Part shown: in pieces, positions 1 through 64,000 of the stretch
How the letters are laid out: each line of letters opens with the position of its first letter
Numbering within the stretch: the first letter of the stretch is position 1
Assembly: GCA_947626065.1 (NCBI GenBank)
Contig: CANQQT010000005.1
Coordinates: 12,252 to 76,251, forward strand
Source of the DNA: an uncultured Clostridia bacterium
GTDB lineage: Bacteria > Bacillota > Clostridia > Oscillospirales > CAG-272
Length of the DNA stretch: 64,000 bases
Direction of reading: 5' to 3'
Program-made: the position numbers and the translations under genes
Notes under the pieces: model-generated
Database searches by the model: none
Seen by the model: only the letters and a program-made list of their open reading frames with translations
Told to the model about the DNA's origin: nothing

Positions 1-151
1 TGGAAACGTTCTTTCCGAGCCCCGATACCACGATTTTGTGTCCGGTTTGCAAGGCCGTCTGGCAATCCTGCACCAATTTTTCAAATGCGGTTTCATCAAC
101 GGAATCCACCGCTTTTCTGATTATCTCTAAATTTTCGTCAAAAATCGTCAT
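1..151 (-). CDS. SIS-domain sugar-phosphate isomerase-like protein; first 50 codons only, since the gene runs off the left edge
   Basis: ATG at 151..149 with GGAGGAAG shortly upstream, inside the end of the preceding gene. My translation is MTIFDENLEIIRKAVDSVDETAFEKLVQDCQTALQTGHKIVVSGLGKNVS, ending in a V-x-G-x-G-K loop as in SIS domains. The gene is truncated, so the family call is tentative. Confidence 0.5.
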   Translation of the reverse strand, partial: MTIFDENLEIIRKAVDSVDETAFEKLVQDCQTALQTGHKIVVSGLGKNVS

Positions 152-153
152 TT

Positions 154-1680
154 TTATTCTTCCTCCAATACTTCTTTCAGCAATCGGCACCCATTATAAA
201 ATGCGCCGCAAATCGAATCGTAATCTTCCCAAGCATACGTGGTCAGAGAAAACCATATAACGGTATGCAAAAGCTTCAGCGTCCGCATATCGATTTCATC
301 GGAAATCATCCGGCAAAAATACGGCGTCAAGGGTTCCCAATGATTGGACTCAATCTCAAGAGAGACCTCCTCCTCGGTAATGGAAAGGCGAAAGCGTTTG
401 AGATTAAAGGAATCGTAATTCCCCTGAATAGAATAAAACAGCTTTGCCCAGTCATAGGCCGGGTCGCCGTAAAGCTCCGTATATCCGAAATATCCTCTCG
501 GATCGATGAGCACCGGCGTAAGCGAACGGTCTAACAGAATGTTTGAAAAGGTACAGTCGCCGTGAATAAACGTGAATTTTTCGCAGCGGTAATCCTCGAA
601 CATATGCTCTAAAGTCGCCTGACAGAAAAACAGGTTGGGGCAATCCTCTCCATTGATGCGAATAACGGGCCGATCCGCAAAGGGCACAAGATCCCGAATC
701 TTTTCCAACCGTCGGAGCGTCTTTTGTACGTATGCCTCGTAAATGCTGAAATAGTCGGCCGGAATCGAATCCAGCTGATGCAATCTTCGTAAAGAATCCA
801 CGACATTTTTCAAGGCCACTTTTTTCTGCTCTTCCGTCAAATCACAGAGGAAAACGTTTTTCCCGTCGATTCTTTCCATCGTGAGGGGAGAGTACGAAAA
901 TATTTTCGGAACACAGCCGCAATTTTTTTCGTTCACATAACGGTACCACTTAATTTCCCGTTCCGCAAGCGCCTTTCCCTGCTCGTCAATTCCCTCTTTT
1001 ATGACAAGACCGTTTTCCACGCGAATCCGATTGAATGGGCGGCAACGACCGGGAAGGCCGGAAACGTTGTCCTCTTCCCAAACATCCAAAAGTCCGTATT
1101 CCTTTGTACGGTGTAGACCCAATGTTAAAAAAGAAATGGGCTGATTCTGCAACCATCGGACAAATTCCCCTTCGGAGGGAACCTCCCGAAGCAGTTCTTT
1201 TTGCTCAAACACAAAAAAGCCCGCTACGCCGCAATCGGTGGAAGGGCTTTCCTCAAAGACTCCGTTTTCGTATTTCCAGCGACAGCGAAAATCTTTGGAA
1301 AGGCCGATATAATTTCCCGGTTGGGAAGGAAAACGAAACTCGGAAGGCAGAACCAAATCCGACCAAATCAACGCGAAGGGCTTGCCGGTAGGAAGAAGCC
1401 GAAGAGCCTGGCCGATTCCCGCGCAGGTTCCCGTTTTTTCGTGTACCTCGGCAATCAGATATTTCACTTTGGCAAAGGCCGCCAGATATTTACGCATCAC
1501 GTCGCTTTTGTAATCGGATATCACAATAAATTTTTTATCCGGAAATTGCTCAAATAAATGGAACAGCATCGGGCGGTTCCCCACGGGAACCAACGCTTTG
1601 GGCTTGTTTTGAGTCAAATGACCCAAACGCGTTCCCTTCCCGCCTGCCTGCACAACAATATATTCTATCCCGTCGTTCAC
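154..1680 (-). CDS. Bifunctional sugar-phosphate nucleotidyltransferase (N-terminal) / APH-choline-kinase-fold kinase (C-terminal), LicC-LicA-like fusion
   Basis: 508-aa ORF. N-terminal VVQAGGKGTRLG is the G-x-G-T-R nucleotidyltransferase loop. C-terminal FIHGDCTFSNILLD is the H-x-D-x4-N kinase motif. GTG start with AAGGAGG 13 nt upstream. Confidence 0.8.
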   Translation of the reverse strand: MNDGIEYIVVQAGGKGTRLGHLTQNKPKALVPVGNRPMLFHLFEQFPDKKFIVISDYKSDVMRKYLAAFAKVKYLIAEVHEKTGTCAGIGQALRLLPTGKPFALIWSDLVLPSEFRFPSQPGNYIGLSKDFRCRWKYENGVFEESPSTDCGVAGFFVFEQKELLREVPSEGEFVRWLQNQPISFLTLGLHRTKEYGLLDVWEEDNVSGLPGRCRPFNRIRVENGLVIKEGIDEQGKALAEREIKWYRYVNEKNCGCVPKIFSYSPLTMERIDGKNVFLCDLTEEQKKVALKNVVDSLRRLHQLDSIPADYFSIYEAYVQKTLRRLEKIRDLVPFADRPVIRINGEDCPNLFFCQATLEHMFEDYRCEKFTFIHGDCTFSNILLDRSLTPVLIDPRGYFGYTELYGDPAYDWAKLFYSIQGNYDSFNLKRFRLSITEEEVSLEIESNHWEPLTPYFCRMISDEIDMRTLKLLHTVIWFSLTTYAWEDYDSICGAFYNGCRLLKEVLEEE

Positions 1681-1795
1681 GTTTTCAAGCTTTCCTCCTT
1701 GACCGTATTCAACATCTGCGATATTTGCGGAAAAACTCTTTCAACAGCTTTTTGCTGTCAAAAAAAGCGCGATTTCACAGTTAAATGCGCATTTA

Positions 1796-1824
1796 ATTAT
1801 ATCATATATATTAACGAAAGTCAA
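1796..1824 (-). promoter_or_regulatory. Sigma-A-type promoter for the nucleotidyltransferase/kinase-SIS operon
   Basis: Minus strand reads TTGACT, then 17 nt, then TATAAT (-35 at 1819..1824, -10 at 1796..1801). Confidence 0.55.
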
Positions 1825-1881
1825 GGACAAGTTTTATAAAATTCAGTCAGATTGAATATAAACGGCTTTTTCAGAAACACC

Positions 1882-1926
1882 AAAAACGCCCAACCCCTTC
1901 TTTTGAATCGTTTAAGGGATTGGGCG
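1882..1926. terminator. Bidirectional intrinsic terminator, which would end the tRNA operon transcript
   Basis: 13-nt arms CGCCCAACCCCTT / AAGGGATTGGCG (12 bp plus 1 mismatch). An A5 run lies before the hairpin and T5 shortly after it on the plus strand, so a U-run follows it in either orientation. Confidence 0.55.
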
Positions 1927-2175
1927 AGAATTTTTCATTGGGGAATTCTATATTGTTTATCTAAAAACTACTGCATAAAATAGCTATACAAAAGCGATTC
2001 ATCCAAAATCGTTCAGCCTTATAGAAATCCTTCATTTTTTCTCTCTGGCCGTTGCGCGACGGCTGTTTCAGTGAATGGTTTCAAGGCAGATTCTGTGGCA
2101 CAGAGTCAAAAAATTGGCCCTCCACACCTCAGCAAGCAAAAAGAAAACCGGCAACACTTACCATGCTACCGGTTT

Positions 2176-2250
2176 TGGAGGCGACATCCGGATTCGGACC
2201 GGAGAATAACGGTTTTGCAGACCGTGGCCTTACCACTTGGCTATGTCGCC
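2176..2250 (-). tRNA. tRNA-Cys (GCA)
   Basis: Reverse complement is GGCGACATAGCCAAGTGGTAAGGCCACGGTCTGCAAAACCGTTATTCTCCGGTCCGAATCCGGATGTCGCCTCCA. It folds as a cloverleaf with anticodon loop CTGCAAA and an encoded CCA. The T-loop reads TCCGAAT (see findings). Confidence 0.85.
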
Positions 2251-2279
2251 GAAAACAAACGCTCCCGACGAAGGGAGCG
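2251..2279 (-). terminator. Terminator-like hairpin between tRNA-Gly and tRNA-Cys
   Basis: Minus sense reads CGCTCCC-ttcgtc-GGGAGCG followed by TTTGTTTTC. Confidence 0.5.
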
Positions 2280-2287
2280 CCGTTTTT

Positions 2288-2363
2288 TGGAGCGGATTAC
2301 GGGGCTCGAACCCGCCACCTCCACCTTGGCAAGGTGGCGCTCTACCAAATGAGCTAAATCCGC
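2288..2363 (-). tRNA. tRNA-Gly (GCC)
   Basis: Reverse complement is GCGGATTTAGCTCATTTGGTAGAGCGCCACCTTGCCAAGGTGGAGGTGGCGGGTTCGAGCCCCGTAATCCGCTCCA. Anticodon loop TTGCCAA. Confidence 0.95.
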
Positions 2364-2426
2364 GAATCGTATGTACCGCGCTTTCGCAACGATACACACT
2401 TCATCACACACTGTTGCGTGCGACCA

Positions 2427-2502
2427 TGGTGCCTCCGGTCGGAATTGAACCAACGACACAAGGATTTTCAGTCCTCCGCTCTACCGACTGAGCTACAGAG
2501 GC
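2427..2502 (-). tRNA. tRNA-Phe (GAA)
   Basis: Reverse complement is GCCTCTGTAGCTCAGTCGGTAGAGCGGAGGACTGAAAATCCTTGTGTCGTTGGTTCAATTCCGACCGGAGGCACCA. Anticodon GAA. Confidence 0.95.
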
Positions 2503-2545
2503 ATACCGGCAGCCTGTCGGAGAACTTTTGACTGCCTGAGAAAAA

Positions 2546-2622
2546 TGGCGACCCGAAGGGGACTCGAACCCCTGACCTCTAGCGTGACAGGCTAGCGTTC
2601 TAACCAACTGAACTACCGGGCC
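2546..2622 (-). tRNA. tRNA-Asp (GTC)
   Basis: Reverse complement is GGCCCGGTAGTTCAGTTGGTTAGAACGCTAGCCTGTCACGCTAGAGGTCAGGGGTTCGAGTCCCCTTCGGGTCGCCA. Anticodon loop CTGTCAC. Confidence 0.95.
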
Positions 2623-2627
2623 GTATA

Positions 2628-2703
2628 TGGTGGGAACAATAGGGCTCGAACCTATGACCCTCTGCTTGTAAGGCAGATGCTCTCCCAGCTGAGCTATGCT
2701 CCC
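2628..2703 (-). tRNA. tRNA-Val (TAC)
   Basis: Reverse complement is GGGAGCATAGCTCAGCTGGGAGAGCATCTGCCTTACAAGCAGAGGGTCATAGGTTCGAGCCCTATTGTTCCCACCA. Anticodon loop CTTACAA. Confidence 0.95.
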
Positions 2704-2742
2704 GATCCTGTCGGCGGGAGTCTCTTCCCTTGCGACTTTGAT

Positions 2743-2771
2743 ATTATACCATATCCCGCCCTCTTTGTCAA
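2743..2771 (-). promoter_or_regulatory. Perfect-consensus sigma-A promoter of the tRNA operon
   Basis: Minus strand reads TTGACA, then 17 nt, then TATAAT (-35 at 2766..2771, -10 at 2743..2748). An A-rich UP-like tract lies immediately upstream (2772..2800). Confidence 0.8.
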
Positions 2772-3121
2772 CACTTTTTTTGAATTTTTTTATTTTTCTT
2801 GCGTTTCTTTTCGAATTCCCCGCCACTCTACGCCTCGCTTTGCGTTTCCCACTGTCCGCATTCCGTCGGCAAAAGCCTGTAGCCCCGGAAACCACGCCGC
2901 ACACCTACGGCTCCGGCGCCCTTTTGGCGCGCATATCAAAAGCGGGCCTTCTCGGGGAAAAACCGGCGTTCGTCAGCTTCTGTTGGGCGTTGGCTGAGAC
3001 GTTGGCGCACTTTTCCCGAGGCATTCACCGGATCTTTTTGAGGCGTTCGTGCGGCTCTTCCTAGGCATTGTCGCGCCTTTCGCCTTCCCCGTCCGCGACT
3101 GCCGCCTCTTACGCTTGTTTC

Positions 3122-3156
3122 CAAAAGGAAAAGCCGGGTGAACGATTTCGCCCGGC
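3122..3156 (-). terminator. Intrinsic terminator after the GT2 gene
   Basis: Minus sense reads GCCGGG-12 nt loop-CCCGGC followed by TTTTCCTTTTGG, 8 nt after the stop codon. Confidence 0.6.
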
Positions 3157-3163
3157 GCCCCGT

Positions 3164-3898
3164 TTATGCCTCGGGGGTAAAATTTTTGTGTGTTCTACGG
3201 ATCCGGATGACGTCGCGGAGCATTTTCAGCGTGTCGCGCACCGGTCTCACCTTCGATTCCGATTCGCGGTGCTGGAGAATGCGAACCGGAAATTCGGTAA
3301 CCTTCATTTTATATTTCCCGGCGAGGATCAGCACCTCCAGGTCAAACGCAAAGCCGTTTACCGTACACTTCCGGAAGATTTTTTCCGCCGCGCTCCTTTT
3401 CATGCACTTGATGCCGCACTGGGAATCGGAATAGGAAAAGCCCGCCAGCAGGGAGATGACGCGAATGTAGGTTTTCGACATCAGCTTCCGCAGGAAGGTA
3501 TACCCCTCGTAGCCGTCGGCGCTGAGATTTCTCGAACCGATCACAAGGTCGGAGCCGGTGTTAAGAAGCTCGTTGTAGATTTCAAAAACGGCGTCACAGC
3601 CGTAGGCGAGATCACAGTCTGTATAGACGACCGCCTCCCCCACAGCGGCAAGAACCCCTTCACGGACGGCGGAGCCTTTCCCCCGGTTGTCGGGATAGCC
3701 GACGACGCGCACCCGGGGGAGCTGCAGCTCCTCGACGGCCTCCGCACAGCGGTCCCGGCTCCCGTCGTTCGAGAAGACGATTTCATAGTCGCCGTCCGGG
3801 AACTTCCCGTCGAAAAAGTCCGTCAGTGTCCGCGCCGTCTGCGCCGCGATTTTTTCCTCGTTGTACATGGGAATGACAATGGATAGCTTGGGAATCAT
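3164..3898 (-). CDS. Family 2 (GT-A fold) glycosyltransferase, polyprenyl-phosphate glycosyltransferase-like
   Basis: 244 aa. Contains LSIVIPMYNEE, FSNDGSRD and TDCDL motifs. ATG start with AGAAAGG upstream. Confidence 0.8.
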   Translation of the reverse strand: MIPKLSIVIPMYNEEKIAAQTARTLTDFFDGKFPDGDYEIVFSNDGSRDRCAEAVEELQLPRVRVVGYPDNRGKGSAVREGVLAAVGEAVVYTDCDLAYGCDAVFEIYNELLNTGSDLVIGSRNLSADGYEGYTFLRKLMSKTYIRVISLLAGFSYSDSQCGIKCMKRSAAEKIFRKCTVNGFAFDLEVLILAGKYKMKVTEFPVRILQHRESESKVRPVRDTLKMLRDVIRIRRTHKNFTPEA

Positions 3899-3912
3899 AG
3901 AAGAAGCCTTTC

Positions 3913-4881
3913 TTATCCGCGGACCGAGGAGACCAGCACGGCATGGACGGCAAGCCGCCCGTTCCGCGTCCGGTTGCTGCAGGTGGAAAGAGTCAGGATT
4001 TTATCCTCCGCGCAAAACTGCGTATCGGTCGGATGAATCGAGTTTCCCTTTACCCGCTCGGCAAATTCCAAAAAGCTCTCGTCCGTCGGGAAATAGGTGG
4101 TGATATACGGATAGTATTTGTCGGTTGCATAGACGGAGAAAATCCGGTAGGTGTACATTCCGTCAAGGGTATACACGATCACCGTCCCGTTTTTCTCGAA
4201 AAAGTCCCGCTCAAGAAAATTATCAAGGGCATGGAACATCGACTGATTCGCCATGTGGTGGCCGTAGAGAATGAGATTTTTATTCTCAAGCGCCGTGCGG
4301 CTACACCGGTAATCGGCGAAAATCGAACCGGCCTCAAGATAGCTTCCCGTGTAGGAATGGTCGAGGTAATAGTCGTTGTCCTCGCTCTGCATGATCGGGT
4401 AATTGATGTTGGTTCCGGGGAGCTCTATCCAGCCGTAAAGATTCGGATAGCGCTGTTTCAGGCTGTAGAGCTTGCTCCGGAAGCGCTCAAACTCCCGGTT
4501 GACGCCGGTCTGCCCCGTCACGCCCTGAAGATCCTCCGCCGACAGATTCTGACTGGCCTCGTAGTCGGGGGTCGCCTGCCCTCCGTAAGAGGACAGCATC
4601 TCCTCCACCCCGTTCTCTCCGCTTCCGCCGACGACGGCGTCGGCCACATTTCCGTAAACATCCTCCGCCTCGCCGTAGCCGACGAGCGAATGCACGATAT
4701 ACCGAACGCTGAGAGCCAGCACCAGCCCGCAGGCAAGGAGTGCGAACAGACGGATATGGTCAAGAAGGAAGGTGAGCGGGGAGAATTTCTTCTTTTCACG
4801 CGGGGCAATCGCGTCCGGCGTCATTTCCATGACCGAGCGGACAAATTCCGATTCTTTTTTTTCGGGCGGAGTCTGCGACAT
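3913..4881 (-). CDS. srtB: Class B sortase
   Basis: 322 aa with an N-terminal TM segment. The catalytic set is LILYGHHM (His), LTLSTC (Cys) and NGRLAVHAV (Arg). The NINYPIMQ..DNDYYLDH segment is typical of class B. Confidence 0.85.
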   Translation of the reverse strand: MSQTPPEKKESEFVRSVMEMTPDAIAPREKKKFSPLTFLLDHIRLFALLACGLVLALSVRYIVHSLVGYGEAEDVYGNVADAVVGGSGENGVEEMLSSYGGQATPDYEASQNLSAEDLQGVTGQTGVNREFERFRSKLYSLKQRYPNLYGWIELPGTNINYPIMQSEDNDYYLDHSYTGSYLEAGSIFADYRCSRTALENKNLILYGHHMANQSMFHALDNFLERDFFEKNGTVIVYTLDGMYTYRIFSVYATDKYYPYITTYFPTDESFLEFAERVKGNSIHPTDTQFCAEDKILTLSTCSNRTRNGRLAVHAVLVSSVRG

Positions 4882-4957
4882 ACCGTTTCCCTTCCTTTCC
4901 TGTTTTTATCGGCCTTCCCTCTTTCTCCGAGAGGCAAGGCGGCCTGAGCGCTCTTTT

Positions 4958-6628
4958 TCAGTCGACGAGGATCAGCGACGGATCCCACATAGCGGGCGCG
5001 CGGTAGCCGAGCAGATTGACGACGGTTGCGGCCACCGAGGAAAGCCCGAAGCTTCCCTCCTCCCCGGTCTTGACCCGGTAGGCGTCCGCCGTCGTTTTGT
5101 CATAGAAGATGCAGGGCACGGGGTTCAGCGTGTGGCTGGTTTTGGCCTTGAAGCGACCATCCTTCCCTACCTTCGGCAGGCCCGTCTTCTTGTCGATTTC
5201 ATACATCTCGTCGGCGTTTCCGTGGTCGGCGGTGATGATAGCGACGCCGTGAAGCTCGTCGATCACCCGCAGAATCCTTGCCAGCTGGAGATCAAGCGCT
5301 TCCATTGCGCACCGCGTCGCCGCGAAGCTTCCGGTATGGCCCACCATATCGCCGTTCGGGAAATTACAGCGCAGATAGCGGTATTTTCCGGAGCGGAGCG
5401 CCTCGATCAGCTCGTCGGTAATCTCCGCGCATTTCATCCAAGGCCTCTGCTCAAAGGGGACGACGTCGGAAGGAATCTCTTGATAGGTCTCGTATTCCTC
5501 GCTGAATTTTCCGCTCCGGTTGCCGTTCCAGAAATAGGTGACGTGACCGTATTTCTGCGTTTCGGAAATCGCGTATTCCGGGATCCGGGAAGCGGCGAGG
5601 TATTCGCTTAACGTGTTGGTAATCTCCGGCGGGCTGACCAGATAGTTTTTCGGAATGTGCAGGTCGCCGTCGTATTCCAGCATTCCCGCATAAACCACCT
5701 TCGGGTAACGGACGCGGTCGAATTTGTCGAAATTCTCCTCGTCAAAGGCGCGGGAAATTTCGATCGACCGGTCGCCCCGGAAATTGTAGAAGACGACGCT
5801 GTCGCCGTCAAGGACGGGGCCGACCGGCTTCCCGTTTTCAGCGATGACAAAGGCCGGCAGATCCTGGTCGATGGCTCCCGTCTCCTCCCGGTAGGTCGAA
5901 ATCGCCTCGGCCGCCGTGGCGAACTGCCTGCCCTCTCCGAGGACGTGGGTTTTCCAGCCCTCCGCCACCATCGGCCAGTTGGCCTCGTAGCGGTCCATGG
6001 TAATCTTCATCCGACCGCCGCCCGAGGCGATGCGGACGTCGAAATCCTGCGAACGGAGGCCGTCAAGAAAGGCCTCGAAGGGGAGAACGTAGTCGAGCGC
6101 CGAGGTTTCCCCCACGTCCCGCCCGTCAAGGAGAATGTGAATCCGGACTCTGCGCACCCCTTCTTCCTTGGCACGGGAAACCATGGCCTTGAGATGGTCG
6201 ATGTGAGAATGGACGTTCCCGTCCGAGAAGAGTCCGAGAAAATGCAGCGTCGAGCCGTTTTCCTTCACCTGTCCGATCACCTTTTTCCAGGTATCGGAGG
6301 AGAACATTTTTCCGCTTTCAATCGACTGGGAAACCAGCTTCGCGCCCTGCGCGAAAACCTGACCGGAGCCGAGCGCGTTGTGCCCGACCTCGGAATTTCC
6401 CATATCGTCGTCGGTGGGGAGGCCGACCGCCGTTCCGTGCGCCTTCAGCGTGAGCATCGGGCAGGTTTTCATCAGCATATCGAGCGTCGGCGTGTAAGCG
6501 GCCGCCACCGCGTTTGCCCCGTTGTCGGGGGCCAATCCGACCCCGTCCATCACAATCGTAAGAAGCGGCCCGCGGACGCCGCCGAACCCTTCGAGCTTTT
6601 CCAGCGTTTTTTCTGTATGCGTTTCCAT
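4958..6628 (-). CDS. gpmI: 2,3-bisphosphoglycerate-independent phosphoglycerate mutase (long ~550-aa form)
   Basis: 556 aa. Contains MGNSEVGHNALGSG and ITADHGNADEM metal/phosphoserine motifs. Confidence 0.9.
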   Translation of the reverse strand: METHTEKTLEKLEGFGGVRGPLLTIVMDGVGLAPDNGANAVAAAYTPTLDMLMKTCPMLTLKAHGTAVGLPTDDDMGNSEVGHNALGSGQVFAQGAKLVSQSIESGKMFSSDTWKKVIGQVKENGSTLHFLGLFSDGNVHSHIDHLKAMVSRAKEEGVRRVRIHILLDGRDVGETSALDYVLPFEAFLDGLRSQDFDVRIASGGGRMKITMDRYEANWPMVAEGWKTHVLGEGRQFATAAEAISTYREETGAIDQDLPAFVIAENGKPVGPVLDGDSVVFYNFRGDRSIEISRAFDEENFDKFDRVRYPKVVYAGMLEYDGDLHIPKNYLVSPPEITNTLSEYLAASRIPEYAISETQKYGHVTYFWNGNRSGKFSEEYETYQEIPSDVVPFEQRPWMKCAEITDELIEALRSGKYRYLRCNFPNGDMVGHTGSFAATRCAMEALDLQLARILRVIDELHGVAIITADHGNADEMYEIDKKTGLPKVGKDGRFKAKTSHTLNPVPCIFYDKTTADAYRVKTGEEGSFGLSSVAATVVNLLGYRAPAMWDPSLILVD

Positions 6629-7104
6629 ATGCGCACCCTTTTCTCCGGCGAAAAAAATTCAAAAGACATTGCCCACGGCGCGCCGGCACCGGAGAACAAT
6701 TTCATAGAAAGCCGCCCTTCCCGGCCATTCCGACGGGAAACCGGCTTTTTTCCCTATGCTTTTATTATACACGGTAATTATGAATAAAAAAATGCTCTTT
6801 TCGCAATTTTCTATAACATTTTTGCGGCGGGCGGACATATTCCGCGCCAAAAACGGGAAAAGGGCCGCCGACGCCCTCTCGGGGAAGAAAAAATGCGCAG
6901 TCCCAACCCTTGCACCCTCTCCAAAAAGAGAGAATCCCCGCGAAAGGCCCAGTGCCCTCTCTGAAAAGAAAAATGCCCCGAAAGACCTTCCACTTGGGGA
7001 GGCGCTCCCGGGACAAAATTTTTTATCGCAGAAAAAAGTTCTTTCGCCGTGGGGCATCGACAAGGCAACCGCCTGATTTTTCTGTGAGAAAATCCGCCGC
7101 GGAG

Positions 7105-7896
7105 CTATGAGAGAATCCGCCGCAGAATTTCCACGCGGACGGCTCGGCCGCTTTCCCTGTCGAGAGTGAAAACCGCCCCGTTCAGCTCCACCGGCCCCGA
7201 CGGATTTTCAAAGCGCACCGGCCGGTGCGTCCGGAGCTTCCTTATCACACATTCGCTTTTTACCCCCAGAATCGAGTCCTCCGGGCCGCACATTCCGAGG
7301 TCGGTAAGATAACCGGTTCCGCCCGGCAAAATCCGCGTGTCGGCGGTGAGAATATGGGTGTGCGTGCCGAAAACGGCGGAAATTCTCCCGTCGAAGAAGC
7401 GGGCCAGCGCCAGCTTTTCCGAGGTCGCCTCGGCGTGGATATCCAACACCGAAAAGTCGTAGCTTCCCCTGTTTTCTTCGAGCATGGCCTCCACCGCGTC
7501 GAAGGGATCGGACAGCGGGTCGAGGAAAACCGTACCCAAAACATTCATCACGAGGAGGCGCACCCCTCCGCTCTCAAAAATCGCGCATCCTCTCCCCGGC
7601 GTCCCGGTCGGGTAATTGGCAGGGCGAAGGACGAAGGGATTTTCCTCTATATACTCCTCGATCTCCTTCTTCTGCCAGATATGATTGCCAGAGGTCAGCA
7701 CGTCGACGCCGCTGTGAAGGAGCCGCTCGGCGCTTGCGCGGTCAAGGCCGTTCCCGGCGGCGGCGTTCTCTCCGTTTGCGACGGCAAAATCGACGGCAAG
7801 CTCCCGCCTCAGTCCATTCAGAACCCGACAGACCTTGTCCGTCGCCTCGGCCCCGACGATATCCCCGAGGGCAAGAATTCTGTATTCCGTCTTCAT
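7105..7896 (-). CDS. ymdB: YmdB-family metallophosphoesterase (2',3'-cyclic-nucleotide phosphodiesterase-like)
   Basis: 263 aa. Contains ILALGDIVG, ANGENAAAGNG, TSGNHIW and GTHTH motifs. AGGAGGGAAG RBS. Confidence 0.85.
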   Translation of the reverse strand: MKTEYRILALGDIVGAEATDKVCRVLNGLRRELAVDFAVANGENAAAGNGLDRASAERLLHSGVDVLTSGNHIWQKKEIEEYIEENPFVLRPANYPTGTPGRGCAIFESGGVRLLVMNVLGTVFLDPLSDPFDAVEAMLEENRGSYDFSVLDIHAEATSEKLALARFFDGRISAVFGTHTHILTADTRILPGGTGYLTDLGMCGPEDSILGVKSECVIRKLRTHRPVRFENPSGPVELNGAVFTLDRESGRAVRVEILRRILS

Positions 7897-8108
7897 GTCG
7901 CTTCCCTCCTGAAGGTAAAAAAAGCCTTCCCTTGCGCGTTCTTCTGTTCCAGGCCCCGGCTCTTTGGCGTTTTTCGTTCTATGCGGCGCGAATTTTTCTC
8001 CTTACGCACACCGACCCGGGCTTTCCGTTCCCGGCGCTCGGGCTTCTTTTTGGGGCTTGCCGTCTTCCGCTTTTGCCGCGCGGAGTTTTCCACGATGGTA
8101 AAAAATTC

Positions 8109-9014
8109 TCAGCTTTCCCCGGTGCCCGCGCTCTCCTCTGCCGTCGGCGTCTCCTTCTTTGCCTTCCCGGCCCTCGCCTTTTTCTTCGGAATCCGGTTTT
8201 CAAGGAAGGTGTTGATTCCCGCGCCGACAAGGAGAATTTCCATACAGGCGTAAAGCCAGAGCATGACGACGATCAGCGAGGTCAGGCTCCCGTAAATATA
8301 GGAATAATTCGCATAGTTTTCGATATAGAACTCAAAGAACCGGGAGTAGAGAAACCACCCGATTGCCGAGAAAAACGCGCCGGTCAGCTGAGAGAAGAAC
8401 TTCACCTTCCGTCCCGCGTAGCCCTTGTAGGTCAGCGCGAAAACCGCGCTCAGGATGATGAGAAAGGCCCCGCTGTTCAGAAGTCGGAGAAAAACGTAGG
8501 CCGTTTCGGAGGTGGTATACGACAGAATCAAATCGCCGAAAACCCAGATGACCAGCGTCATAATGACGGTAAGCAGGTAGATGAGGGTATAGAGAACCGC
8601 CCTTGCCGCGTAGACGGGGAGCCACTTTTCCCCTTTTCCGCCGTAGACGTTGCGGATACCCGCTCCGATTCCCCGGATGCCCCGGGAGGCCGACCAGAGA
8701 AGGGCGACGGCGCTGACGGAGATCAGCTGCATATTCGATTTTGCCGACACCTCGTCGAGGAGGAGGGTCACCAGCGCCGAAAATTCCTCCGGAACGCGGT
8801 TGAGAATCGCCTCCTTGATCATGCCGCCCTCACGCGGAATCAGAAGACCGGCCAGCGTCAGAATGAGGATCAGGAAGGGGAGCGCCGAAATCGTGATGAA
8901 AAAGGAAGCCTGCGCGGCATACACCCGAATACGGCATCTCTCCACCCAGCCGTTGATTTTCCCGACGACCCGGATACAAAAATTTAAAAAGCGGTTTTTC
9001 ACCGAAAACTGCAT
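8109..9014 (-). CDS. yihY: YihY/BrkB-family integral membrane protein
   Basis: Multi-TM protein. I chose the internal ATG at 9014 (MQFSVKNRF...), because the longer track ORF to 9167 would overlap the upstream dagK-like gene by 100 nt. Confidence 0.75.
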   Translation of the reverse strand: MQFSVKNRFLNFCIRVVGKINGWVERCRIRVYAAQASFFITISALPFLILILTLAGLLIPREGGMIKEAILNRVPEEFSALVTLLLDEVSAKSNMQLISVSAVALLWSASRGIRGIGAGIRNVYGGKGEKWLPVYAARAVLYTLIYLLTVIMTLVIWVFGDLILSYTTSETAYVFLRLLNSGAFLIILSAVFALTYKGYAGRKVKFFSQLTGAFFSAIGWFLYSRFFEFYIENYANYSYIYGSLTSLIVVMLWLYACMEILLVGAGINTFLENRIPKKKARAGKAKKETPTAEESAGTGES

Positions 9015-9066
9015 CTTTGTTTCACCGATTTTGAAATAGATTTGCGAAAAGGCAAGGCGCCGCGAC

Positions 9067-9957
9067 TCATACCAGCAGTCGGATGGCACCGGGGAGGCAC
9101 TCGACCTCCGCGCACCGGATATCCCCCGCGTACTCCCCGTCCGTACAGTAGGAGGGCGCCTCCTCACACTCGATTTTCACCTTTTTCGTCTGTAGCAGAA
9201 TGATGTTCTTCCCGTCGTACTTCTGACTGACCAGCTGTTTCACCACGGCGGCGGTCGTGACGGGATCGGTAAGGCCGCGAACAAGGAGGAGCTCAAAGAG
9301 GCCGTCGTCCAGCCGGACCTTATCGGAGGGGAGCCGGAGAACGCCTCCCGCAGAGGTGGAATTGGTCACCGCGACCATGGCAAAATTTCCCTTGATCGTT
9401 CCTCCCTCGTAGGTAACCCTTGTCGGATAGGCCTTGCCGAGCTGAGGAATTTCCTTCGCCCCCTCCAGAATGTAGGCAAGATGCCCGATGGCGTTTTTTA
9501 CCTTCTGCTGGGCGGAGAAGGAGGCCTTCGTGAAGATACCGTAGGAGGTAATATAGGAAAAATACCGTTCCCCGTTCAGCACCCCGACGTCGAGATTCAG
9601 AACCTTGCGGGAGGCGATGTCAAAGGAAGCGGCGTTCACGCTTTTCGGGAGTCCCAACGTCGCCGCAAAATCGTTGGTGGACCCGCAGGGATAATAGAGA
9701 AGGGGCGGGCGGATTTCGCTTTTCAGCAGGCCGCTGATGACCTCGTTCAGCGTGCCATCCCCGCCACAGCAGACCATGAGATCGCAGAGCGAGCTGTACT
9801 GCTCCGCGATGAGGGAGGCGTCTCCCCGCGATTTGGTGATGTGAAGAATGGTTTCGTAATCCTGTTTTTCCACCAGGGCGACGAGGTCAAGAAGATCGCG
9901 CTTCATCTGCCTCTTCCCGGCGACCGGATTAACAACAATGACTGCTTTTTTGCTCAT
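9067..9957 (-). CDS. Diacylglycerol/lipid kinase family protein (YegS/DagK-like)
   Basis: Contains MSKKAVIVVNPVAGK and CCGGDGTLNEV motifs. Start at ATG 9957 with an AAAGAGG RBS. Confidence 0.85.
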   Translation of the reverse strand: MSKKAVIVVNPVAGKRQMKRDLLDLVALVEKQDYETILHITKSRGDASLIAEQYSSLCDLMVCCGGDGTLNEVISGLLKSEIRPPLLYYPCGSTNDFAATLGLPKSVNAASFDIASRKVLNLDVGVLNGERYFSYITSYGIFTKASFSAQQKVKNAIGHLAYILEGAKEIPQLGKAYPTRVTYEGGTIKGNFAMVAVTNSTSAGGVLRLPSDKVRLDDGLFELLLVRGLTDPVTTAAVVKQLVSQKYDGKNIILLQTKKVKIECEEAPSYCTDGEYAGDIRCAEVECLPGAIRLLV

Positions 9958-10067
9958 AGGGAACCTCTTTCCGGGCTTCCATCGTTTTCTGCCTTCCAAA
10001 CCGTCCGAAAAAGGGCGGACTGAGGAACGGTGCGAAACAGCAGTAAGTTCATTATATTCCTACAATA

Positions 10068-10083
10068 TTGATAAATTTATCAA
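10068..10083. promoter_or_regulatory. Perfect 16-bp palindrome TTGATAAATTTATCAA; candidate operator in the dagK/asnA divergent region
   Basis: Exact inverted repeat read directly from the sequence, sitting in the only strongly AT-rich stretch between two divergent genes. Confidence 0.5.
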
Positions 10084-10141
10084 AATGTTTGAATAATTTA
10101 TAAATTCTGTAAAGGGGATAAAATATTTTGCAAAAAAAGTA

Positions 10142-10170
10142 TAGACATTTCCTTTTTCATATAGTAAAAT
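10142..10170 (+). promoter_or_regulatory. Candidate asnA promoter
   Basis: TAGACA, then 17 nt, then TAAAAT, about 170 nt upstream of the asnA ATG. Confidence 0.4.
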
Positions 10171-10337
10171 AGGAGGGTATTCTCTGTTTTCCGTTTTCCC
10201 GCGCGGGCTCGCCTCCGAAAAGAAGGCCGTTCCGAAGACACGCGGCATACCGCGTGGGCCTCCCGGGACGGAAAGCGACTCAAACTCAGGAAAGGACGGC
10301 CGCGGCGCCTCACCTGCCGACAGGCCGACAGCATCCC

Positions 10338-11342
10338 ATGTCTCTCATTCTTCCGAAAAACTACCGCTCCCTTCTCAACACAAGGCAGACGCAGATTGCC
10401 ATCAAAAAGGTGAAGGACTTCTTCGAGCGCGACCTTGCGATTCAGCTTGATCTGACCCGCGTCACGGCCCCGCTTTTCGTCTCCCGTGCCTCGGGACTGA
10501 ACGACAACTTAAACGGCGTCGAGCGCCCGGTTTCCTTCGACATCCGGGGCCTTCCCGAGGAGGCCGAAATCGTCCATTCCCTCGCGAAATGGAAGAGAAT
10601 CGCCCTGAAGAAATACGGCTTCTGCCCCGGGGAAGGGCTTTACACCGATATGAACGCCATCCGCCGCGACGAGGAAACCGACAACATTCACTCGGTTTTC
10701 GTCGACCAGTGGGACTGGGAGCGCATCATTTTGAGGGAGGAGCGGACGGAAAAGACCTTGAAGGAGACGGTGGAAAAGATTTACACCGCCCTGCGCCACA
10801 CCGAAAAATACATCGCCGACGACTACGCCTTCGCCTCCCGCCTGCTCCCGGAAAAAATCACCTTTCTCACCTCTCAGGAGCTGGAGGACCGTTACCCTTC
10901 CCTCTCCCCGAAGGAGCGGGAAAACGCGGCGGCGAAGGAATACGGCGCCATCTTCCTGATGAAAATCGGCGGGGCGCTTCGCTCCGGGAAGCCCCACGAC
11001 GGGCGCGCGCCCGATTACGACGACTGGGAGCTGAACGGCGATATCATCGTCTACTATGAGGTTCTCGACTCTGCCTTTGAGCTTTCCTCGATGGGCATCC
11101 GCGTCGACAGAGAGTCGCTTCTCCGTCAGCTCGCCGCAAGCGGCTGCGAGGAGCGCGCTTCCCTCCCCTTCCACCGCGCGCTGATTAACGGAGGGCTTCC
11201 CTATACGGTGGGCGGCGGCATCGGGCAGTCCCGCATCTGTATGTTCTTCCTTCACAAGGCCCATATCGGGGAGGTGCAGGCCTCTCTTTGGGACGAAGCC
11301 ACAAGGAAAGCCTGCGAGGAGGCCGGGATCGTCCTGCTCTGA
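10338..11342 (+). CDS. asnA: Aspartate-ammonia ligase (asparagine synthetase A)
   Basis: Starts MSLILPKNYRSLLNTRQTQIAIKKVKDFF. Contains HSLAKWKR, SVFVDQWDWE, FELSSMGIRVD and GGGIGQSR motifs. I preferred ATG 10338 over the GTG at 10254 given in the track. Confidence 0.9.
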   Translation: MSLILPKNYRSLLNTRQTQIAIKKVKDFFERDLAIQLDLTRVTAPLFVSRASGLNDNLNGVERPVSFDIRGLPEEAEIVHSLAKWKRIALKKYGFCPGEGLYTDMNAIRRDEETDNIHSVFVDQWDWERIILREERTEKTLKETVEKIYTALRHTEKYIADDYAFASRLLPEKITFLTSQELEDRYPSLSPKERENAAAKEYGAIFLMKIGGALRSGKPHDGRAPDYDDWELNGDIIVYYEVLDSAFELSSMGIRVDRESLLRQLAASGCEERASLPFHRALINGGLPYTVGGGIGQSRICMFFLHKAHIGEVQASLWDEATRKACEEAGIVLL

Positions 11343-11556
11343 CCACCTTTCGCACAGCTTGTCGCTTTCAAGCGGGGGGCGGGAAGTGCCGACCGAACGC
11401 GAACGGACACCAAACAAGCGACACCAAAACCGATCAAACGTCGAATAGAAGCAAACAGGACGCCCGCCGAACGCTTGACCGAAACCCACCCGGACACCAA
11501 ATGAGCAAAGCCGGACGCCGACTACAAACGACAAAACACCTCAAAGAGGAGCCGCT

Positions 11557-12261
11557 ATGAACAGAAAAGCCGTTTTTCTCGATCTTGACGATACGATTCT
11601 TGACTTTCACCGCTCGGAGGCCTTCGCGCTGAGCAAAACCCTTTCCACCGTCGGAGTCGATCCGACGCCGGAGCGGATCTCCCTTTACAGCGCCGTCAAC
11701 GACGCGCAGTGGAAGCTCCTTGAAAAAGGGGAGCTGACGCGGGACGAGGTTTTGACCCGGCGCTTCAAGATTTTCTTTGAGCAAATCGGGCTCTCCCTGC
11801 CGGCCCTGCAAATCCGGCACATTTACGAGAAGAATCTTTCGGAAAGCGCCTTTTTTCTCCCCGGCGCCCCTACGCTACTCGACAGCCTTTCAAAAGATTT
11901 CCGGCTCTTCGCCGTCTCCAACGGAACCGCCGCGGTTCAGGACGGGAGAATTTCCCTCTCGGGAATCGGAAAGTATTTTGAAAAGATCTTCATTTCGGAA
12001 AGAATCGGCTTCAACAAGCCGGATCCCCGGTTCTTCGATTTCTGCTTTTCGGAAATCAAGGAGCTGTCCCGCGCCGACACGGTTCTTATCGGCGACAGTC
12101 TGACCTCCGATATTCTGGGCGGCAAAAACGCCGGAATCGTCACGCTCTGGTTCAATCCGAAGGGCCTTCCCTGCGGGGAGACGGTTCCCGACTTCACCGC
12201 CTCCTCCCTTGAGGAAATCCCGGAAATTCTGAAAAGAATCTGGGAGGATGTGCCTTCCTGA
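11557..12261 (+). CDS. HAD-superfamily hydrolase, YjjG-like nucleotidase subfamily
   Basis: Contains the FLDLDDT (DxD) motif, SNG, and GDSLTSDILGG. AGAGGAG RBS. Confidence 0.8.
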   Translation: MNRKAVFLDLDDTILDFHRSEAFALSKTLSTVGVDPTPERISLYSAVNDAQWKLLEKGELTRDEVLTRRFKIFFEQIGLSLPALQIRHIYEKNLSESAFFLPGAPTLLDSLSKDFRLFAVSNGTAAVQDGRISLSGIGKYFEKIFISERIGFNKPDPRFFDFCFSEIKELSRADTVLIGDSLTSDILGGKNAGIVTLWFNPKGLPCGETVPDFTASSLEEIPEILKRIWEDVPS

Positions 12262-12373
12262 GGGCCTTTTCCCCCCGAAAGAGGCCCTCGGAACCGTCGT
12301 TTTCCGGCAAAAGAGACCGTACTGTGGCCCGACGACAAAATTTTCCCCTGTAAATCCTTTTTTAAACGAAAGA

Positions 12374-12415
12374 AGAGCGTTTCACCGAAATTTCCGGTGA
12401 AACGCTCTTTTCTTA
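12374..12415. terminator. Bidirectional terminator between the convergent HAD and ilvE genes
   Basis: 14-bp perfect stem AGAGCGTTTCACCG / CGGTGAAACGCTCT. T-rich on the plus side, with a run of six T followed by AAACGAAAG on the other side. Confidence 0.7.
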
Positions 12416-12558
12416 CGAATGAGGAGTCCAACTCTTGTCCACTTCTTGCTGATGAGAAACCGGCCTCTTAAAGACAGGGCATTCTCTTTCAAATGAGGCG
12501 TCGACTTCGTGGGTCTCCCCTCTTGCCGGGGAAGGACAAGCCGGGCTTAAGCTTTGAC

Positions 12559-13626
12559 TTAAACCTTGACTCTCCAGCCGAACTCATCGGCGACCTTTCC
12601 GGTCTGTACGCCGGTGATGAAGTCGTAGAGGCTCTTGCTGAACGGGCCGATACCGCCGTCTCCGATGGTAAAGACCTCATCCTTATAGCGGAGCTTTCCG
12701 ACGGGGGAAATCACAGCCGCCGTACCGGAGCCGAAGACCTCCTCCAGCTTGCCGTTCTTCTGCGCCTCGATCAGCTCGTCGACGGAAATCCTCCGCTCCT
12801 CGCAGGGAACGCCCTTCTTCCGGCAATAGGTGAGAACGGAATCCCTCGTGATTCCGGGAAGAATGCTTCCGTTGAGCATCGGAGTCACAACCTTCCCGTC
12901 AATCTTGAAGAAGATGTTCATCGCGCCGACTTCCTCTATGTACTTTCTCTCGACGCCATCGAGCCAAAGCACCTGCGAATAGCCGTCCTCATGCGCCTTT
13001 TCCTGCGCCGCAAGGCTGCAAGCGTAGTTTCCGCCCGTCTTGGCAAAGCCCATGCCGCCCCGGACGGCGCGGACGTATTCGTCCTCAATCCAGATTCCGA
13101 CCGGTTCGAGGCCGTTTTTGTAATAAGCCCCGCTCGGGGAGAGGATGACGAGAAACAAATAGTTGTGAGAAGGCGCCACGCCGAGAAATTCGTCGGTGGC
13201 GATGATGAAGGGCCGGATATAGAGAGAGGTTCCCTCGTCGGAGGGAATCCAATCCCTGTCGATATCCACCACGGCCTTCACGGCCTGAACAAAATCCTCC
13301 TCCGGCAGATAGGGGATGCAGAGACGGCGGTTGGAGTTGTTGGCCCGCTTGGCGTTCATATCGGGGCGGAAGAGATAGGCCTCCCCGTTCTCTCCCCGAT
13401 AGGCCTTCAGCCCCTCGAACATTTCCTGTCCGTAATGGAAGACCATGGCGGAGGGGTCAAGGGTGATCGGGCCGTAGGGGACGACACGGGGGTCGTACCA
13501 GCCCTTCCCCTCGGTATAGTTCATGACAAACATATGATCGGTGAAAATCTGTCCGAAGGGGAGAGGCTTTCCCGCTTCCGGCTTGGCCTTCGGATTCGGA
13601 TTGCGTTCAATACGGATATTCAGCAT
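12559..13626 (-). CDS. ilvE: Branched-chain amino-acid aminotransferase
   Basis: 355 aa. Contains FTDHMF, HYGQEMFEGLKAYR, and the class IV aminotransferase pattern. Confidence 0.9.
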   Translation of the reverse strand: MLNIRIERNPNPKAKPEAGKPLPFGQIFTDHMFVMNYTEGKGWYDPRVVPYGPITLDPSAMVFHYGQEMFEGLKAYRGENGEAYLFRPDMNAKRANNSNRRLCIPYLPEEDFVQAVKAVVDIDRDWIPSDEGTSLYIRPFIIATDEFLGVAPSHNYLFLVILSPSGAYYKNGLEPVGIWIEDEYVRAVRGGMGFAKTGGNYACSLAAQEKAHEDGYSQVLWLDGVERKYIEEVGAMNIFFKIDGKVVTPMLNGSILPGITRDSVLTYCRKKGVPCEERRISVDELIEAQKNGKLEEVFGSGTAAVISPVGKLRYKDEVFTIGDGGIGPFSKSLYDFITGVQTGKVADEFGWRVKV

Positions 13627-13659
13627 GATAACATCAAATCCCTTCGTTTGTTTTCTGAC

Positions 13660-14733
13660 TTAAATTCTTTCGAGAATTTTTTCCGTCATTTCGGTACAGC
13701 TCAGCGGCTTCACGTCGGAGCTTCCGAGGATATCCGCCGTCCGGAATCCCTCTCTCAGCACGCGGTCGACCGCCGCCTCAATCGCGTCGGCCTCGGTCAT
13801 CAGGTCGAGGGAGTAGCGGAGCATCATGGCCGCCGAGAGAATCGTCGCTATGGGGTTGGCGCGGTTCTGTCCGGCGATATCGGGGGCGGAGCCGTGAATC
13901 GGCTCATAGAGGCCGCACTTGCCGTCTCCGAGGGAGGCGGAAGGAAGCAAGCCGATGGAGCCGGTCACCTGCGACGCCTCATCCGAGAGAATATCCCCGA
14001 AAATGTTGGAGGTGACGATGACGTCGAACTGCGAAGGATTCTTCACAAGCTGCATGGCGGCGTTGTCGACCAGCATATCGGTCACCGTGACGTCGGGATA
14101 TTCCTCCGCCACCTTGTGAACCACTTCTCTCCAGAGTCGGGAGCTTTCAAGGATGTTGGCCTTGTCGATGCTCGTCACGCGGCGGCTTCTCTTTCTCGCG
14201 GTATTGAAGGCGACGCGGGCAATCCGCTCGATTTCGGCCACCGAATAGCACTCGGTGTCGTAGGCCTCCTGTCCCATTTTTCCTTCGCGGCGTCCCCGCT
14301 CTCCGAAGTAAATGCCACCCGTCAGCTCGCGGATCATCACAAGGTCAATGCCGCGTCCGGCAATATCGGCGCGAAGCGGGCATTCGGCTCTCAGGGAGTC
14401 GTAGAGCTTGGCCGGGCGGATGTTGGTGTAAAGGCCGAGGGCCGATCGCATACCGAGAAGCGCCCGTTCCGGGCGAAGATGGCCGGGGAGCGTATCCCAC
14501 TTCGGGCCTCCCACCGCACCGAGAAGCACGCTGTCGCTGGCGCGGCAACCCTCCACCGTCTCCTTCGGAAGGGGCTCCCCCGTCGCGTCGATGGCACAGC
14601 CTCCGGCAAGATAGGCGGTAAAGTCGAAGCTATGACCGTATTTTTCACCGATTTTGTTGAGAACCGAAACGGCGCTGTCGACAATTTCCGGTCCGATGCC
14701 GTCTCCCTTTAACAGTCCGATTTTAAAATTCAT
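13660..14733 (-). CDS. leuB: 3-isopropylmalate dehydrogenase
   Basis: 357 aa. Contains LKGDGIGPEI and NIFGDILSDEAS motifs. Confidence 0.95.
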   Translation of the reverse strand: MNFKIGLLKGDGIGPEIVDSAVSVLNKIGEKYGHSFDFTAYLAGGCAIDATGEPLPKETVEGCRASDSVLLGAVGGPKWDTLPGHLRPERALLGMRSALGLYTNIRPAKLYDSLRAECPLRADIAGRGIDLVMIRELTGGIYFGERGRREGKMGQEAYDTECYSVAEIERIARVAFNTARKRSRRVTSIDKANILESSRLWREVVHKVAEEYPDVTVTDMLVDNAAMQLVKNPSQFDVIVTSNIFGDILSDEASQVTGSIGLLPSASLGDGKCGLYEPIHGSAPDIAGQNRANPIATILSAAMMLRYSLDLMTEADAIEAAVDRVLREGFRTADILGSSDVKPLSCTEMTEKILERI

Positions 14734-14803
14734 AAAAATATCCTTCCTTTCGAGCCAGCCTCAAGGGCTGGGTCTGCCAGCCCGCACAGGATGGGACTTC
14801 CAA

Positions 14804-14919
14804 CCCTCGCAGGCCAGTTTTGAACGGCCCTCGCAGGCCGGGTTTGACGGCCTTACAGGCCGGTTTTGAACGGCCCTCGCACAGCCGGGGTTACCGGTCT
14901 CATGGGCCGGGTTTGACGG
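14804..14919. repeat. Five tandem 22-24 nt units in the leuD-leuB spacer
   Basis: Units start at 14804, 14828, 14851, 14874 and 14898. The consensus is CCCTCGCAGGCCGGTTTTGAACGG. More degenerate copies flank the array. Confidence 0.8.
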
Positions 14920-15014
14920 CTCCGCGTCTGTCGCGAGGCGCTTCCCGCCCAGCGGCAGATCCGAAAGCCGGTTTTGATAAAATCCGTCGCCCCACGATGC
15001 AAAGGGGCGCGTTT

Positions 15015-15509
15015 TCAGCGAATTTCGCCCTTCTTAATGGATTCAATCAGGCCGCCGTTTGCAATGATGGTCTGAATGAAGGCCGGGAAGGGCGCGGTTT
15101 TGAAGCTCTTCCCCGTCGTTTTGTCAAGGATAACGCCGTTATCCATGTCGGCCTCAAGGACGTCGCCCTCCGAAATGGCGTCGACGGCTTCGGGGCATTC
15201 GATGATCGGGAGGCCGATGTTGATGGCGTTCCGATAGAAGATGCGGGCGAAGCTCTTCGCGATGACAAGGGCAATGCCGCTCTCCTTGATGGCAATCGGC
15301 GCGTGCTCGCGGGAGGAGCCACAGCCGAAGTTCTCCCCGGCCACCATGATATCCCCGGCCTTCACGCGGGAGGTAAAGGTGGCGTCGAGATCCTCCATGC
15401 AGTGGGAAGCCAGCTCTTTTTTGTCGATGGTATTGAGATAGCGCGCCGGAATGATGACGTCGGTATCGACGTTGTTTCCGTATTTGATGACGTTTCCGTT
15501 GAATTTCAT
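15015..15509 (-). CDS. leuD: 3-isopropylmalate dehydratase small subunit
   Basis: 164 aa. Contains [14 protein letters not shown]. Confidence 0.95.
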
Positions 15510-15542
15510 AGCTCTTTCAACCTTTCTTTCGGAATCGGGGAC

Positions 15543-16802
15543 TCACAGCTTCCGCGGGTCGGAAATATATCCGGTGAGGGCAGAGGCGGCGGCGACCGCC
15601 GGGCTTGCCAGATACACCTCGGAGCCGGGATGGCCCATTCTTCCGACGAAATTGCGGTTTGTCGTGGCGACGGCCCGCTCTCCTTCGGCAAGGATTCCCA
15701 TATGTCCGCCGAGGCAGGGCCCGCAGGTCGGGGTGGAAACGACGGCTCCCGCCTCGACGAAGGATTTCAAAAGTCCCATTTCCATCGCTTCAAGGTAGAT
15801 TTTCTGCGTAGCGGGAATGACGATACAGCGCACGCCCTTTTTGACCTTTTTGCCTCTCAGAATCTTTTCGGCGATCACAAGATCCTCCAGCCGTCCGTTG
15901 GTGCAGGAGCCGATGACGACCTGATCGATCTTGATCTCCCCGACCTCTCCGATCGGATGGGTGTTTTCCGGCAGATGCGGGAAGGCGACCGTCGGCTCGA
16001 TTTTCGACAAATCGATTTCATAAACCGCCTCGTAAACGGCGTCCTCGTCCGCCCGATAAACCGTCGGCTCCTTCGCTCCCGCCTCCTTAAGGAAGGCAAG
16101 CGTTTTCTCGTCGACCTCGAAAATTCCGTTCTTTCCACCGGCCTCAATCGCCATGTTCGCCATGCAGAGGCGGTCGCTCACCGAGAGGTAACGGAGGCCG
16201 TCGCCGGTGAATTCCATCGACTTGTAGAGCGCTCCGCTGACGCCGATTTTCCCGATGATGTGAAGGATCACGTCCTTCCCGTAGACGCCCTCGGAGGGCT
16301 TCCCCGTGAGGACGAATTTCAGCGCCGGCGGCACCTTGAACCACGCCTTGCCGACCGCCATACCACAGGCCATATCGGTGGAACCGACGCCTGTCGAGAA
16401 GGCGCCGAGCGCTCCGTAGGTGCAGGTATGGGAATCGGCGCCGATGACGAGGTCTCCCGCCGTCACCAGTCCCTTTTCGGGGAGAATCGCGTGCTCCACG
16501 CCCATATCTCCGACGTCATAGTAATGCTCGATGTCCATTTCGGCGGCAAATTCGCGGCACATTTTGCACTGTCCCGCCGCCTTGATATCCTTGTTCGGGG
16601 TGAAATGGTCCATTACCATCGTCACCTTGCTTCTGTCGAACACGCGGTCGACCCCCAGCTTGGAAAACTCGCGAATCGCCACCGGCGAGGTGACGTCGTT
16701 CCCGAGGACCAGGTCAAGGTCGGCAAGAATCAACTGCCCCGCGCTTACGCTCGGCAGACCGGCGTGCTTCGCCAGAATCTTCTGCGTCATTGTCATGCCC
16801 AT
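15543..16802 (-). CDS. leuC: 3-isopropylmalate dehydratase large subunit
   Basis: Starts [15 protein letters not shown]. Contains [13 protein letters not shown] chose the start at ATG 16802, because the longer track ORF runs into cimA. Confidence 0.9.
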
Positions 16803-16881
16803 AATGTTCCCGTTTCTCCGGCTTTCAGTATTTTTCTGTTTTCCGCTTTTCCACCGCCGGACAGGAAAAGCGGCCCCGGCC

Positions 16882-18435
16882 TCACTTGCCGGAGAGGACG
16901 TATTCATAGGAGTCGACAAGCGCCATCATGCTGGCTTCGATGATGTCGCTTGACACCCCGATGGTGGTATAGGTGGTCTCGCCGTCGGAGCTGTCGATCA
17001 GAACCCTCGTGACGGCGCCGGTGCTCCCGGAATCGATGATCCGGACCTTGTAATCGACGAGCTTCGTCGACGCAAGCTGAGGATAAAAGACGAGGAGCGC
17101 GTTGCGGAGAGCCCGGTCAAGAGCGTTTACCGGCCCGTTTCCGCTGTCGCAGGTCATCTGCGTTTTTCCGTCGACCTCAATTTTGATGATGGCGTTTGAC
17201 TGCTGTTCCCCGTCGGGGGCAGGAAAATCGTCGGTGACCTTGTACATGATCAGATTGAAATGCGATTTCCAGAGGCCGAGGGCCTTTTTGACGAAGAGCT
17301 CAAAGCTCGACTCGGCGCCCTCGTACTGATAGCCGTGGAGCTCCCGCTCCTTCAGCATTTCGGTGATCGTCTTCGTCTTTTCCGACTGCTTCGTAAGCTC
17401 CGGGGCGTATTTCTGAATCTTGGGGAGAACCGTGCCCCGCCCGGCCACCTCGCTGAGGAGGAATTTCCGCTCGTTTCCCACCGCCTCGGGGTCGACGTGC
17501 TCGAAGGAGCGTGGGAGCTTCATCACCCCGTCGACGTGCATTCCCGCCTTGTGGGAAAAGGCACTTTTCCCTACGTAGGGCGTGCTTTTCGGGAGGCGGA
17601 CGTTGGAAATCTCGGCGATGTTCCTCGCCGTCTGCTTGAGGGTTTTCAGATCCACGCCGCTCTCCGCGCCGCATTTCAGCATCAGGTCGGGGATGATGAC
17701 CGAGAGATTGGCGTTACCGCACCGCTCCCCGTAGCCGATGAATGTTCCCTGCACGTGCCGGGCGCCGCTCTTTACCGCCATGACGGTATTGGCGACGGCG
17801 CAGCCGGTGTCGTCGTGGCAGTGGATGCCTATCCTTTGGCCCGGAAAGAGGCGGCAGACCTCCTCCACCGTCTCCGCAATGGCGTCGGGCATCATTCCGC
17901 CCTTGGTATCGCAGAGGCAGAGGCAATCGGCCCCGGCGTCGACCGCTGTACGCAGAACCGAGAGCGCGTAATCGCGGTTCTCCGAATAGCCGTCGAAGAA
18001 ATGCTCGGCGTCGAAAATCAGCTCCTTCCCGAGCGATTTCAGATACCGCACCGTGGAATCGACGATGGCGAGATTGTCCTCAAGCCGAATGCGCAGAATT
18101 TCGGTGACGTGAAGATCCCACGCCTTGCCGAAAATCACCACCGTATCGGTTCCCGCGCCGACAAGCGCGGCAAGGCCGGGATCCTCCTCCGGCCTTTGGC
18201 CGAAGCGGACGGTGCTCCCGAAGGCGCAGATTTTCGCATGGCGCAGAGTCATTCCCCGGATTTCCTCAAAGAAGAGCTGTTCCTTGGGATTGGAGGCGGG
18301 GTTGCCCGCCTCGATGTAATCGACACCGAAATCGTCCAGCGCCTTGACGATGTTGATACGGTCGCGGATCGAGAAGGAAATTCCCTCCGCCTGCGTGCCG
18401 TCCCGAAGGGTGGAATCAAACCATTCGATATTCAT
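16882..18435 (-). CDS. cimA: LeuA-family synthase of the citramalate-synthase type (CimA-like; 2-isopropylmalate synthase activity not excluded)
   Basis: 517 aa. Contains [26 protein letters not shown] and GERCGNANL. The length and N-terminal pattern resemble the roughly 520-530 aa citramalate synthase subgroup rather than classical LeuA. Confidence 0.75.
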
Positions 18436-18585
18436 GCTGTACTCCTTTCCCGCCGCCGTTTTAGAGCGGCGAAGAGGGGCGGCTGACCTGCCCGGCCAAC
18501 CGATGCCATATTTCCGTCACTGCCTGACAGCCGCGCAGGGCGCCCGGCGGAAAGCTCCGTCGGGGCCCCGACACGGCCTGCTTTC

Positions 18586-20247
18586 TCAGCGAACGATCGC
18601 GCCGAGATCCGCCGACGAAACGCTTTCGGCATACCTCTTGATGTATCCCTTCAGGTCGGTTTTCTTTTTGATTTCCGTCGTTTTTCTCCGCTCGGCCAGC
18701 TCCTCGGCGGAGACCTCAAGCTCGATGGAGTAATTCGGAATATCGATGGTAATCCGGTCGCCGTCTCTTACGTAGGCGATGGTGCCGCCGCAGACCGCCT
18801 CCGGCGAAACGTGGCCGATGGAGGCGCCTCTTGTCGCACCGGAAAATCTTCCGTCTGTAATCAGCGCCACCTCTTTATCAAGTCCCATGCCGCAGATGGC
18901 GGAGGTCGGGGAGAGCATCTCCCGCATTCCCGGGCCGCCCGCCGGGCCCTCGTAGCGGATGACCACCACGTCGCCGCTCTTGATTTTTCCGCCGTAGATG
19001 GCGGCGATGGCCTCCTCCTCGCTGTCGAAGACGCGGGCCGGGCCGCTGTGTCTCAGCATTTCCGGCGCGACCGCGCTTCTCTTCACAACGGCGCCGTTCT
19101 CGGCAAGAGAGCCGAAGAGGACGGCGAGTCCTCCCGTCGGCGAATAGGGATTCTCATAGTCGCGGATCACTTCGTTTCCACGCTTTTCGCATCCGGCGAT
19201 ATTCTCCCCTACCGTCTTTCCCGTCACGGTTTTCAGCGAAAGGTCGAGCTTTCCGTGCTTCGCGAGCTCGTTCATCACGGCATAGACGCCGCCGACCTCG
19301 TTCAGCTCCTGCACGTGGTGCTGTCCCGCCGGGGCCAGATGGCAGAGGTTCGGCGTCGCCTCGCTGATGGCGTTGACCTCCCGGAGGTTGAGTGTCACCC
19401 CGGCTTCGTGGGCAATCGCCGTCAGATGGAGCAGGGAGTTTGAGGAACAGCCGAGCGCCATATCGACGGTCAGGGCGTTGACGAAGGCCTTTTCGGTGAG
19501 AATGTCCAGCGGGCGGAGGTTCTCCCTCACAAGGTCGACGGCACGGGCCCCCGCCTGCTTGGCAAGACGGAGCCGGGCCGCGTAGACGGCGGGAATCGTT
19601 CCGTTCCCGCGAAGCGCCATGCCGAGAACCTCGGTCAGGCAGTTCATGGAATTGGCGGTGAACATTCCGGAGCAGGAACCGCAACCGGGGCAGGCGTTCT
19701 CCTCGTAGTAGTTCAGCCGCTCCCCGTCCATCGTCCCGTTCTTATAGGCGCCGACCGCCTCGAAGACGCTGTTCAGATCCATCGCCTCTCCCCGGTCGGA
19801 GCGGAGAGAAAGCATCGGCCCTCCCGAGATGAAGATGGAAGGAAGGTTCAGCCTTGCCGCCGCCATCAGCATTCCCGGCACAATCTTGTCGCAGTTGGGA
19901 ATGAAAACCAGCCCGTCAAAGCCGTGGGCCTTGGCCATGCATTCGATGCTGTCGGCGATCACCTCGCGGGAGGAGAGGGAGTATTTCATTCCCTCATGCC
20001 CCATCGCGATACCGTCGCAAACCCCGATGACGTTGAATTCCATCGGCGTTCCGCCGTTCGACAGGACGCCGTCCTTGGCGGCTCTGGCGATCGACTGAAG
20101 GTGGATGTGGCCGGGGATAACCTCGTTGAAGGAATTAACAATTCCGATAAGAGGCCGGGCAATCTGCTCCTCCGTATAGCCCATCGCCTTCAGCAGTGAG
20201 CGCTGCGGGGCCCTCTCGGGGCCTTTTTTGATGTTGTCGCTTCTCAT
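18586..20247 (-). CDS. ilvD: Dihydroxy-acid dehydratase
   Basis: Starts [24 protein letters not shown]. Contains [13 protein letters not shown] 20247 is preferred over the upstream TTG because it is preceded by AAGGA. Confidence 0.95.
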
Positions 20248-20276
20248 ACCCTGAATTCCTTTCAAAAATCCGAAAA

Positions 20277-21326
<1,050 letters not shown>

Positions 21327-21824
21327 TTATGAATTTGTCAGGCTTTTCGTCCCCCGGTCGAGGGACACAGTGCCTGTTCTGCACAGTTCAAGAATGCCGT
21401 ACTGCTTCATCAGCTCGATAAACGCCTCGATTTTCGAGGTCTCGCCGGTCGCCTCGATGCAGAGCGACTCGGGGGAGAAATCGATGATCTTGTTGCGGAA
21501 AATGTTCACGGCGTCGATGATTTCCTGCCGGTTCGCGGAGGAGGCGGAAACCTTGAGCAGGATCAGCTCCCGCGAGACGATGCTCTCGGGAATCATCTCC
21601 CGGACGACGAGGACGTCGTGGAGCTTTTCGAGCTGCTTCACAATCTGATCCCGGTCATAATCCTCTCCCGTCATGGTAATCGTCATCCGGGAGCGGGTGG
21701 GATCCTCCGTCACGCCGACCTCAAGGCTGTCGATGTTAAAGCCGCGTCGGGCAAACATTCCGGAAATTCTTGTCAGGACGCCCGACTGGTTGACGACCAG
21801 CATTCCGATGGTATATTTTCTCAT
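21327..21824 (-). CDS. ilvN: Acetolactate synthase small (regulatory, ACT-domain) subunit
   Basis: 165 aa. Contains LVVNQSGVLTRISGMFARRGFNIDSL. Confidence 0.9.
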   Translation of the reverse strand: MRKYTIGMLVVNQSGVLTRISGMFARRGFNIDSLEVGVTEDPTRSRMTITMTGEDYDRDQIVKQLEKLHDVLVVREMIPESIVSRELILLKVSASSANRQEIIDAVNIFRNKIIDFSPESLCIEATGETSKIEAFIELMKQYGILELCRTGTVSLDRGTKSLTNS

Positions 21825-21837
21825 TTTCGGTCCCCTT

Positions 21838-23493
21838 TCAGCGAATCACAAGGTCGTTTACCGTGCCCCCCGGAGGGATCATCGGAAGCACGCGCTCGTC
21901 GCGGTCGATCAGGCAGTCGATCACCACCGTGCCGTCGGAGGCAAAGGCCTTTGTCAAGGCCGCATTCAGCTCCTCCTCCGAGGACGCCCGGAAGCCGACC
22001 GCCCCGAAGGCCTCCGCCAGCTTGACGAAATCGGTCTTTCTGTTCAGCACCGTTTCGGAATAGTGGCGGTCGTAGAACATCGTCTGCCACTGCCGCACCA
22101 TCCCCAGAACGCCGTTGTTCATAATCAGAATCACAAGAGGCAGGTTCTGCGAAACGGCGGTGGCAAGCTCGTTCAGATTCATGCCGAAGCTCCCGTCCCC
22201 GGTGATGAGAACCGCCCGGCGGCAAGAGCCGATCGAAGCGCCGATGGCGGCGCCGAGGCCGAAGCCCATCGTACCGAGACCGCCGCTTGAAATGAAGGTG
22301 CGCGGCTTCTCGAAGCGGTAGCGCTGAGCCGTCCACATCTGATGCTGTCCAACGTCGGTGGCAACCGGCGTGTCGGCGTCGGTGAAGCGGTTGACGGCGT
22401 CGATGATGCGGTAGGGGGTAAAGCCCTCGTCCTGCTTCGCCTTGTTTTCCTCTTCATAACGGCGGATGGCGGAAATTTCCTCCCACCACGCGGGGCGGCG
22501 AACCGTCGGAGCCTCTTTCAGAAGCGTGGCGAGGACGTCCTTCACGTTGCCGACGATGCCGAGATCGACGGTAATGTTCTTGTCAATCTCCGCCGAATCG
22601 ACGTCGACGTGAATGATTTTGGCGTTTTTCAGATATTCGTTCTTGTTTCCGGTCGCCCGGTCGCTGAACCGGACGCCGACGGCGATCACAAGGTCAGCGC
22701 GGGACTTGGCCACCGTGGCGGTATAGATGCCGTGCATTCCGACCATGCCGAGCTTGCGCGGGGAGGAGGCCGGAACCGCCGAGAGACCCATCAGGCTGGT
22801 ACCGATCGGGCAGTCGAGAGCCTCGGCAAGTGCCGCCAGCTCCTTTTCGGCTCCCGCCGTCACGACGCCGCCGCCGCAGTAGATGTAGGGCTTCTCCGAT
22901 GCCCGCATCATCTCCCCGGCCTTTGCGATCTGTTCCTCCCCGTAGCGGTTCCGAATGACCGCCTCCGACACAGGAGCGGGGACAAAGTCGCATTCCGCCG
23001 TCTGAACGTCCTTCGGGATATCGACGAGAACCGGGCCGGGACGGCCGGATTTGGCAATCCGGAAGGCCTCCCGGATGGTGTCGGCGAGCTTCGTCACGTC
23101 CTTGACGATGTAATTGTGCTTGACAATCGGCATGGTAATGCCAGTGATATCGACCTCCTGAAAGCTGTCCCTGCCGATCAGACCGCAGGGGACGTTCCCG
23201 GTGAGAAAAACCATCGGGACGGAGTCGAGGTAGGCGTTGGCGATGCCGGTGACCAAATTGGTCGCGCCGGGGCCGGAGGTCGCCATTACGACGCCGACCT
23301 TTCCCGTCGCTCTTGCATAGCCGTCTCCCGCGTGGGCCGCTCCCTGCTCATGTGCCGTCAGCACATGGCGGATGCGGTGAGAATTTTTGTACAGCTCATC
23401 GTAAAGATTGAGAACCTGTCCGCCGGGATATCCGAAAACGACTTCGGTTTTCTGTTCGATGAGGGTTTCGATTACAATCTGTGCTCCTGTCAT
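21838..23493 (-). CDS. ilvB: Acetolactate synthase large subunit
   Basis: Starts MTGAQIVIETLIEQKTEVVFGYPGG. Contains the GGLGTMGFGLGAAIGA ThDP motif. Start at ATG 23493 with an AAAGGGAAGG RBS. Confidence 0.95.
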   Translation of the reverse strand: MTGAQIVIETLIEQKTEVVFGYPGGQVLNLYDELYKNSHRIRHVLTAHEQGAAHAGDGYARATGKVGVVMATSGPGATNLVTGIANAYLDSVPMVFLTGNVPCGLIGRDSFQEVDITGITMPIVKHNYIVKDVTKLADTIREAFRIAKSGRPGPVLVDIPKDVQTAECDFVPAPVSEAVIRNRYGEEQIAKAGEMMRASEKPYIYCGGGVVTAGAEKELAALAEALDCPIGTSLMGLSAVPASSPRKLGMVGMHGIYTATVAKSRADLVIAVGVRFSDRATGNKNEYLKNAKIIHVDVDSAEIDKNITVDLGIVGNVKDVLATLLKEAPTVRRPAWWEEISAIRRYEEENKAKQDEGFTPYRIIDAVNRFTDADTPVATDVGQHQMWTAQRYRFEKPRTFISSGGLGTMGFGLGAAIGASIGSCRRAVLITGDGSFGMNLNELATAVSQNLPLVILIMNNGVLGMVRQWQTMFYDRHYSETVLNRKTDFVKLAEAFGAVGFRASSEEELNAALTKAFASDGTVVIDCLIDRDERVLPMIPPGGTVNDLVIR

Positions 23494-23536
23494 ACCGACC
23501 TTCCCTTTCTGTTTGCCAAAAATCAAAACTGTAACG

Positions 23537-23573
23537 TAAAAAGAGCCTACGGCTATCCTCTGCCATAGGCTCT
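23537..23573 (-). terminator. Leader (attenuator) terminator upstream of ilvB
   Basis: Minus sense reads AGAGCCTATGGC-agaggata-GCCGTAGGCTCT (12 bp including one G-U pair) followed by a U-run, about 45 nt before the ilvB ATG. Confidence 0.75.
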
Positions 23574-23631
23574 GTTGAAGTCATGCTGAACCGCCGCGAC
23601 CATTTTCCGCGAACCGATTGGCTGGGGCGGT

Positions 23632-23760
23632 TTATTTTTCTTCCAAAGCGCTCTGAGCAGGACGAATAGCACTATTACTGCCGGAAACCTCTACTAGGCC
23701 CGATACAATAATAGTGCAAATAATCGCGATCCGGTTTTCAGATGCCTTCGGCGAATACAT
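23632..23760 (-). CDS. Candidate 42-codon ilv leader peptide (Ile-rich)
   Basis: GGAG, then 9 nt, then ATG at 23760. The peptide is MYSPKASENRIAIICTIIVSGLVEVSGSNSAIRPAQSALEEK with stop TAA at 23634..23632. Codons 11-19 are ATC GCG ATT ATT TGC ACT ATT ATT GTA. Confidence 0.55.
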   Translation of the reverse strand: MYSPKASENRIAIICTIIVSGLVEVSGSNSAIRPAQSALEEK

Positions 23761-23793
23761 ACTTTTTAGCTCCGATCTTCGGGATTGTCTTAA

Positions 23794-23822
23794 ATTTTAT
23801 CACTTCCCGGGGCACTTGTCAA
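23794..23822 (-). promoter_or_regulatory. Promoter of the ilv-cimA-leu operon
   Basis: Minus strand reads TTGACA, then 17 nt, then TAAAAT (-35 at 23817..23822, -10 at 23794..23799). Confidence 0.75.
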
Positions 23823-23952
23823 CATTTTTTTGGAACATTTTTTATTTTTTGTTTATCTGCACATCCGACCTCCAGGATACCGCCCGATTTTATTCAAATT
23901 CACCACGCTTTTCGCCTCCCGACACTTTTTTGAAGATTTTTGTAAAAAAGGT

Positions 23953-23981
23953 TTGAAATTTCGGAGAAGATGGTGTATAAT
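23953..23981 (+). promoter_or_regulatory. Promoter of the small Cys-rich protein gene
   Basis: TTGAAA, then 17 nt, then TATAAT. It is divergent from the ilv promoter. Confidence 0.7.
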
Positions 23982-24022
23982 AGAAGGAGACCACTTCGAC
24001 CAACGGAAGGAGGTGCTTTTCC

Positions 24023-24244
24023 GTGTTTGGCAAGGAAAAAAACACCGTACCGGATCTGCCCTGCGTCTGTGAATTCTGCGAGCACGCGGCGCTGATTCAC
24101 GACGAATACAATGTTCTCTGCGAATTTCGCGGAATCGTCAACCGGGAATACCACTGCAAAAAATACGTTTACGATCCCCTCAAGAGGGTTCCCAAAGCCA
24201 TGCCTCCCCTTCCGAAGCTCTCGGAGGAGGATCTGCTTCTCTGA
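24023..24244 (+). CDS. Small (73 aa) Cys-rich hypothetical protein
   Basis: GTG start with GGAAGGAGG 7 nt upstream and its own consensus-like promoter. Contains a C-x-C-x2-C cluster plus two more Cys. I do not recognise a family. Confidence 0.6.
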   Translation: MFGKEKNTVPDLPCVCEFCEHAALIHDEYNVLCEFRGIVNREYHCKKYVYDPLKRVPKAMPPLPKLSEEDLLL

Positions 24245-24489
24245 TCGGCGCTTCGCCGGGCGAGGTGAGGCACGAAGAACCGCGCGAAAACCACCGGACT
24301 TCTTTCAAAATCCCGTTTGCTTTACGTAAAATACAGAAAACCGCCGCTTTCATTTAAAAATCCCGCTTTTTTAAGCCCCGCTTTCATTCCTTGAAAACAG
24401 GGCTTTTTTGCATACGGATTTTCTTTGAAAGCGGGATTCTTTGAAAACGCTTTTCTAAAAGTCAGGGCCTTTGACGGCCCGTTTTCCCG

Positions 24490-25206
24490 TCACTTATCCA
24501 CGAGGTCGGAGTGCATCGCCGGGTTGGCCAGCTGAAAGCTGCATTCGCTCAGGCCCTTGGGCAGAGGACACCACAAAAGCCACGTGGCCATATCGGTTGT
24601 GCCTATTTCGGGGAAGGTATAGCTCATCGTTACGGTGACGGTATTTCCCGACCGGTTCAGCGCGGCGATATCCACCCGCGCCGAGCCGCTCCCCACGGTC
24701 GCGGTGACGAGAAGTAGATCATGCTCCTTGAAAAATTCCCCGTCAAGGCCCTCCCCTTTCAGCTCCTCCGGCAGCTGTGAGACATCCGCTATGCACCGCA
24801 CGCCGGTGCGGGAAACGGTGTATTCGATGCGCTTCCGGCCGGTCGGGCCTCTGTCTACATTGTCGGGGAAGGAGGGATCGCCCAGCGACTCCGGCCCGGT
24901 GGAGATCGGTTCGTCAGGGTCAGGCCGGGGGATGTTTTCCCCATCGGTGTTTCCGTCGTTTTCCCCGTCATTTTCCCCGTCCGGGGACGACGGAGAACCG
25001 CTTCCGGCATCCGAGGAGGGCGCCGCCGTCGCGTCGGAATCCGTCGCAGCGGAAGCCGCCGTTTGCGTATCGGCGGGATCGGCCCCGCCCGAGGCCTCGC
25101 CTATACTCTCCTGACTGCCCAATCCGTCGGCCCATGCGCCGTTTTTTCGATTGGCGCAGCCCGTCAGGCAGAGAATCAGCGCAAAAATCAAAACCGTTTT
25201 TTTCAT
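24490..25206 (-). CDS. Lipoprotein with a low-complexity linker and a C-terminal PrcB_C-like domain (tentative)
   Basis: Starts MKKTVLIFALILCLTGC (lipobox) at ATG 25206 with a GAGGAG RBS. A D/S/G/E/N-rich linker is followed by LLLVTATVGSGSARVDIAALNRSGNTVTVTMSYTFPEIGTTDMATW. Confidence 0.75.
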   Translation of the reverse strand: MKKTVLIFALILCLTGCANRKNGAWADGLGSQESIGEASGGADPADTQTAASAATDSDATAAPSSDAGSGSPSSPDGENDGENDGNTDGENIPRPDPDEPISTGPESLGDPSFPDNVDRGPTGRKRIEYTVSRTGVRCIADVSQLPEELKGEGLDGEFFKEHDLLLVTATVGSGSARVDIAALNRSGNTVTVTMSYTFPEIGTTDMATWLLWCPLPKGLSECSFQLANPAMHSDLVDK

Positions 25207-25230
25207 TCTCTCCTCGGTACCTCCTGTTAG

Positions 25231-25418
25231 GAAATTTGCCGCTTTCGAGACCCGGCGCGTGAAAATCTTCTCCCGTTGCACCGCACTTTCCGAAATTTTC
25301 TTGCCGTCGCGCCGGGTCTGTCAAAAATCTCTCGCCGTCGTACGGGTGTGTCGAAAATTTTCTTACCGCTTCACACAGCACTTGTAAAAATTCCCTTTAA
25401 CCGTTGCGGCCCGGCTTT
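25231..25418. repeat. Six direct repeats with a period of about 31 nt (GAAAWTYTYY..CCG..)
   Basis: Unit starts are at 25231, 25261, 25292, 25323, 25353 and 25386. A further copy starts at 25458. Confidence 0.7.
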
Positions 25419-25572
25419 TGCCGGGCCGCAAGTAGTTTCGGAGACGTTTCCCGTCGTGAAATTTCCTTCCGGATTTTTCACGTCGGGCGTTCGGTTCCGG
25501 ATTTAACGCCGTGCGGTTCGTGCGCACAATTTGGGCGCACAGTCTGTGCTCACAGTTTATGTTAAACCGTTG

Positions 25573-28500
25573 TCAGCGCCCCGCGCGTTTCTTAATCCGG
25601 TCGGCTACCGCCGCAAGTCCTACGACGCTGAGAAGCGCGGTGAGGATTGCAGGAAGAACGCCGATTCCCTTCTCTCCGGTGTCGGGAGATCCGGAATCCT
25701 TGGCCTTGTAGACGTAGGTCACTTCCACGTCGCCGTTCATCGTGCCCTTGGCTTCGCCCACTACGTGATCCAGCTTGTAGCCCTTGACGGTCGCGGCCTC
25801 GGTCTGATACGGATCGCCCGCGTTGACCTTCGTCACTACCGTGTCGGCAATCTGCTGATTGTTGGTATCCACGAAACGGACGGTGAGGGTATACTGCACG
25901 TGCTTGTAGACGAAGACGATTTCGGTATCTCCGTCCACCGTGCCGGTCGCCGCCGCGCCCTCGGCGTGGTCGTAAACGTAGTTGGCCACGTTAATGGGAG
26001 TCGCCTCGTAAGCGTCTCCGGCCTTCACGGTCTGCGTCTTCGGGTCGGCGATGTCCTTGCCGGCCTCGTCCACGTAACGGACGGTGAGGGTGTACGGGAT
26101 GCTCTTGTAGACGAAAATCACTTCGGCGTCGGCTTCAAGCGTACCGGTGGTCGGTGCGCCTTCGGCGTGGTCGTAGGTGTAGTGCGGAATCGTGTACGGC
26201 AGAGCCTGATAGGACTCTCCGACCTTCAGGGTCTTCACCGTCGGCTCGACGATGTCGTTTCCTTCCTCGTCCACGTACCGGATCGTGAGGTCATACTCCA
26301 CGGTCAGGCCGGTGAGGGTGATATCCACGTCTTCGGTGCTCAGCGGCTTGCCGCTCTTGTTGCCGTCCTCGGTGGTTTCTACCGTGAGGGTGGTGGTGTA
26401 GTCCTCGTTGATCTTCGGCTCGTAGCTGAACACGGCGTTCATGACCACTTCGTTCATGGTCTCGGCGTCAGCGTAGCCCGCATGGATGGAGCCTGCGTCA
26501 AAGGGCTCCTCCGCGCTGGACAGCACCGCCGTCGTTTCCAACCGCAGGAAGGTGAGCACCGACGGATCGTATTTCAGAACGAAGTCGCCGTTTGTGCTTT
26601 CCTTGGCGCGGATCGGAACGATCACGGTCTTGGTTTCGGGATCGACAAGGACGCTGTCGCTGGGATTGGGCTGAACCTGTACCTCAATAGAGTTCAGGCT
26701 TCCCGCCGTCGTGCCGGGTTTGACGGTCACGGCGGGTTTGGCCGTGGCGGAGGCGTTTTCTCCGATTTCCACCGTGGTTACGGCGGCCGGATTCTTCAGC
26801 GACTTCGCGCCGACGGCGTGCGTAGTGCTTCCCGCACTGCTTCCCGTACCGCTTCCGTCATCGCCGGTGATGGGCTCTCCGGCGTCAACGGCGAAGAGAC
26901 AAGCCGGCCAAACGTCTGCTGCGGTCTGGTCAAGCGCATAGGCGCTGTAATAGGGGTCTCCGCCGTTTTTGCTCTCGGTGTATCTCAGCTGATACAGATA
27001 GGCGCAGTTGTACCCCTTAAAGGAGAGGTAGGGATTGCCGTCGTTTCCGACAACCATCGAGCAGTAAGGCTCGCCCCCTTTAGGGTAAGCGCCGAGGGCT
27101 CCCAGCGTGGTTTCATAGCGCTCGTACATCAATCCGTACATCTCGTATTCGTCGTCCCAGTAGATGTAGAACTTCCAGAGGGTACCCGCGGTGTCGAAGG
27201 AGTAGAGGCAGACGTCTCCGCCGACCATCACGCCGTCTTCTCTCTCAGCCTGCCATTCTTCGTCAACAGCTGCGACGGTGAGCAGCCACATTTCGTCCTC
27301 ACCGATGGCATCGGCAATCTGCCAAGCCACGCTCTGGAATCCGTCGGGCTGATAGGGGCCGAAGAGGTTTCCGGCGTTGACGGCGAAGATGCCGACCTTC
27401 GAGCTTGCGATATCCCACATGATACCGGGGCCGTTGCCCTTCCAGTTCCAAGGGCCGTCCACCGGGGTTCCGTCGGCGGCAAACTCATAGAGCATACCGG
27501 TGGTGTCGGTGAGATAGTAGTGATCACTTCCGTACTTCTGCGTAGCGTTGACCGGGTTGGTGGCCAGCGCGACGCCGGTTTCGATGGTACGATTTCCGAA
27601 GTCCCATTTGAAGAGACGCGGAACGTAATCGTTGTCGCTGAGGATACCGGTGGCGGTTCCGGGGATGATGTAGACGGTGACGTCAACGGTCGCCTCCACC
27701 TCGTTGTTCATGTTGGAAATCGCCCGGAGGGTGGTGTGGCCGATCGATTTTGCGGTGACAAGGCCGTTTGCGCTCACGGTGGCGATGTCGTCATTGTCCG
27801 ACTTCCAGGTGATGCTGCGGTCGTCGAGCTCCGCCGGATGGGCGATGGCCTTGAGGGAAGCGGTAGTGTCGGTCAGCATGGCCAGCTCATCAACGGGAAT
27901 GTGGTACGGCACACCGGCATCGCTTCCCACTTGGTAAATTTCCACCGATTCCACATCTTCCGGCGCGCACAGTTTATCCACATCGCAGAAGAAACGGTAG
28001 TGTGTAAAGTTGCCAGCATAGTCTACGGCTGTCAAAACATATACGCCGGCGAAGTCACCGTAAGGATACCCATAGTCATCGAATAACCACTTATCTTTCG
28101 GAAGATACTCAAACGAAAGGTATTGATCCATCCACACTTCCGAACCCGGGCCGTACTGTTCAACAAGCGGCCCCCTGTCCATCGGAGAAATGGGAATCCA
28201 TTCGCTGTCCAGATCGTCGTTGAGGTGCAAAATCACATTACTGATGTACTGATTGTCCTGAACTCCGTAGAGAAGTTCAAGGACTTCATAATCCGGCCAA
28301 CCAGAGACATAGGCACCCTCATAGTCGTCATATAAGAATTCCGGAGGCGTCAGGTCCACGGTGAAGGTGGTTGAGAGGTAAGCACCCTTGCCAAGCTCGC
28401 CGTTGTCAAGGTCTCCGTCGGTCAGGGCGTCCCAATTGTAGTTTCCGTCCTCATCGGCGTAGTACTCAGGAGCCATGATCAGGGAGAGCTTGATTTTGTC

Positions 28501-31500
28501 TCCTTCTTTCAGAGGTTCCCCTTCGTAGTCGGTGATCGTCCAGTCGATCGGAACGGTGCTGACGGTGTTGAACCATCCGCCGCTGGAGCCCGGCACGTAA
28601 TAGGCGCCGTCCTCCGCCGACAGCTCTTGACGGTAATAGACGGTTTTGCCGTCCTCGCTGGTCACCTGAATCACTCCGGCACCGGCGTTGCGAATCAGCG
28701 CGTAGTGGTAGTATTCCAGACGCATATTGCCGGAGATGGCGTTGCGCTCGGGATAGTAGGTGAAATAGCCGTAATCATCAACGTCAATATCCTGCGGATT
28801 TCCGTAGTAGGGGTAGAGCTCGCTGTGGTCGTCGAGGGCGAGGCTGATATCGAAATAGTTGTAGACAGCGGAACTCCAACCTTCGTCGCCACCGTTTATG
28901 TTAGAGTTGCCCAAGTAGGGGGTACGGGTGTCGCCGGTTCCGGTGTCATGCTCGATCATCGAGCCGACGTCGTACATCGAAGCGTCCGTCCAGTTGCCGT
29001 AGAAGCCCAGCACCGGGATGCTCAGCTCCGGAGGAATCGCGCCGTCATCGGAGGCCAGAGGGTTGGCAAGGAGGAAGGCCTCGATATACGCGCCGTTGGG
29101 ATAACTCTGAGAAATGGTTTGTCTGTCCTGCTCAGACAGGGTGATCGTGACCTTGACTTCGGTCTCGCCGTTTGCGGGAACCTCCGCGCAGGTACGGTCC
29201 TTGGTCAGAAGAATGTGCACGTCGTGGGTATCGACGTCGCCGTCCTCATCCACGTCCATATCCTCTGTGCAGTGGGTGATTTCGGTGCCTTGGATCACGT
29301 AATCCAGCAGGAGCTGGGCGTCCTTGCGGTTGAATTCGCCGTCGCCGTCAAAGTCGTAACGCAACAGGGAATCGTCGCCCACCGGCTTGCCGTCGATCAG
29401 GAAGACCACGTCGGGGGAGAGGTTCGCCGTATACTGCATCAGGTTCTGACCCCGCACGGCCTGCGTGAAGACCGCCGCGTCGAGATCGTAGTACTGTGTG
29501 ACGGAGGAGAGGTTGTGGAGCGTGAAGGTGATCTCGTACTTTCCAACCTTCTTGATATCGTCGCCGAGCTCTACCTTGACCTTGCCGTCCTCCTGTCCCT
29601 TGACGGTGATATACACCGGGGAGGAGATGGCCGCGTCAACGTTGGCAAGGCCGGCGCCCTGTTGGATGACCGGATAGTACCGACCGCTTGCGTCCTTCAT
29701 GGGCTTCGCGGTGCTCATCATCAGCGACTGGGTCAGGCCCCGGACGTTTAAGTCCTTGGCTTTGACTCCCTGATCGCGCAGGTACTGCTGAATCAGCGCG
29801 ACCATACCGGTGATCTGGGGAGCGGCCATCGAGGTTCCGCTCATGGTCTCATAGCTGGAGCCGTCGGGAGCAAGGCCGTTGACGGAATAGATGTTTCCGC
29901 CGGGGGCGGTGATCTCAGGCTTCAGGCTGAGGTCGCCGGGGGCGCCCCAGCTCGAGAAATCGCTCATGGTGTAGGAGCTACTTGAAGTGTAGTCCACCTC
30001 GGCGGGGGTAGCGCGGAAGGTGATCGTACCGGAGTTGATCTCCGCCGGTATGCCGCCGTTGTCGTAACAATATTGCAGAATGGCCAGACCGACGCTGTTC
30101 TGCACGGTCGCCACCGGGATGTGGCCGGTATAGCCGGTAAGGTCGGCAATGATGTTGCTGTTTTCGTAGTTGACGATAATCACGCCGACAGCGCCGAGCT
30201 CCTCGGCCATCTGTACCTTGTGGAGCATCGAGGTGGGTGTCTTTTCATCGATCATACCGCCGCGCCAGCAGATGACGATGTTGCCCTTGGCTTTGCTTCC
30301 GAGGGCCGCGAACATTTTATCCTCGGTGCCGGGAGCGGTACCTTCGTTGACGGTTCCGGGCTGGAGGATGTAGAAGGTATAGTCGGTTCCCTGTCCGCCG
30401 TTCTTATCAAGCGTGGCGAGATGGGGGTTGCCGTAGGAGGTGTCCTCAAGGTAACGGTACTTGTTCCCGTTGACGGTGAACTTCATACCGACGGTTCCCT
30501 GATTTTCTACCGACGCAACGGTGAGGGAATTGCCGTAGCTTCCCGGCTCGCCGCCGGTGTGGAAGTTGACGCCGTCGGAATAGAGGTTTTTGGGAGCGGA
30601 GGAATCGGCCCACGCGCCGGAGTTACCTGCCGAGATGACGACGACAGTCTCGCTGTCGACCAGCGATTTCATCAGGTTGTCGTAGTAAAGGTTCGGGGTG
30701 GACATACCGGGGTTGGAGCCGCCGAGGGAGAGGTTGACGGCGTCGGCCTTCAGCCAGATGGCGTCCTCAATCGCGGCCACGCAGTCGGAGTCGTAAGCAC
30801 CGCCGCCCTTACCGAAGACCTTCATGACCAGAATCTGAGCGTCGGGGGCGTTTCCGACGACCTTCACGGTTTCGAGGGCGTCCTCATAGACGCCGTCCTT
30901 GTCGGAATCGATCAGACGGTTGGCCGCCGCGATACCGGCGACGTGAGAGCCGTGCTCGCTCTGGTTGTCGTTGTCGTGAGTGACGTCGAAGGAATAGTCT
31001 ACGTAGTTATAGCCGAAAGGAACCTTGGCGTTTTTGTAGACCTGCTCGATCTGCTCGGCGGTGACGCCGCGCGTGGCGATGTTCAGCTTGTCCAGAACGT
31101 CGAGGACGTCCTGCGCCTGCATCAGCTGAGCCGTCTTTCCGGTCTTGGTCTCCCAGCGGGAGATCGATTCCAGAAACGCCTCGGGGGCAAAGGACTGGTG
31201 GTCGGTGTCAAGGCCGGTGTCGATGATGGCAATACGGCTTCCCGCTCCGGTATATCCGGCTTCCCAAGCCACATCCGCGGAGTTCATGCCCTCGGATACC
31301 GCCATGTTGGGCACTTTCTCCTCGCTTACCTCCGTCTTATCGGGGGTATACTGCCGTTCCTCCACGACCTGCTCGACGCCGGGAAGCTTCTCGATGTCGG
31401 AAATCAGACCGCGGCGGATGTTGACAGAGATCACGTTGGCGGCAACCGTCAGGTTCCACACCACGTCCAGCTTACCGCCGGACAGGACTTCTTCTTCAAT

Positions 31501-31845
31501 ATCGCCGATGAGCGCGTTCTGCCTGTTGAGCAAAACGTCGCGGTAAGCGATCGCCTGGACGTTGTCCGCGATGTTGTCCGCGGAGTATCCGGCCTCAAGA
31601 AGAGAGTCGGAATCCAGAACGATGGACGCCCGCACGATCTCGTTGGGATCCTTGTCCAGCTTGGAGCCGGAATCCCTTGAGGGGGTCGTGGAGCTTCCGG
31701 AGGATTCCACTGTTTCCAGACGGAATCCGTGTGCAAAAAGCAAGCCTTCGATTGCCGCGTTCAGAACAATGCCCGTCGCCATGACCAGCGTCATCAGCAG
31801 GGCGAGTCCGCGCCGCATCCAGGTCTTGCGCCGTGAATGTGCCAT
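25573..31845 (-). CDS. Cell-envelope subtilisin-family (S8) serine protease, 2090 aa, wall-anchored multidomain
   Basis: N-terminal signal/TM segment. Catalytic residues are D209 (AIIDTG), H298 (EHGSHVAG), N408 (SAGNSG) and S672 (SGTSMAAP). A PA-like insert lies between His/Asn and Ser. There is a dockerin-like EF-hand pair at aa 831-880, a Big_2-like segment, three MucBP-like repeats, and a C-terminal SPDTG-TM-KKRAGR tail. Confidence 0.9.
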   Translation of the reverse strand: MAHSRRKTWMRRGLALLMTLVMATGIVLNAAIEGLLFAHGFRLETVESSGSSTTPSRDSGSKLDKDPNEIVRASIVLDSDSLLEAGYSADNIADNVQAIAYRDVLLNRQNALIGDIEEEVLSGGKLDVVWNLTVAANVISVNIRRGLISDIEKLPGVEQVVEERQYTPDKTEVSEEKVPNMAVSEGMNSADVAWEAGYTGAGSRIAIIDTGLDTDHQSFAPEAFLESISRWETKTGKTAQLMQAQDVLDVLDKLNIATRGVTAEQIEQVYKNAKVPFGYNYVDYSFDVTHDNDNQSEHGSHVAGIAAANRLIDSDKDGVYEDALETVKVVGNAPDAQILVMKVFGKGGGAYDSDCVAAIEDAIWLKADAVNLSLGGSNPGMSTPNLYYDNLMKSLVDSETVVVISAGNSGAWADSSAPKNLYSDGVNFHTGGEPGSYGNSLTVASVENQGTVGMKFTVNGNKYRYLEDTSYGNPHLATLDKNGGQGTDYTFYILQPGTVNEGTAPGTEDKMFAALGSKAKGNIVICWRGGMIDEKTPTSMLHKVQMAEELGAVGVIIVNYENSNIIADLTGYTGHIPVATVQNSVGLAILQYCYDNGGIPAEINSGTITFRATPAEVDYTSSSSYTMSDFSSWGAPGDLSLKPEITAPGGNIYSVNGLAPDGSSYETMSGTSMAAPQITGMVALIQQYLRDQGVKAKDLNVRGLTQSLMMSTAKPMKDASGRYYPVIQQGAGLANVDAAISSPVYITVKGQEDGKVKVELGDDIKKVGKYEITFTLHNLSSVTQYYDLDAAVFTQAVRGQNLMQYTANLSPDVVFLIDGKPVGDDSLLRYDFDGDGEFNRKDAQLLLDYVIQGTEITHCTEDMDVDEDGDVDTHDVHILLTKDRTCAEVPANGETEVKVTITLSEQDRQTISQSYPNGAYIEAFLLANPLASDDGAIPPELSIPVLGFYGNWTDASMYDVGSMIEHDTGTGDTRTPYLGNSNINGGDEGWSSAVYNYFDISLALDDHSELYPYYGNPQDIDVDDYGYFTYYPERNAISGNMRLEYYHYALIRNAGAGVIQVTSEDGKTVYYRQELSAEDGAYYVPGSSGGWFNTVSTVPIDWTITDYEGEPLKEGDKIKLSLIMAPEYYADEDGNYNWDALTDGDLDNGELGKGAYLSTTFTVDLTPPEFLYDDYEGAYVSGWPDYEVLELLYGVQDNQYISNVILHLNDDLDSEWIPISPMDRGPLVEQYGPGSEVWMDQYLSFEYLPKDKWLFDDYGYPYGDFAGVYVLTAVDYAGNFTHYRFFCDVDKLCAPEDVESVEIYQVGSDAGVPYHIPVDELAMLTDTTASLKAIAHPAELDDRSITWKSDNDDIATVSANGLVTAKSIGHTTLRAISNMNNEVEATVDVTVYIIPGTATGILSDNDYVPRLFKWDFGNRTIETGVALATNPVNATQKYGSDHYYLTDTTGMLYEFAADGTPVDGPWNWKGNGPGIMWDIASSKVGIFAVNAGNLFGPYQPDGFQSVAWQIADAIGEDEMWLLTVAAVDEEWQAEREDGVMVGGDVCLYSFDTAGTLWKFYIYWDDEYEMYGLMYERYETTLGALGAYPKGGEPYCSMVVGNDGNPYLSFKGYNCAYLYQLRYTESKNGGDPYYSAYALDQTAADVWPACLFAVDAGEPITGDDGSGTGSSAGSTTHAVGAKSLKNPAAVTTVEIGENASATAKPAVTVKPGTTAGSLNSIEVQVQPNPSDSVLVDPETKTVIVPIRAKESTNGDFVLKYDPSVLTFLRLETTAVLSSAEEPFDAGSIHAGYADAETMNEVVMNAVFSYEPKINEDYTTTLTVETTEDGNKSGKPLSTEDVDITLTGLTVEYDLTIRYVDEEGNDIVEPTVKTLKVGESYQALPYTIPHYTYDHAEGAPTTGTLEADAEVIFVYKSIPYTLTVRYVDEAGKDIADPKTQTVKAGDAYEATPINVANYVYDHAEGAAATGTVDGDTEIVFVYKHVQYTLTVRFVDTNNQQIADTVVTKVNAGDPYQTEAATVKGYKLDHVVGEAKGTMNGDVEVTYVYKAKDSGSPDTGEKGIGVLPAILTALLSVVGLAAVADRIKKRAGR
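25699..26298 (-). repeat. Three tandem 66-67 aa MucBP-like repeats within the protease
   Basis: The pattern Y(D/T)LT(I/V)R(Y/F)VD...G(E/D).Y......(Y)..DH..G...G......E(V/I).(F/Y)VYK occurs three times. Confidence 0.75.
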
Positions 31846-31887
31846 AAAGACACCTCCTACAAGAAATAAGAATACTCTTAATATTAT

Positions 31888-31916
31888 ATTATATCACCCG
31901 TTTCCACAAGAATCAA
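31888..31916 (-). promoter_or_regulatory. Promoter of the S8 protease gene
   Basis: Minus strand reads TTGATT, then 17 nt, then TATAAT. GGAGGTG RBS before ATG 31845. Confidence 0.7.
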
Positions 31917-32154
31917 GCGCGGATTTCATGGAATTTTCTATTAATTTGAAAAATTATCCGTAAAATTTAACAAAAAAACGCACATTGGAGCCCAAGAGGC
32001 TCCTGTCGGCGCCGTTTCCGACTAAAAAAGCGCCCTGTCAGGCAGAAAAAGGCGCATTTTCCGGCAAAAAAAGGCGGCTTGTTTGGTAAGAGATAAGAAC
32101 TGTTTCCGGCCAAAGACGAAAAAGCGGAAACGGCGGCGCTTTCTGCGTTCCTTA

Positions 32155-32197
32155 ACAAAAAGATCCCCCGGAGCGGGATCAAAACCCGCTTCGGGGG
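32155..32197 (-). terminator. Intrinsic terminator downstream of the Asp-box lipoprotein gene
   Basis: Minus sense reads CCCCCGAAGCGGG-ttttgat-CCCGCTCCGGGGG followed by ATCTTTTTG. Confidence 0.6.
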
Positions 32198-32409
32198 AAA
32201 ACGTTTCAGAGACCGACCGGCGGCCCGGCGGGCGCGTGCGCATTTTTAGCGGCGCGGTTGGGCGGGCGCGTTTACGCAGGTTGCGCGGTTTTAGCGATTG
32301 CCTTCCGGTACGGCGACAGGTCGGAAACGCAACGTGCGCAGCGCAACATGCGCCTGCGCGGCTTTGGCGGTGCGGTTTGGCAGGATACACGCTTTTCGGC
32401 CCGGGAGAA

Positions 32410-34326
32410 TCACTCAAAGGAGGCCACAAACCACTTGCTCTTGTCGCGGAAGGAGGCGTCGGGATGTACCATTTCCGTCGTCTCTTCTTCTCCCGGACGG
32501 TCGCTGTTGATTAGATCGAAGAGGAGCCGAAGCTCGTCGTTTTCGCCGAGGAGCTTACGCGGGAAGGCGATTTCATAAATCACGCCGTTGTCGGCGTCGA
32601 GTCTGTCGTCTACCGTTCCGTCCACGTAAACGACCGCGCGGATTCCCTCCTGCACCGGATCGACGTCGGTGGCCTGTGCGCTGTTCTTGGCCTTGTGGTC
32701 GACCGAGAGAATGCCCTCGTTCCCTACGCTCAGCCGATAGTAGCCCTCTTCGGTGCCGTCGGCAAGGTAGAACATCAGGGAATCGTTGCTGCAAATCTGA
32801 CGGTCGAGGCGCTCGGCAAGCAGATAAACGTTTTCGTCGTCATAGCCCACACGCAGGGCGACCTGCGCCTGCGACTTGCTTCCGCAGAAGAGCGCGTCGG
32901 TGTTGCCGTCCCACTCGGCGGTATCGGCAATCAGGGAGGGGGTCATCTTCTTCGCATGAAGCCGATGATTCAGGTAGAATCTTGCCACCTTGAGCTGATC
33001 CCCGTCAAAGCCAGTGCCGATGGCCATCACCGCGCTGTGGGAGGAGATCGTTTCGACGCAGCCCCAATAGCCGGTCCCTGTCGAGGTTTTCGTGCCGTCG
33101 ATTGCCTCGACGGCGTTTCCGAAGTTTCTCGCGTTGGCGTCGCCGAGCCGATAGAAGAGACTCGATCCGTGATAAGTCAGAACCGTCTCGCCGGAGTCGA
33201 ACTGCGCGATATAGGGGCCCATGCCGCCGAAGATATTCGACTGCCGGTCGGCGGGGCCGACGTTGTGCAGGCCGAGGTCATTTTTGAAGCCGTTGCTGAA
33301 ATAGCCGAGGGAAATCATCATCATGCCGGTGGGCATTCCGCTCTCCACCGAAAGCGCGATGGTGCCGTTATGAAGGAGAACCGCCACCGGCATCTGGTCC
33401 GTGTAGTGCCGGATTCCGTTTTCAAAGGTGTGGGTATACTGCCTCATGACGTACTGCGGCATAAAGGGCGCTTCGGTAACGAAGGGCGTCCAGCTTTTTC
33501 CGCCGTCGCTGGAGCGGACAAGGCCCACGCTTCCGGAGCGGCATTCAAAGTTCTTGGAAAGGCCGCCGTTCTCGTCGCGGTTGTCGTAAATGCTTCCCGC
33601 CGTGCAGGTAAAGAGAACGTAAATTTCCCCGTTTTTGTCCTGCATCACCGAGGGCTCCCAGTTGGTGCCGCGATAGATGATCTGCTCCTCGCTCCACGTC
33701 TTTCCGCCGTCGTCGGAAATGCGGATCGCCAGGCCGCTCTCCTCGGGGTGCTCCTTGTAATCGGTGGAATCCTTCAGGTTATAGGGGCGGAAGGAGGTCA
33801 CGGCGAGAATCCGGCCGTCGGAGAGGACGCAGGCGTCGGGCGTCATGTAATACCGGACGTTCTTATGATCGTCGATCGTCACGTCCTTCTGCGTGAAAAT
33901 CGCCGTGGGCGTTTCCCATTCGATACAGTCCTTGCTCTTTGCGACGTAGACGTTCTGGCCCCAGCGCGTATTGTGGAAAATCATCAGGTAGCTTCCGTCC
34001 GCAAGCGTCTTGATGCGAGGATAGTACGCCTTCACGCCGCCCAGCTTCTGATTGCTCAGCTCATAGCTTTCGCGATAGTTCTTGGCAAGACGGCTGTACG
34101 CCTCTTCCCCCGCCGCCGAATCGAGGGGATATTCCGTCTGATTCAGCTCGCCGATGGAGTGAATGTGGCGTTCGATGGAGGGGAGTCCCACGTCACCGGA
34201 GGTATCGCTTCCACCGGTGCTTTCCACCGGCGTCTTTCCTCCCCCCGCGCAGGCGACCGTGAGGCAGGGAATGGCGGCGAACATCAGAAGCGCCGTCATT
34301 CTGGTCAAAAGGGTTCTTACTCTCAT
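32410..34326 (-). CDS. Lipoprotein: Asp-box/BNR (sialidase-like beta-propeller) glycoside-hydrolase-like domain plus a C-terminal CBM9-like domain
   Basis: Starts MRVRTLLTRMTALLMFAAIPCLTVAC (lipobox) at ATG 34326 with AAGGAG 6 nt upstream. Asp-boxes are SDDGGKTW and SSDGGKSW. Contains YYPRIKTL. The C-terminus reads DALFCGSKSQAQVALRVGYDDENVYLLAERLD. Confidence 0.8.
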   Translation of the reverse strand: MRVRTLLTRMTALLMFAAIPCLTVACAGGGKTPVESTGGSDTSGDVGLPSIERHIHSIGELNQTEYPLDSAAGEEAYSRLAKNYRESYELSNQKLGGVKAYYPRIKTLADGSYLMIFHNTRWGQNVYVAKSKDCIEWETPTAIFTQKDVTIDDHKNVRYYMTPDACVLSDGRILAVTSFRPYNLKDSTDYKEHPEESGLAIRISDDGGKTWSEEQIIYRGTNWEPSVMQDKNGEIYVLFTCTAGSIYDNRDENGGLSKNFECRSGSVGLVRSSDGGKSWTPFVTEAPFMPQYVMRQYTHTFENGIRHYTDQMPVAVLLHNGTIALSVESGMPTGMMMISLGYFSNGFKNDLGLHNVGPADRQSNIFGGMGPYIAQFDSGETVLTYHGSSLFYRLGDANARNFGNAVEAIDGTKTSTGTGYWGCVETISSHSAVMAIGTGFDGDQLKVARFYLNHRLHAKKMTPSLIADTAEWDGNTDALFCGSKSQAQVALRVGYDDENVYLLAERLDRQICSNDSLMFYLADGTEEGYYRLSVGNEGILSVDHKAKNSAQATDVDPVQEGIRAVVYVDGTVDDRLDADNGVIYEIAFPRKLLGENDELRLLFDLINSDRPGEEETTEMVHPDASFRDKSKWFVASFE

Positions 34327-34382
34327 AAAATTCTCCTTTTTGCTCAAAAGACCGGTTGAGAAAAACGGTCAAACTTTACATT

Positions 34383-34411
34383 ATTATAATATTATCTACG
34401 CTTTTTGTCAA
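34383..34411 (-). promoter_or_regulatory. Perfect-consensus promoter of the Asp-box lipoprotein gene
   Basis: Minus strand reads TTGACA, then 17 nt, then TATAAT. Confidence 0.75.
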
Positions 34412-34498
34412 GGCCTTTTCGCATTTTTGCTCAAAATTCCGGTTGAAAAAATTCTGCCGCCTTTGCGCCGCCGAAGGGCTTTTGCAACTTTTTGTCCG

Positions 34499-34716
34499 GA
34501 TTTTTCCGCGTTTTCGTGCTAAAAAATGAGATGAAAAAAACGGGGAAAATTTACGTTTCAAAAAATATTTTTTCGACCCTTTCTCAAAGATTTTTCCGCA
34601 TTTTTGCGTCAAAAAAAGGATGAAAAATCGGACAAAATTTTCGTTTCAAAAATATTTTTCCGGCCCTTTCTCAAAAATTTTTCCGCATTTTTACGCGAAA
34701 GAAAGAGCGAAAAAAG
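34499..34716. repeat. Tandem repeat of about 87-90 nt (two full copies plus a partial copy; a degenerate copy lies upstream from 34408)
   Basis: Copy A is 34499..34588, copy B is 34589..34675, and copy C runs from 34676. The shared core is GATTTTTCCGCATTTTTGCG...CGTTTCAAAAATATTTTTC.G.CCCTTTCTCAAA. Confidence 0.75.
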
Positions 34717-34820
34717 GCGGCTTTCTCGCGGTCTTCCGCGCTTTTGTCACGGAAATCCGGCCTTCGGCGCCTCCCTTCTCTCAAAAATTCCGGGAGGAGA
34801 AAAATTCCCCGCTTTTCCTC

Positions 34821-34849
34821 TTGCATTTTCACGCAGAGTGTGGTATAAT
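34821..34849 (+). promoter_or_regulatory. Promoter of the znuCB-like operon
   Basis: TTGCAT, then 17 nt, then TATAAT. Confidence 0.75.
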
Positions 34850-34852
34850 CTG

Positions 34853-34875
34853 AATTTGAGAATCATTTTCAAATT
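34853..34875. promoter_or_regulatory. Fur-family (Zur-like) operator candidate
   Basis: AATTTGAGAAT-C-ATTTTCAAATT is an 11-1-11 inverted repeat with one mismatch. It starts 4 nt after the -10 box. The core GAGAATCATTTTC resembles a Fur-type box. Confidence 0.55.
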
Positions 34876-34885
34876 TGAGGTATCT

Positions 34886-35584
34886 ATGTCGCTGATCGCC
34901 TGTGACCGCCTGACCCTCTCCTATGACGGGAGGCCGGTTCTTTCGGAGCTTTCCTTTGCCGTCGAGCCGGGGGAATATCTCATCATCGTCGGGGAGAACG
35001 GCTCCGGAAAAAGTACGCTTATCAAGGCCCTTCTCGGGCTGAAAGCCCCCTCCGCCGGGCAAATCGTCTACGGGGACGGGCTGAAAAGCCGGGAAATCGG
35101 CTATCTTCCGCAGAGAATCGAGCTGCAAAAGGACTTCCCCGCCTCGGTGCGCGAGGTCATTCTCTCGGGCTGTCTGAACCGGCACGGCCTCTTTTCCCGC
35201 TACAGCGAGGCCGACCGGAGAGACGCCGCCTTTCAGGCGGAGCGCCTCGGCATTGCCGGGCTGAAAAACCGGAGCTTTTCGGAGCTTTCGGGAGGACAGC
35301 AGCAGCGGGTGCTTTTGGCGCGCGCCCTCTGCGCGGCGAAAAAGATGATCCTTCTTGACGAGCCGGCGGCGGGACTTGACCCGGAGGCCACGGCGGAATT
35401 TTATGAAATTTTAAAGAAGCTCCACCGGGAGGGTGTCACCGTCGTCATGGTCTCCCACGACCTGCTCGCCGCCGTCCGCTATGCCTCGCGGATTCTTCGG
35501 ATCGGAAACGGCGGCTGTGCCTCCTTTTCCCCGGAGGAATTCCGGAAAACCCTTTCGGGAAGCGAAGGGAGGGCCTGCCCGTGA
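34886..35584 (+). CDS. znuC: Metal (Zn/Mn-type) ABC transporter ATP-binding protein
   Basis: Starts MSLIACDRLTLSY. Walker A is GENGSGKST, the signature is LSGGQQQR, and Walker B is ILLDEP. I chose the start at ATG 34886, because the track ORF extension from 34604 runs through the repeats. Confidence 0.85.
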   Translation: MSLIACDRLTLSYDGRPVLSELSFAVEPGEYLIIVGENGSGKSTLIKALLGLKAPSAGQIVYGDGLKSREIGYLPQRIELQKDFPASVREVILSGCLNRHGLFSRYSEADRRDAAFQAERLGIAGLKNRSFSELSGGQQQRVLLARALCAAKKMILLDEPAAGLDPEATAEFYEILKKLHREGVTVVMVSHDLLAAVRYASRILRIGNGGCASFSPEEFRKTLSGSEGRACP

Positions 35585-36426
35585 GCGCTTTTCTTTCCTC
35601 TCTTCGGGAGATGTTCTCCCTTTCCTTCATGGTCTACGCGCTTCTATCCGGCATTTTTATTTCGGTCTGCGCTTCCCTGCTCGGCGTCAGCCTCGTGTTG
35701 AAGCGCTTTTCGATGATTGGGGACGGGCTTTCCCATGTGGCTTTCGGAACTCTTGCCGTGGCAACGGCCATGAACGTCGCCCCGCTGAAGCTGTCGGTTC
35801 CCGTCGTCATCGCCTCCGCCTTCCTGCTCCTCCGCCTGAACGAAAAGGGGAAGCTGAAAGGGGACGCCATGATCGCCCTGATTTCGACGAGCTCCCTCGC
35901 CGTCGGCGCGATGGCGGTCTCCCTCTCCTCCGGGATGAACATCGACATTTACAATTATATGTTCGGGAGCATTCTCACCCTCTCGCGGGGGGACGTCCTT
36001 CTCAGCGCCGCCCTCGCCGCCGTGGTGATTCCCTCCTATCGGATTCTCTACAACAAAATTTTCACCGTCACCTTCGACGGGGACTTTGCGCGAGCCACCG
36101 GCATCCGAACCGGCCTGTATGACACCGTTCTCGCGGTCTTCACCGCCCTGACGATCGTCCTCGGAATGCGCTTTATGGGGACGCTCCTCATTTCGGCGCT
36201 TGTCGTCTTCCCGCCGCTCACCTCCATGAGGCTCTTCAAGAGCTTTCGCGGCGTGGTGCTCTGCTCAGCGCTTCTCCCGGTCGTCAGCTTCCTGTCGGGG
36301 CTTCTTATCTCCTACTTTTTCTCTACCCCGCCCGGCGCCAGCGTCGTCTGCGTCAGCCTTCTCCTCTTCCTCCTTTTCTCCCTTCTCGGAAAGATCGTCC
36401 GGCGAGAGAAGAAGCAGGAAAAGTAG
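35581..36426 (+). CDS. znuB: Metal ABC transporter permease (ABC-3 family)
   Basis: 281 aa, multi-TM. Contains KRFSMIGDGLSHVAFG. Its GTG start overlaps the znuC stop (GTGA). Confidence 0.85.
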   Translation: MSAFLSSLREMFSLSFMVYALLSGIFISVCASLLGVSLVLKRFSMIGDGLSHVAFGTLAVATAMNVAPLKLSVPVVIASAFLLLRLNEKGKLKGDAMIALISTSSLAVGAMAVSLSSGMNIDIYNYMFGSILTLSRGDVLLSAALAAVVIPSYRILYNKIFTVTFDGDFARATGIRTGLYDTVLAVFTALTIVLGMRFMGTLLISALVVFPPLTSMRLFKSFRGVVLCSALLPVVSFLSGLLISYFFSTPPGASVVCVSLLLFLLFSLLGKIVRREKKQEK

Positions 36427-36642
36427 AACCGGGGCCGAATTTCGGAAGAAGGCGATTCTTTTTTCCGTTCCCAAACGGGACGGCAAGGGGCTTGCCTTCT
36501 TTAATAAATTTTCTACATCCTCCAAAATTCCGCGTCATTATAGACAAAGTCTGCTTTTCTGATATCGGGAAAATTATCTATCGAATACCCAAGCGGAAGC
36601 CATTCCATATCAGGACTTCTTCTCCCGTTGCCTACGAAAAAA

Positions 36643-36680
36643 GCGGCACAGAAAGTGTTTTCACTCTCTGTGCCGCCTTT
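36643..36680. terminator. Bidirectional terminator between znuB and rubrerythrin
   Basis: GCGGCACAGA-14 nt-TCTGTGCCGC, flanked by an A6 run and a T-run. Confidence 0.6.
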
Positions 36681-36864
36681 TGCATTTTCTTGCCCCTCGC
36701 GGCGGCGTTTGGTACGGTATCAAGACTCCTTATGCGTCGGCGAGAAGCACCGCCGACAGCATTTTTCCCTTGTCGCCGCGCCGAGATTCGTTTCCTCATC
36801 TCAAGAGGAAAAGGTTCGGGACAGAGGCACACGGGCTGTCGGAATCCCGGCTTCCCGGCGCTTC

Positions 36865-37401
36865 TCAGTAGTTCTCTTTTCTTACCTCAAAGTAGCTTCT
36901 CGGATGAGCGCAGACGGGGCAGACCTCGGGGGCCTTCTTGCCGATGACCAGATGTCCGCAGTTGCGGCACTCCCACATCGTCTCCTCGCTCTTCTCGAAA
37001 ACCTTCTGCATTTCGACGTTGTTGAGCAGGGCGCGGTACCGCTCTTCGTGCGATTTTTCAATCGCGCCGACGCGGCGGAATTTCTCGGCCAGCTCGTCGA
37101 AGCCTTCCTCCTCGGCGTCTTTGGCGAAGGACTCGTACATATCGGTCCATTCGTAGTTCTCGCCGGCGGCGGCCGCCGCCAGATTCTCGGCGGTATTTCC
37201 CAGCTCTCCCAGCGCCTTGAACCACATTTTGGCGTGTTCCTTCTCGTTGTCCGCCGTCTTCAGAAAAATTTCGCTGATCTGCTCGTAGCCTTCCTTTTTG
37301 GCGACGCTCGCAAAATACGTATACTTGTTTCTCGCCTGGCTCTCTCCCGCAAAGGCCGCCAGCAGATTTGCCTCGGTTTTGGTTCCCTTCAGTTCTTTCA
37401 T
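36865..37401 (-). CDS. rbr: Rubrerythrin
   Basis: The ferritin-like N-terminal domain contains [12 protein letters not shown] and NEKEHAKMW. The C-terminal rubredoxin-like part has CRNC...CPVC. ATG 37401 follows GGGAGGA. Confidence 0.9.
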
Positions 37402-37580
37402 CAAAGTATCCTCCCTGTTTTTTAATTTTTCCGGAGAGCCTTCTCCGATTGTAAACGGTAAAAAGCGAACCGAACCGGATATTCCGGAAGAGCAGCCACA
37501 CGTTCCGCGGGCTGCTCCTCTTTTTTAGATTCGGTTCAATAGGGATGCCTGAGCGACAGGCGACGACTACGGTCTTCCCC

Positions 37581-37644
37581 GCTTGCGGTTTCGTCCGTTT
37601 GCGATTTCGCTCGCTTGCGGTTTCGTCAGCTTGCGGTTTCGCTC
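37581..37644. repeat. Four tandem copies of a 16-nt unit, GCTTGCGGTTTCGYYM
   Basis: Units are at 37581, 37597, 37613 and 37629. Confidence 0.8.
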
Positions 37645-37677
37645 GCAGTTCTTACCCGCCGCCCGGATGACCGCTTA

Positions 37678-39504
37678 TCAGGCTGTCGGCGCGCAGGCCT
37701 CGTACCACGCCATATACTGTGCATACGGCGAATCGAGGTTCTTACCGTCGGTCAGCTGCTTGTAGCATTCCTCTTCTTCAAACTGACGGCGGAGCTGTCT
37801 TGCGTAATCGGCCAAAGTCATCAGACCCTGCTCGTCTTCGTATTCTTCAAACTCATTCAAAAGATCGAAGTACTTCTTGCTGGTCTCAATGACGTCCTGC
37901 ATGATTTCTTCTGTGTACTTGTAGGGATATTCAAAGGTGAAGGTTTCCTCGTCGTAGGTTCCTTCCTCCTTGGCGGCCTCAACGGCGGCCTTATAGAGCA
38001 GAGAATCGGTCTTGTAATTCTCTTCCGTGATATACCGGAAATCGAAGAGCGCGTAGGGGCTGTAGGTGGTGTCGGCGTTCTGCTTCTTTCCGAGCTCCCA
38101 GTCGTTCTCCGCGAGCTTCAGCATCGCGGGATCCATCGAGCTACTGGGGGTGAGCCGGAAGAGGTTACCGGTATCGCGGTAATCCATCGAATAACTGTCG
38201 TTGAGAATGTTCACCAGTCCCGTGTAGGGATCGATTTCAAAGTTGACGCCCTCCACTCCGTACTGGAAAATGTTGTGGAATTCGGTGTCGGTCTGGAGCG
38301 CGGTGATGATTTCCATACTGCGCTTCATATCCATCGTGTAGGCGCTGACGCAGAACATCGTACCGGGGCGGTCGGAGGCGGTGGCGTGGGGCTTTGCGTA
38401 GGTGATTACGTAGTAATCGTCCTCATACTCCGCGGGAAGTGCCGCGTTGCCCTTGAGGAAGGCGGCCGCGATCTTCGGCTCTTCCCCGTTCTCTCCCTCC
38501 GGCAGGCTGTAATAGTCGCCCTCGGTGATGTAGTTCGCCTTCCGGTAGTTGTAAACCTGCTGGTAGTAGTCGACGAAGTTGGAGGTATCGGCAAGCAGAT
38601 GGGTTCTGAGGGAAGCGCGGGCGAGCATATTGGTCGCTTGGTTGACCACGATTCCACAGAGAGACGGCTCGTCGGTGACGTATTCGACGTTGAGAACCGG
38701 CATATTGTACAGCGGGATATAGTCGGTATCGTTCTTCGCCACGTCGTCAAGGAAGTTGGCAAGGGTTTTCAACGTCTTTACGTCGTCCGCCGAATAGTAA
38801 TACTTGGCGGCCAGCTCCTTGTTGACGAGGAGGTAGGTGTATTCGCCGCAGACGATATTGTTGGGAATCGCATAGGTAGTTCCGGTGACGGTGGTGGTTT
38901 CAAGGTTCCACTTGCCGCCGAGAATACCCATCATCAGCGTCTGGGGAGCCAGATACTTTTTCAGAATCTGCGCGCGATCCTTCAGCGCGTCGTCAAGGGA
39001 GGAGAGATACTCCGCCTGATAGTAACGGTTCAGGTTCGCGGCGCCGCGCACCATGAAGATATCCAGCTGAGAATCCTTCTCATCGGGATAGATCGCCTTG
39101 GAAACGCCGTTTTCAACGTAGGTCTCCACCGCTTCGCCGGTCTGTGCCTCCGTCGTCGCGGAAGCGCCGCCTCCCGGCTTCTTCTTGTTCGCCGCTTCCT
39201 CTTCGGAACGCTTCTTTACTTCGGCGAGCTTCTCGTCCATCACCTTGTCGTATTCCGCCTCAGGATAGAGGTGAAGGACGATGTGGGTATTGTATTTTCC
39301 TTCCGTGAAGGCGTTCATGGCGTCCTGAACCGCAAGAATCGCTTCCTCTGTCGTGGAATCGCCTGTGATTCCGTAGAGGTTCAGGGTAAGCGGCTTTGTG
39401 GTTCCGCCGGATTCGGCGTCGTCATCGTCCCCGCCGCCGCATCCCGCAAGGAGAGGCAGAACACAGAGAAGGGAGATAAGAAGGCATAGAATTTTCTTTT
39501 TCAT
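37678..39504 (-). CDS. Large (608 aa) extracellular solute-binding lipoprotein (ABC sugar-binding family 1-like)
   Basis: Starts MKKKILCLLISLLCVLPLLAGC (lipobox), then a Gly/Asp linker. The overall pattern matches the large LplA-type binding proteins. No permease genes are adjacent. Confidence 0.75.
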   Translation of the reverse strand: MKKKILCLLISLLCVLPLLAGCGGGDDDDAESGGTTKPLTLNLYGITGDSTTEEAILAVQDAMNAFTEGKYNTHIVLHLYPEAEYDKVMDEKLAEVKKRSEEEAANKKKPGGGASATTEAQTGEAVETYVENGVSKAIYPDEKDSQLDIFMVRGAANLNRYYQAEYLSSLDDALKDRAQILKKYLAPQTLMMGILGGKWNLETTTVTGTTYAIPNNIVCGEYTYLLVNKELAAKYYYSADDVKTLKTLANFLDDVAKNDTDYIPLYNMPVLNVEYVTDEPSLCGIVVNQATNMLARASLRTHLLADTSNFVDYYQQVYNYRKANYITEGDYYSLPEGENGEEPKIAAAFLKGNAALPAEYEDDYYVITYAKPHATASDRPGTMFCVSAYTMDMKRSMEIITALQTDTEFHNIFQYGVEGVNFEIDPYTGLVNILNDSYSMDYRDTGNLFRLTPSSSMDPAMLKLAENDWELGKKQNADTTYSPYALFDFRYITEENYKTDSLLYKAAVEAAKEEGTYDEETFTFEYPYKYTEEIMQDVIETSKKYFDLLNEFEEYEDEQGLMTLADYARQLRRQFEEEECYKQLTDGKNLDSPYAQYMAWYEACAPTA

Positions 39505-39562
39505 GGGTTCCTCCTGAAAAACGGACGTAATCTTTTACGCTTGCATAAATCAAGTTATAATT

Positions 39563-39591
39563 ATTTTACACCATACCGCGCGGGAAATCAA
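39563..39591 (-). promoter_or_regulatory. Promoter of the 608-aa binding-protein gene
   Basis: Minus strand reads TTGATT, then 17 nt, then TAAAAT. Confidence 0.65.
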
Positions 39592-39766
39592 GTTTTTTTT
39601 ATGAACGAATCGCGCCGATTTTTCGCGAAGCGGGTTTTTGATGAAAAATCGAGGGAATAATTCACTGTTTTTGAAAGGTTCACCGTCGCATTCTTGTGCA
39701 CAATTCGCTTTATATGCGTCATGTCGCACAAAAATCCGGATGTAATTTTATTACCTTATCACAAAC

Positions 39767-40929
<1,163 letters not shown>

Positions 40930-40930
<1 letters not shown>

Positions 40931-42681
40931 CAGCCCGACTCCTGTGTTTTTTTGGCCGCACGCTTGTTGGCAATCAGCTCTTCCAGCGTAGCGGTTTTCT
41001 TTTCCCGATTCTTCCTCAGCTTTTCCACGCACTGACTCAAGACCTTCATCCCGTTGTCGGTGAGGCTCTGCCTTACCGTCATGTTCCGGACGATACGGGA
41101 GATTTCCTCGGTGGAAAAGCCGTCATCAAGGAGACCGACGTCAAAGCCGCTCCCCAGCTCCAACATTTTTTCGTAAACCCTCCGGTTAAAGGCGGTGACG
41201 AAATCGTCGGGGGAAAGCTTCAGCTCCCCCTCCGCGACCTCGGGGATCCGTTCGGGGTAAAGGGCCAGAATGCCGAGAATCGCGTCCTCGGCGCCCGCGG
41301 CCCCGACGCTTTTCAGCCGATCGGGATTGACGCGATCCCCGTACCCTTCGGCATTCCTCATCACGGAGGCCTCCCACTCCCGCTTTTCCTTTCCGCCCCG
41401 CCGGGCGGCCTCCCTCTTTACGTCGTTTTTCAGGCTTTCATAGGGAATTTCGAGCCTTTCGCTCACCTGCCGAATGCAGACGTCCTTTTCGACCTCCGAG
41501 CTTATCCCGCAGAGCTCAGCCGCCATATCGGCCGCCGCCTTGATTCTGCCGTCGGCCGTTGTCGTATCGTAGCGGGCGAGGACGGAGGAAAAGAGGAAGT
41601 CAAAGCGGGTCCGGCTTCCGGTAAGCAGACGGGAAAAGGCCTCTTTTCCGTTTTTCCGGATAAATTCGTCGGGATCCTTCGCGCCCTCCACCTTGAGAAC
41701 CCTCGCCTCAAGCCCCACCTCTCGGAAGAGGCCGAAGGCCTTATCGACCGCCTTCTGCCCGGCGGCGTCGGCGTCATAGGAGATCACGACCGATTTGGTA
41801 TATTTCTTCATCAGCCGGACCTGATCGGCGGTAAGCGCCGTCCCGCAGGAGGCGACGGCGGAGGTAAAGCCCGCGCCGTGAAGGGAAACGACGTCCATAT
41901 AGCCCTCGCAGAGAATCATCTGCTCGGCGCAGACGTTCTTGGCAAAATTCAGGGCGAAGAGATTCCGCCGCTTGTTGAAAACCGGCGTGTCGGAGGTGTT
42001 GATGTACTTCGGCTCGTCCTTCCCCTCGGACACCGTCCGGCCTCCGAAGGCGACGATATCCCCCTTCACGTCGATGACCGGAAACATCAGCCGGTTGCGG
42101 AAAATATCGTAGGATCTGCCGTTTTTCTTGCTGACCGAACAGAGAAACCCGACCTTCATTTCTTCCTTCGTATAGCCGAGGGAGGAGAGATGAGAGGCGA
42201 GGGAATCGAAGCTGTTCTCGGCAAAGCCGATGCCAAAATGGCGCACCAGCGCCTGTCCGAGCCCCCGTTTTTCAAGATACGCCTGCCCCGCGCGGCTCTT
42301 TTTCAGGGCCTCGTGAAAGAAGCGGGCGGCGTCGCGGTTCATCGCTAAAATTCGGTCGCGGCGGGGGCCGGAATCGTAGTGGACGTTCCCCTCTTCCGGA
42401 AGGGTGATTCCCGCACGCCGGGCAAGGAAACGGGCGGCCTCGACGTAATCGAGGTTCTCAATGCGGCGGATGAAGGAAATCACGTCTCCGGCGGCCCCAC
42501 AGCCGAAGCAGTAAAAGCTCTTGGTGCCGGTAAAAACGGTAAAGGAAGGCGTTTTTTCGCTGTGAAAGGGGCAAAGGCCGACGAGATTCGTCCCTGCCCG
42601 TTTCAGAGGAACGTAGCCTTCAATCACTTCTTCAATCCCGTTGCGGTATTTGATTTCTTCAATCACCTGCGCCGGTATCAT
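40930..42681 (-). CDS. dnaG: DNA primase
   Basis: Contains the zinc ribbon [19 protein letters not shown] and the TOPRIM motif LCEGYMDV. Start at ATG 42681 after GGAGGGG. Confidence 0.9.
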
Positions 42682-42921
42682 TTCTTCCCCTCCTTCCGTC
42701 TGTTTTCCCGCCGGGTGCGGCGCACCCGAAGCGAATGGCAAATCCCTGTAGGCGACCCTTCCTCAGATAAATTTAGAAGCCGCGCGGCGTTTCTTCCCGT
42801 CGGCAAAGGCTCCTTTTCGGCGGGTTTGAAAGGCCCCTGCGGGCCTCCGCTACCGACAAGAACGATTCTCCGGCGGGCAGGAACCCGCGCGGGCGCCTTC
42901 CCCGTGTGAGAAGCAGTCTTT

Positions 42922-43908
42922 TCAGCCCCGCCACGGGTCGGGAATAAAGAGCTTTTTGTAAAGGTTGACCGCGTACCGGTCGGTCATACCGGAAATGTAA
43001 TCGCAGACCGCCCGTCCCACCGACTCCTCCTTTGCCGTCTGGAGGTATTCGCGCGGGAGCTTTTCCGGCTCTTTGAGGAAAAATTCGTAGAGCCTCTCAA
43101 GCATGGCCTCCGCCTTGCTCTCCTCTCCCTTGGCGACGGGATTCCGATAGACGGCGTCGAACAGGAAGGAATGAAGCCGGTCGGTGAGGCCCCGGATTTC
43201 CTCCTCCATGAGAATATCATTCTTCCCTTCGCTGGCCCGGATGATGCTGGACACCATCGTATTGATGCGCTCCCCGTGGGTATCCCCCAGTCCCTGCCGA
43301 AGCGGGAGCGGAATATCCTCCGGGTGAAGAATCCCGGCGCGGCAGGCGTCGTCGATGTCGTGATTGATGTAGGCGATGTGGTCGGCCTCGAGGATGATCC
43401 GGCCCTCCAGCGTTTCCGCCCCGCCGAGGGTATGGTGAAGAATGCCGTCCCGCACCTCGTAGGTCAGATTCAGCTTTTCGAGCTTTTCCACCACGCGGAT
43501 GCTCTGCTCGTAATGGGCAAAGGAGGGGTCAAAGCAGCGCCTGAGTACCCGTTCTCCGGCGTGTCCGAAGGGGGTATGTCCGAGGTCGTGGCCGAGGGCG
43601 ATGGCCTCGCTGAGATCCTCGTTCAGCCGAAGCGCCCGGGCAATCGTGCGGGCAATCTGACTGACCTCCAGCGTGTGGGTAAGGCGGGTACGGTAGTGGT
43701 CGTCCTCCGGCGACAAAAAGACCTGCGTCTTGTGCATCAACCGCCGGAAGGCCTTGGAGTGGATGATCCGGTCGCGGTCGCGCTGAAATTCCCCGCGCAG
43801 ATCGCAGGGACGAATCGGGAAATCCCGCCCCTTGGTGTTTTCGGTGAGGAAGGCAAACTCCGACAGCGTCTGCCGCTCCCTTTCATAGAGCATTTCGCGT
43901 GCCGTCAT
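42922..43908 (-). CDS. dgt: dGTP triphosphohydrolase-like HD-domain protein
   Basis: Contains RTRLTHTLEVSQIAR and GHDLGHTPFGHAGE. Start at ATG 43908 after GGAGGAAAG. Confidence 0.85.
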   Translation of the reverse strand: MTAREMLYERERQTLSEFAFLTENTKGRDFPIRPCDLRGEFQRDRDRIIHSKAFRRLMHKTQVFLSPEDDHYRTRLTHTLEVSQIARTIARALRLNEDLSEAIALGHDLGHTPFGHAGERVLRRCFDPSFAHYEQSIRVVEKLEKLNLTYEVRDGILHHTLGGAETLEGRIILEADHIAYINHDIDDACRAGILHPEDIPLPLRQGLGDTHGERINTMVSSIIRASEGKNDILMEEEIRGLTDRLHSFLFDAVYRNPVAKGEESKAEAMLERLYEFFLKEPEKLPREYLQTAKEESVGRAVCDYISGMTDRYAVNLYKKLFIPDPWRG

Positions 43909-44049
43909 TCTCTTTCCTCCTCCCGACAAAGCGCGCGTCGGCAATTTCCGACAGAAAATCCGACGCGGTACGAAATTTCCGAGGCCTATAAAGATTCATA
44001 GAATAATATACGCAAAAAATCGGAAAAATCCTTTTTTTCTCTTTTTCTC

Positions 44050-44679
44050 TCAGCCCTTGCAAATCCGGTCAAATCTTGTCCCCTTGACGGAAAGGGACAC
44101 GCGGCCCGCCGTCAGCTCCTTTACCTCCTCCGCGAAGGCCGGGAAATCCTCCTCCGGCAGAGCCAGCGACAGAGAGACGTTTTCCGCATATTCGATGCCG
44201 TCGGAAATCACCCGGTCGGAGGAAAGAAGCGGCCCGAGCTTCCCACGGTCGGAATAGGAGCAGGTAAGGAGCACCTCCGTAAAGGTGCGGTAGGTCACGA
44301 TTCCCGCGGCGTCGACCGCGAGCTTGGCCGCCGCCGAATAGGCCCGAACCAGTCCGCCCGCGCCGAGAAGAATCCCACCGAAAACCCTGCTCACGGCGAT
44401 CACAGCGTCGGAAAAGCCGCCCTTCCGAATGACGTCGAGAACCGGAACGCCGGCGCTTCCCTGCGGCTCCCCGTCGTCGGAACAGCGGGCGATCCCGCCC
44501 GTGCCGAGAAGATAGGCGTAAACGGTGTGCCTTGCCTCCGGGTGCTTTTTCCGCACCTCTTCCACAAAGGCCTGCGCCTCCGCCTCACTCTCCACCGGCG
44601 CGGCATACCCGCGAAAAATCGACTTTTTTTCGACCAGCTCCGACGAGGCGCTTTTGCCTAATGTTATCTTTTCCGACAT
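44050..44679 (-). CDS. yigZ: YigZ/IMPACT-family protein
   Basis: 209 aa. Contains KKSIFRGYAAPV, ARHTVYAY and DDGEPQGSAG. Confidence 0.8.
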   Translation of the reverse strand: MSEKITLGKSASSELVEKKSIFRGYAAPVESEAEAQAFVEEVRKKHPEARHTVYAYLLGTGGIARCSDDGEPQGSAGVPVLDVIRKGGFSDAVIAVSRVFGGILLGAGGLVRAYSAAAKLAVDAAGIVTYRTFTEVLLTCSYSDRGKLGPLLSSDRVISDGIEYAENVSLSLALPEEDFPAFAEEVKELTAGRVSLSVKGTRFDRICKG

Positions 44680-44825
44680 TCTTTTTCCCTCCCCTCGACC
44701 TTTTCCGAAAAATTTCCGGGAATCCCTTCACGAAGGCTCCCGCCGTTCGATTCCTCGTCCGGCCCTTCGTTCGATTCTCCGTTCGTTTTTCCGTAAAATT
44801 CTTTGTTCCGTCTTGCCCGGATTCT

Positions 44826-46208
44826 CTATTCTTCGTCCGGATTCCCGTCCGATTCCTCGTCGGTTTCGTCGGTTTCCCCGCCCGGGCCTCCGCTCGGCGC
44901 CAGCCATTCGCGGAAACGCCCGCGGGTCTTGCTGTCGCAAATCGCCTCGATGACGGTATTTTCTCCTTCCACCGTCAGGCTCTCCACCTTCGCACTCCTG
45001 TAAAGCTTCGCGACAAGATCCTGCCTTGTCAGGGGAATGGTCAGGGTGACCCGGGCCGTCTTCTCGTTCACCAGCTCCTGAAGCCTTCCGACCAGCTCCG
45101 GGACGCCTTCCCCGGTCATCGCCGAAAGATAGAAGACGTTTTCCTTCGGGAGGCTCGCGGGAGGATGCGGCAGTGCCTCCGCCTCCCGGTCGCATTTGTT
45201 GAAGACGCAGAGCGTCGGCTTGTCTGCCGCGCCGAGCTCCTCAAGGAGTTCCTGCGTCACCTCCAGCTGATTTTCCGCCTCCCGGTCTGAGGCGTCGGTC
45301 ATCATGAGGATGATATCCGCATAGACCGCCTCGTCGAGGGTGGAGCGAAAGGCACGGATCAGATGGTGCGGCAGATTTCGGATAAAGCCGACGGTATCGA
45401 CCAAAAGAAGCTCGGATCCGTCGGGCAGAAGAAAACGGCGGGCCGTCGGGTCGAGCGTGGCGAAGAGCTTATCCTCCGAAAGGACGCCGGCCGCCGTCAG
45501 CCGGTTCAGAAGCGTGGACTTCCCGGCGTTCGTATAGCCGACAATCGCCACCTTGCAGATCCCCGAGCGCTCGCGCTGGCGGCGCTGGGTCTCGCGGCGG
45601 CGGTCGAGAAGGGCAAGCTCCTCCTCAAGCTGAACCATCCGGCGGCGGATATGCCTGCGGTCGGTTTCCAGCTTGGTCTCGCCGGGCCCCCGCATGGCGA
45701 TGCTTCCGCCCTGCTGGCGGGAAAGCGCCGTTCCCTGCCCGATGAGGCGCGGCACGGTATATTTCAGCTGGGCGAGCTCCACCTGCAGCTTTCCTTCTGC
45801 GGAAAGGGCGTGGAGCGCGAAGATATCAAGGATCAGCATACTCCTGTCGATCACCCGCACCGACGTCTCGGGATCGCCGCTGTCAAGGGCGTCCTCGATG
45901 TTGCGGATTTTGGAAGGGGAAAGCTCGGAATCGCAGACGGCAAGGGTGATGCCCTCATTGCGGCAGAGATCGGCCAGCTCACGGATTTTGCCCCTCCCGA
46001 GAAAGGTGCTTCCGTCGGGGGTTTTACGGGTCTGCGTCATCCGGATAACCGCCTCCCCGCCCGCCGTTTCAACCAGCCGTTCCAGCTCGTCAAGCGACGC
46101 CTCGCAGGCCTCCGGCGGATTGTCCGGCGTAATCAGACCGAGAAGCGCGACGCGTTCCTTCGTCGGTTTGTCCCCGAAAAATTCCTCTGTTTTTTCTGTT
46201 TCCAACAT
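44826..46208 (-). CDS. hflX: GTPase HflX
   Basis: Contains GPGETKLETDRR and the G1 motif GYTNAGKSTL. Start at ATG 46208 after GGAAGGAGG. Confidence 0.9.
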   Translation of the reverse strand: MLETEKTEEFFGDKPTKERVALLGLITPDNPPEACEASLDELERLVETAGGEAVIRMTQTRKTPDGSTFLGRGKIRELADLCRNEGITLAVCDSELSPSKIRNIEDALDSGDPETSVRVIDRSMLILDIFALHALSAEGKLQVELAQLKYTVPRLIGQGTALSRQQGGSIAMRGPGETKLETDRRHIRRRMVQLEEELALLDRRRETQRRQRERSGICKVAIVGYTNAGKSTLLNRLTAAGVLSEDKLFATLDPTARRFLLPDGSELLLVDTVGFIRNLPHHLIRAFRSTLDEAVYADIILMMTDASDREAENQLEVTQELLEELGAADKPTLCVFNKCDREAEALPHPPASLPKENVFYLSAMTGEGVPELVGRLQELVNEKTARVTLTIPLTRQDLVAKLYRSAKVESLTVEGENTVIEAICDSKTRGRFREWLAPSGGPGGETDETDEESDGNPDEE

Positions 46209-46319
46209 TTTTCCTCCTTCCTGCCGGTTTTCCCTCAAATTCTTCAGGAAAGCCGGGCTCCGGTACGCCAAATTCCACCTCCTAACGGGGTGAAAAGACG
46301 CGTTTTGCTCTTTCTTTCG

Positions 46320-46359
46320 ACAGAAAGAAACGGCGCAGACCCTTCACCGGTTCTGCGCC
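46320..46359 (-). terminator. Terminator after rpmE
   Basis: Minus sense reads GGCGCAGA-12 nt-TCTGCGCC followed by GTTTCTTTCT. Confidence 0.65.
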
Positions 46360-46427
46360 GCATTCCTTCCTGAATCCCTTTTCTCCTGAACAGTCGGGAG
46401 GCCGGTTTGGGCGGCCATATCCGACGA

Positions 46428-46637
46428 TTATTTTCCGGAGGCTTTCAGACGCTTCTTATTGAATTTATCCACACGTCCGCCGGTGTCGACAAGCTTCTGC
46501 TTACCGGTAAAATACGGATGGCACTTGGAACAAACTTCAACGCGGATGCTGTCCTTAGTGGAGCGGGTCACGAATTCTTCGCCGCAAGCACATTTTACGG
46601 TGACTTCTTTGTATTCGGGATGGATTCCTGCTTTCAT
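46428..46637 (-). CDS. rpmE: 50S ribosomal protein L31 (Zn-ribbon C+ form)
   Basis: Starts [22 protein letters not shown], followed later by [13 protein letters not shown]. Start at ATG 46637. Confidence 0.95.
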
Positions 46638-46676
46638 TATAGGCACCTCTTCTCCTTGAAATTCAAATTACAGATT

Positions 46677-46705
46677 ATTATAGCACATTCTTTGACGATA
46701 TGCAA
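46677..46705 (-). promoter_or_regulatory. rpmE promoter
   Basis: Minus strand reads TTGCAT, then 17 nt, then TATAAT, with a TGc extended -10. Confidence 0.7.
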
Positions 46706-46855
46706 GAGCTTTTTGAAAAAAAGACGAATTTTTGAAGAAAAAAACCGCCGGGAGACCGCTACGGGGGCAAAAATCCCACGCTTTCCGCCGCCGGGGCCCG
46801 TTTGGAGCGGGATTCCCCGCGTCCCCGCCGGGGGATTGTCTTTCGTTTCCCCTTT

Positions 46856-46894
46856 TCAAGAAAATCCCCTCCGCGTTCTCCGCGAAGGGGATTT
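46856..46894 (-). terminator. Terminator after the alpha-galactosidase gene
   Basis: Minus sense reads AAATCCCCTTCGCG-gagaa-CGCGGAGGGGATTT followed by TCTTG. Confidence 0.55.
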
Positions 46895-46987
46895 GAGACC
46901 GGCAAAAAACGCGAGGCGTTTATCTGCCGAAAAGCAGACATTTCATCGAAAGCGGAGCCTTCCGGAACAGCGCACCCGCGCCGTGGC

Positions 46988-49144
46988 TCAGAGCGCCCGG
47001 AGCTCCAGCAGGATTGCCGTTTCGCGCTCTCCGGTGAGCGGGAGGACAAGTCCCTTCCGTAGCTCCCGGCCCGTGTAGCTTGCCCCCGTCTTTTCGTCTT
47101 TATAGACGGCGTCGGGGAGCGCGTCAACCACGCGGAGGCGCTTGGTCTGCCCCTTCTTACAGCCCTCCTGCTCGACGACGGTAAGGAGAATCTCCTTCCG
47201 GTCCTCCGAGAGGTAATAATAGGCGGAATAGTCATGCGTAAAGGGAGAGACCAGCGGGTAATAGTCGCCCCGCCTCATCACGTGCTCAAACCGGCGGTAG
47301 GAAGCGATATGGGAACGGAGAACCTCCCGGCAGTCATCGGGGAGCTTGCGCACGTCAAACTCATATCCGAGCATTCCCGCGCAGGCCACCTTAAAGCGGA
47401 AGTCGAAGGCGTGCTCCGTCGCCTCGGCGGGCTTTCCGACGTGGCAGGACATCGTCGCCGCTGGGTAGCCGAGCAGCGCTCCGTACTGGATTCTCAAGCG
47501 GCGGTAGGGGGAAATCATATCGCTTGTCCAGATCTGGAAGCCGAAGGTCATCATCGCGAGGTCATACCGTCCGCCGCCGCCCGCGCAGGTCTCAATGATG
47601 GCCTCCGGGAAGTGCTGACGGAACCAGCTGAGGAGGCGATAGACGCCCTTCATATAGAGGAAGGGCACCGCCTTCTGCCCCGCCGTCGTCTCATACCGGG
47701 AGCAGATATCGGAGAGGTCGCGGTTGAAATCCCACTTGAAATAATCGATGGAGACGCCCCGGAAGGTTTCCTCAAAGCATCCCGTCAGATAATCGAAGAC
47801 GGCGGGATTGGACATATCGAGAACCAACTGATTTCGCGAACGCTTCGCCTCCCGCCCCGGCACCGAAAGGCACCATTCGGGATGGGCGCGGTAGAGGTCG
47901 GAGTCGGGGTTGATCATTTCCGGCTCGATCCAGATTCCGAACTTCACGCCACGGCGGTGAATGCCGTCGGCAAAGGCCTTCAGTCCGTCGGGGAATTTGC
48001 TCTTGTTCACAAACCAGTCGCCGAGCCCGGCGTTGTCCGCGTTCCGGGCGCCGAACCAGCCGTCGTCCATCACGAGCATATCCATGCCGAGATCCTTGGC
48101 CTCCTCCGCGAATTTGAGGAGAAGCTCCTGATCGATATTGAAATAGACGGCCTCCCAGCTGTTCAGCACCACCGGGTGCGGCAGCTCCACCGACTCCTTC
48201 GGCAGAATCGAGTGCCGGATGAAGCGGTGATAATTGCGGCTCATGCCACCGAGGCCCTCGCGGGAATAGGTCATCAGCGCCTCCGGGGAATCGAAGCTCT
48301 CCCCCGGCATCAGCGTATAGGCGAAGTTTTCGCTCCCCAACCCGACCAGCACGCGGGTGTTCCCGAGCGGGTCGACCTCGACCTCGTCAAGGAAGGAGCC
48401 AGAGTAGACGAAATGGAAGCCGAAGGCCTCTCCCTCCGTCTCGGTCGTCTTTTCCCCGCAGAGGGCGAAAAAGGAGTTGTGCTGATGGGAGGTGGAGCCC
48501 CGGCGGGAGCTCACCGACTGTATTCCGTAATGCACCGGGAAGCGCTCGACGTTGTTTTCGTAATTGTGCATCCCGTGCAGTGCCAGCATATGATAGCTGT
48601 GGCCCGGAAGGTCGAGCTGTAGCGGCATACACTTTTCGATCGTCACCGGGGCCTTTCCGTGATTCTCCAGCGTCAGCGAGCGGCTGATGGCGTTGTCGCG
48701 CTCAAAAACCGTATAGAGCAGGAGCAGGCGACAGCCGGTGACCTCATCCTCAAAGCAGAGCTCCAGCGTCTCGGTATCCTCCCCGGCCCTTGCGCAGGGG
48801 AGCCCTTCGGGGGTCTTCCTTCCCGGGAAAATCCGGAAGCTGCGGTAGGCAAATTCGGTCACGCCTGTGCCGTCCTCTCCGCAGAGGCGGAGAGCGGTGG
48901 CGCGGAAATCACCGGAGCCGAAAAAGGAGGTTTCCATTGACAACACGTCGGGGGAATATTCCTTCGCGCCCTCATAATAGGGGGAGTTGGAGACGACTCT
49001 TCCCTTCCATTCCGGGACTTCCCCGCCCTTTTTGCCGTAATAGCGGTGAACCGGGAAACGGTCCTTCATCATCTGAAGGACGTATTCGGTACTGTCGGTC
49101 GACAGAACGAACTTTTTCTCTTCTTCAAAATAGCGAATAGACAT
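46988..49144 (-). CDS. Alpha-galactosidase, GH36
   Basis: 718 aa. Contains MDDGWFGARN and DYFKWDFNRDL, with an N-terminus typical of AgaA-type enzymes. There is no obvious SD before the ATG. Confidence 0.85.
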   Translation of the reverse strand: MSIRYFEEEKKFVLSTDSTEYVLQMMKDRFPVHRYYGKKGGEVPEWKGRVVSNSPYYEGAKEYSPDVLSMETSFFGSGDFRATALRLCGEDGTGVTEFAYRSFRIFPGRKTPEGLPCARAGEDTETLELCFEDEVTGCRLLLLYTVFERDNAISRSLTLENHGKAPVTIEKCMPLQLDLPGHSYHMLALHGMHNYENNVERFPVHYGIQSVSSRRGSTSHQHNSFFALCGEKTTETEGEAFGFHFVYSGSFLDEVEVDPLGNTRVLVGLGSENFAYTLMPGESFDSPEALMTYSREGLGGMSRNYHRFIRHSILPKESVELPHPVVLNSWEAVYFNIDQELLLKFAEEAKDLGMDMLVMDDGWFGARNADNAGLGDWFVNKSKFPDGLKAFADGIHRRGVKFGIWIEPEMINPDSDLYRAHPEWCLSVPGREAKRSRNQLVLDMSNPAVFDYLTGCFEETFRGVSIDYFKWDFNRDLSDICSRYETTAGQKAVPFLYMKGVYRLLSWFRQHFPEAIIETCAGGGGRYDLAMMTFGFQIWTSDMISPYRRLRIQYGALLGYPAATMSCHVGKPAEATEHAFDFRFKVACAGMLGYEFDVRKLPDDCREVLRSHIASYRRFEHVMRRGDYYPLVSPFTHDYSAYYYLSEDRKEILLTVVEQEGCKKGQTKRLRVVDALPDAVYKDEKTGASYTGRELRKGLVLPLTGERETAILLELRAL

Positions 49145-49259
49145 CGTTTTTCATCGGAGGCGGAAGCCGCGCCCCGCGCCTTTCTTCGTTTTTTCTCCCG
49201 TCCGGGAAAGCCGGAGAGGACGGGGCCCGGAAACCCGGGGTTCCCCGTCCCCAATATAC

Positions 49260-50597
49260 TCAGTGTACGGTGACTTCCACCACCGCGTAGAGCGGCAGAT
49301 CCAGATAAGCGCTGTATTCGGTGGCGGCAACGGTATCCTTCCGGAAGAGAACGCAGTCTCGTTTCCCGTCAAGGATGCGGAATTCCACCTCTTTTTTGCC
49401 CTCCTTCATACCGGAAAGGGCCAGCTCCACCGTCGTGTCGCCGTGGTCGTCGTCGTCGTTGAAGTAGGAGAGCATCACTTCCCCCGTCTCTTTTCCGTCG
49501 TCCCCGACGCCCTTCGCCGCGCAGAGGTAAAAGTCGTCGTCGGCCCCGGTTTCTACCGCGGTGCCGAGGCGGTAAAGGTGATTGAACATCAGGAAGGGAT
49601 AATAGCCCTTGAGCGTTTCGCAGGGGATATCGGTCTTGAACATTCCGCAGAAGGTGCTGGGCCGCGAATCGTAATACATCAGAATATCCAGCGGCGCGTT
49701 CTGCCCCTCCGCCATCACGGCGGCGATAAAGCTGGCGCCCTTGATGTTTTTTATGGTGTGGTAAGAATAAATCAGCGGCTCATCCACCCAACCGCGGATG
49801 TAGTTCCATTCGTTCAGAATGCTCTCGGTTTTGGTATAACCGTATTTGTCAAGCAGCGCGCGGTAAAATTCCATGTCGGAAAGGACCTTTTTGGGGTCGT
49901 TTGAGTAGACGTGCCACGAGAAGAAGTCGAGGGGCGCCTTCAGCTGCTTCAGGAAGTCCTCCGCCCACTGCTTGTTGCAGGCCAGCGCCGGGCCGCCGAT
50001 TTTCAGCTCCGGGAAGCAGGATTTCAGGTGCGTGGCGGCGATATGATAGAGCTCGAAGAACTGGAGCTTGGTTCCGCCCCAGGTCGTTTTCTTCTCGGGC
50101 GGATCGTCGTCGGGATGAAGGTCGGGCTCGTTCCAGATCTCCCAGTATTCGATATCGTAGTGAAAACCGTCCGCCCAGCCGTAGTTATAGTGGCGGATAA
50201 TATGTTCGCAGATCACCGCCCATTTTTTGAAATCCTTCGGCGGCAGGGTTCCGTATTTCTTGACCATATGCTCGATACGGTTTCCGAGGCGGTAGAAGGG
50301 CTTCACGCCTCCTTCAAACATCGTTGCGATGAATTTGTCGGTAATCGGGAAATCGTAGGACTTTTCGTCGTAGGGATCGGCGTCGAAATTCGGAAAGATT
50401 CCGGCGATATCGATGACGAAATTCGAGCCGTAGGGAGAATAATAGGAGGTGTCGTGCGTTCTTCCGTAGGGAATCCCGGCCTCGCGGAAATAGGGGAGGT
50501 TGGTGGTGGTGCGGCTGATCGCCGGGCCGTTATTGACGGCGTGCATCGGCTTTACGCGACCGTTTTCCTTGGTAAAATCTACCGTAAGTTTTTTCAT
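49260..50597 (-). CDS. Clan GH-A glycoside hydrolase (GH39-like), no signal peptide
   Basis: Contains YWEIWNEPD (acid/base Glu context) and ILNEWNY (nucleophile context). Start at ATG 50597. Confidence 0.65.
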   Translation of the reverse strand: MKKLTVDFTKENGRVKPMHAVNNGPAISRTTTNLPYFREAGIPYGRTHDTSYYSPYGSNFVIDIAGIFPNFDADPYDEKSYDFPITDKFIATMFEGGVKPFYRLGNRIEHMVKKYGTLPPKDFKKWAVICEHIIRHYNYGWADGFHYDIEYWEIWNEPDLHPDDDPPEKKTTWGGTKLQFFELYHIAATHLKSCFPELKIGGPALACNKQWAEDFLKQLKAPLDFFSWHVYSNDPKKVLSDMEFYRALLDKYGYTKTESILNEWNYIRGWVDEPLIYSYHTIKNIKGASFIAAVMAEGQNAPLDILMYYDSRPSTFCGMFKTDIPCETLKGYYPFLMFNHLYRLGTAVETGADDDFYLCAAKGVGDDGKETGEVMLSYFNDDDDHGDTTVELALSGMKEGKKEVEFRILDGKRDCVLFRKDTVAATEYSAYLDLPLYAVVEVTVH

Positions 50598-50722
50598 GTG
50601 AAATCCTTTCTTCCATCGGTTGGAGCGGCGAAGTCTGAAAAGCGGTTTCACGTGGGGAGCGGCGGGGGCCGCCTTTCCCGTCTTCGGAAAACCTCAGCTT
50701 CCACCGAAAACTTTTCCATTTT

Positions 50723-50751
50723 ATTATATAGCAGTTTGCCCTCAAAGTAAA
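50723..50751 (-). promoter_or_regulatory. Candidate promoter of the GH39-like/GH36 genes
   Basis: Minus strand reads TTTACT, then 17 nt, then TATAAT. Confidence 0.45.
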
Positions 50752-51032
50752 GGGCTTCCGGCGAAAAAACGGGCTCAAATTTCCGTCGAAAGCCGCTGAA
50801 AAAATAAACTTTTCCGGCAATTTACGAAAAGATTTTATCCGGAAACGCGCGGCGGAACAGACTGTGCGCCTCTGCCCCGTCGGGCCCGCAAACCGGTGCG
50901 GCGGCGCGGTAGGAGCCGCCCGCCTGTGCGCCCAAAGACGTATAAAGACTGCGCTCAAGGTCACGCATAAAAGCCGCTTGCACGTAAAAAGCCGTCGTCA
51001 CCCAAAGTCACGCATAAAAACCTCTTACTCGT

Positions 51033-51066
51033 AAAAAAGCCGCGCCGGGAGCATTCCCGGCGCGGC
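51033..51066 (-). terminator. Intrinsic terminator after the first lipoprotein paralogue
   Basis: Minus sense reads GCCGCGCCGGGA-atgc-TCCCGGCGCGGC followed by T6. Confidence 0.75.
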
Positions 51067-51117
51067 AAAGGTCAGTCGATTTTGGGTCAAAAGGGCGAAA
51101 ACCCCGGCCCGTCTCCG

Positions 51118-52191
51118 TTATCCGCGAGGATCTCTTGCCGCTTCCTCGCAGTTCTTCACGACGTCTTCGTAGTTCTTGCCCGACGGGAGGATGGTCGCCA
51201 TCTTTCCGTCGCTGAGGCTGAACTGCGTCTTGTCGCCTTCCACCGTCACGTTGTAAACGGTGCAATTCTCCACCGAGGAGGTGGCGTTGTAGATACGGGA
51301 GGTGATGTAACCGAGCGTATTCACGCTTCCGCCCTTGACAAAGGTGATCTTGCTGTCGTAAACCCGGCAGTCGGTCGCCGTCACGGTCACGTCGTTGCTC
51401 GCGAAGGCGCCGACGATGAATCCGGCGAAGACGGGGCTCTGCTGATGGGTTTCCGGCACGTCGATGATGATTTCCTCATTTTCGACGGTCACTCTCGTCA
51501 CCGAGCCGCTGTTGATGACCGAGAAGAGGCCGTAGAAGCTTCCGTACTGCACACCGAGGTGCGCGGCCTTGGAGCCGGTCACTTTGAAATTCTTCACGGT
51601 GTGGCCCTGTCCGTCAAAGTTGCCATTGAAGGAGGCGCTCATACCGATCGGGAGCCATTCCTGCCCGTTCAGGTCGATATCGGCGTCGAGCAGAACCTTG
51701 TTCCCGTTGAAGTTGTTTCCCTTGATCACGTTGAACTCGTTGTAGCCCTCCTCGTCGGTGAGGTCGCCGTCCCCGTCGGTGTCGACGATGCTGATTCCGG
51801 CGTCGTCATAGTAAACGGATTTGCCGTTTGCGACGAGGTTGGTGAGGTAGGCAAGCCCGGCGAGATCGTAAGCGGTCTTGATGGAATAACCGTCGGTGCC
51901 GTTGCCGCTCAGATACCAGTCAAAGGCCATATGAATCCCGTCGTAGGGAGTCGTTACGTCAAAACCGGTTCCCGCCGGTTCGGTCTCGCTCGGTTCGGTC
52001 TCACTCGGCTTGGTCGCCGCGTCGGTGGCGGCGTCGGTGGCCTTGTCGGATTCGGCGGGCGTCTGCGCCTGCGTTCCTGCGGCCTCGGTTCCGGTGGTCT
52101 CCCCACCGTTTCCGCCCTTATTACAGGAAGCGAGAAGCAGAATTCCCATCACCATGCAGAGGGAGAGAAGAATGGCAATAAGCTTTTTCAT
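51118..52191 (-). CDS. Surface lipoprotein, paralogue 1 of the GLUG-motif-like family
   Basis: Starts MKKLIAILLSLCMVMGILLLASC (lipobox) after AAGGAG. Contains DADIDLNGQEWLPIG, FNGNFDGQGHTVKNFKV and YGLFSVINSG. Confidence 0.8.
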   Translation of the reverse strand: MKKLIAILLSLCMVMGILLLASCNKGGNGGETTGTEAAGTQAQTPAESDKATDAATDAATKPSETEPSETEPAGTGFDVTTPYDGIHMAFDWYLSGNGTDGYSIKTAYDLAGLAYLTNLVANGKSVYYDDAGISIVDTDGDGDLTDEEGYNEFNVIKGNNFNGNKVLLDADIDLNGQEWLPIGMSASFNGNFDGQGHTVKNFKVTGSKAAHLGVQYGSFYGLFSVINSGSVTRVTVENEEIIIDVPETHQQSPVFAGFIVGAFASNDVTVTATDCRVYDSKITFVKGGSVNTLGYITSRIYNATSSVENCTVYNVTVEGDKTQFSLSDGKMATILPSGKNYEDVVKNCEEAARDPRG

Positions 52192-52314
52192 GTTCAAATA
52201 CTCCTTTTTGTAAAAAGGCGGTGCCGCGTCCCGGGGAAAACCGTTCAGCGGCACAGCCAGCCGTTTGCCGCTCCGGAAGGGCTCGGGGGAGTCCTTCCGG
52301 AAGCGAATTACTTT

Positions 52315-53382
52315 TTATTCCGCGTAGGGGTCTCTGGTGAGAACGACGCAGTCCTTCACGCAAGCGGCAAAGTCTCCGCCACCGCCAACGGCGCCGACGA
52401 ACTGATTTTCGCAGATCGAGTACTTCGACGCATCGGCGTCGATCTTGACGTTATAAACTTCGCAGTCGGAGACGAGGCACTGAGCGGAATGGAGGTTACC
52501 GGAGATATAGCTGACGAGAGCCTGCTCGAGCTTACCGGTATTCTCAATCTTGATGGTCCAGTTGTAGACGTTGCAACCGGTGATCCGGTTCGTGCCGTCG
52601 CCCGCGCAGTTGGCGACCACGCCGCCCAGAGCGGCTCCGCCGCTCATGTGAGACTCGGGGTTGCCGAGAGTCGTCTCAAAGTTGTTGAGGGTCAGGTCGG
52701 TGATCGTCGCGCCGTTGATACATCCGAAGAAGCCGTAGTAGCAACCGAGGCTTGCGCCGGAGGTGTGCTTGGCTTCCTCTCCGCGAATCTTGAAGTTGGA
52801 AACGGTGTGTTCATTGCCGTTGAAAACGCCCTTGAAGGAGGTACCGACACCGATAGGCGTCCAGTAGTGGCCGTTCAGGTCGCAGTCAGCGTCAAGATTG
52901 ATGGTACAGCCGTCGAACTGAGAACCCTTGACAGCGTTGAACTGATTGTAGTTCGACTCGTCGTCGACACGACCGTCGCTGTTGGTGTCGGTGAGGAGCA
53001 TATAGCTGTCGTCAAAGTAGATGGTGACCTTCGTTCCGGCGGCGTGAACCAGCATGGTAAAGCCGACCAGATCGTAAACGTTCTTCAGCGTGTAGGTGGT
53101 GGTGGTGTTTTCAAGATACCAACCGAAGGAGGCGTTGATGCCGTCATAGGGCTGCGTGGTATCGAAGGAGGGAGCGGGGGGCTCGGTCACTTCCGCTTCG
53201 GTCGGAGCGGCCTCGGTAGCGGCGTCGGTGGACTTGTCGGATTCGGCAGGATTCTGCGCCTGCGTTCCGGAGGCCTCGGTTCCGGTGGTATCTCCGCCGT
53301 TTCCGCCCTTATTGCAGGCGACAAGCATCACGGAGCCCAGAACCATAAAGAGGGCGAGAAGAATAGCTGTCAGTTTTTTCAT
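52315..53382 (-). CDS. Surface lipoprotein, paralogue 2 of the same family
   Basis: Starts MKKLTAILLALFMVLGSVMLVAC (lipobox). Contains DADCDLNGHYWTPIG, FKGVFNGNEHTVSNFKI and YGFFGCINGA. The start could instead be ATG 53406. Confidence 0.8.
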   Translation of the reverse strand: MKKLTAILLALFMVLGSVMLVACNKGGNGGDTTGTEASGTQAQNPAESDKSTDAATEAAPTEAEVTEPPAPSFDTTQPYDGINASFGWYLENTTTTYTLKNVYDLVGFTMLVHAAGTKVTIYFDDSYMLLTDTNSDGRVDDESNYNQFNAVKGSQFDGCTINLDADCDLNGHYWTPIGVGTSFKGVFNGNEHTVSNFKIRGEEAKHTSGASLGCYYGFFGCINGATITDLTLNNFETTLGNPESHMSGGAALGGVVANCAGDGTNRITGCNVYNWTIKIENTGKLEQALVSYISGNLHSAQCLVSDCEVYNVKIDADASKYSICENQFVGAVGGGGDFAACVKDCVVLTRDPYAE

Positions 53383-53556
53383 GATTTTCTTTGCCTTTTC
53401 AGGCATCCTTTCTTATTTTGGCGGGAAAGCGCCCGGCGCTGTGCCGGTGAGATCCGCGCCTTTTTTTCCGCCCGGGCGTCCCGAAAGACGCCCGGTGCGG
53501 TAAGAATCAGGGATTGACGGGGCCGCCGCAATCGGTCGCCCGTCATGCGCCTTTAC

Positions 53557-54654
53557 TCAGCGGCGCTTTTTGCTGGAAACGAAACCGCAGGTGACAACAC
53601 CGGCAAGAAGCACGGTGGCAACCGAGACGGAAACCATATCCGCAGTCGAGGGGCTTCCTCCGGGAGTCGTCGCGGGCTTATATTCCTCGGTCAGGGAGTT
53701 GCCGTATTCCGCGGCCAGATAATCATTCTTATAGGACGCCGTGGATCCGAACAGCTTGTTGCCCGAGCGAAGAAGCTTGCAGCTTCCAAGCTCCTGCGTT
53801 TCCTTGAATCCGTTGATCTTTACGTTCGTCAGCGTGCCGACGCCGGAATCATTTTCCGGAGAAGGCATACCCATGATCGCACCGCCGCGGATGTCGCAGT
53901 TGCCGTCTTCGGTGGAATTATAGGTGTATACCAGATTGTTGATGGTGACCTTGTCGATGGTAGCGGCAGCCGACCAACCGACAACAGGGCCGGCCATGAG
54001 CGTGCCGGTAGCCTTATTGTCTGCCGTCGTTCCCTTTTTCCCGCCCGTAGCCATGATGGTTACCTGATCGAGGGTGACGTTCTTGAACGTCGCCTTATTG
54101 AAGTAACCGAAGAGGCCGACCGAGATAAAGCGGTCGCTCATGGTAACCTTCGTGCTGTCAAGATAAAGGTTCTTGATGGTATGGTTTTTCCCGTCGAAGG
54201 TTCCCTTAAAGGACGCCTTGGAGCCGCCGATCGGTCTCCACTCTTTTCCGGGGGCTCCGGCAAGATCGATGTCGGCGCCGAGCTCCACGGTTTTGCCCTC
54301 GAAGGCGTCGGTGACAAAGTCGAGCGAACCGGCCGCGTTTGCGGTGGACCCTTCGAGAATCAGATTCCCGGAAGCGTCATAATACAGCTTGTCGAGATCC
54401 GCGCCTTTGTCCGTGTTCTGCGGACGAAGAGCGGCGTCTGCCGACCCGACCAGATAGCTCAGTCCGAGCAGCTCCGCCGGAGTCTTGACCGTGAAGGTGG
54501 TTGCGCTTTTTGCCACACCGTCAACGTACCACTTCACGTTGGCGGTTTTGCCGTCCCAGCCCGCCGCTGAGGTCGGCAGAGCGAAGAGGACGCTGAATAC
54601 CGACAGGACAAGGGTAAGAGCCAGAATCACGCTGAGTTTTTTTGCCTGTTTCAT
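53557..54654 (-). CDS. Secreted surface protein, paralogue 3, with a C-terminal SPSTAD-TM-KKRR tail
   Basis: Signal peptide ...FALPTSAA/GWDGK. Contains GADIDLAGAPGKEWRPIG, FKGTFDGKNHTIKNLYL and VGLFGYFNKA. AAGGAGA RBS. Confidence 0.85.
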   Translation of the reverse strand: MKQAKKLSVILALTLVLSVFSVLFALPTSAAGWDGKTANVKWYVDGVAKSATTFTVKTPAELLGLSYLVGSADAALRPQNTDKGADLDKLYYDASGNLILEGSTANAAGSLDFVTDAFEGKTVELGADIDLAGAPGKEWRPIGGSKASFKGTFDGKNHTIKNLYLDSTKVTMSDRFISVGLFGYFNKATFKNVTLDQVTIMATGGKKGTTADNKATGTLMAGPVVGWSAAATIDKVTINNLVYTYNSTEDGNCDIRGGAIMGMPSPENDSGVGTLTNVKINGFKETQELGSCKLLRSGNKLFGSTASYKNDYLAAEYGNSLTEEYKPATTPGGSPSTADMVSVSVATVLLAGVVTCGFVSSKKRR

Positions 54655-54720
54655 TGCTTGTTTCTCCTTTAAAATAGATTTTTTATTTTGCACCCGCGCA
54701 CGATCTCCTGTGCGTCGGGA

Positions 54721-54754
54721 CAAAACCGAAGGAAATGGGAAACCGCCGTTTCCC
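54721..54754 (-). terminator. Weak terminator after the 981-aa gene
   Basis: Minus sense reads GGGAAAC-ggcg-GTTTCCC followed by ATTTCCTTCGGTTTTG. Confidence 0.4.
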
Positions 54755-54789
54755 GGGACAGGGACTCTTTCACGCGCTTTCGCGCCGGT

Positions 54790-57735
54790 TTATCTCGCGC
54801 TCTTCTTTCTCAGGCGCAGGATTCCCAGGCCGGAAACCGTGCCGACAAGGAGAATGGCGACGGGGAGAAGAATGAAGTCTGCGGTCGCGGGGGCCGAGGT
54901 CTTGGTGTTGACAAGCACGTAGGTGCTGAGGTGATCGGTCACAAAGGACACGGTCTTTCCGTCCGCGCTCATCGTCGCCTTCATATCGGTGACGCTTCCG
55001 TCTTCCTCAGCGCGGTAAACCGCGGCCTCCCAGCCATCCGGAACCTTGAGGGTGACTTTGATCTGCCCGTCGGGCTGAACCTCGGCGCCGGTGGTGAGAT
55101 TCTTGAGGGTGACGTCATAAACGGCGGCGTCCTTGAAGGTTTGCTCGGCGGCCTTTTCGACGGCGGCAAGAGCGTCTTTCGCTTCCTGCTTCTCTTCGGT
55201 CACCGGTTCAACCGTCAGAACAACTTCTTCGTCGTAGTCGGCTTTGGGGTCGGTGTATTCCGCAACCGCGCCGCTGGTCTTGTCTTCGTACTTGTCGAGC
55301 TCCACGTAGTTCGGGTCAGCCGCTCCGCAGACGGTGCAGACGCCCTTCTCGAAGGTGTGCGCCGTTTCGGCGGAACGGGTTCCGCAACCGTTTGCGCATT
55401 CGTGCCAATGCTTCTCGGCGTCGCGGCTCCACTCGGTGGTGGCGAAGACGTGCTCGGTCTTCTCGGTTACCCAGCTGTCCTTGTCGATTTCGTTTTCGCC
55501 CTTATCGTCCGCAAAGTATTTTCCGCAATTATCGCAGGTATAATACTTCGTGTTGCCTTCCGCCGTGCAGGTCGCGTCTTTCGCGGCGGTTTCGGTCAGC
55601 TTGTGACCGGTGGCCTTCAGGACGGTGTCCTTCCTGGTCACCTCTTCGGTGCATTCTTCATCGGTATAATACTTGCCGTCGCATTCGCCGTCTTCCGCGG
55701 TGCAGGTCCAATACTCGATGTTGCCGTCTTCGGTGCAGGTCGGATCCTTCTTTTCCACCTTGTTCGGCACATGGGTATGCTTCAGGCGTCTTTCCGGTTT
55801 CACCGCGCCGCAGGCGCATTTCGAAATCTCATATTTGGGGTTGTTCGAGTCTGTTTCCCATACCCACTTATGAGCCTCTTGTTCCGCTACGGTCAGGTCG
55901 CAGGTCTCGCAGGTAACCTTGTGGGTCTCATTGTCTTGATTGTCCGTGAGAATCAGCTTGTCATGCTCTGTTTCGGCGCTCTTGTAGCCGCACGCTTCGC
56001 AGGTCTGATAGTGCGCGGTGTGGTCGTCATTCTGCGCGTATTTAAGGTCGCCCGTATGGTCTGCCTTGACGATCTCTCCGCTGCAGACGGGGCAAACCTT
56101 CCAGTGGTTGGTAGCGTCGCTCTTCCACTCGCCGCTGTCGTCATGATTCTCTGTCACGCTATAACCGCATTCGCAGGTTCCGGTATGTTGCGTCTCGCTG
56201 GTCTTCTCATAGCTCAGAACGTGCGCGGTCTCGTTGATCTTGACTTTGCACAAGGTGCAGAGATTCCAGTGACCGGTTTTATCTTCATAGGTCAGCTTGT
56301 TATCCGAGACATGGTCTTCCAGATCGGTCATATATTGACAAATATCGCAAAGCTGATAATGCTGATCGCCGGCTGGCTTGTAAGTCAGCGTGTGGGTGTC
56401 CTTGTTCATCTCGGTGTGGCATTCTGTACACTCGTTCCAGTGGCTGGTGCCGTCGGTGTGCCATTGGCCATCCGAAGTATGCGGGATCATCTTGATAACG
56501 GTCTCCTCGAAGTTCTCATATTTCTCGGTACCGTCAACGTTCTTGTAGTATACGCCTACACAGTTCGGATCCGCACTACGGCAAACCCAGTACGCCTCAT
56601 TTCCCACTTCCGTACAGGTGGCGTCTTTCTTCTCTACGGCGATCATTTCGTGCTTGTGTACGTAGTTCGTTTGCACAGTGTTATTGCAACCGTCAGTGTT
56701 GAAGCACTTTTCAAGGAACGTGCCGGGCGTTGATGTGTGTCCAAAGAGATTCTTTGAGGAAGTAGTTACGCTTCCACCGCTGATTTTTACGCCATTGATA
56801 AACACATCATGAATATTTTGAGGATTTCCGTACTTCCCAGTCTGTGATTTGTTAAAATCACCTTCACTATCGATATATCCGATAAATCCTCCACACCGGG
56901 GATTAGATGAGAACGGGGTGCTATTATCAATGGTAATTGTCAGGTTATTCACCGTAACATTTGCAAATTTCGCCTGATTAATAATGCCGCAAATTCCACC
57001 CGTCATAGTATTGTGGTCTGATTTAGTAGTAACTTTAATGGTTTCCTGATCCAATGTCAAATTTTTGACGGTTCCACTGGGATCAATATAACCAAAAAAG
57101 CCGACCATATATGCAGTTTTATTTCCATACGAAACATAGCTGCTGTTAATGTCAATGTTCTTGACGAAATGATCCGCTCCATCAAAAGTTCCTTGGAAGG
57201 GCGCACCGTCATAAATGCCGATAGGAATCCACGGCTTGCCTTCAAGGTCGATATCCGCCGTCAGCTTCACCGTCTTTTTTGTGAACCAAAATTTAATGTC
57301 AAAATTAAGCGTTGCCGCATCCTCAGGAATCTCACTGGCAATCTCGTCTTCCTTCACATAAAGTCTACCGGTGTCCGCGTTATAGAGAAAATGATCGGTA
57401 CACTCTGACGGGAGCCTATCCTTACGGAAGTTATCACTTGTATTATTTGGCTTTCCAGAAGCATCAGGTTGCCTCGATGTCCGGGCGCAAGCATTGACGA
57501 GATAAGAGAGCCCCAACAAATCCGCTGGTGTGGAAATCTCGAATTCGCTGGCATCTGGATTATCCAAATACCATTTGATATTCGGCTTTCCGTCCCATGT
57601 TCCCTCCGCTGTCGCATCTACGCTCGGCTCTGCAGAGGTGAGCAACGGGAAGAGGAACAGGCTCGCGGCAGTGGACAAAACCAAAACCGCTGCCAGCAAG
57701 GCGACAATGCCTTTTTTGCCTAACAATCTTTTCAT
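54790..57735 (-). CDS. 981-aa surface protein, paralogue 4: GLUG-motif-like N-terminal domain, a Cys/His-rich mini-module array, and an APATAD-TM-RKKSAR tail
   Basis: Signal peptide present. Contains TADIDLEGKPWIPIG, FQGTFDGADHFVKNIDI and VGFFGYIDPS. Residues 344-804 carry about ten H-x3-C-x2-C-x8-12-H units. AAGGAG RBS. Confidence 0.85.
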   Translation of the reverse strand: MKRLLGKKGIVALLAAVLVLSTAASLFLFPLLTSAEPSVDATAEGTWDGKPNIKWYLDNPDASEFEISTPADLLGLSYLVNACARTSRQPDASGKPNNTSDNFRKDRLPSECTDHFLYNADTGRLYVKEDEIASEIPEDAATLNFDIKFWFTKKTVKLTADIDLEGKPWIPIGIYDGAPFQGTFDGADHFVKNIDINSSYVSYGNKTAYMVGFFGYIDPSGTVKNLTLDQETIKVTTKSDHNTMTGGICGIINQAKFANVTVNNLTITIDNSTPFSSNPRCGGFIGYIDSEGDFNKSQTGKYGNPQNIHDVFINGVKISGGSVTTSSKNLFGHTSTPGTFLEKCFNTDGCNNTVQTNYVHKHEMIAVEKKDATCTEVGNEAYWVCRSADPNCVGVYYKNVDGTEKYENFEETVIKMIPHTSDGQWHTDGTSHWNECTECHTEMNKDTHTLTYKPAGDQHYQLCDICQYMTDLEDHVSDNKLTYEDKTGHWNLCTLCKVKINETAHVLSYEKTSETQHTGTCECGYSVTENHDDSGEWKSDATNHWKVCPVCSGEIVKADHTGDLKYAQNDDHTAHYQTCEACGYKSAETEHDKLILTDNQDNETHKVTCETCDLTVAEQEAHKWVWETDSNNPKYEISKCACGAVKPERRLKHTHVPNKVEKKDPTCTEDGNIEYWTCTAEDGECDGKYYTDEECTEEVTRKDTVLKATGHKLTETAAKDATCTAEGNTKYYTCDNCGKYFADDKGENEIDKDSWVTEKTEHVFATTEWSRDAEKHWHECANGCGTRSAETAHTFEKGVCTVCGAADPNYVELDKYEDKTSGAVAEYTDPKADYDEEVVLTVEPVTEEKQEAKDALAAVEKAAEQTFKDAAVYDVTLKNLTTGAEVQPDGQIKVTLKVPDGWEAAVYRAEEDGSVTDMKATMSADGKTVSFVTDHLSTYVLVNTKTSAPATADFILLPVAILLVGTVSGLGILRLRKKSAR

Positions 57736-57830
57736 GATTTTGCACTCCTTTTTGATTTTAATTTTTCACAGGCTTGGGTCGGTACTCTGCCCCGGCCCGC
57801 GCCTATGTGATTCGGATTTGAGAAAACCGT

Positions 57831-59606
57831 TTATTTCAGAAGAACGGTTCCCGCCTTTTTAATATCCCAGAGCGCCTCCGGGAACATTTCATCGACCCGG
57901 CTCTTCACGCCGCAGTCGGTGTTGTTGAGAAGAACGTCGAGGAAGAGCTTTCCGCTTTCGTCGAAGGAAAGCGCCTTTTTCGGAAGAGCAACCTCGGCAA
58001 GATAGCCCTCGTCGGTATCCTCGTCGCTGTCCAGGGTTCCGTAAACGGCGACCGCCGCAACAAGCCCGGAATCCTTCACTTCTTCGTAATGCACACCGTC
58101 TTCCGCCTTCTTTTCCAGCGTCGCGCGCCCGTCCGCCGTCACCGTCAAACGGTAAACCTGCTTTCCGCCGTCCGCCGAGAGGAGGAGGGACACGTCGTCC
58201 CCTTCCTTCGAGAGGAGGTTGTCGAGGCGTTCGATGAGGAAGTAGTAGTTTTCGGAATCGTGCGCGACTCTTACAGAAGCCTGCGCCTGCGACCGTGCGC
58301 CGACGAAGAGCGCGTCGGTCATCTCCTCCCAGTCGGAGGAATCCCCGTCGACGTTCACCGTTTTGTTTTCGGCGTCGATGCGGTGATTCAGGTAGTAGGT
58401 ATTGAGGAAGAGCGCGTCAAGGGAAGGATCCTTCGAGTGGCGATAGCCGGAAACCGTCATAATGGAATGCGAGGAGAGAAGCTCCAGAGAATCCCAACCG
58501 ACGGCGGATCTTCCGGCGTGATCGACGCGGCCGAAGGTGCGGAAGTTGTGCGCCGTTTCGTCGCCGAGGAAGAGGGTCAGCCCTCCCGCCGACATTGAAA
58601 CCACCGTTTCCCCCGACGGCATCTGCCGGATATAGGGGCCGTAGGAGTTCAGAACCGGCTCGAAAACAAACTTGTCGTCGGGGCCGGCCTCGGTGGGGCC
58701 GAGGGGCTTTGCCCAGTTGTCGTGGGAAACGCCGAGGGAGGTGCGGAAGGCGTCGTTCAGGTGTCTGGTCTCGCAGACGCAGGCGATATCGCCGTTGTTC
58801 AGCTCGACCGCCACCGGCATCTGGTCGTTGAAGATCTTCACGCCGTCCCGCATTCCGAGGTAGGTCTGCATCACGCGGTGGGCCTCATAGGGGGCGCCGG
58901 TGACGCGGGGCGTCCAGGTTTTGCCGTTATCGAAGGAACGCATAATCGCCGAGCCGGAGGAACGGAGCTTCGGATGATAGCCGTACCAATAGCAATAGGG
59001 GGCGATATGGGTGATGTAGCACTGCACTTCCCCGCTCCGAAGCTGGAGGAGGCAGGGTTCCCAGCTGATTCCGGGATAGATGATTTCTTCGTCGCTCCAC
59101 GTAAGGCCGTTGTCCTCCGAACGGATAAGCACCGTTCCGGCGGTTTCAAGGTCGGAGCCGTAGCAACCGTTTTCCCAGAAGGTCGCGGCGACCAGCACCG
59201 TGCCGTTTTGAAGCACGACCGCGTCGGCGGCGGCGTAGCGGCGGGTGTGGCCCTCGTACTTGCCGGGCCGTTCGGCGAAGAGAACCTGCGAGGGACCCCA
59301 CTCCGAAAGGGATTCCCCGATACGGTAGAAGACGTAGGGGCCTTGCGGGCCGTTGTTGAAGGTCATCAGGTATTTCCCGTTGGCCAGCTTCTTGACACGG
59401 GGATAGTAGGGATGGCCGCCCGCGATTTCGCCAACGCGAGGCTCGTACATTTCCCGGCGGTTGAGCATCAGGGTGGAGCTACCCGTTTCCCCGGCGTGGC
59501 TGTCGGGAACCGGCGTTCTTTTGTTCAGCTGAGCGATGGTGTGAAGGCGACCGGCCGGAGCCGATACGCCGTATTTCACGCCGTTTTCATTGGTTGTAAG
59601 ATTCAT
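57831..59606 (-). CDS. Asp-box/BNR sialidase-like protein plus CBM9-like domain, with no signal peptide
   Basis: 591 aa. Asp-boxes are SEDNGLTW and SFDNGKTW. Contains YYPRVKKL. ATG 59606 follows GAGGAA. It aligns with the neighbouring paralogue from that protein's residue ~47 onward. Confidence 0.8.
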   Translation of the reverse strand: MNLTTNENGVKYGVSAPAGRLHTIAQLNKRTPVPDSHAGETGSSTLMLNRREMYEPRVGEIAGGHPYYPRVKKLANGKYLMTFNNGPQGPYVFYRIGESLSEWGPSQVLFAERPGKYEGHTRRYAAADAVVLQNGTVLVAATFWENGCYGSDLETAGTVLIRSEDNGLTWSDEEIIYPGISWEPCLLQLRSGEVQCYITHIAPYCYWYGYHPKLRSSGSAIMRSFDNGKTWTPRVTGAPYEAHRVMQTYLGMRDGVKIFNDQMPVAVELNNGDIACVCETRHLNDAFRTSLGVSHDNWAKPLGPTEAGPDDKFVFEPVLNSYGPYIRQMPSGETVVSMSAGGLTLFLGDETAHNFRTFGRVDHAGRSAVGWDSLELLSSHSIMTVSGYRHSKDPSLDALFLNTYYLNHRIDAENKTVNVDGDSSDWEEMTDALFVGARSQAQASVRVAHDSENYYFLIERLDNLLSKEGDDVSLLLSADGGKQVYRLTVTADGRATLEKKAEDGVHYEEVKDSGLVAAVAVYGTLDSDEDTDEGYLAEVALPKKALSFDESGKLFLDVLLNNTDCGVKSRVDEMFPEALWDIKKAGTVLLK

Positions 59607-59660
59607 AGTTTCCTCGCTGTTTTTTGCTGTCTTGACCGGCCACAGGCGGGAAGCCCGCGC

Positions 59661-60000
59661 CCTTCACACGCACGCGCACGCGTATACGAAGCACGCACGC
59701 GCACGAGGCGCACACGCGGAGCACCACACACACGGGGCGCACTCGTGACACGCGACGCGCACGAAGCACAAGCAACGCACGCACATGAGGCACGCTCGCG
59801 ACACGCACACGAAACACACGCGGCACTATGCACGCGCAAAGCGCACACAACGCACACGCGCATAAAGCGCACACGCGGAGCACCACACACACGGGGCGCA
59901 CGCTTGACACACACGCACGAACTGCACACGCGCACGGGGTACAAATGCGCAACACGGCGCGCGGAATGCACACACGGGACCACCCACGCACAGGGCACAC
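59661..60000. repeat. Low-complexity CACG/GCGCAC-rich tract, T-depleted on the plus strand, with an internal perfect 35-nt direct repeat
   Basis: I counted 17 T in 340 nt. GCGCACACGCGGAGCACCACACACACGGGGCGCAC occurs at both 59708..59742 and 59867..59901. Confidence 0.85.
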
Positions 60001-60034
60001 GCGTTTTCAGGCCCTTTTCCTGCGTTCGGCCTTT

Positions 60035-60066
60035 CCCTTCCCGTCTTGCGGCGGGAAGGGATTTTT
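60035..60066 (+). terminator. Plus-strand-oriented terminator-like hairpin
   Basis: CCCTTCCCG-tcttgcgg-CGGGAAGGG followed by ATTTTT on the plus strand. On the minus strand no U-run follows it. Confidence 0.45.
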
Positions 60067-60128
60067 AAACTTTAAAGAGGGTTGGATTTTTCCGGAAGGG
60101 CCCGTAAAGGGGGACACGGAAAATTTCT

Positions 60129-62021
60129 TTAGTCGAGAACCACCGTTCCGGCTTTGGAAAGGTCGCCGCGATCCTCCGGGAAGACCTTTTCCTTCAGGGC
60201 CGTTTCTCCCTTGTCGACGTTGGAAAGCTCGGCGTTGAGGCGGAGCTTGCCGGAGCCGTCGGAGGTGATTAGGCTCTTCGGAACCGCGATTTCGGCGAGG
60301 TATCCGTCGTCCTTGCCGCGGTTTTCAAAGTTTCCGAAAAGGGTAATGGCGGATTGGATTTCACCGGAAACGGCCTCGTAGCCGTCGCCGACCTTCTTCT
60401 CCAGCGTCACCTTTCCAATCGGATCGATCGTCAGGCGATAAATCGTCGTTCCGGCGTCCGCCGAGAAGAAGAGGGTCATCGTGTCGCCGCTCTCCGAGAG
60501 GTAATCGTCGAGGCGTTCGACAAGGAAGTAAAGGTTGTCGTCGTCATGGCCGACGCGGAGGCTGGCTTGCGCCTGCGTCCGGGAGCCTACGAAGAGGGCG
60601 TCGGTGTTGTCCTTCCAATCGCCGGAGGTTCCGTCCACCTTCACCGCCGATTTCGTGGCGTTGATCCGGTGATTCAGATAATAGGTATTGAGAAGAACCG
60701 CGTACTGCGTTTTGTCGCTTCCGGAGCGGTAGGTAGAAACCGCGAGGAGAGCGTGAGGGTTGAGAACCTCAAGGGAATCCCAACCGCCGGTCTGCAGGCC
60801 GTCGAAGTTCACCTGGCCGATGTTGCGGAAGTTGTGCGCCGTCTCGTCGCCCATGAAGAGCTCCATTCCGCTGGCGCTCATCGAAACCACCGTTTCGCCG
60901 GAAAGCATCTGGCGGATGTAGGGGCCGTAGCAGTTGATGGTGCTCTCGAAGCAGAACTTATCCTCCGGGCCGGCTTCCGTCGCGCCGAGGGGTTTTGCCC
61001 AGTTGTCGTGCGTAACGCCGAGCATGGTGCGGTAGTTTCCCGACAGGTCGATCGACTCGCAGACGCAGGCGATATCGCCGTTGTTCAGCTCGACCGCCAC
61101 CGGCATCTGGTCGTTGAAGATTTTCTTTCCGTCCCGCATCCCGATGTAGGTCTGCATGACGCGGTCGGCCTCATAGGGCGGATCGGTCACGTTCGGCGTC
61201 CAGGTTTCCCCGCCGTCGAAGGAGCGGATGATCGCGGAGCCGGAGGAACGGAGAGACGGATGATAGCCGTACCACACGCAATAGGGGGCGATGTGGGTCA
61301 GGTAGCACTGGATTTCTCCGCTTTTCAGCTGAACGAGGCAAGGCTCCCAGCTGATTCCCTTGTAAATGACTTTCGCCTCGCTCCAGGTCTTGCCGTTGTC
61401 TGTCGACTTCTTCATCACGGTTCCGGAGTTGCCGAAATCGGTGCTGTAGCAGCCGCCTTCCCAATAGGTCGCGGCGACGAGGATCGTGCCGTCCTGAAGC
61501 ACCACCGAATCGGCGGCGGCGTAACGGCGGGTGTGGCCCTCATGGACGCCCGGCTCCTCCTTGAAGAGGATTGCCGGGGAGCTCCAGTTCGAAAGGGAAT
61601 CCCCGATCCGGTAATAGACGTCCGGGCCCTGCGGACCGTCGTTGAAGGTCATCAGGTATTTCCCATTGGCCAACTTCTTGACGCGGGGGTAATAGGGGGT
61701 TCCGATGTTTCCGACCTTCGGTTTCCACGTTTCGCGATTGTTCAGCATCAGGAAGGACGTCGCCGTCTCTCCCGCGTGGCTGTCGGGGGTTCCCTCCGCG
61801 GTGTTGAGCTCGCTGATTTTGTTCAGGTAGCCTTTTTCTTCGGAGGTGTTATAGATGACGCCGTTTTCGTTCACGTCGGTGCCGAGAACGAGGTCGGTGA
61901 CGTCTCCCGACGATTCCCCGCTTCCGCCGCCCCGCGAGCAAGAGGATGCGAGGGGCAGACTCAGCGTCAACGCCGCAAGCACCGCCGCCGAGGTACGGGT
62001 AAGGAAATTACTTTTTGCCAT
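60129..62021 (-). CDS. Lipoprotein: Asp-box/BNR sialidase-like domain plus CBM9-like domain
   Basis: Starts MAKSNFLTRTSAAVLAALTLSLPLASSC (lipobox). Asp-boxes are STDNGKTW and SFDGGETW. The ATG overlaps the upstream stop (TAATG), with a GAGGGAGAAG RBS. Confidence 0.85.
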   Translation of the reverse strand: MAKSNFLTRTSAAVLAALTLSLPLASSCSRGGGSGESSGDVTDLVLGTDVNENGVIYNTSEEKGYLNKISELNTAEGTPDSHAGETATSFLMLNNRETWKPKVGNIGTPYYPRVKKLANGKYLMTFNDGPQGPDVYYRIGDSLSNWSSPAILFKEEPGVHEGHTRRYAAADSVVLQDGTILVAATYWEGGCYSTDFGNSGTVMKKSTDNGKTWSEAKVIYKGISWEPCLVQLKSGEIQCYLTHIAPYCVWYGYHPSLRSSGSAIIRSFDGGETWTPNVTDPPYEADRVMQTYIGMRDGKKIFNDQMPVAVELNNGDIACVCESIDLSGNYRTMLGVTHDNWAKPLGATEAGPEDKFCFESTINCYGPYIRQMLSGETVVSMSASGMELFMGDETAHNFRNIGQVNFDGLQTGGWDSLEVLNPHALLAVSTYRSGSDKTQYAVLLNTYYLNHRINATKSAVKVDGTSGDWKDNTDALFVGSRTQAQASLRVGHDDDNLYFLVERLDDYLSESGDTMTLFFSADAGTTIYRLTIDPIGKVTLEKKVGDGYEAVSGEIQSAITLFGNFENRGKDDGYLAEIAVPKSLITSDGSGKLRLNAELSNVDKGETALKEKVFPEDRGDLSKAGTVVLD

Positions 62022-63496
62022 TAAGAATCTTCTCCCTCAAGCGCGTTCAGCTTTGCAACGTACTCCTGAATCTTCTTCTGTACGCTGATACGGTTGGCCG
62101 CGACCGTCGAAACCCATCCGGTGTCGTTGTCCTTGATGGCGTTGTCCATCAGGTGGTCGATGCCGAGGATGTAAGCGTAGGTGAAGCCGATGTCAAGAAC
62201 GACGCCGGCGCGGATCTGGTCGAAGAGGCCCTTGACCGTCGGGGTCGCCTCGGTGAACTTAACCTTCATCGCATCCTCGAAGAAAGCCGGGGTGATTCTC
62301 TGCGCGCTCTCGCTTGCGATGCACTCAAGAACGGCGCCCGCCATGCTGGCGTTCGGGGTGGTTCTCGTCACGCCGAAGGACATATAGATGTTTCTCGCGA
62401 AGGTGTAGTAGCCTTCCTGCTCCTCATCCCACTTCGGATAGGGGAGAATGCTGTAGTCGCCGTTGATTTCGGCGTACATACCGGCCATGTTGTCGAGGGT
62501 GGTCGTCGAGAAGAGCATCTGTCCGGCCTTGAAGGAGGTGCTGACGGGGACGTCCATCGAGCCGTTGTTATCACCGGTCACAAAGCCGGGGTTGCCGTGG
62601 AAGAGGTCGCAGAGCCATGCCACCTTGTCGGCGACGGTCGATTCGGTATAACCGAAGGAATAGCTTCCGTCGTTGTTTCTCGTCAGAATCCGGATGCCGA
62701 AGGCAGGACCGAAGGCGGAGAGGTGGTTGTAGTTCTGGATGCCGAAGCCGAAGGTGTCGGTTTCGATGTTGGGGTTGGAGGGGTCAACGCCCTGATAGGC
62801 CGCGACCGCGTACTGCTTCAGCAGCTCCTTCGTCCATTTTCCATCGAAGGCAACCTGCTGAATGTCGCCGTCGATGAGCTGCGCCGCAAGCTCCTTATTG
62901 AAGATCATGCACATGGTGTTCTTCAAAAGGGACAGGGAGGCGTCACCCGCCGCAAAGTAGATGCGACCGTTGACCTCGGAGTCCTCAAGGAGAGAAGCGA
63001 GCCAATAGGGCTTGGTGAAGTCGAGATACTCGACGCCGTGCAGGTCGACGAGTGCGCCGGAGGAGACCACCGGCGGGATGTGGTAGGTCGGGCAGGTGAT
63101 GAGATCCCACAGATCCTCGTTCGCCGCGTAGGCGTTCTTGATGCGGTTCTCATAGCTTGCGCGGTTCTTGGCCTCGTAGCCGGGGAGCGTTTCCATCTTA
63201 TACTCCACCGCCAACCGCTCCATCACGGCGAGGTTGGTTTCGTAGACCGCGACGTCGACCACTTCGCTGGAGCCGGCGCCGTCCTCAAAATAGAATTCGT
63301 CAACAATTTCTTCCGGGTAGAGGATGCGCACCGCCGCTCCGTTGAAGTCGAGATCGTCGGGCAGGCTGTCCAGCCGCTCGGCTCCTCCGGTTCCGACAGG
63401 CGCTTTTGTTCCTGTTGCGCCTTGGCCGCCTTTGCTGCAGGCGACAATGGCAAGCGTCATCGCAAGAAGCAGGATTACGGAAATTACCTTTTTCAT
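62021..63496 (-). CDS. Extracellular solute-binding lipoprotein (ABC sugar-binding family 1-like)
   Basis: Starts MKKVISVILLLAMTLAIVAC (lipobox) at ATG 63496 after AGGAGG. 491 aa. Confidence 0.8.
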   Translation of the reverse strand: MKKVISVILLLAMTLAIVACSKGGQGATGTKAPVGTGGAERLDSLPDDLDFNGAAVRILYPEEIVDEFYFEDGAGSSEVVDVAVYETNLAVMERLAVEYKMETLPGYEAKNRASYENRIKNAYAANEDLWDLITCPTYHIPPVVSSGALVDLHGVEYLDFTKPYWLASLLEDSEVNGRIYFAAGDASLSLLKNTMCMIFNKELAAQLIDGDIQQVAFDGKWTKELLKQYAVAAYQGVDPSNPNIETDTFGFGIQNYNHLSAFGPAFGIRILTRNNDGSYSFGYTESTVADKVAWLCDLFHGNPGFVTGDNNGSMDVPVSTSFKAGQMLFSTTTLDNMAGMYAEINGDYSILPYPKWDEEQEGYYTFARNIYMSFGVTRTTPNASMAGAVLECIASESAQRITPAFFEDAMKVKFTEATPTVKGLFDQIRAGVVLDIGFTYAYILGIDHLMDNAIKDNDTGWVSTVAANRISVQKKIQEYVAKLNALEGEDS

Positions 63497-63884
63497 TTTC
63501 AGAATAGACCTCCTGAGTTTTTTGTGTATAATCATTATAACATTATATGCCGGGTGTGTAAAGTCAAAAAAAATGTTTTTTCTTGCACGTTTTTTCGTCC
63601 TCCCTTGTCAAAACGACGAATTTTCAAAAGTCGGCGGGGCCTTGAAATGATAATTTCCGGAAAAGTTCACAAATAGCCCCCAAATACCCCCACAAATGGC
63701 CGGTTTCGCGAGGTATGATAACTTTTTTGTTACTTTTTGTTCACATTCACACAAACACGTTATTTTTCCGGGCTTTTCACACTTTGCTTCACATTCCTTC
63801 CCGAGGGAAAACGGGAAAAGCGGCCACTTTTCGGCTTTTTTTCGTGAAAAACCAAAAATCCTCCACTGAATTGCCTAAAACCTA

Positions 63885-63913
63885 TTTACAAACCGCGAAA
63901 AAAATGGTATACT
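63885..63913 (+). promoter_or_regulatory. Plus-strand promoter firing out of the right edge
   Basis: TTTACA, then 17 nt, then TATACT. The downstream target lies outside the window. Confidence 0.5.
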
Positions 63914-64000
63914 GAGTTTGGCAGGGCTGTTTTGGGGCCTCGCGGAATTTTTCGGCGCTTTCCTTTTTTTTCGCGGTCTCCTTCGCGCTTCCTGTCCCCA

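Follow-up and report, generated by a model that had tools for sequence, protein, structure and literature searches.

A probable ribosome-mediated transcription attenuator ahead of the ilvB operon of an uncultured Clostridia-type bacterium

How might an uncultured Clostridia-type bacterium match the expression of its branched-chain amino acid (BCAA) operon to amino acid supply? In the stretch of DNA analysed here (the window, 64,000 nucleotides), NCBIfam equivalog matches above cut-off to seven genes identify the operon ilvB-ilvN-ilvC-ilvD-cimA-leuC-(putative leuD)-leuB at 13660..23493; the operon and the leader features described below all lie on the minus strand. The first gene, ilvB (23493-21838), matches TIGR00118 at 720 bits, and the 164-codon ORF at 15509-15015 is taken to be leuD from its position in the operon (ORF list). 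An earlier note on this DNA had claimed that the operon carries a citramalate-synthase-type enzyme, and cimA indeed matches the citramalate synthase family TIGR00977 at 628 bits. The same note had proposed a candidate ribosome-mediated attenuator upstream of ilvB. That proposal now finds support in the absence of Rfam matches, in a leader conserved in 13 relatives, and in three covarying helices. On the basis of these comparisons, we consider it very probable that the element controls the ilvBNCD-cimA-leuCDB operon through ribosome-mediated (leader-peptide) transcription attenuation of the trp/ilvGMEDA type.

Which parts of an attenuator are present? The leader-ilv transcript has a near-consensus sigma-70-type promoter at 23794..23822 (11/12 match plus an extended -10 TG), made up of a -35 TTGACA (23822-23817), a 17-nt spacer, and a -10 TAAAAT (23799-23794) in the context TG-n-TAAAAT. 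It is the sole minus-strand promoter-like site within 23300-24300, a region in which a scan of both strands returned 2 sites versus 0.7 expected. The sequence upstream of this promoter is an A/T-rich stretch. The Shine-Dalgarno sequence GGAG (23770..23773) stands 9 nt ahead of the ATG at 23760, which opens a leader ORF of 42 codons plus TAA (MYSPKASENRIAIICTIIVSGLVEVSGSNSAIRPAQSALEEK; 23632..23760) whose reading frame, start codon, and Ile/Leu/Val run are kept in 14 homologues. As in a leader-peptide attenuator, the ORF thus has its own Shine-Dalgarno sequence and start codon directly downstream of a promoter. The intrinsic terminator (helix 3:4; 23538..23573, -21.7 kcal/mol) consists of AGAGCCUAUGGC, the loop AGAGGAUA, and GCCGUAGGCUCU, followed by UUUU. 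Its stem (23573-23542) has 12 bp, 7 of them G-C, and an 8-nt loop, and the final stem base is also the first T of the TTTTT at 23542-23538. A gap of 58 nt separates the stop codon from the stem, and one of 44 nt separates the end of the U-run from the ilvB ATG (23493), so that a Rho-independent terminator divides the leader ORF from the first structural gene. Promoter, Shine-Dalgarno sequence, ORF, terminator, and ilvB have the order and spacing right for an attenuator. Nearly all of these parts had been described in the earlier note: the TTGACA-17-TAAAAT promoter, the 42-codon ORF ending at 23632, the GGAG with its spacing to the ATG, and the 12-bp stem with a U-run are all present at the positions and spacings given there. 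The distance of ~27 nt from promoter to GGAG did not hold; GGAG lies ~20 nt past the -10 hexamer, and the value of ~27 nt applies to the span between the likely transcription start and the ATG.

Could the leader belong to another known class of regulator? None of the 4227 families of Rfam 15, ykkC/ppGpp included, matched the leader at E<=10, nor did a T-box, riboswitch, or other Rfam model at its gathering score. The search of 23400-24000 with cmscan at E<=10 returned just two chance-level matches, SNORD41 and Qrr. Rfam holds amino acid operon leaders such as those for Leu, Thr, His, and Trp; the leader described here probably works like these, yet it is no sequence relative of them. T-boxes lie directly upstream of ilvB in the more distant L008, L014, and L015 (ilvB 56-61% identical), which might suggest a degenerate T-box with direct sensing of uncharged tRNA, like that of the Bacillus ilv-leu operon. 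This alternative is effectively refuted: the search with the T-box model RF00230 that scored the T-boxes of those relatives at 94-129 bits had no match in the leader, either at gathering score or at E<=10. Moreover, no Stem I or T-box sequence is apparent in the leader, and its conserved helices are unlike the T-box architecture. The best candidate for a CodY box was a 3-mismatch match at 23924-23938, ~100 nt upstream of the -35, and was unconvincing.

We then asked about conservation. Twelve relatives were chosen by the identity of their ilvB protein (71-82%), without reference to the leader, and the small ORF with its branched-chain codon run is kept upstream of ilvB in every close relative retrieved. 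Closer relatives were probably absent among the matches listed in a scan of genome contigs and were recovered through the protein collection. A pattern scan of metagenomes added L107 and two L082-like duplicates (L110 and L111), all retrieved by a pattern that presupposes the 1:2 motif described below; 3 of its 21 matches were real, and the others were due to chance, near the number estimated beforehand. Altogether, 13 homologous leaders (nhmmer E values of 1e-20 to 1e-51) keep the promoter, Shine-Dalgarno sequence, reading frame, and Ile/Leu/Val run. They show the same promoter layout (TTGACA...TGTGATAAAAT), with GGAG or GGAGA at the same place in the alignment. The leader precedes ilvB in 12 of the 13 and an HMGL-like synthase gene in L107. 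BLASTN of the leader against 80 ilvB loci of GTDB species representatives returned noise alone. The homology of the L001 leader was recognised by reading the sequence, not by BLASTN. In distant genomes, unrelated sequences show the same design, with a BCAA-rich upstream ORF, a hairpin over its last Ile/Val codons, and a terminator before ilvB.

Is the leader ORF translated? Across the family, the in-frame fraction of Ile, Leu, and Val is 0.47-0.68 (0.47 in the window), compared to 0.16-0.42 and 0.05-0.11 in the other two frames. Ile, Val, and Leu swap among homologues while their sum stays high, and the N-terminal MFSL is kept through synonymous codons (TTT TCT TTG versus TTC TCA TTA). Between the ATG and the downstream motif, the frame is identical in the 12 sequences in which the ORF extends through that motif and differs just in the 2 with an earlier stop. 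Likewise, the alignment gaps between segments 1 and 2a (see below) are multiples of 3, save for single-base insertions in the two early-stop sequences. These comparative data are consistent with translation of the leader ORF.

The regulatory codons lie in codons 11-25 (I A I I C T I I V S G L V E V; 23686..23730), a cluster for amino acids that the operon makes. Codons 11-19 (23730-23704) read ATC GCG ATT ATT TGC ACT ATT ATT GTA, the five Ile and one Val that the earlier note had counted. The sensed codons are an Ile/Val/Leu mix across the family and are dominated by Ile just in the window copy (6 Ile, 2 Leu, and 3 Val), which is consistent with an operon that makes Ile through citramalate. 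Minor codons are frequent, ATT accounting for 5/6 Ile and GTA for 2/3 Val; CTA, which is used in the leader, serves for 0/250 Leu codons of the operon genes. The "AT-rich island" seen in the earlier note is not merely a codon run. It is also the 5' arm of a 12-bp hairpin, a point which that note had missed, in which GCACTATTATTG (23717-23706) pairs with CAGTAATAGTGC (23680-23669). Segment 1 of this 1:2 hairpin (GCACUAUUAUUG; 23706..23717) consists of codons 15-19, and its 3' arm is segment 2a (CAGUAAUAGUGC; 23669..23680; -22.8 kcal/mol). Among homologues, 90.2% of the alignment cells of the 1:2 helix are paired versus 23-73% in slid controls, with exchanges among AU, GC, and GU and among UA, CG, and UG. 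RNAalifold independently returned the 1:2 hairpin and the terminator. Because the RATAGYGCTAT motif persists where the ORF ends before or inside it (L091 and L093), segment 2a must act at the RNA level, as a putative anti-antiterminator and possibly also as a pause hairpin. The 1:2 hairpin thus holds the regulatory codons and is predicted to disfavour the antiterminator, with which it shares just 2 nt.

Does the leader encode an antiterminator? A helix missed in the earlier note, 2:3, joins 23670-23640 to 23580-23552. Its 5' strand, segment 2b plus an extension (GCUAUUCGUCCUGCUCAGAGCGCUUUGGAAG; 23640..23670), lies inside the leader ORF, and its 3' strand, segment 3 (CUUCAACAGAGCCUAUGGCAGAGGAUAGC; 23552..23580), runs from a flank through the terminator 5' arm and loop into the 3' arm, of which it takes the first 2 nt. 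The antiterminator is mutually exclusive with the terminator and uses RNA that a translating ribosome would cover. The 2b:3 core, GCUAUNNGU, pairs with the terminator apex in 86.3% of alignment cells, compared to 21-52% in slid controls, and its sixth pair is found as CG, GC, UA, and UG. Eight cells of this core are changed on both sides; in the terminator helix, 98.7% of cells are paired and both sides are changed in 7/11 pairs. Both helices reached scores matched by 0/500 shuffles, counts that overstate independence since the sequences are related. The antiterminator duplex of the window has an energy of -25.3 kcal/mol versus -13.8 ± 3.1 for shuffles, and complementarity outside the 2b:3 core has z<0 in 14/14 sequences. 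Between the two strands lies hairpin H (AACCGCC...GGCGGUU; 23589..23632; -16.7 kcal/mol), which caps the antiterminator helix and also remains in the terminated fold; every homologue has a hairpin of variable sequence at its place. Across the family, the position of the stop codon ranges from -7 to +36 nt with respect to segment 2b and the conserved motif; therefore, a translating or terminating ribosome would pass over or sit on the antiterminator strand.

These patterns also bear on two other explanations, each of which we consider highly improbable. Could the leader be a riboswitch for a metabolite or ppGpp, or an RNA bound by a protein, with the terminator as expression platform and the ORF incidental? 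The leader does fold far better than shuffled sequence (z = -5.4), the blocks GCRCTATT and RATAGYGCTAT are strongly conserved even outside the ORF in L091 and L093, and Firmicutes are reported to have ppGpp riboswitches that control ilvB (PMC10272879). However, ykkC/ppGpp and the other riboswitch families had no match at E<=10. The conserved blocks are fully explained as arms of the 1:2, 2:3, and 3:4 helices, and the leader shows no conserved unpaired junction or bulge of the kind that forms a ligand pocket. Furthermore, its poorly conserved 5' half keeps the Shine-Dalgarno sequence, the ATG, the frame, gaps in multiples of 3, and an Ile/Leu/Val run built from changing codons, none of which a riboswitch would need. 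Alternatively, the ORF and the terminator could form a unit of their own, encoding a small hydrophobic (membrane) peptide that is functional in itself, with ilvB expressed independently. The peptide is hydrophobic with a conserved N-terminus (MFSL) and core, and gene callers annotated a 30-39-residue gene on three contigs. Against this, a search with the 42-residue peptide found no homologue in a collection of 5.8 billion proteins, its length and the position of its stop relative to the conserved motif vary, and in L091 and L093 the C-terminal "GNSAISR" is conserved at the nucleotide level but not at the peptide level. Independent expression of ilvB is also hard to reconcile with the lack of any promoter-like site in the 44-nt gap between terminator and ilvB, or elsewhere on the minus strand in 23300-24300 besides the leader promoter, with the covarying 2:3 pairing that ties the ORF to the terminator loop, and with the place of the element before ilvB in all but L107.

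Can the competing helices of the attenuator be recovered by folding? In full-length folds, the terminator is always the thermodynamic winner, whatever is masked, so plain and ribosome-masked minimum free energy (MFE) folds of the full leader cannot show the antiterminator, which was recognised from truncated transcripts and from comparison with relatives. Because the terminator always wins, the predicted switch, like that of trp, must be kinetic. When segment 1 is masked and the transcript stops short of the terminator 3' arm, the long 2:3 helix is the MFE fold in 13/14 sequences, and this helix occupies 5-10 nt of the terminator 5' arm. Masking segment 1 raised the probability of the window 2b:3 core from 0.03 in free RNA to 0.91. 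The effect had the same direction in 11/14 sequences, with masked probabilities of 0.83-1.0 in 11/14, and no rise was observed in L083, L085, and L107. In free RNA, the core probability is <=0.11 in 9/14 sequences, and it is fairly probable (0.55-0.78) in 4-5 of the 14. Codons 2-8 (23756-23738; -18.6 kcal/mol), a candidate partner of the terminator 5' arm, were set aside as an antiterminator strand because they are not conserved and would be largely under the stalled ribosome or occupied by trailing ribosomes. A long-range helix of ~23733-23718 with 23605-23588 appears in the free RNA of the window and, by eye, is partly conserved in L082 and L083.

How would these elements work together? Transcription would begin near 23787, and a ribosome would start translating the 42 codons of the leader. 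Under a shortage of charged tRNA-Ile (and Val or Leu), it would stall on codons 13-23, which lie on or just past segment 1 (23717-23706); stalls at I13, I14, I17, I18, and V19, and probably at L22 and V23, would place the ribosome over segment 1 while segment 2 stays single-stranded. GCUAU (23670-23666) could then pair with AUAGC in the emerging terminator loop (23556-23552), and this helix would zip over the terminator 5' arm to give the 2:3 antiterminator. The terminator could then not form, and RNA polymerase would continue into ilvB. When amino acids are plentiful, the ribosome would reach the stop codon after crossing segment 2, which is part of the ORF. The 1:2 hairpin, which is very stable, would re-form behind the ribosome and thereby block the antiterminator, and the 3:4 terminator (23573-23542 plus the U-run) would end transcription 44 nt before ilvB. 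In the window leader, just the distal third of the antiterminator strand lies under a ribosome that has reached the stop codon, and the GCUAU core is left uncovered; termination in plenty would thus depend on re-formation of the 1:2 hairpin. The parts, their conservation, the covariation of the three helices, and their mutual exclusivity can be read directly from the sequences; from these we infer translation of the ORF, ribosome stalling, and a response of termination and read-through to amino acid supply.

The closest functional parallels are the leaders of ilvGMEDA (ilvL) and ilvBN (ivbL) in Escherichia coli and Salmonella, in which a short ORF rich in Ile, Val, and Leu provides multivalent sensing through ribosome stalling. 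The window leader resembles them in its short Ile/Val/Leu-rich ORF, its alternative 1:2, 2:3, and 3:4 helices, and its intrinsic terminator before the first ilv gene. It differs in that there is no sequence similarity, its host belongs to a Clostridia-type (Eubacteriales/Oscillospiraceae-like) lineage, its antiterminator is predicted to nucleate in the terminator loop, its codons are dominated by Ile, and its operon includes cimA and leuCDB. In the Bacillus subtilis ilv-leu T-box, tRNA-Leu contacts the RNA directly and no translation is needed. Both systems would share terminator read-through at low tRNA charging, and T-boxes occupy the same position in related lineages, but the T-box features looked for in the window leader were absent.

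BCAA leader-peptide attenuators are already known in Firmicutes, and the mechanism itself is not new. The attenuator peptide of Staphylococcus aureus ilvD has 26 residues, is Ile/Leu-rich, and is followed by a terminator hairpin ~52 nt after its stop (Kaiser et al. 2018, PMC5794164); there, a T-box was considered and rejected, and leader mutations relieve repression (PMC5794164). Both are Firmicute BCAA operons with an Ile/Leu-rich leader peptide and a terminator. The sequences are unrelated, however, and the antiterminator proposed for S. aureus uses the poly-U tail as its pairing partner and spares the terminator stem, whereas that of the window would sequester the terminator loop and 5' arm. 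Genetic evidence supports the attenuator of S. aureus, whereas the window case is known here from sequence. Similarly, the Corynebacterium ilvB-II upstream ORF, the ilvB-OMG motif, and the Leptospira ilvB motif have been reinterpreted as BCAA-rich upstream ORF attenuators (PMC10272879; PMC8632094). Like the window leader, they are conserved RNA motifs with terminator stems upstream of ilvB, but they occur in other taxa and form other helices. The published ilvB-OMG alignment is GC-rich and drawn largely from marine metagenome reads and scaffolds (PMC10272879; PMC8632094); it contains none of the conserved strings of the leader family, and the sequences are visibly unrelated.

The N-terminal MFSL and the rare-codon core GUA CUA CUA are conserved, and we regard it as unlikely that the leader is more than a passive codon counter, with the nascent peptide or rare tRNAs aiding stalling and the loop-first antiterminator representing a distinct kinetic design. 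If this were true, the choice between T-box and leader peptide before ilvB in related Clostridia would offer a natural system in which to compare two sensors of tRNA charging. These results provide a well-supported regulatory annotation for the BCAA operon of an uncultured Clostridia-type lineage from metagenome assemblies, and tentatively link an Ile-weighted leader to an operon that makes Ile via citramalate. The leader family, with 14 distinct members and no matching Rfam 15 family, could become a covariance model for genome annotation. Related bacteria carry either a T-box or a BCAA-rich leader peptide before ilvB, which shows how readily the two tRNA-charging sensors swap.

The leader upstream of ilvB lies on the minus strand and opens with a near-consensus promoter (TTGACA, 17 nt, TG-n-TAAAAT; 11/12), with its -35 hexamer at 23822-23817 and its end at 23794. 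A promoter scan of this strand from 23300 to 24300 found it to be the sole promoter-like site. The Shine-Dalgarno (SD) sequence GGAG (23773-23770) stands 9 nt before the ATG (23760) of a 42-codon ORF, MYSPKASENRIAIICTIIVSGLVEVSGSNSAIRPAQSALEEK (stop codon 23634-23632), whose codons 11-19 read ATC GCG ATT ATT TGC ACT ATT ATT GTA. The stop codon is followed 58 nt later by a terminator stem (23573-23542, minus strand) of 12 bp, 7 of them G-C, with an 8-nt loop, and then by a U-run; the ilvB ATG (23493) lies 44 nt past the U-run. The earlier note had described and placed the promoter, SD, ORF, Ile run and terminator correctly, except that the distance from the -10 hexamer to GGAG is ∼20 nt rather than ∼27 nt. 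By NCBIfam, the genes 3' of the leader are ilvB, ilvN, ilvC, ilvD, citramalate synthase (TIGR00977, 628 bits), leuC, and leuB; a 164-codon ORF from the ORF list (15509-15015, minus strand) is a candidate leuD by position. The operon encodes the whole route by way of citramalate to the keto-acid precursor of Ile, a gene content that fits the proposed link between Ile sensing and citramalate.

On the other side of the leader, a divergent 73-codon ORF (24023-24244, plus strand) without a Pfam match is preceded by a promoter-like site, TTGAAA-17-TATAAT (23953-23981, plus strand; 11/12), and an opposite-strand gene of 71-74 residues occupies the same position in nine relatives (L081-L088 and L093). 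A weak CodY-box-like sequence, ACTTTTTTGAAGATT (23924-23938, plus strand; 3 mismatches), sits between the divergent promoters; 5 matches of this kind occur in the window, versus 1.55 expected. An ORF of 2090 codons (25573-31845, minus strand) also lies upstream of the leader region.

Relatives were sought by an ilvB protein scan of species-representative genomes. Among the matches listed, one locus, L001 (ilvB 73% identical), carried a clear relative of the leader, which by reading has the same promoter, SD, Ile/Leu/Val-rich ORF, and hairpin and a similar terminator. Nearer relatives came from a protein collection and the corresponding contigs (ilvB 71-82% identical): L081, from the window's species, with 3 nucleotide differences, and the distinct leaders L082-L093. 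A metagenome scan with a pattern derived from the 1:2 hairpin (pairing segments are numbered 1, 2a, 2b, 3, and 4) added L107 and two L082-like duplicates (L110 and L111). In L107 (698-890, minus strand), a leader of the same family (MRTALFTAYILLINAIIILLIGGHRINSAICRVVK) precedes not ilvB but an HMGL-like gene (isopropylmalate/citramalate synthase family). The alignment of 14 distinct leaders is referred to as A1. The small ORF and its Ile/Leu/Val-rich run are kept upstream of ilvB in relatives, which is the conservation that the earlier note had asked about.

By its pattern of conservation, the 5' half of the leader ORF behaves like coding sequence. SD and ATG stand at the identical place in 14/14 leaders, the N-terminal MFSL is preserved through synonymous codons, and within codons 8-26 Ile, Leu, and Val codons make up a fraction of 0.47-0.68 in frame, compared with 0.16-0.42 and 0.05-0.11 in the two alternative frames. 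These three residues interchange among leaders, with runs such as IIVII, LIVVV, and LLVIL. The 12 sequences whose ORF continues through the downstream motif all share one frame between the ATG and that motif; only L091 and L093, whose ORF ends before or inside it, differ. Gaps between segments 1 and 2a are multiples of three, bar single-base insertions in these same two leaders. The 3' half behaves like an RNA element: what looks like a peptide motif, G-[ND]-S-A-[IM]-S-R, is a nucleotide block, RATAGYGCTATNNGTYNTG, that L091 and L093 keep out of frame.

The window leader contains 6 Ile, 3 Val, and 2 Leu codons, and relatives reach 8 Leu or 7 Val. Because these counts vary across leaders, the family is predicted to be multivalent for Ile/Val/Leu, with an Ile-weighted copy in the window. 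Here ATT supplies 5/6 Ile codons (36% in the operon genes), GTA 2/3 Val codons (5%), and CTA one Leu codon (0/250 Leu codons in the operon genes). These minor codons could sharpen sensitivity or merely reflect structural constraints.

The predicted fold of the leader is far more stable than that of shuffled sequence (z = -5.4). The "AT-rich island" of the earlier note is one arm of the 12-bp 1:2 hairpin, in which GCACTATTATTG (23717-23706) pairs with CAGTAATAGTGC (23680-23669; minus strand, -22.8 kcal/mol); the Ile codons are therefore also structural. The classical attenuator model requires "segment 1" to be structural as well as coding. This hairpin is paired in 90.2% of A1 cells (slid controls, 23-73%), with exchanges that include AU/GC/GU and UA/CG/UG. 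The terminator, 3:4 (-21.7 kcal/mol), is paired in 98.7% of cells, with both sides changed in 7/11 pairs. RNAalifold, run blind on A1, returned exactly these two helices. A third pairing, not described in the earlier note, joins GCUAUNNGU, directly 3' of the 1:2 hairpin, to the terminator apex, NNNNAUAGC. This 2b:3 core is paired in 86.3% of cells (slid controls, 21-52%); 8 cells are changed on both sides, and CG, GC, UA, and UG all occur at its sixth pair. The terminator score and the core score were each reached by 0/500 shuffles, figures that are not probabilities because the sequences are related by phylogeny.

In the window, the antiterminator, 2:3, is predicted to be a ∼25-bp interrupted helix (23670-23640 with 23580-23552, minus strand) that covers the entire terminator 5' arm and is capped by a predicted hairpin, H (23632-23589, minus strand). 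The duplex energy is -25.3 kcal/mol, versus -13.8 ± 3.1 for shuffles (2/500). With the core fixed, complementarity of the extension exceeds shuffles in 14/14 sequences (z -0.9 to -3.6, mean -1.95). The 1:2 and 2:3 helices overlap by only 2 nt. The mutually exclusive antiterminator and terminator helices that the earlier note had proposed looking for were found, and both covary in A1. In untranslated RNA, codons 10-14 (23733-23718) can also pair with the 3' half of H (23605-23588, minus strand), which would lengthen the 1:2 stem into one long helix; judged visually, the pairing is partly kept in L082 and L083 (CGCGA/UCGCG versus UGUCA/UGACG). In the absence of leader translation, this helix might strengthen termination.

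We mimicked a stalled ribosome by masking segment 1 and cut the transcript before the terminator 3' arm. The MFE fold was then the 2:3 helix in 13/14 sequences, with 5-10 nt of the terminator 5' arm sequestered. The ensemble probability of the 2b:3 core was ≤0.11 in 9/14 free RNAs (window, 0.03) and 0.83-1.0 in 11/14 masked ones (window, 0.91). L083, L085, and L107 showed no switch in this calculation, and four to five sequences had appreciable 2b:3 pairing in free RNA. The terminator wins in every fold of complete transcripts; therefore, the switch must be kinetic. The trp leader switch is also kinetic.

The following model is proposed. When charged tRNA-Ile, Val, or Leu is scarce, the ribosome would stall on codons 13-23, segment 2 would be left free, and the antiterminator would form and allow read-through. 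In times of plenty, the ribosome would pass over segment 2, inside the ORF or beside the stop codon; the 1:2 hairpin and then the terminator would form, and transcription would end at ∼23538. With no translation, 1:2 and 3:4 would form and lead to termination. Across the family, the position of the leader stop codon relative to GCUAU ranges from -7 to +36 nt, and a ribosome on the stop codon of the window leader leaves the GCUAU core uncovered. Comparison of the leaders indicates the existence of the helices and their mutual exclusion; all later steps we infer. The conserved ORF frame and the three helices support the original reading of a ribosome-mediated attenuator.

Could the leader instead belong to a known class of RNA sensor? 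At gathering score, Rfam 15 found five tRNAs and nothing else in the whole window; a cluster of five tRNA genes lies at 2179-2703 (minus strand; 63-70 bits). A permissive scan of 23400-24000 (E ≤ 10), of the kind proposed earlier, gave no T-box, ykkC/ppGpp, or leader family, and its two matches, SNORD41 and Qrr, were at chance level. The absence of a T-box match is meaningful because the same model finds T-boxes in other ilvB loci (94-129 bits), directly before ilvB in L008 (724-955), L014 (2671-2915), and L015 (2523-2758), whose ilvB is 56-61% identical, and farther upstream in L004, L007, L011, L013, and L018.

Leader peptides rich in branched-chain amino acids (BCAA), followed by terminators, are classical in enterobacteria. 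A BCAA-rich leader peptide attenuator has genetic support for Staphylococcus aureus ilvD (PMC5794164), and others are predicted in Lactococcus, Streptococcus, and Corynebacterium (PMC10272879, PMC5794164). A recent reinterpretation treats the ilvB-II, ilvB-OMG, and Leptospira ilvB motifs as uORF attenuators (PMC10272879, PMC8632094). We rejected membership in ilvB-OMG: its published alignment is GC-rich, draws mostly on marine metagenome reads and scaffolds, and contains none of the motifs of the leader family. More distant ilvB loci repeat the design in unrelated sequences, with a terminator after a BCAA-rich uORF and a hairpin that spans the final Ile/Val codons; examples come from Oribacterium sinus, an uncultured Christensenella, several Clostridia MAGs, and even Oligosphaera (Oligosphaera ethanolica). 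Eight Ile/Leu/Val-rich uORFs of 30-37 codons and unrelated sequence (L004 2762-2872, L005 2792-2890, L006 892-1005, L010 99-209, L011 2761-2868, L016 2830-2925, L017 2808-2909, and L022 2716-2820) each precede a strong terminator that lies immediately ahead of ilvB, and in most of them the last AUU/AUC/GUC codons form a hairpin 5' arm. These comparisons support the view that the leader represents a new sequence family with a mechanism of an ordinary, well-known kind. Related bacteria appear to use two different sensors of tRNA charging, T-box and leader peptide, in the same position before ilvB.

Follow-up and report, generated by a model that had tools for sequence, protein, structure and literature searches.

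Known class B sorting systems

Class B sortases are poorly understood enzymes and poor catalysts in vitro. The prediction of surface proteins in gut and rumen Clostridia rests on LPXTG-type models or on the (S/P)PxTG rule, and the NCBIfam and Pfam libraries include models of the LPXTG-anchor, sortase-B-target and Gram_pos_anchor types. The haem-uptake enzymes of class B each serve only one or two NEAT-domain proteins, whose genes share an operon with that of the sortase; their signals are NPQTN (Staphylococcus aureus SrtB/IsdC), DNPKTGDE (Bacillus anthracis SrtB/IsdC), and NPKSS and NAKTN (Listeria monocytogenes SrtB). Clostridioides difficile SrtB (CD2718) is a general, non-haem "housekeeping" anchor enzyme, which serves diverse adhesin- or enzyme-like surface proteins whose genes do not adjoin the sortase gene. 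It cuts (S/P)PxTG between Thr and Gly, and the native downstream residues (D-x) double cleavage (PMC4155245); for B. anthracis SrtB, Asp at P2' is required for full activity (PMC11987632). Residues other than Gly occur naturally at P1' in other sortase signals, namely NPQTN and LPNTA (PMC8225981) and LPQTXE (PMC3619620).

Two surface proteins that end in Thr-Ala sorting signals

The window analyzed here, a stretch of 64,000 nucleotides, comes from a lineage of uncultured ruminant-gut Clostridia. It encodes two neighboring proteins with the following features:

53557 to 54654, minus strand: gene for a secreted surface protein of 365 aa, from the ORF and its translation (signal peptide, GLUG-like beta-solenoid module, Pro/Thr linker, C-terminal sorting signal)
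53638 to 53655, minus strand: sorting motif S-P-S-T-A-D of the 365-aa protein, with the predicted scissile bond between Thr and Ala and Asp at P2'
53560 to 53637, minus strand: tail of the 365-aa protein, with the hydrophobic helix MVSVSVATVLLAGVVTCGFVSS (53572-53637) and the basic tail KKRR (53560-53571)
54790 to 57735, minus strand: gene for a surface protein of 981 aa, from its translation (signal peptide, N-terminal GLUG-like module as in the 365-aa protein)
54877 to 54894, minus strand: sorting motif A-P-A-T-A-D of the 981-aa protein, with the predicted scissile bond between Thr and Ala
54793 to 54876, minus strand: tail of the 981-aa protein, with the hydrophobic helix FILLPVAILLVGTVSGLGIL (54817-54876) and the basic tail RLRKKSAR (54793-54816)

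Counting from the ATG at 54654 gives 365 aa; with the alternative TTG start at 54723, to which the ORF finder extends the frame, the length would be 388 aa. Translation of the minus strand over 53557-53670 yields the end of this protein, ...TTPGGSPSTADMVSVSVATVLLAGVVTCGFVSSKKRR and a stop codon, in which SPSTA is encoded by 53641-53655; over 54790-54909 it yields the end of the 981-aa protein, ...NTKTSAPATADFILLPVAILLVGTVSGLGILRLRKKSAR and a stop codon, with APATA encoded by 54880-54894. In the 981-aa protein, the N-terminal module is followed by an array of His/Cys mini-modules, a C-terminal domain and the sorting signal. Both proteins show the tripartite CWSS layout, that is, a typical signal peptide at the N-terminus and, at the other end, the motif, the hydrophobic helix and, closing the chain, a Lys/Arg tail. 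The first-pass annotation had placed both signals correctly to the base, and its reading of a third signal, at the end of a subtilase in the same window, is likewise borne out by translation:

25573 to 31845, minus strand: subtilase of 2090 aa (Peptidase_S8, PA, Big_2, MucBP) with a Gly-type signal, SPDTGE (25672-25689), followed by a TM and a basic tail

The C-terminal translation of the subtilase reads ...DSGSPDTGEKGIGVLPAILTALLSVVGLAAVADRIKKRAGR and a stop codon, and no sorting-signal model of Pfam or NCBIfam matched this tail. Neither the 365-aa nor the 981-aa protein matched a family or a sorting-signal model of Pfam or NCBIfam at E <= 0.01, so neither has a direct match to PF07581 (GLUG); this domain is carried by 8 of the 14 distant database homologs of the 365-aa protein. 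A word-indexed homolog search with the same protein returned 16 matches only, mostly distant GLUG proteins, and because the homologs are few and mostly distant, the conservation of the tail could not be assessed through orthologs. The AF2 model of the 365-aa protein is mostly beta and of moderate confidence (pLDDT 71), and a Foldseek search of it against the PDB placed beta-helix proteins at the top, with the IgA1 protease also among the top matches, none of them significant (best E 0.05), so that "beta-solenoid" is used here as a description only. The 981-aa protein has paralogs in the 365-aa protein and in 8 further proteins of the genome that bear such signals. The best explanation of these features is that the two proteins are Sec-exported surface proteins with a predicted GLUG-like beta-solenoid module.

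The same N-terminal module occurs next to them:

51118 to 53406, minus strand: two tandem paralogs of 378 aa and 363 aa, from their translations

These two proteins have lipoprotein-type signal peptides (LLASC and LVAC, respectively), no Pfam match and no C-terminal sorting signal; they are context, not sortase substrates. An ORF of 811 aa antisense to them (51082-53517, plus strand), called by a codon-usage gene caller, was spurious and was dropped after dicodon retraining.

Sorting signals in the genome

The genome was surveyed with a home-made set of 1,735 predicted proteins (633,604 aa; gene caller trained with dicodon statistics) and a motif-independent regular expression for a TM and tail. 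Among the 63 tail-anchored proteins found in this way, 13 carry [SA]PxT[GAS][DE] no more than 10 aa from the helix, and a 14th such protein lies on a contig edge; in these 14 signals, P1' is Gly in seven, Ser in four and Ala in three. The enrichment of P-x-T-A-D before C-terminal anchors, which the first-pass annotation had set as a test of its reading, is present: of the six occurrences of [SA]PxTA[DE] among the predicted proteins, three stand directly before a C-terminal TM and basic tail (binomial ~4e-9). The Ser form gives the same figures (3/6), and the Gly form is so placed in 7 of 11 cases.

Because Ser is as common as Ala in these figures, P1' is degenerate rather than Ala-specific. 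The earlier consensus [SA]-P-x-T-[GA]-[DE] keeps its framework and is to be widened to [G/S/A] at P1', and the suggestion of a separate Ala specificity of the two proteins was abandoned, all the more as the degeneracy is genus-wide. Nor does Gly "normally" follow the scissile Thr, as had been assumed, in the class B archetypes, namely NPQTN in S. aureus and NPKSS and NAKTN in Listeria (PMC8225981). The further remark that no characterized sortase B substrate with Thr-Ala was known to it agrees with the literature searched, in which none was found; searches on the motifs SPXTA, NPXTA, NPXTS, SPXTS and PXTGD returned nothing relevant, and papers on the Ruminococcus cellulosome contain no motif detail.

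All six or seven Ala and Ser signals of the genome belong to one paralogous family and are therefore not independent events within it. This distribution would fit the main rival explanation, under which the Thr-Ala and Thr-Ser proteins stay unprocessed as type-I membrane proteins anchored by the C-terminal helix, and the motif is a decaying relic. The first-pass annotation had itself named membrane retention of the two proteins as an alternative. Several surface proteins of the genome have a C-terminal helix and a Lys tail with the motif absent, so that plain tail-anchoring is used in this organism. There is also a precedent in C. difficile, where CD0183 (SPSTG) and CD2768 (SPQTG) are neither cleaved nor wall-anchored despite perfect motifs (PMC5569036); hence, a motif does not prove sorting. 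Nevertheless, decay should erase Pro, Thr and Asp as well, and these are kept in essentially all Ala and Ser signals of 17 genomes (the present one and its congeners, see below). Furthermore, Ser and Ala together outnumber Gly in the genus, and some congeners with SrtB as their only sortase yielded Ser or Ala signals alone, which on this explanation would leave a conserved enzyme without substrates. We accordingly consider the absence of processing unlikely and favor recognition of these signals by a sortase.

The class B sortase

The candidate enzyme for this recognition is encoded in the same window:

3913 to 4881, minus strand: class B sortase of 322 aa, the only one of its class in the genome (matches to TIGR03064 and PF04203)

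This protein scores 187.7 bits against the NCBIfam equivalog model TIGR03064 (cut-off 153.75) and falls far under the cut-offs of the class C, D, E and F sortase models. Its best PDB relatives in a phmmer search are SrtB of B. anthracis (1e-40) and C. difficile (1e-33). The catalytic motifs YGH, TLSTC and GR(L) are conserved, with LYGHH, LTLSTC and GRLAVHA aligning with the catalytic positions of B. anthracis SrtB, and the hydrophobic segment LFALLACGLVLALSV near residue 45 provides the predicted N-terminal membrane anchor. The sortase gene is flanked not by genes for NEAT proteins but by those for a GT2 glycosyltransferase and a phosphoglycerate mutase. As in C. difficile, there is thus a single general class B sortase without a link to haem uptake, and we presume that it is the enzyme for all [SA]PxT[GSA][DE] signals of the genome.

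The genome has four further sortase-family genes, three of class C and one for a small protein of 215 aa that fits no NCBIfam class, which raises the question of whether the Thr-Ala and Thr-Ser signals are handled by another enzyme, be it the small sortase, a pilus class C sortase or a non-sortase such as an exosortase. However, all four sit in pilus loci adjoining LPFTG/LPQTG proteins. SrtB orthologs (47-56% identity) are found in 17 of 18 congeners and are the sole PF04203 gene in 11 of the 18, in which Gly, Ser and Ala signals coexist; the congener genomes are MAGs, some of which may seem to have a single sortase because they are incomplete, and a first look with Pfam missed the SrtB of one genome (G013) that the ortholog search lists. 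On these genus-wide counts the other sortases were rejected as candidates, and exosortase/archaeosortase (PEP-CTERM-like) sorting was rejected for the absence of any match to PF09721 in the genome. Handling by another enzyme is accordingly very improbable, and the class B sortase is retained in what follows.

Variation at P1' in the genus and the order

To extend the census, an HMM built from the 13 own-genome tails was run against other whole genomes. In 16 congeners, it recovered 74 non-redundant signals with Gly (31), Ser (24), Ala (12), Asn (4), Phe (2) or Asp (1) at P1', so that Gly accounts for 43% of the 88 signals of the genome and its congeners. The ratio of Gly, Ser and Ala is not an artefact, because the HMM scores the three almost equally (34.7, 33.3 and 33.2 bits, respectively). 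Pro, Thr and the Asp at P2' hardly vary, Asp being present in 60 of the first 62 congener signals sampled. The HMM, however, takes 4-7 bits off a signal with any P1' residue but Gly, Ser or Ala and 2.5-15 bits off one that lacks Asp at P2', and such ascertainment partly accounts for the apparent constancy of Asp and the scarcity of other residues at P1'. Congener motifs start most often with N-P-x-T, and P4 is mostly Asn, Ser, Thr or Ala. One congener (G007) has two Ala, two Gly and three Ser signals, and two others (G005 and G008) yielded Ser and Ala signals only.

In four species with a near-identical helix, the signal reads SPDTGDN, SPDTNDN, SPNTSDN and NPETGD; as far as these sequences go, P1' turns over while Pro, Thr and Asp stay fixed. 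This observation bears on the idea that P1' tunes the outcome of sorting, Gly substrates being efficiently linked to the wall, and Ser and Ala substrates being processed slowly, with a mixed membrane-retained, wall-linked and released population. Sortases are indeed graded on P1' variants (B. anthracis SrtA prefers LPXTG to LPNTA, as cited in PMC4155245), and Gly is retained in substrates outside the family (the subtilase, for example), whereas members of the expanded paralogous family vary. However, the numbers are too small for the split of Gly, Ser and Ala in this family to be told apart statistically from that in the three other substrates, and the free exchange of Gly, Asn and Ser among orthologs speaks against a finely tuned role. 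Such tuning therefore appears quite improbable, and we return to a signal with simple degeneracy at P1'.

Gly stands at P1' in 33 of 78 signals in the two sister genera versus 19 of 22 in other genera of the order (Fisher 2.4e-4). Judged from these counts, the relaxation of P1' is lineage-specific, and the other genera mostly keep Gly. The three reasonably complete genomes of the order that had no SrtB match also had no such signals. An alignment of SrtB orthologs from the relaxed lineage with those of other genera was searched for a determinant of the P1' pocket. Within the genus, SrtB shows YGHHM together with a TC-x-N-R-x-x-(D/E)-GR loop, but the sister genus, whose signals are equally relaxed, has YGHN; the search named no determinant. 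A modeling paper on C. difficile SrtB contains nothing on the S1' site.

Comparison with known systems and proposed mechanism

The likeness to C. difficile extends from the enzyme to its signals. As in the C. difficile substrates (CD2831 and CD3392; peptides SDSPKTGDN), Pro occupies P3, Thr P1 and usually Asp P2', with Ser, Pro, Ala or Asn at P4, and a TM helix and basic tail follow; the predicted substrates are diverse, and their genes do not adjoin that of the sortase. SPST-A-D fits the (S/P)Pro-x-Thr start, APAT-A-D has Ala first, and Asp follows in both; at P1', both proteins have Ala, and the subtilase has Gly. In contrast, every predicted substrate in C. difficile has Gly at P1', which Ser and Ala freely replace here, and P4 there is Ser or Pro. 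The haem-uptake enzymes share the class and natural non-Gly residues (Asn, Ser) at P1' but, unlike them, one enzyme here would serve about 14 scattered, unrelated or paralogous proteins with no haem link. Lactiplantibacillus plantarum SrtA offers a parallel in its LPQTXE signal, in which a residue that is degenerate lineage-wide follows Thr and precedes a conserved acid (PMC3619620), although that enzyme is of class A, the motif starts with Leu-Pro-Gln, and Glu stands where Asp stands here. A natural Thr-Ala scissile bond is found in LPNTA of the class D B. anthracis SrtC, the product of which is attached to diaminopimelate cross-bridges (PMC8225981); that enzyme differs in its class, sporulation-specific role, LPxTA motif and lack of a conserved P2' Asp.

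Overall, a housekeeping sortase B like that of C. difficile, with P-x-T-small-Asp as its signal, probably has the 365-aa and 981-aa proteins among its substrates, and we infer from their sequences that both would be cleaved between Thr and Ala and covalently attached to the wall. The signal of the genus and its sister genus would consist of x-P-x-T-(G/S/A)-D, a membrane helix and a Lys/Arg tail, with Pro (P3), Thr (P1) and Asp (P2') as the fixed recognition points and only a small residue needed at P1'. The helix and basic tail would hold the precursor in the membrane, and the sortase cysteine would attack the Thr carbonyl, freeing the Ala-Asp-TM-tail fragment. The Thr-acyl enzyme would then be resolved by a peptidoglycan amine, presumably that of meso-diaminopimelate, as in C. 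difficile. The interchange of Gly, Ser and Ala thereby varies, across the lineage, a sortase B signal that is already known; it does not amount to a new sorting pathway. There is perhaps an even chance that the class B sortases of this lineage have shifted from "Thr-Gly" to "Thr-x-Asp", reading the Asp at P2' and accepting Gly, Ser or Ala, and occasionally Asn, Phe or Asp, at P1'.

Implications

A rule that demands Gly would miss 57% of the signals, and neither model library recognized any tested signal in this lineage, so that host- and fiber-facing adhesins and enzymes are under-called. From the census comes a concrete recognition code that can be put to the test with a named enzyme: P3 is Pro, P1 is Thr, P1' is small and P2' is Asp. 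A natural sortase able to work without Gly at P1' could shed light on the mechanism of these enzymes and be of use for protein-ligation tools. The Thr-x-Asp reading, if true, would make this the first sortase B in nature with a broad tolerance at P1' and an untapped enzyme for sortase-mediated ligation, and over half of the wall-anchored proteins of these bacteria would then escape motif-based predictors.

Sorting signals in the window and in the source genome

The translation of the minus strand agrees exactly with the three C-terminal tails described in the first-pass annotation, namely those of two neighboring secreted surface proteins and of a subtilase:

53557-54654, minus strand, 365-aa protein (the length presupposes an ATG start at 54654): ...GGSPSTAD-MVSVSVATVLLAGVVTCGFVSS-KKRR*
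54790-57735, minus strand, 981-aa protein: ...TSAPATAD-FILLPVAILLVGTVSGLGIL-RLRKKSAR*
minus strand, 2090-aa subtilase: ...SGSPDTGE-KGIGVLPAILTALLSVVGLAAVA-DRIKKRAGR*

The SPSTA codons occupy 53641-53655 and the APATA codons 54880-54894. Each of the two surface proteins starts with an ordinary signal peptide, and neither Pfam nor NCBIfam scans recognized the tails.

In the source genome, the window occupies C5:12252-76251. Gene calling with a self-trained dicodon model yielded 1,735 proteins (633,604 aa) for the source genome (2.4 Mb, 105 contigs, 94% complete), among which 63 possess a C-terminal hydrophobic helix followed by a basic tail, a criterion that is blind to any motif. The pattern [SA]-P-x-T-[G/A/S]-[D/E] is located within 10 residues of the helix in 13 of the 63, and a 14th signal, SPDTSD, was detected at a contig edge. 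In these 14 signals, the residue after the scissile Thr (P1') is Gly in seven, Ser in four and Ala in three, the third Ala signal being APDTAD at the end of a 695-aa paralogue. The [SA]PxTA[DE] form occurs six times in the whole proteome, three of these directly in front of a C-terminal anchor (binomial ~4e-9), and the figures for the Ser form are identical; the proteome-wide census proposed in the first-pass annotation thus shows P-x-T-A-[D/E] to be enriched before such anchors in this genome. Several tail-anchored proteins lack any motif, so the motif is not a by-product of the helix. Ten of the 13 signal-bearing proteins are members of a single paralogous family whose N-terminal module is that of the 365-aa and 981-aa proteins, and every Ala and Ser signal of the genome falls within this family.

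Looser relatives of the signal also precede a TM and a basic tail, namely NAGTGD (contig C44:3868-5007) and SAATGN (C39:14871-17693), both without Pro, NPSSAD, and VPPTFD (C104:121-1170), with Phe after Thr. Outside the window, five surface-protein genes are clustered on contig C2 (53735-64010); one product ends in APDTAD, a TM and RRKRK, another in NPSSAD (Ser for Thr at P1), a TM and KKKKG, and the remaining three in a TM with a poly-Lys tail but without a motif.

Variation of the signal among relatives

A 44-position HMM built from the 13 own-genome tails recovered all 13 in this genome and many tails in each of the 18 other species-level genomes of the genus. The C-termini of 120 of the genus matches were read; 16 congeners contributed 74 non-redundant signals of the form x-P-x-T-x-[D/E], with Gly 31, Ser 24, Ala 12, Asn 4, Phe 2 and Asp 1 at P1'. 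Scores of the HMM are nearly equal for Gly, Ser and Ala (34.7, 33.3 and 33.2 bits), and the proportions of these three residues can therefore be trusted; other P1' residues are penalized by 4-7 bits, so that their rarity is in part a property of the HMM and not trustworthy. Among the first 62 sampled signals, the first position is mostly N, S, T or A, Pro is present in 55, and the residue after P1' (P2') is Asp in 60, an invariance that partly reflects the HMM as well. The T-N, T-F and T-D forms of the congeners are accompanied by NPDSSD and SPDSAD. Those congeners that are named are 'Clostridia bacterium' MAGs sampled from roe-deer colon and rectum.

In four species, a near-identical helix (VAAYIAVAVVALFGIAYVS) is preceded by SPDTGDN, SPDTNDN, SPNTSDN or NPETGD, which shows P1' turning over while all else stays constant. 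The eight signals of a sister genus (G019) comprise three with Ala, three with Ser and two with Gly, and those of 12 further genera of the order 19 with Gly, two with Ser and one with Ala; Gly versus non-Gly differs between the two sister genera and the other genera (Fisher 2.4e-4, the paralogues and orthologues not being independent observations).

The candidate sorting enzyme

The genome encodes five sortase-family proteins, by NCBIfam classing one of class B, three of class C and one small and unclassified; no exosortase gene was found in it. The class C and small sortase genes lie in two pilus-type loci that adjoin proteins with LPFTG or LPQTG ends. The class B sortase, SrtB (3913-4881, minus strand, 322 aa; TIGR03064, 187.7 bits against a cut-off of 153.75), retains the catalytic His, the TLSTC Cys and the Arg, and its nearest solved structures are SrtB of B. 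anthracis (1e-40) and C. difficile (1e-33).

Orthologues of SrtB (47-56% identity) were identified in 17 of the 18 congeners, the exception being a 57%-complete MAG. When the genus was scanned with the Pfam Sortase family, the orthologue was the sole sortase-family gene in 11 congeners, although this first-look filter can miss true members, as in G013, for which it was blank despite a clear orthologue by protein search (E 9e-111). In the SrtB-only genomes, G, S and A signals are still mixed: G007 (95% complete) has two with Ala, two with Gly and three with Ser, and the signals recovered from G005 and G008 are S or A only. The order also includes three genomes of reasonable completeness without an SrtB match, and these have no such tails either. 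Taken with the lack of an exosortase, these gene distributions imply that any sorting of these proteins would be the work of SrtB, which must then accept Ser and Ala.

Comparison of SrtB orthologues between the relaxed lineage and other genera identified no sortase residue that would explain the relaxed P1'. In every orthologue of the genus (L006-L015, L169-L175), the catalytic His is followed by another His (YGHHM), and other genera have YGHN, YGHR or YGHC; the sister genus, with equally relaxed signals, yet has YGHN.

Next to srtB lie genes for a phosphoglycerate mutase and a GT2 glycosyltransferase, and the locus has no NEAT or haem genes in its vicinity. In the intervals 154-1680 and 3164-3898, the GT2 gene adjoins the sortase gene and a fused nucleotidyl-transferase/APH-type kinase (LicC/LicA-like) lies ~2 kb on. 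These may be genes for wall-glycopolymer decoration, an arrangement that recalls the srtB4 capsule cluster of M. gnavus.

The two proteins and their tandem paralogues

Pfam scans assigned no family to the 365-aa and 981-aa proteins; a database search showed that distant homologues carry the GLUG motif. In its AlphaFold model (pLDDT 71), the 365-aa protein is mostly beta, with a solenoid-like module that leads into a disordered linker and then the tail. A PDB fold search with this model placed pectate lyases and the IgA1 protease of S. pneumoniae on top, none significantly. The 365-aa and 981-aa proteins are likely to be surface modules of the adhesin or binding type.

Four tandem paralogues (51118-57735) have one N-terminal GLUG-like module in common and two anchoring modes: two lack a C-terminal signal and have signal peptides of the lipoprotein type (LLASC, LVAC), and the other two have ordinary signal peptides and a sortase-type tail. 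Residues ~344-804 of the exported 981-aa protein (55324-56706) form an array of His/Cys mini-modules of the H-x3-C-x2-C type. Its 'CTVCG..DPNY' unit recurs immediately before the sorting motif of three paralogues encoded outside the window (C2, 695 aa; C17, 686 aa; C32, 616 aa). An 811-aa plus-strand open frame (51082-53517) that misled a simple codon-usage gene caller was rejected as a high-GC artefact on the strand opposite two genuine genes.

Known sortase signals and the reading of the T-A tails

The single general class B sortase of C. difficile cuts (S/P)PxT|G, and cleavage doubled when two native downstream residues (Asp-x) were included (PMC4155245); SPXTG proteins of M. gnavus are anchored by SrtB3 (PMC13121745), and B. 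anthracis SrtB is fully active only with the Asp at P2' in DNPKTGDE (PMC11987632). Signals without Gly are known for class B archetypes (NPQTN, NPKSS, NAKTN) and for class D (LPNTA) (PMC8225981), and P1' is degenerate before a fixed acid in the L. plantarum signal LPQTXE (PMC3619620). The first-pass annotation knew of no characterized sortase B substrate with T-A; the literature searched contained none, nor did it describe Thr-Ala-Asp or Thr-Ser-Asp in any sortase B signal.

The tails are indeed of the sorting-signal type, as that annotation had it; the new specificity it considered for two proteins does not hold, given that Gly accounts for only 43% of the 88 signals from the 16 congeners and this genome. 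The T-A tails represent a known sorting signal in a variant that runs through the whole lineage. Retention of the T-A proteins in the membrane instead of sorting is a real alternative because in C. difficile two proteins escape processing despite perfect motifs (PMC5569036). The fixation of Pro, Thr and Asp against the free exchange of Gly, Ser and Ala speaks for a functional signal under selection rather than a decaying one. On these sequence patterns, the best reading of the T-A tails is as ordinary signals that a housekeeping sortase B resembling that of C. difficile would cleave, with P-x-T-(small)-D as the sortase B signal of this lineage.

Follow-up and report, generated by a model that had tools for sequence, protein, structure and literature searches.

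Question raised by the locus

Zinc-finger-like Cys/His sites are classically known from intracellular proteins. In the 64,000-nt stretch of DNA from an uncultured Clostridia bacterium analyzed here (the window), a 981-aa protein that appears to be exported and anchored at the cell surface carries a long array of similar-looking motifs, which raises the question of how this array is organized, whether it is held together by metal ions or by disulfides, and what it does outside the cell.

A predicted surface protein with a central array of Cys- and His-rich modules

The gene is preceded by a ribosome-binding site (AGGAG) 7–8 nt 5′ of the ATG. The protein begins with MKRLLGKK followed by a hydrophobic run and TSA/EP, and its C-terminal tail is sorting-signal-like, with Ala where Gly is usual. 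Judging from these sequence features, the protein is predicted to be exported and C-terminally anchored to the membrane or wall, as a preliminary description of this DNA had already proposed. The array (aa 358–815) lies between the N-terminal head and the C-terminal anchor, so that the overall order is head, array, anchor:

54790..57735, minus strand: whole gene, 981-aa surface protein P0001 (ORF call)
57631..57735, minus strand: signal-peptide-like N-terminus, aa 1–35 (basic n-region, hydrophobic core, TSA/EP; read from the sequence)
56707..57630, minus strand: head domain, aa 36–343 (repeats, AF2 model, Foldseek)
56479..56664, minus strand: A1, ribbon-type module, aa 358–419, H362-x11-C374-x10-C385-x6-C392 ... 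H419 (motif, AF2 pLDDT 90–96)
55777..56478, minus strand: B1–B8, aa 420–653, eight consecutive modules of 26–31 aa, (H)-x10-13-H-x3-C-x1-2-C-x7-10-(H), boundary His in parentheses (motif, module profile)
55603..55776, minus strand: A2, ribbon-type module, aa 654–711, H655-x11-C667-x10-C678-x6-C685, with an additional C695 (motif, AF2 pLDDT >90)
55450..55602, minus strand: A3, ribbon-type module, aa 712–762, H711-x11-C723-x10-C734-x2-C737 ... H762 (aligns to subdomain I of IgA protease ZBD1)
55357..55449, minus strand: B9, aa 763–793, H762 ... H776-W-H778-E-C780-x3-C784 ... H793 (aligns to subdomain II of IgA protease ZBD1 and ZBD2)
55291..55356, minus strand: C-terminal half-module, aa 794–815, H793-x6-C800-x2-C803-GAADPNY (sequence; kept in paralogues from the same genome)
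54904..55290, minus strand: Cys-free acidic linker and beta-rich domain, aa 816–944, ending ...FVTDHLSTYVLVN (sequence)
54793..54903, minus strand: anchor, aa 945–981 (SAPATAD, hydrophobic helix, RLRKKSAR)

The head contains several repeats ("WDGK..KWY", "F.G.FDG..H.v.N", and GLUG-like) and is encoded by DNA in which GC falls to 41%. Its AF2 model (pTM 0.76) is beta-rich, and a Foldseek search against the PDB returned nothing at E ≤ 0.001, with the weak, non-significant matches mostly to right-handed beta-helix proteins. The head is probably beta-helix-like, with a probable ligand-binding or adhesive role.

The preliminary description had proposed about ten mini-modules of the form H-x3-C-x2-C-x8-12-H within residues 344–804, which correspond exactly to nt 55324–56706. 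All seven H...C..C...H strings quoted there are found in the protein (aa 432–448, 459–475, 489–505, 544–560, 575–591, 605–622, and 776–793), and the three (D/P)(A/P)TCTE.GN..Y(W/Y).C strings are located at aa 371–386, 664–679, and 720–739. The regular expression H-x3-C-x1-3-C-x7-10-H yields 8 exact matches in this region, including one not previously quoted (HTGTCECGYSVTENH, aa 517–531), and a degenerate ninth copy (B8, aa 623–653) lacks the first His and has a C-x-C knuckle, so that "about ten" was a fair count. Composition-preserving shuffles of aa 344–804 (n = 20,000) gave a mean count of 0.07 and a maximum of 3; the region holds 32 of the 36 Cys and 27 of the 33 His of the whole protein. 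A ligand-independent regular expression for B modules was too noisy for use.

In total, the array comprises 13 modules: three ribbon-type (A) modules with one His and three Cys each (H-x11-C-x10-C-x2/6-C), nine B modules of ~29 aa with two His and two Cys each, and a terminal half-module that takes the array 33 nt beyond the lower limit first assigned to it (55324). The two module types, previously called interleaved, are both present, but their true order (A1, B1–B8, A2, A3, B9, half-module) makes that wording loose. The boundary His of B1–B8 are residues 419, 448, 475, 505, 531, 560, 591, 622, and 653. B8 is the sole B module without an inner His, and also the sole B module that precedes a self-sufficient A module (A2). 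Modules are mutually 15–43% identical, and Tandem Repeats Finder detected no DNA-level tandem array within the gene.

Sequence homology to putative zinc-binding domains of an IgA protease

A phmmer search against PDB sequences linked the array to the Thomasclavelia ramosa IgA protease (9qa6_A, E = 1.3e-16), with aa 710–798 aligned to residues 853–944 of the chain and aa 766–797 to residues 1078–1107. A profile built from the nine B modules alone matched the same chain at 906–933 (E = 0.0027) and 1075–1103. In this protease (MEROPS M64), domains ZBD1 and ZBD2, also named CTD2 and CTD4, were described as putatively zinc-binding (PMC12237041, PMC12415215), and were modeled as three-stranded sheets with His/Cys sites at subdomain interfaces (PMC12237041). 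The zinc sites of these domains, 2His/2Cys and 3Cys/1His, are modeled (PMC12237041, PMC12415215), while the experimental data on shape come from SAXS, in which CTD2 on its own had the form of a fully extended rod and was proposed to be a "metal-associated periscope domain" (PMC12415215). The corresponding ligand pattern (H-x11-C-x10-C-x2-C; H...H-W-x-x-C-x2-3-C...H) is found in every module of the array except B8. On sequence grounds, the 981-aa protein belongs to this recently described module type.

The earlier impression that no named domain matches the array holds for Pfam and NCBIfam, which have no model for it: scans of P0001 returned nothing in the array, and the only Pfam match at E ≤ 1 was a weak one to DUF4330 (E = 0.05) outside the array, in the aa 816–944 part. 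It does not hold for the literature, where two 2025 papers describe the module under the names ZBD1/ZBD2 or CTD2/CTD4. A known fold, which the preliminary description had suggested seeking with Foldseek, did not emerge, as no PDB match to the array was obtained at E ≤ 0.001.

Conservation of His and Cys residues and predicted structure

The preliminary description had made its reading depend on His and Cys positions being conserved among homologues, and across 44 proteins this conservation is high: 99% for the inner His and 96% and 100% for the knuckle Cys of B modules, and 96%, 99%, and 98% for the three Cys and 86% for the His of A modules. An AF2 model of aa 344–810, built with 44 sequences, predicts all-beta modules without helices, in which A1–A3 form beta hairpins (pLDDT >90) and beta1/beta2 strands appear in B1, B2, and B9, with low confidence for B1–B8, the core of the array (pLDDT 27–67).

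These data bear on a metal-free alternative, also raised in the preliminary description, in which the Cys pair up as structural disulfides, in the manner of EGF-like extracellular repeats. The protein is predicted to be extracellular and is Cys-rich, and C-x2-C can pair in principle. Yet A-type modules have an odd number of Cys (three), and His positions are conserved as strongly as Cys. Among 2,050 A-type modules, 83% are H-C-C-C, and where the second ligand is not Cys it is mainly His (29), Glu (25), or Asp (3), i.e., metal ligands incapable of forming disulfides, vs. Ala (11) or Thr (8). No disulfides were found in the IgA protease homologue, whose monodispersity required a reducing agent and whose behavior was improved by DTT (PMC12237041). 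Genes for DsbB, VKOR, or DsbA-like (Thioredoxin_4) proteins were not detected in the 94%-complete genome by searches in which control genomes did score. A modules thus lack the even number of invariant Cys, and the genome lacks detectable genes of the oxidative-folding system, by which a disulfide-rich repeat would be recognized. Given the odd number of Cys per ribbon module, the His/Glu/Asp substitutions, and these undetected genes, we regard disulfides as extremely improbable.

Structural zinc is classically held in tetrahedral sites of mixed Cys2His2 or Cys3His type, a point also made in the IgA protease papers (PMC12237041, PMC12415215), which argues against a different metal, e.g., rubredoxin-like Fe(II), Ni, or Co. 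The next-best matches of the B-module profile were rubredoxin C-x2-C-G knuckles, albeit non-significant (E 0.18–2), and the anoxic gut does offer Fe(II). Rubredoxin-type Fe sites are however Cys4, and a Cys3–Glu structural site elsewhere in the IgA protease is Zn-selective according to anomalous scattering (PMC12415215), so that occupancy by another metal seems very unlikely. A metal-site reading of the motifs is hence the best hypothesis, based on the homology to the IgA protease, the conserved His and Cys, and the evidence against disulfides, although the self-contained HCCH unit originally put forward is probably wrong.

Placement of the candidate metal sites

As first described, each module would be a zinc knuckle of its own, with the inner His, the two Cys, and the C-terminal His of one module around one metal, and the modules arranged as beads on a string. 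Instead, boundary His are probably common to neighboring modules, and sites are probably found at the joints. Joint placement is supported by B8, whose missing inner His coincides with the self-sufficient A2 as its next module, and by the distribution of a second His ("HWH"), seen in 45% of B modules preceded by a 3-Cys module vs. 8% of those preceded by another B module. Stoichiometry is equally good for self-contained knuckles (two His and two Cys per ~29 aa), and the C-terminal His is kept in 15 of 16 B modules without a detectable following module. Moreover, the B8-to-A2 boundary provides both H653, which B8 could use, and H655, which would serve A2 in the canonical H-x11-C spacing. Such knuckles would, however, leave H419 and H762 (before B1 and B9) without a role, while a preceding His is found in 97% of B modules after a 3-Cys module and in 76% of those that are first in an array, and would leave the terminal C800/C803 with a single possible His partner. 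The AF2 model puts the inner His four residues from the first Cys on one beta-strand, which is likely too distant for the two to share one metal. The modeled sites of the IgA protease also argue against this register, as they were placed at interfaces where they "link the sheets" (PMC12237041, PMC12415215). Other features are less discriminating: at the first and last modules of arrays, both boundary His are conserved, a pattern that fits either register, and under some registers no more than three ligands are obvious in B8 and in the terminal half-module. Overall, we consider self-contained knuckles rather unlikely.

A likely metal-stapled stalk

Taken together, we think it likely that aa 358–815 represent 13 small beta-sheet modules of the ZBD type, forming a metal-stapled stalk that holds the head off its anchor. 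Each module would most likely add to a single structural site with tetrahedral coordination, the metal presumably being Zn(II), and one site per module would correspond to ~12–13 metal ions per chain. At a joint, the inner His and C-terminal boundary His of one module would combine with the C-x2-C knuckle of the next, so that single-sheet modules, nearly devoid of a hydrophobic core, would be stapled together at their ends as a stiff rod. If extended, this rod would measure ~35–40 nm, scaled from the IgA protease domain (129 aa, about 110 Å), and would act as a stalk projecting the N-terminal head away from the C-terminal membrane or wall anchor. We infer metal occupancy and identity, the residues at each site, rigidity, and stalk function; the term "stalk" itself is drawn from the architecture of head, array, and anchor.

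Metal-binding modules could alternatively serve mainly as a zinc-dependent switch, an extracellular metal buffer, or an adhesive surface. The ~13 predicted sites per chain and the presence of at least eight such genes in a 2.4-Mb genome would suit these roles, and SasG/Aap provide a precedent for Zn-dependent surface rods. The same window also includes, ~20 kb away, a putative znuCB-like operon with a Zur-like box, but this operon is tied to the gene solely by their common 64-kb window. Fully coordinated Cys/His sites usually hold Zn too tightly for exchange, and many unrelated heads and anchors are found combined with these modules, as would be the case for a generic spacer. These roles are therefore unlikely as the main one. 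A more specific and speculative scenario, to which we give little credence, is that the eight consecutive 2His/2Cys modules form a metal-gated stalk, whose joints would lock with zinc and push the head out by ~35–40 nm, and which would retract the head without it. If so, zinc scarcity, e.g., through host zinc withholding, would cause the coreless modules to unfold and the head to retract; with ~8 such genes per genome, surface display or an extracellular zinc reserve would follow the supply of zinc, possibly together with the putative Zur/znu system ~20 kb away.

Under the stalk reading proposed here, anaerobic gut bacteria would use Cys/His sites to build extracellular rods. The run of eight 2His/2Cys modules also offers a clean test object for zinc binding by the modules, the ligand set of each site, and a control of stalk rigidity by metal, questions carried over from the therapeutically studied IgA protease.

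Distribution and annotation of the module family

A search with the single protein for related loci yielded three distant loci only. The module family as a whole includes 8,662 clusters at 50% identity, with proteins of up to 6,446 aa, and about 20% of the genomes that were sampled from this order gave matches. In homologues, the same modules separate heads of the cohesin, LRR/BspA, or transglutaminase type from SLH, choline-binding, dockerin, or TM anchors. A paralogue from the same genome differs by gains and losses of whole modules, differences seen between diverged paralogues only.

Some homologues match PF26743, PF26918, PF27065, or PF27808, families newer than the Pfam set scanned. These are unlikely to represent the module, since the module-rich proteins P0015, P0016, and P0102 lack any Pfam match, and for PF26743 the non-module C-terminal domain of P0004 could explain the match. 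Tad3 and RYYR-CCHC were likewise rejected, as matches in homologues cover only knuckle-sized parts of these profiles and P0001 itself has none; no solved Tad3-like template turned up. Since this huge family is missing from both of the libraries that were searched for domains, surface proteins of the gut microbiome are left "hypothetical" or spuriously labeled as C2H2, UBZ, or Tad3 by the thousands. The annotation of adhesins, scaffoldins, and surface enzymes of gut Clostridia would benefit from a Pfam-type model covering A and B modules.

Comparison with known systems

C2H2 and UBZ fingers (PF00096, PF18439) are similar to the array in that tandem units of ~30 residues each carry two Cys and two His, with a C-x2-C knuckle; homologues accumulate sub-threshold matches to these models, and the TAX1BP1 UBZ weakly matches (E = 0.1) over "HWKVCPVC". 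However, the C2H2 spacing (C-x2-4-C-x12-H-x3-5-H) differs from that of the array, the modules are predicted to be all-beta and to lack a recognition helix, and C2H2 fingers bind nucleic acid whereas these modules are predicted to be extracellular. With no Pfam match in the array at E ≤ 1, the differing spacing, and no predicted helices, membership in zf-C2H2 or UBZ was rejected. TFIIS/Rpb9-type zinc ribbons share with the A type a beta-hairpin ribbon and a C-x2-C-G knuckle, and Rpb9 chains gave weak, non-significant Foldseek matches (E 0.16–0.9), in agreement with a zinc-ribbon remark on subdomain I of the IgA protease (PMC12237041). A-type modules are nonetheless predicted to have only one true C-x2-C knuckle, with a lone Cys and an N-terminal His as the remaining ligands.

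Stalks of periscope proteins and fibrillar adhesins (SasG/Aap G5-E, SHIRT, Rib; PMC8201768, PMC9704523) resemble the predicted structure in that they are rods made of single-layer beta-sheet modules that follow one another end to end and have little hydrophobic core, although they have no sequence or fold relationship to the array. As in periscope proteins, an N-terminal head would be projected from a wall anchor, and paralogues vary by whole modules. Canonical periscope arrays are however built from near-identical DNA repeats, so that the 15–43% identity between modules and the lack of a DNA tandem repeat set this protein apart from classical, rapidly length-variable arrays, and from periscope proteins in the sense of Whelan et al. 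2021 (near-identical DNA repeats, strain length variation). In Aap, Zn bridges two chains via His, Asp, or Glu, while the Cys/His sites here would be complete within one chain.

The IgA protease differs in its M64 protease head, which the present protein lacks, and in its 3 + 2 subdomains, arranged in a fixed I-II-III order with an Ig-like barrel between them, as opposed to 13 modules; eight subdomain-II-type modules in a row are an arrangement not described for the protease (PMC12237041, PMC12415215). Conversely, the A and B types correspond to subdomains I and II of ZBD1/ZBD2 and share their His/Cys pattern, and in both proteins the modules are extracellular (as predicted here), with a head on one side and a C-terminal anchor of the sortase type on the other.

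Architecture of the His/Cys array

The protein studied here (P0001, 981 aa) is preceded by an AGGAG ribosome-binding site 7-8 nt 5' of its ATG. Its N-terminus resembles a signal peptide, and at its C-terminus SAPATAD is followed by a hydrophobic helix and RLRKKSAR. Every module-bearing paralogue of its own genome (loci L002-L005, L011 and L012) ends in [AS]-P-x-T-[GAS]-D, a hydrophobic helix and a basic tail (variants SAPATAD, TAPDTSD, TAPDTAD and SAPSTGD; P0001 copy at window 54880-54900), and many metagenomic homologues terminate in SSPKTAD, a transmembrane segment and KKRRKA. The paralogue tails look like a sorting-signal variant in which the canonical Gly is often swapped for Ala or Ser.

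The preliminary description reported an array of H-x3-C-x2-C-x8-12-H units at residues 344-804, which correspond exactly to its window coordinates (55324-56706), and all strings it quoted are found in P0001. These residues contain 32 of the 36 Cys and 27 of the 33 His of the protein, with eight occurrences of H-x3-C-x1-3-C-x7-10-H (mean 0.07, maximum 3, in 20,000 composition-preserving shuffles of aa 344-804). We partitioned the array into 13 modules, either ribbon-type (A) or about 29 aa long (B):

54790-57735, minus strand: open reading frame of P0001
aa 358-419: module A1
aa 420-653: modules B1-B8
aa 654-711: module A2
aa 712-762: module A3
aa 763-793: module B9
aa 794-815: terminal half-module, H793-x6-C800-x2-C803, just beyond the range first described

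A-type modules, each with one His and three Cys, follow H-x11-C-x10-C-x2(or 6)-C. B-type modules follow [H]-x10-13-H-x3-C-x1-3-C-x7-10-[H], and since the bracketed His is common to adjacent modules, each ~29-aa period contributes two His and two Cys. No tandem repeat was found in the array at the DNA level and pairwise identity among modules is only 15-43%, which marks the array as old.

Homology to IgA protease domains

Among PDB chains, sequence search returned a single strong match, 9qa6_A ("IgA protease", E = 1.3e-16), whose source protein is the Thomasclavelia ramosa IgA protease. Residues 710-798 of P0001 (A3 and B9) align with 9qa6_A 853-944, and residues 766-797 align a second time, with 1078-1107. 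A profile built from the nine B modules alone matches 9qa6_A 906-933 (E = 0.0027) and 1075-1103, its next matches being non-significant rubredoxin knuckles. [quoted passage not shown] AlphaFold models show them as three-stranded sheets whose subdomain interfaces contain putative zinc sites (PMC12237041). The earlier remark that no named domain is known holds for Pfam and NCBIfam, which gave no match within the array, and fails for the literature, where ZBD1/ZBD2 (CTD2/CTD4) were described in 2025.

AlphaFold2 modeling of aa 344-810 (mean pLDDT 65) predicted beta hairpins for A1 and A2-A3 (pLDDT >90), with values of 61-79 for B9 and 27-67 for B1-B8; the alignment is thin over B1-B8 because B-B tandems are present in few homologues. 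Foldseek of the array against the PDB gave no match at E<=0.001. Its weak, non-significant matches include Rpb9-type zinc ribbons, a likeness that agrees with a remark on subdomain I (PMC12237041).

Metal site or disulfide

Across 44 aligned proteins, the His/Cys positions are conserved, a feature on which the preliminary description had made its reading depend: 99% for the inner His and 96% and 100% for the knuckle Cys of B modules, and 96-99% for the three Cys and 86% for the His of A modules. Three observations weigh against the disulfide alternative it had raised. The Cys count of each A-type module is odd. Of 2,050 such modules, picked by ligand-independent anchors, 83% are H-C-C-C; where the second ligand is a residue other than Cys, His (29), Glu (25) or Asp (3) predominate over Ala (11) or Thr (8), and the homologue P0239 has His there throughout; His, Glu and Asp replacements preserve a metal site and cannot preserve a disulfide. 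Finally, no DsbB, VKOR or DsbA-like (Thioredoxin_4) genes were detected in the bacterium's own genome, while control genomes score. No disulfides were reported for the IgA protease, and a reducing agent was required to obtain monodisperse protein (PMC12237041). Taken together, the evidence from the P0001 family and these published observations is best read as a structural Cys/His metal site, with zinc as the likeliest metal.

Position of the sites and a possible stalk

The self-contained unit first proposed, in which the inner His, two Cys and C-terminal His of one module bind one metal, is improbable: under it, H419 and H762 go unused and the C800/C803 pair has too few partners, and the AlphaFold2 model puts the inner His and first Cys four residues apart in one strand (QHYQLC, HWHEC), a spacing probably too wide for a shared metal in a regular strand. 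A register combining the N-terminal boundary His with in-module ligands is also rather unlikely. We lean slightly towards sites at the joints between modules, where an up-down-up topology would bring together the inner His (strand 2 top), the C-terminal His (strand 3 top) and the knuckle at the bottom of the next module, each joint forming one 2His/2Cys site. The zinc sites of the IgA protease were likewise modeled "at the interfaces", where they "link the sheets" (PMC12237041, PMC12415215). Joint sites fit the arrangement at B8: no other B module lacks the inner His, and no other is followed by an A-type module, whose ligand set is complete in itself. They also fit the distribution of a second His (HWH), found in 45% of B modules after a three-Cys module vs. 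8% after a B module in related, non-independent sequences. Module counts at array ends, from similarly non-independent sequences, do not discriminate among registers.

Beyond the observed homology, ligand conservation and architecture, we infer metal occupancy, rigidity and a spacer function for the array, which would act as a metal-stapled stalk. ZBD1 is modeled as about 110 Å long for 129 aa (PMC12237041), and in SAXS, CTD2 on its own has the shape of a fully extended rod, for which no structural homologue was identified (PMC12415215). Scaled from ZBD1, the 458 residues would reach about 35-40 nm if straight, which would suffice for the head to clear the wall and any surface layers.

Head domain and genomic neighborhood

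The head (aa 36-343) is common to P0001, the three genes directly downstream (51118-54723) and P0109, a paralogue on contig 17. The four tandem genes (window 51118-57735) share a "WDGK..KWY ... F.G.FDG..H" head; only the 981-aa last one has the Cys/His array, and one short copy has a lipoprotein-type N-terminus (LVAC). GC content is 41% at window 56700-57300 (head aa ~146-345) vs. about 57% elsewhere in the window, including the three downstream paralogues. The best database relatives of the head are T9SS-sorted Barnesiella intestinihominis proteins (36-39% identical across 35-42% of its length). Foldseek of its AlphaFold2 model (pTM 0.76) gave no significant match, and right-handed beta-helix proteins dominate the non-significant list (pectate lyases, tailspikes, GH110, an SRRP binding region, a Bacteroides "putative IgA1 protease"). 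The head could be a horizontal acquisition that was fused to a native stalk.

Nearby genes code for BNR/Asp-box proteins, a solute-binding protein, glycoside hydrolases and an S8 protease:

25573-31845, minus strand: 2,090-aa subtilase (Peptidase_S8, PA, Fn3-like, Big_2 and three MucBP domains)

Judged by its predicted domains, this large protease near the P0001 locus sits at the cell surface and carries mucus-binding modules. The gene content points to a surface, glycan-foraging or host-interaction locus.

Distribution and annotation of the module family

A word-indexed search recovered 1,434 proteins at E<=1e-3, and HMMER, run exhaustively over 1.84 billion representatives, recovered 8,662 clusters at E<=1e-3, of which 3,432 remain at E<=1e-10 and 604 at E<=1e-30. 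Protein lengths among them reach 6,446 aa, and matched stretches number as many as 35 per protein. The modules occur together with domains such as cohesin, BspA-type LRR, transglutaminase, dockerin, SLH, choline-binding and Flg_new repeats, a mix expected of a generic spacer in surface proteins. Of 201 genomes sampled within the same order, 40 have matches at E<=1e-5, compared with 2 of 301 genomes in a sample spread evenly over the phylum. The own genome (2.4 Mb, 94% complete) has at least eight genes with these modules, among them P0109, which shares the head and anchor of P0001, is missing the whole modules B2-B5 and carries an A-type module in place of B9.

Homologues gather cumulative matches to zf-C2H2, zf_UBZ and RYYR-CCHC, and one exceeds the threshold for part of Tad3; we rejected these labels, which cover knuckle-sized pieces only, and P0001 itself is unmatched. 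In the module-rich homologues P0002, P0006 and P0003, Tad3 (Type I Thoeris inhibitor) scores above the Pfam cut-off at profile positions 66-104 only, alongside accumulated sub-domain scores for RYYR-CCHC, zf-C2H2 and zf_UBZ, so automated labels for the family are likely to mislead. Some module-rich homologues carry zero precomputed Pfam matches, indicating that the modules are without a Pfam model.

Comparison with the IgA protease

The A-type module of P0001 is the counterpart of IgA-protease subdomain I, and the B-type module that of subdomain II. This module type has been published since 2025, for one protein and as a model only. To this, P0001 adds eight subdomain-II-type modules in one homopolymeric run, the arguments from ligand substitution and Dsb absence, and the scale of the module family.

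Follow-up and report, generated by a model that had tools for sequence, protein, structure and literature searches.

A T-depleted tract of alternating purines and pyrimidines between two BNR/sialidase-like genes of an uncultured Clostridia species: a probable duplication-built spacer in a repeat-rich genome

Genomic context

The stretch of DNA analysed here (the window) is 64,000 nt in length and carries two tandem BNR/sialidase-like paralogues on its minus strand. The upstream member, gene A (60129..62021), encodes a 630-aa lipoprotein, and its start overlaps the stop of an upstream solute-binding-protein (SBP) gene. Gene B (57831..59606) encodes a 591-aa protein without a signal peptide that is 63% identical to gene A over residues 4-590 of B. 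The gap between A and B is 522 nt long and is mostly occupied by the subject of this report, a 340-nt T-depleted tract at 59661-60000. An earlier note on this DNA had placed the tract exactly where gene B has lost the signal-peptide region that gene A retains: the position is correct, but the link is one of position only. Between the tract and gene B is an A-rich, unstructured leader (59607..59660, minus strand), which contains a ribosome-binding site, GAGGAA (59615-59610), 3 nt before the ATG.

A single sigma-70-like promoter was found upstream of the SBP gene, gene A and gene B. It precedes the SBP gene on the minus strand (63562-63534) and matches 11 of 12 consensus positions, with TTTACA, a 17-nt spacer, and TATAAT with TG just before it. 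No promoter-like sites were detected within 57500-62500. Similarly, a scan for minus-strand terminators between A and B gave no convincing candidate, just short G-U-paired stems (6-8 pairs) inside the tract. With neither signal present between the two genes, the tract should be in the mRNA: judging from these sequence signals, it is probably transcribed on the minus strand in one SBP-gene A-gene B message. Comparison between strains shows purifying selection on gene B (pN/pS 0.0055/0.051 = 0.11), which must therefore be expressed past the structure of the tract.

On the opposite side of the tract lies a 12-bp hairpin (60034-60061) that, on the plus strand alone, precedes TTTTTAAACT and resembles an intrinsic terminator for antisense transcripts of that strand. 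Read on the minus strand, the hairpin is followed by AAAGG and is not a canonical terminator for gene A. The hairpin is identical in a second strain (contig L022, discussed below), and it could either stop antisense transcripts or be a relic.

Composition, alternation and open frames

On the plus strand, the tract contains 132 C, 100 A, 91 G and 17 T, a recount that agrees with the earlier count of 17 T in 340 nt. The plus strand is 5% T, the minus strand is A-depleted, and 77% of the dinucleotide steps alternate between purine and pyrimidine. This percentage is far above the mean of 43% (sd 4.3) for all 340-nt segments of the 2.4-Mb genome: the tract ranks first (z = 7.9), with the runner-up at 63%. 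The long alternating run described in the earlier note is real, but it measures 24 nt at 59665-59688 rather than 22 nt from about 59667. It is followed by 17 more alternating runs of 8-15 nt.

All six frames are open across the tract because stop codons need T, the plus strand is almost T-free and the minus strand is almost A-free. The earlier note described these frames as Cys/Arg/Val or His/Thr/Arg low-complexity strings. None of the six shows purifying selection: their pN/pS values from the strain comparison range over 0.5-4, compared to 0.11 for gene B. On this basis, Cys/Arg/Val-rich or His/Thr/Arg-rich peptides were rejected as an explanation for the tract. TANNNT, the minimal pattern of the sigma-70 -10 promoter box, does not occur in the tract on either strand.

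Repeat anatomy

The window contains exactly two copies of the 35-mer GCGCACACGCGGAGCACCACACACACGGGGCGCAC, at 59708..59742 and 59867..59901. The two copies are perfect matches in direct orientation, 159 nt apart, and are embedded in wider copies (59696-59751 and 59855-59910) that are 91% identical over 56 nt and include the ..TGACAC extension; both the repeat and its extension were thus correctly recorded in the earlier note. These copies are part of a larger internal tandem duplication. When the tract was compared with the genome using blastn, two units of approximately 160 nt (59670-59846 and 59830-60000) aligned with 72% identity over 183 columns, and the autocorrelation of the tract has its maximum at a lag of 159 (0.47, with a background of approximately 0.31).

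Shorter periods are nested within these units. Approximately 18 purine clusters (GAAG, GAGG, GGAG, GGGG, AAAG and similar) are found in the tract at a mean spacing of 18 nt, separated by alternating CA/CG blocks of roughly 10-25 nt. Tandem Repeats Finder (TRF) reports periods of 6, 11 and 29 nt, and degenerate repeat families are present with copies of 23-56 nt and 4-8 copies per family. By its internal periodicity and repeated sub-units, the tract is a degenerate tandem repeat, or cryptically simple sequence. A short seed duplicated locally many times over would be expected to leave just such a layering of periods (6 nt, ~18 nt, 29 nt and ~160 nt).

Comparison with a second strain

A search with the gene B protein identified a 3560-nt ENA metagenome contig (L022; ERZ28617698) that encodes a 99% identical protein and has the same order of gene A, tract and gene B. 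Because this contig differs from the window throughout, it represents a different strain, and because it is independent and carries the tract between the same flanks, the tract is not an assembly artefact. The L022 tract is 337 nt in length and differs from the 340-nt tract by 12 substitutions and one 3-nt deletion (96% identity). Further strains were sought using gene B, and the next homologues are only 42-43% identical; an exact look-up of gene B gave no match.

The differences between the strains bear on the history of the 35-nt repeat. In L022, copy 1 has four differing positions plus the 3-nt deletion, all within 13 nt, while copy 2 has one difference. The clustering in copy 1 suggests that the perfect repeat in the window strain is a short gene-conversion patch, although the reverse may be the case, with a clustered change in L022 instead.

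Between the two strains, the tract has diverged by 3.5% substitutions. Synonymous divergence from L022 is 5.1% for gene B, 0.9% for the available part of gene A, and 3.6% when pooled: judged from these two strains, the tract evolves about as fast as the synonymous (neutral) sites of the genes on either side. Transversions account for 5 of the 12 substitutions. The transitions fall 6:1 on G/A over C/T positions of the plus strand (hand-calculated binomial P ~0.11), and new T is consequently rare. The contrast in synonymous divergence between gene A and gene B across 57831-62021 is a separate observation; there is probably a strain recombination breakpoint in or near the tract, as judged from these sequence differences.

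Searches for related sequences

A permissive cmscan of 59000-60700 on both strands against Rfam gave a best score of 18.5 bits, compared to a gathering score of 40, with all E values greater than 2. A known RNA family was rejected on this basis. No second copy of the tract was found in the genome by blastn: beyond the self-match and the internal duplication, all matches had E values of 0.045 or more. Homologues of the tract were likewise not found in 40 relatives or in the public genome and metagenome collections scanned. The search of the genome and its relatives for similar tracts that the earlier note had proposed therefore returned no copy, so the tract is not a common dispersed repeat, and a dispersed repeat or mobile element (REP, MITE or IS remnant) was rejected. 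There was also no excess of 15-mer units common to CGCAC-type tracts, with 47 observed and 82 in a reversed-genome control. A further candidate was a cluster of sites resembling GCGCGTG, which we take to be the Lactococcus Chi site. Genome-wide counts are 147 for this 7-mer and 126 for its complement, close to those of related 7-mers; with neither a genome-wide excess nor a strand skew, the candidate was rejected.

Repeat-filled spacers across the genome

Despite having no homologues, the tract is not alone in kind. A/T-depleted tracts, defined by an A or T content of at most 7% over 150 nt, are found at 13.2 per 100 kb in this genome (317 in total), compared to 0-1.9 per 100 kb in samples of eight relatives, including a congener (G007) with the same 57% GC content. 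Tandem-repeat loci identified by TRF, defined regardless of composition, are present at 19.5 per 100 kb (468 loci, 2.3% of the genome), compared to 0-6.5 in relatives. Relative to these genomes, the excess is approximately 5-fold for tandem repeats and approximately 10-fold for A- or T-depleted tracts. Using gene calls that are crude and miss some genes, the coding fraction is 80%, compared to 83-89% in four relatives analysed with the same gene caller, and the mean intergenic length is 245 nt, compared to 106-142 nt in relatives. We found no description of such a genome-wide pattern in the literature. The repeat loci are not confined to spacers: 184 of the 468 lie inside called genes, indicating that repeat expansion affects proteins too.

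The other tracts often have long internal repeats of their own, with no unit common to different loci. Exact internal repeats of 15 nt or more are present in 47 of 189 intergenic tracts and in none after shuffling, and the units are locus-specific, such as AAGCGCAAACAGCAC before carB, AGGCGCAACACGCAC on contig C12, and CCGGAAYGYRCC after another BNR-family paralogue on contig C73. The spacer upstream of carB is informative because it can be compared across the genus. It is 25-57 nt in length in four congeners and 97-512 nt with unrelated fillers in nine others, and in this genome alone it consists of a 227-nt T-depleted array of AAGCGCAAACAGCAC. This comparison indicates that the fillers are recent and lineage-specific. 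In five congener sequences (L144, L147, L149, L151 and L154), the carB spacer holds unrelated, palindrome-rich inserts of 227-412 nt that do contain T; fillers thus appear to turn over across the genus, with a sequence style that differs by species.

Several general explanations for these tracts were considered and rejected. A tie to transcription or replication is not supported, as the orientation of the long tracts is near-random with respect to genes (22 antisense, 24 sense, 17 divergent and 18 convergent) and has no relation to flanking GC skew. That similar tracts occur in either gene orientation argues against an RNA device for the class as a whole. A rule that T-depleted tracts run to a same-strand terminator fails because only 19 of 189 have one. 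Nor are the tracts assembly breakpoints: they are found at 18 of 210 contig ends, compared to 7.4% of random windows. Finally, loss of mismatch repair was rejected as the cause of the repeat excess, as MutS_I and MutL_C domains are present in open frames. The mutS frame is of normal length. The mutL open frame (G000:C24:9355-14390) encodes 903 aa, compared to 606-740 aa in 18 relatives, and probably has a low-complexity insertion in the linker.

Origin of the T-depletion

Depletion of T, presented in the earlier note as a special feature of the tract, loses that standing here: the genome contains 317 A/T-depleted tracts, and amplification of a short seed poor in T should give such a composition. 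A single base falls to 7% or less in 130 of the 468 tandem-repeat loci (T in 60, A in 55, C in 6 and G in 9). By hand calculation from the genome base frequencies, no more than one T is present in approximately 12.6% of random 15-mers, and the same is true for A. Amplification of random seeds would therefore make approximately 25% of loci A- or T-poor, and 24.6% are observed. The T-depletion of the tract fits this null model, in which the amplified seed happened to lack T. G- or C-poor loci are approximately 3-fold rarer than the same null predicts, so there may be an extra filter favouring A- or T-free tracts, for example against spurious promoters. A tract that lacks T, or lacks A, has no way to make a -10 box, an ATG or a stop codon, and may be better tolerated as a result.

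Predicted RNA structure

The minus-strand RNA of the tract is rich in G, U and C and is predicted to be highly structured: the fold has an energy of -235 kcal/mol over 531 nt, with z = -3.7 and none of 100 dinucleotide shuffles as good. The plus-strand RNA has z = -1.65. This asymmetry fits G-U pairing, which is present on the minus strand only. The substitutions between strains do not add to the case for the fold. Of 11 substitutions at predicted paired positions, 5 break the pair and 6 leave it intact. All of the latter are transitions, a class of change that would preserve 67% of pairs if it struck at random. Compensatory double changes were absent from the 12 substitutions between the two strains, a comparison of low power. 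A non-coding RNA, one of the possibilities in the earlier note, may be present, but it has no Rfam match behind it and pairs are kept no more often than transitions give by chance. In this folding model, a REP-like barrier to decay or an uncoupling of the genes by the tract hairpins is plausible.

Predicted Z-DNA potential

Z-DNA formation was estimated with a simplified ground-state model (not full SIBZ) for a 5-kb domain, using the B-Z transition energies of PMC3024258, Table 1. The run at 59665-59682, which is the first 18 nt of the 24-nt run, has the lowest single-run onset in the genome at sigma ~-0.040, with further sites at -0.042. Within the surrounding 5-kb domain, every Z run predicted at sigma -0.04 to -0.07 is inside the tract. 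A sigma of -0.06 turns 46 bp to the Z form in this model, none of it outside the tract, compared to 0-46 bp in random 5-kb domains. The alternation is broken by purine clusters about every 18 nt. The Z-DNA potential of the tract is real under this model but not exceptional, which weakens the proneness claimed in the earlier note: other sites come close in onset, and the number of flipped base pairs is no greater than random domains can reach.

A probable duplication-built spacer and its alternatives

We think it fairly probable that the tract is a non-coding, lineage-specific intercistronic spacer, a filler built by duplication. Its source would be a short seed, poor in T and rich in CA/CG, that was copied locally again and again through slippage during replication or through unequal exchange. 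Growth would have begun with a CACGCG-type micro-repeat and continued through sub-units of approximately 18 nt, each made up of a purine cluster and an alternating block, to a unit of approximately 160 nt that was duplicated once, the copies having since diverged to 72% identity. Occasional short gene-conversion patches would then have acted on these copies, one of them perfecting the 35-nt repeat in this strain. On this account, the T-depletion, the purine-pyrimidine alternation and the six open frames are consequences of the duplication history and not separate signals. Minus-strand transcription would place the tract in the 522-nt region between A and B of the SBP-gene A-gene B mRNA. There its RNA, rich in G, U and C, would form a succession of hairpins, and the A-rich unstructured leader after the hairpins would present the ribosome-binding site of gene B, allowing ribosome entry. 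If the hairpins influence the stability of the message or the coupling of A and B, they would do so as a by-product. A slippage or duplication origin was among the possibilities raised in the earlier note, and it is borne out by the hierarchical repeats, the neutral-like rate of change, and the genome-wide excess of locus-specific tandem repeats. The tract is the extreme case of a propensity, specific to this species, for the spacers between genes to fill with degenerate tandem repeats that differ from locus to locus, and a dedicated function is unnecessary to explain the tract.

Several observations fit this explanation poorly. The minus-strand fold beats its dinucleotide shuffles, which hints at self-complementarity beyond composition, although tandem self-complementary GY blocks would also give a fold excess. 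A neutral, slippage-prone tract might vary more in length than 340 vs 337 nt, the lengths in the two strains known. The 6:1 bias of strain transitions towards G/A positions, with few new T (P ~0.11), and the approximately 3-fold shortage of G- or C-depleted repeat loci relative to the seed-amplification null are not predicted by it, and the plus-strand terminator right after the tract has no place in the account.

The folding results also bear on a functional intercistronic RNA, in which a stack of G-C/G-U hairpins with pyrimidine loops guards the mRNA of the SBP gene and gene A from 3'-to-5' decay, or uncouples or lowers expression of gene B. The REP/BIME hairpins between malE and malF in E. 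coli are the natural comparison for decay protection or uncoupling. In its favour are the strand asymmetry of the fold (z = -3.7 on the minus strand and -1.65 on the plus), which fits G-U pairing on the minus strand only, and a sub-unit plan (GY block, YYYY stretch, GY block) that yields hairpins; the absence of a promoter or convincing minus-strand terminator between A and B, and the purifying selection on gene B, which implies expression across the tract, would also place the hairpins in a message. We nonetheless consider it unlikely, given that 5 of 11 paired-site substitutions break pairs with no compensatory changes, that the rate of change is neutral-like, that neither homologues nor an Rfam family were found in our searches, and that similar tracts occur genome-wide in either orientation to genes. 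The opposite strand offers an independent U-poor, CA-rich non-coding RNA of approximately 400 nt, running antisense from near the 5' end of gene B to the terminator at 60034-60061. The 12-bp hairpin with its TTTTT tail lies directly after the tract on the plus strand only, and is identical in the second strain, as this reading would have it. However, no plus-strand promoter-like site was found upstream of the tract, the RNA would be poorly structured (z = -1.65), a same-strand terminator follows just 19 of 189 T-depleted tracts genome-wide, and the rate of change is again neutral-like; we regard this transcript as quite improbable.

A role at the level of DNA, with CA/CG blocks flipping to Z-DNA under transcription-driven negative supercoiling and so buffering torsion between the tandem genes, receives very little credence from us. 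The tract has the top alternation in the genome, the lowest estimated onset (sigma ~-0.040 in a 5-kb domain), and all of the predicted Z runs of its surrounding domain at sigma -0.04 to -0.07. Yet its runs are at most 24 nt and are interrupted about every 18 nt by purine clusters, other genomic sites have an onset of -0.042, and the 46 bp flipped at sigma -0.06 is within the 0-46 bp of random domains. The alternation is also not specifically conserved (5 of 12 substitutions are transversions), and supercoils arriving from the two sides would largely cancel between co-directional genes of one probable operon. An assembly artefact or chimeric join might be suspected for low-complexity, repeat-rich sequence in a 105-contig draft of a metagenome-assembled genome, but this is scarcely credible given an independent contig from another strain with the same tract and flanks at 96% identity, and tracts of this type that are not enriched at contig ends (18 of 210, vs 7.4% of random windows).

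At its boldest, the tract could be read as a working part of the operon, either an mRNA hairpin array that sets the ratio of exported A to unexported B or a supercoil-sensing Z-DNA buffer; more broadly, the species may have an unrecognised peculiarity of mutation or repair that inflates intergenic DNA with locus-specific tandem repeats despite intact mutS and mutL. We hold this to be improbable.

Relationship to known systems

The duplication-built spacer has its closest parallel in cryptically simple and minisatellite-like repeats, which arise by slippage and unequal exchange. Like them, the tract is hierarchical and degenerate with a locus-specific unit, changes at a neutral-like rate, contains an apparent gene-conversion patch, has a composition inherited from its seed, and has no homologues. 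What sets it apart is its length, 340 nt being unusual and extreme for a spacer between bacterial genes, its membership of an excess of repeats across the genome of one species only, and the small change in length between the two known strains. The REP/BIME elements of enterobacteria, such as those of the malE-malF spacer, also lie between genes of an operon, as the tract probably does, and they share with it predicted very stable stem-loops that are possible barriers to decay. In contrast, REPs are dispersed imperfect palindromes of approximately 35 nt with hundreds of copies, while the tract is unique and ten times longer.

Similarities to two other systems are more limited. The alternating CG and CA/TG steps of the tract are those of the Z-forming d(CG)n and d(CA)n sequences studied in supercoiled plasmids (PMC3024258), and they make it the best Z candidate in its neighbourhood; however, it has no long unbroken run, and its predicted transition is no stronger than that of many sites in a GC-rich genome. 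The plus-strand RNA is C-rich (39% C, 27% G) and weakly structured, as are rut "C>G bubble" regions. Unlike in such regions, G is not depleted and the excess of C over G is modest, and the tract is antisense to both genes with no plus-strand promoter seen.

By itself, the tract is of curiosity value, as an extreme case among bacteria of simple sequence assembled by duplication. More can be gained from the wider result: an uncultured gut Clostridia species has approximately 20% non-coding DNA and is repeat-rich relative to congeners of equal GC content, with its mismatch-repair genes intact. This species is a natural case for how intergenic DNA grows in a small bacterial genome and for which sequences are tolerated there, such as those free of promoters, start codons and stop codons. 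For annotation, tracts that are open in six frames carry a warning, as they invite false gene calls.

Other repeat-bearing loci

A second T-depleted tract is present in the window at 11363-11572. It is A/C-rich on the sense strand, forms the 5' leader of the downstream gene, and contains repeats of CGGACACCAAA. It belongs to the same class as the tract at 59661-60000, with the opposite orientation to its genes.

Two further loci encode BNR-family paralogues. At G000:C73:1170-1636, a paralogue is followed by a T-depleted tract of approximately 370 nt made up of ~12-nt units resembling CCGGAAYGYRCC; this tract has its own direct repeat of approximately 40 nt, with a copy close to each end, and a canonical intrinsic terminator marks where it stops. 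Four tandem paralogues are found at G000:C46:4718-13048, the first of which lacks a lipoprotein signal. Their second spacer contains repeats of approximately 70 nt, a canonical promoter (TTGTCA, a 17-nt spacer and TATAAT), and a T-poor leader.

The genome also contains a dispersed non-coding repeat with a core of approximately 500-600 nt, found in at least 20 places with 77-93% identity, mostly in long intergenic regions (including C20:23600-25200, C12:322-2830, C27:8234-9129, C102:1-1892 and C53:8069-8554). This repeat has no match in Rfam; it may represent either a MITE-like element or a structured RNA not yet described.
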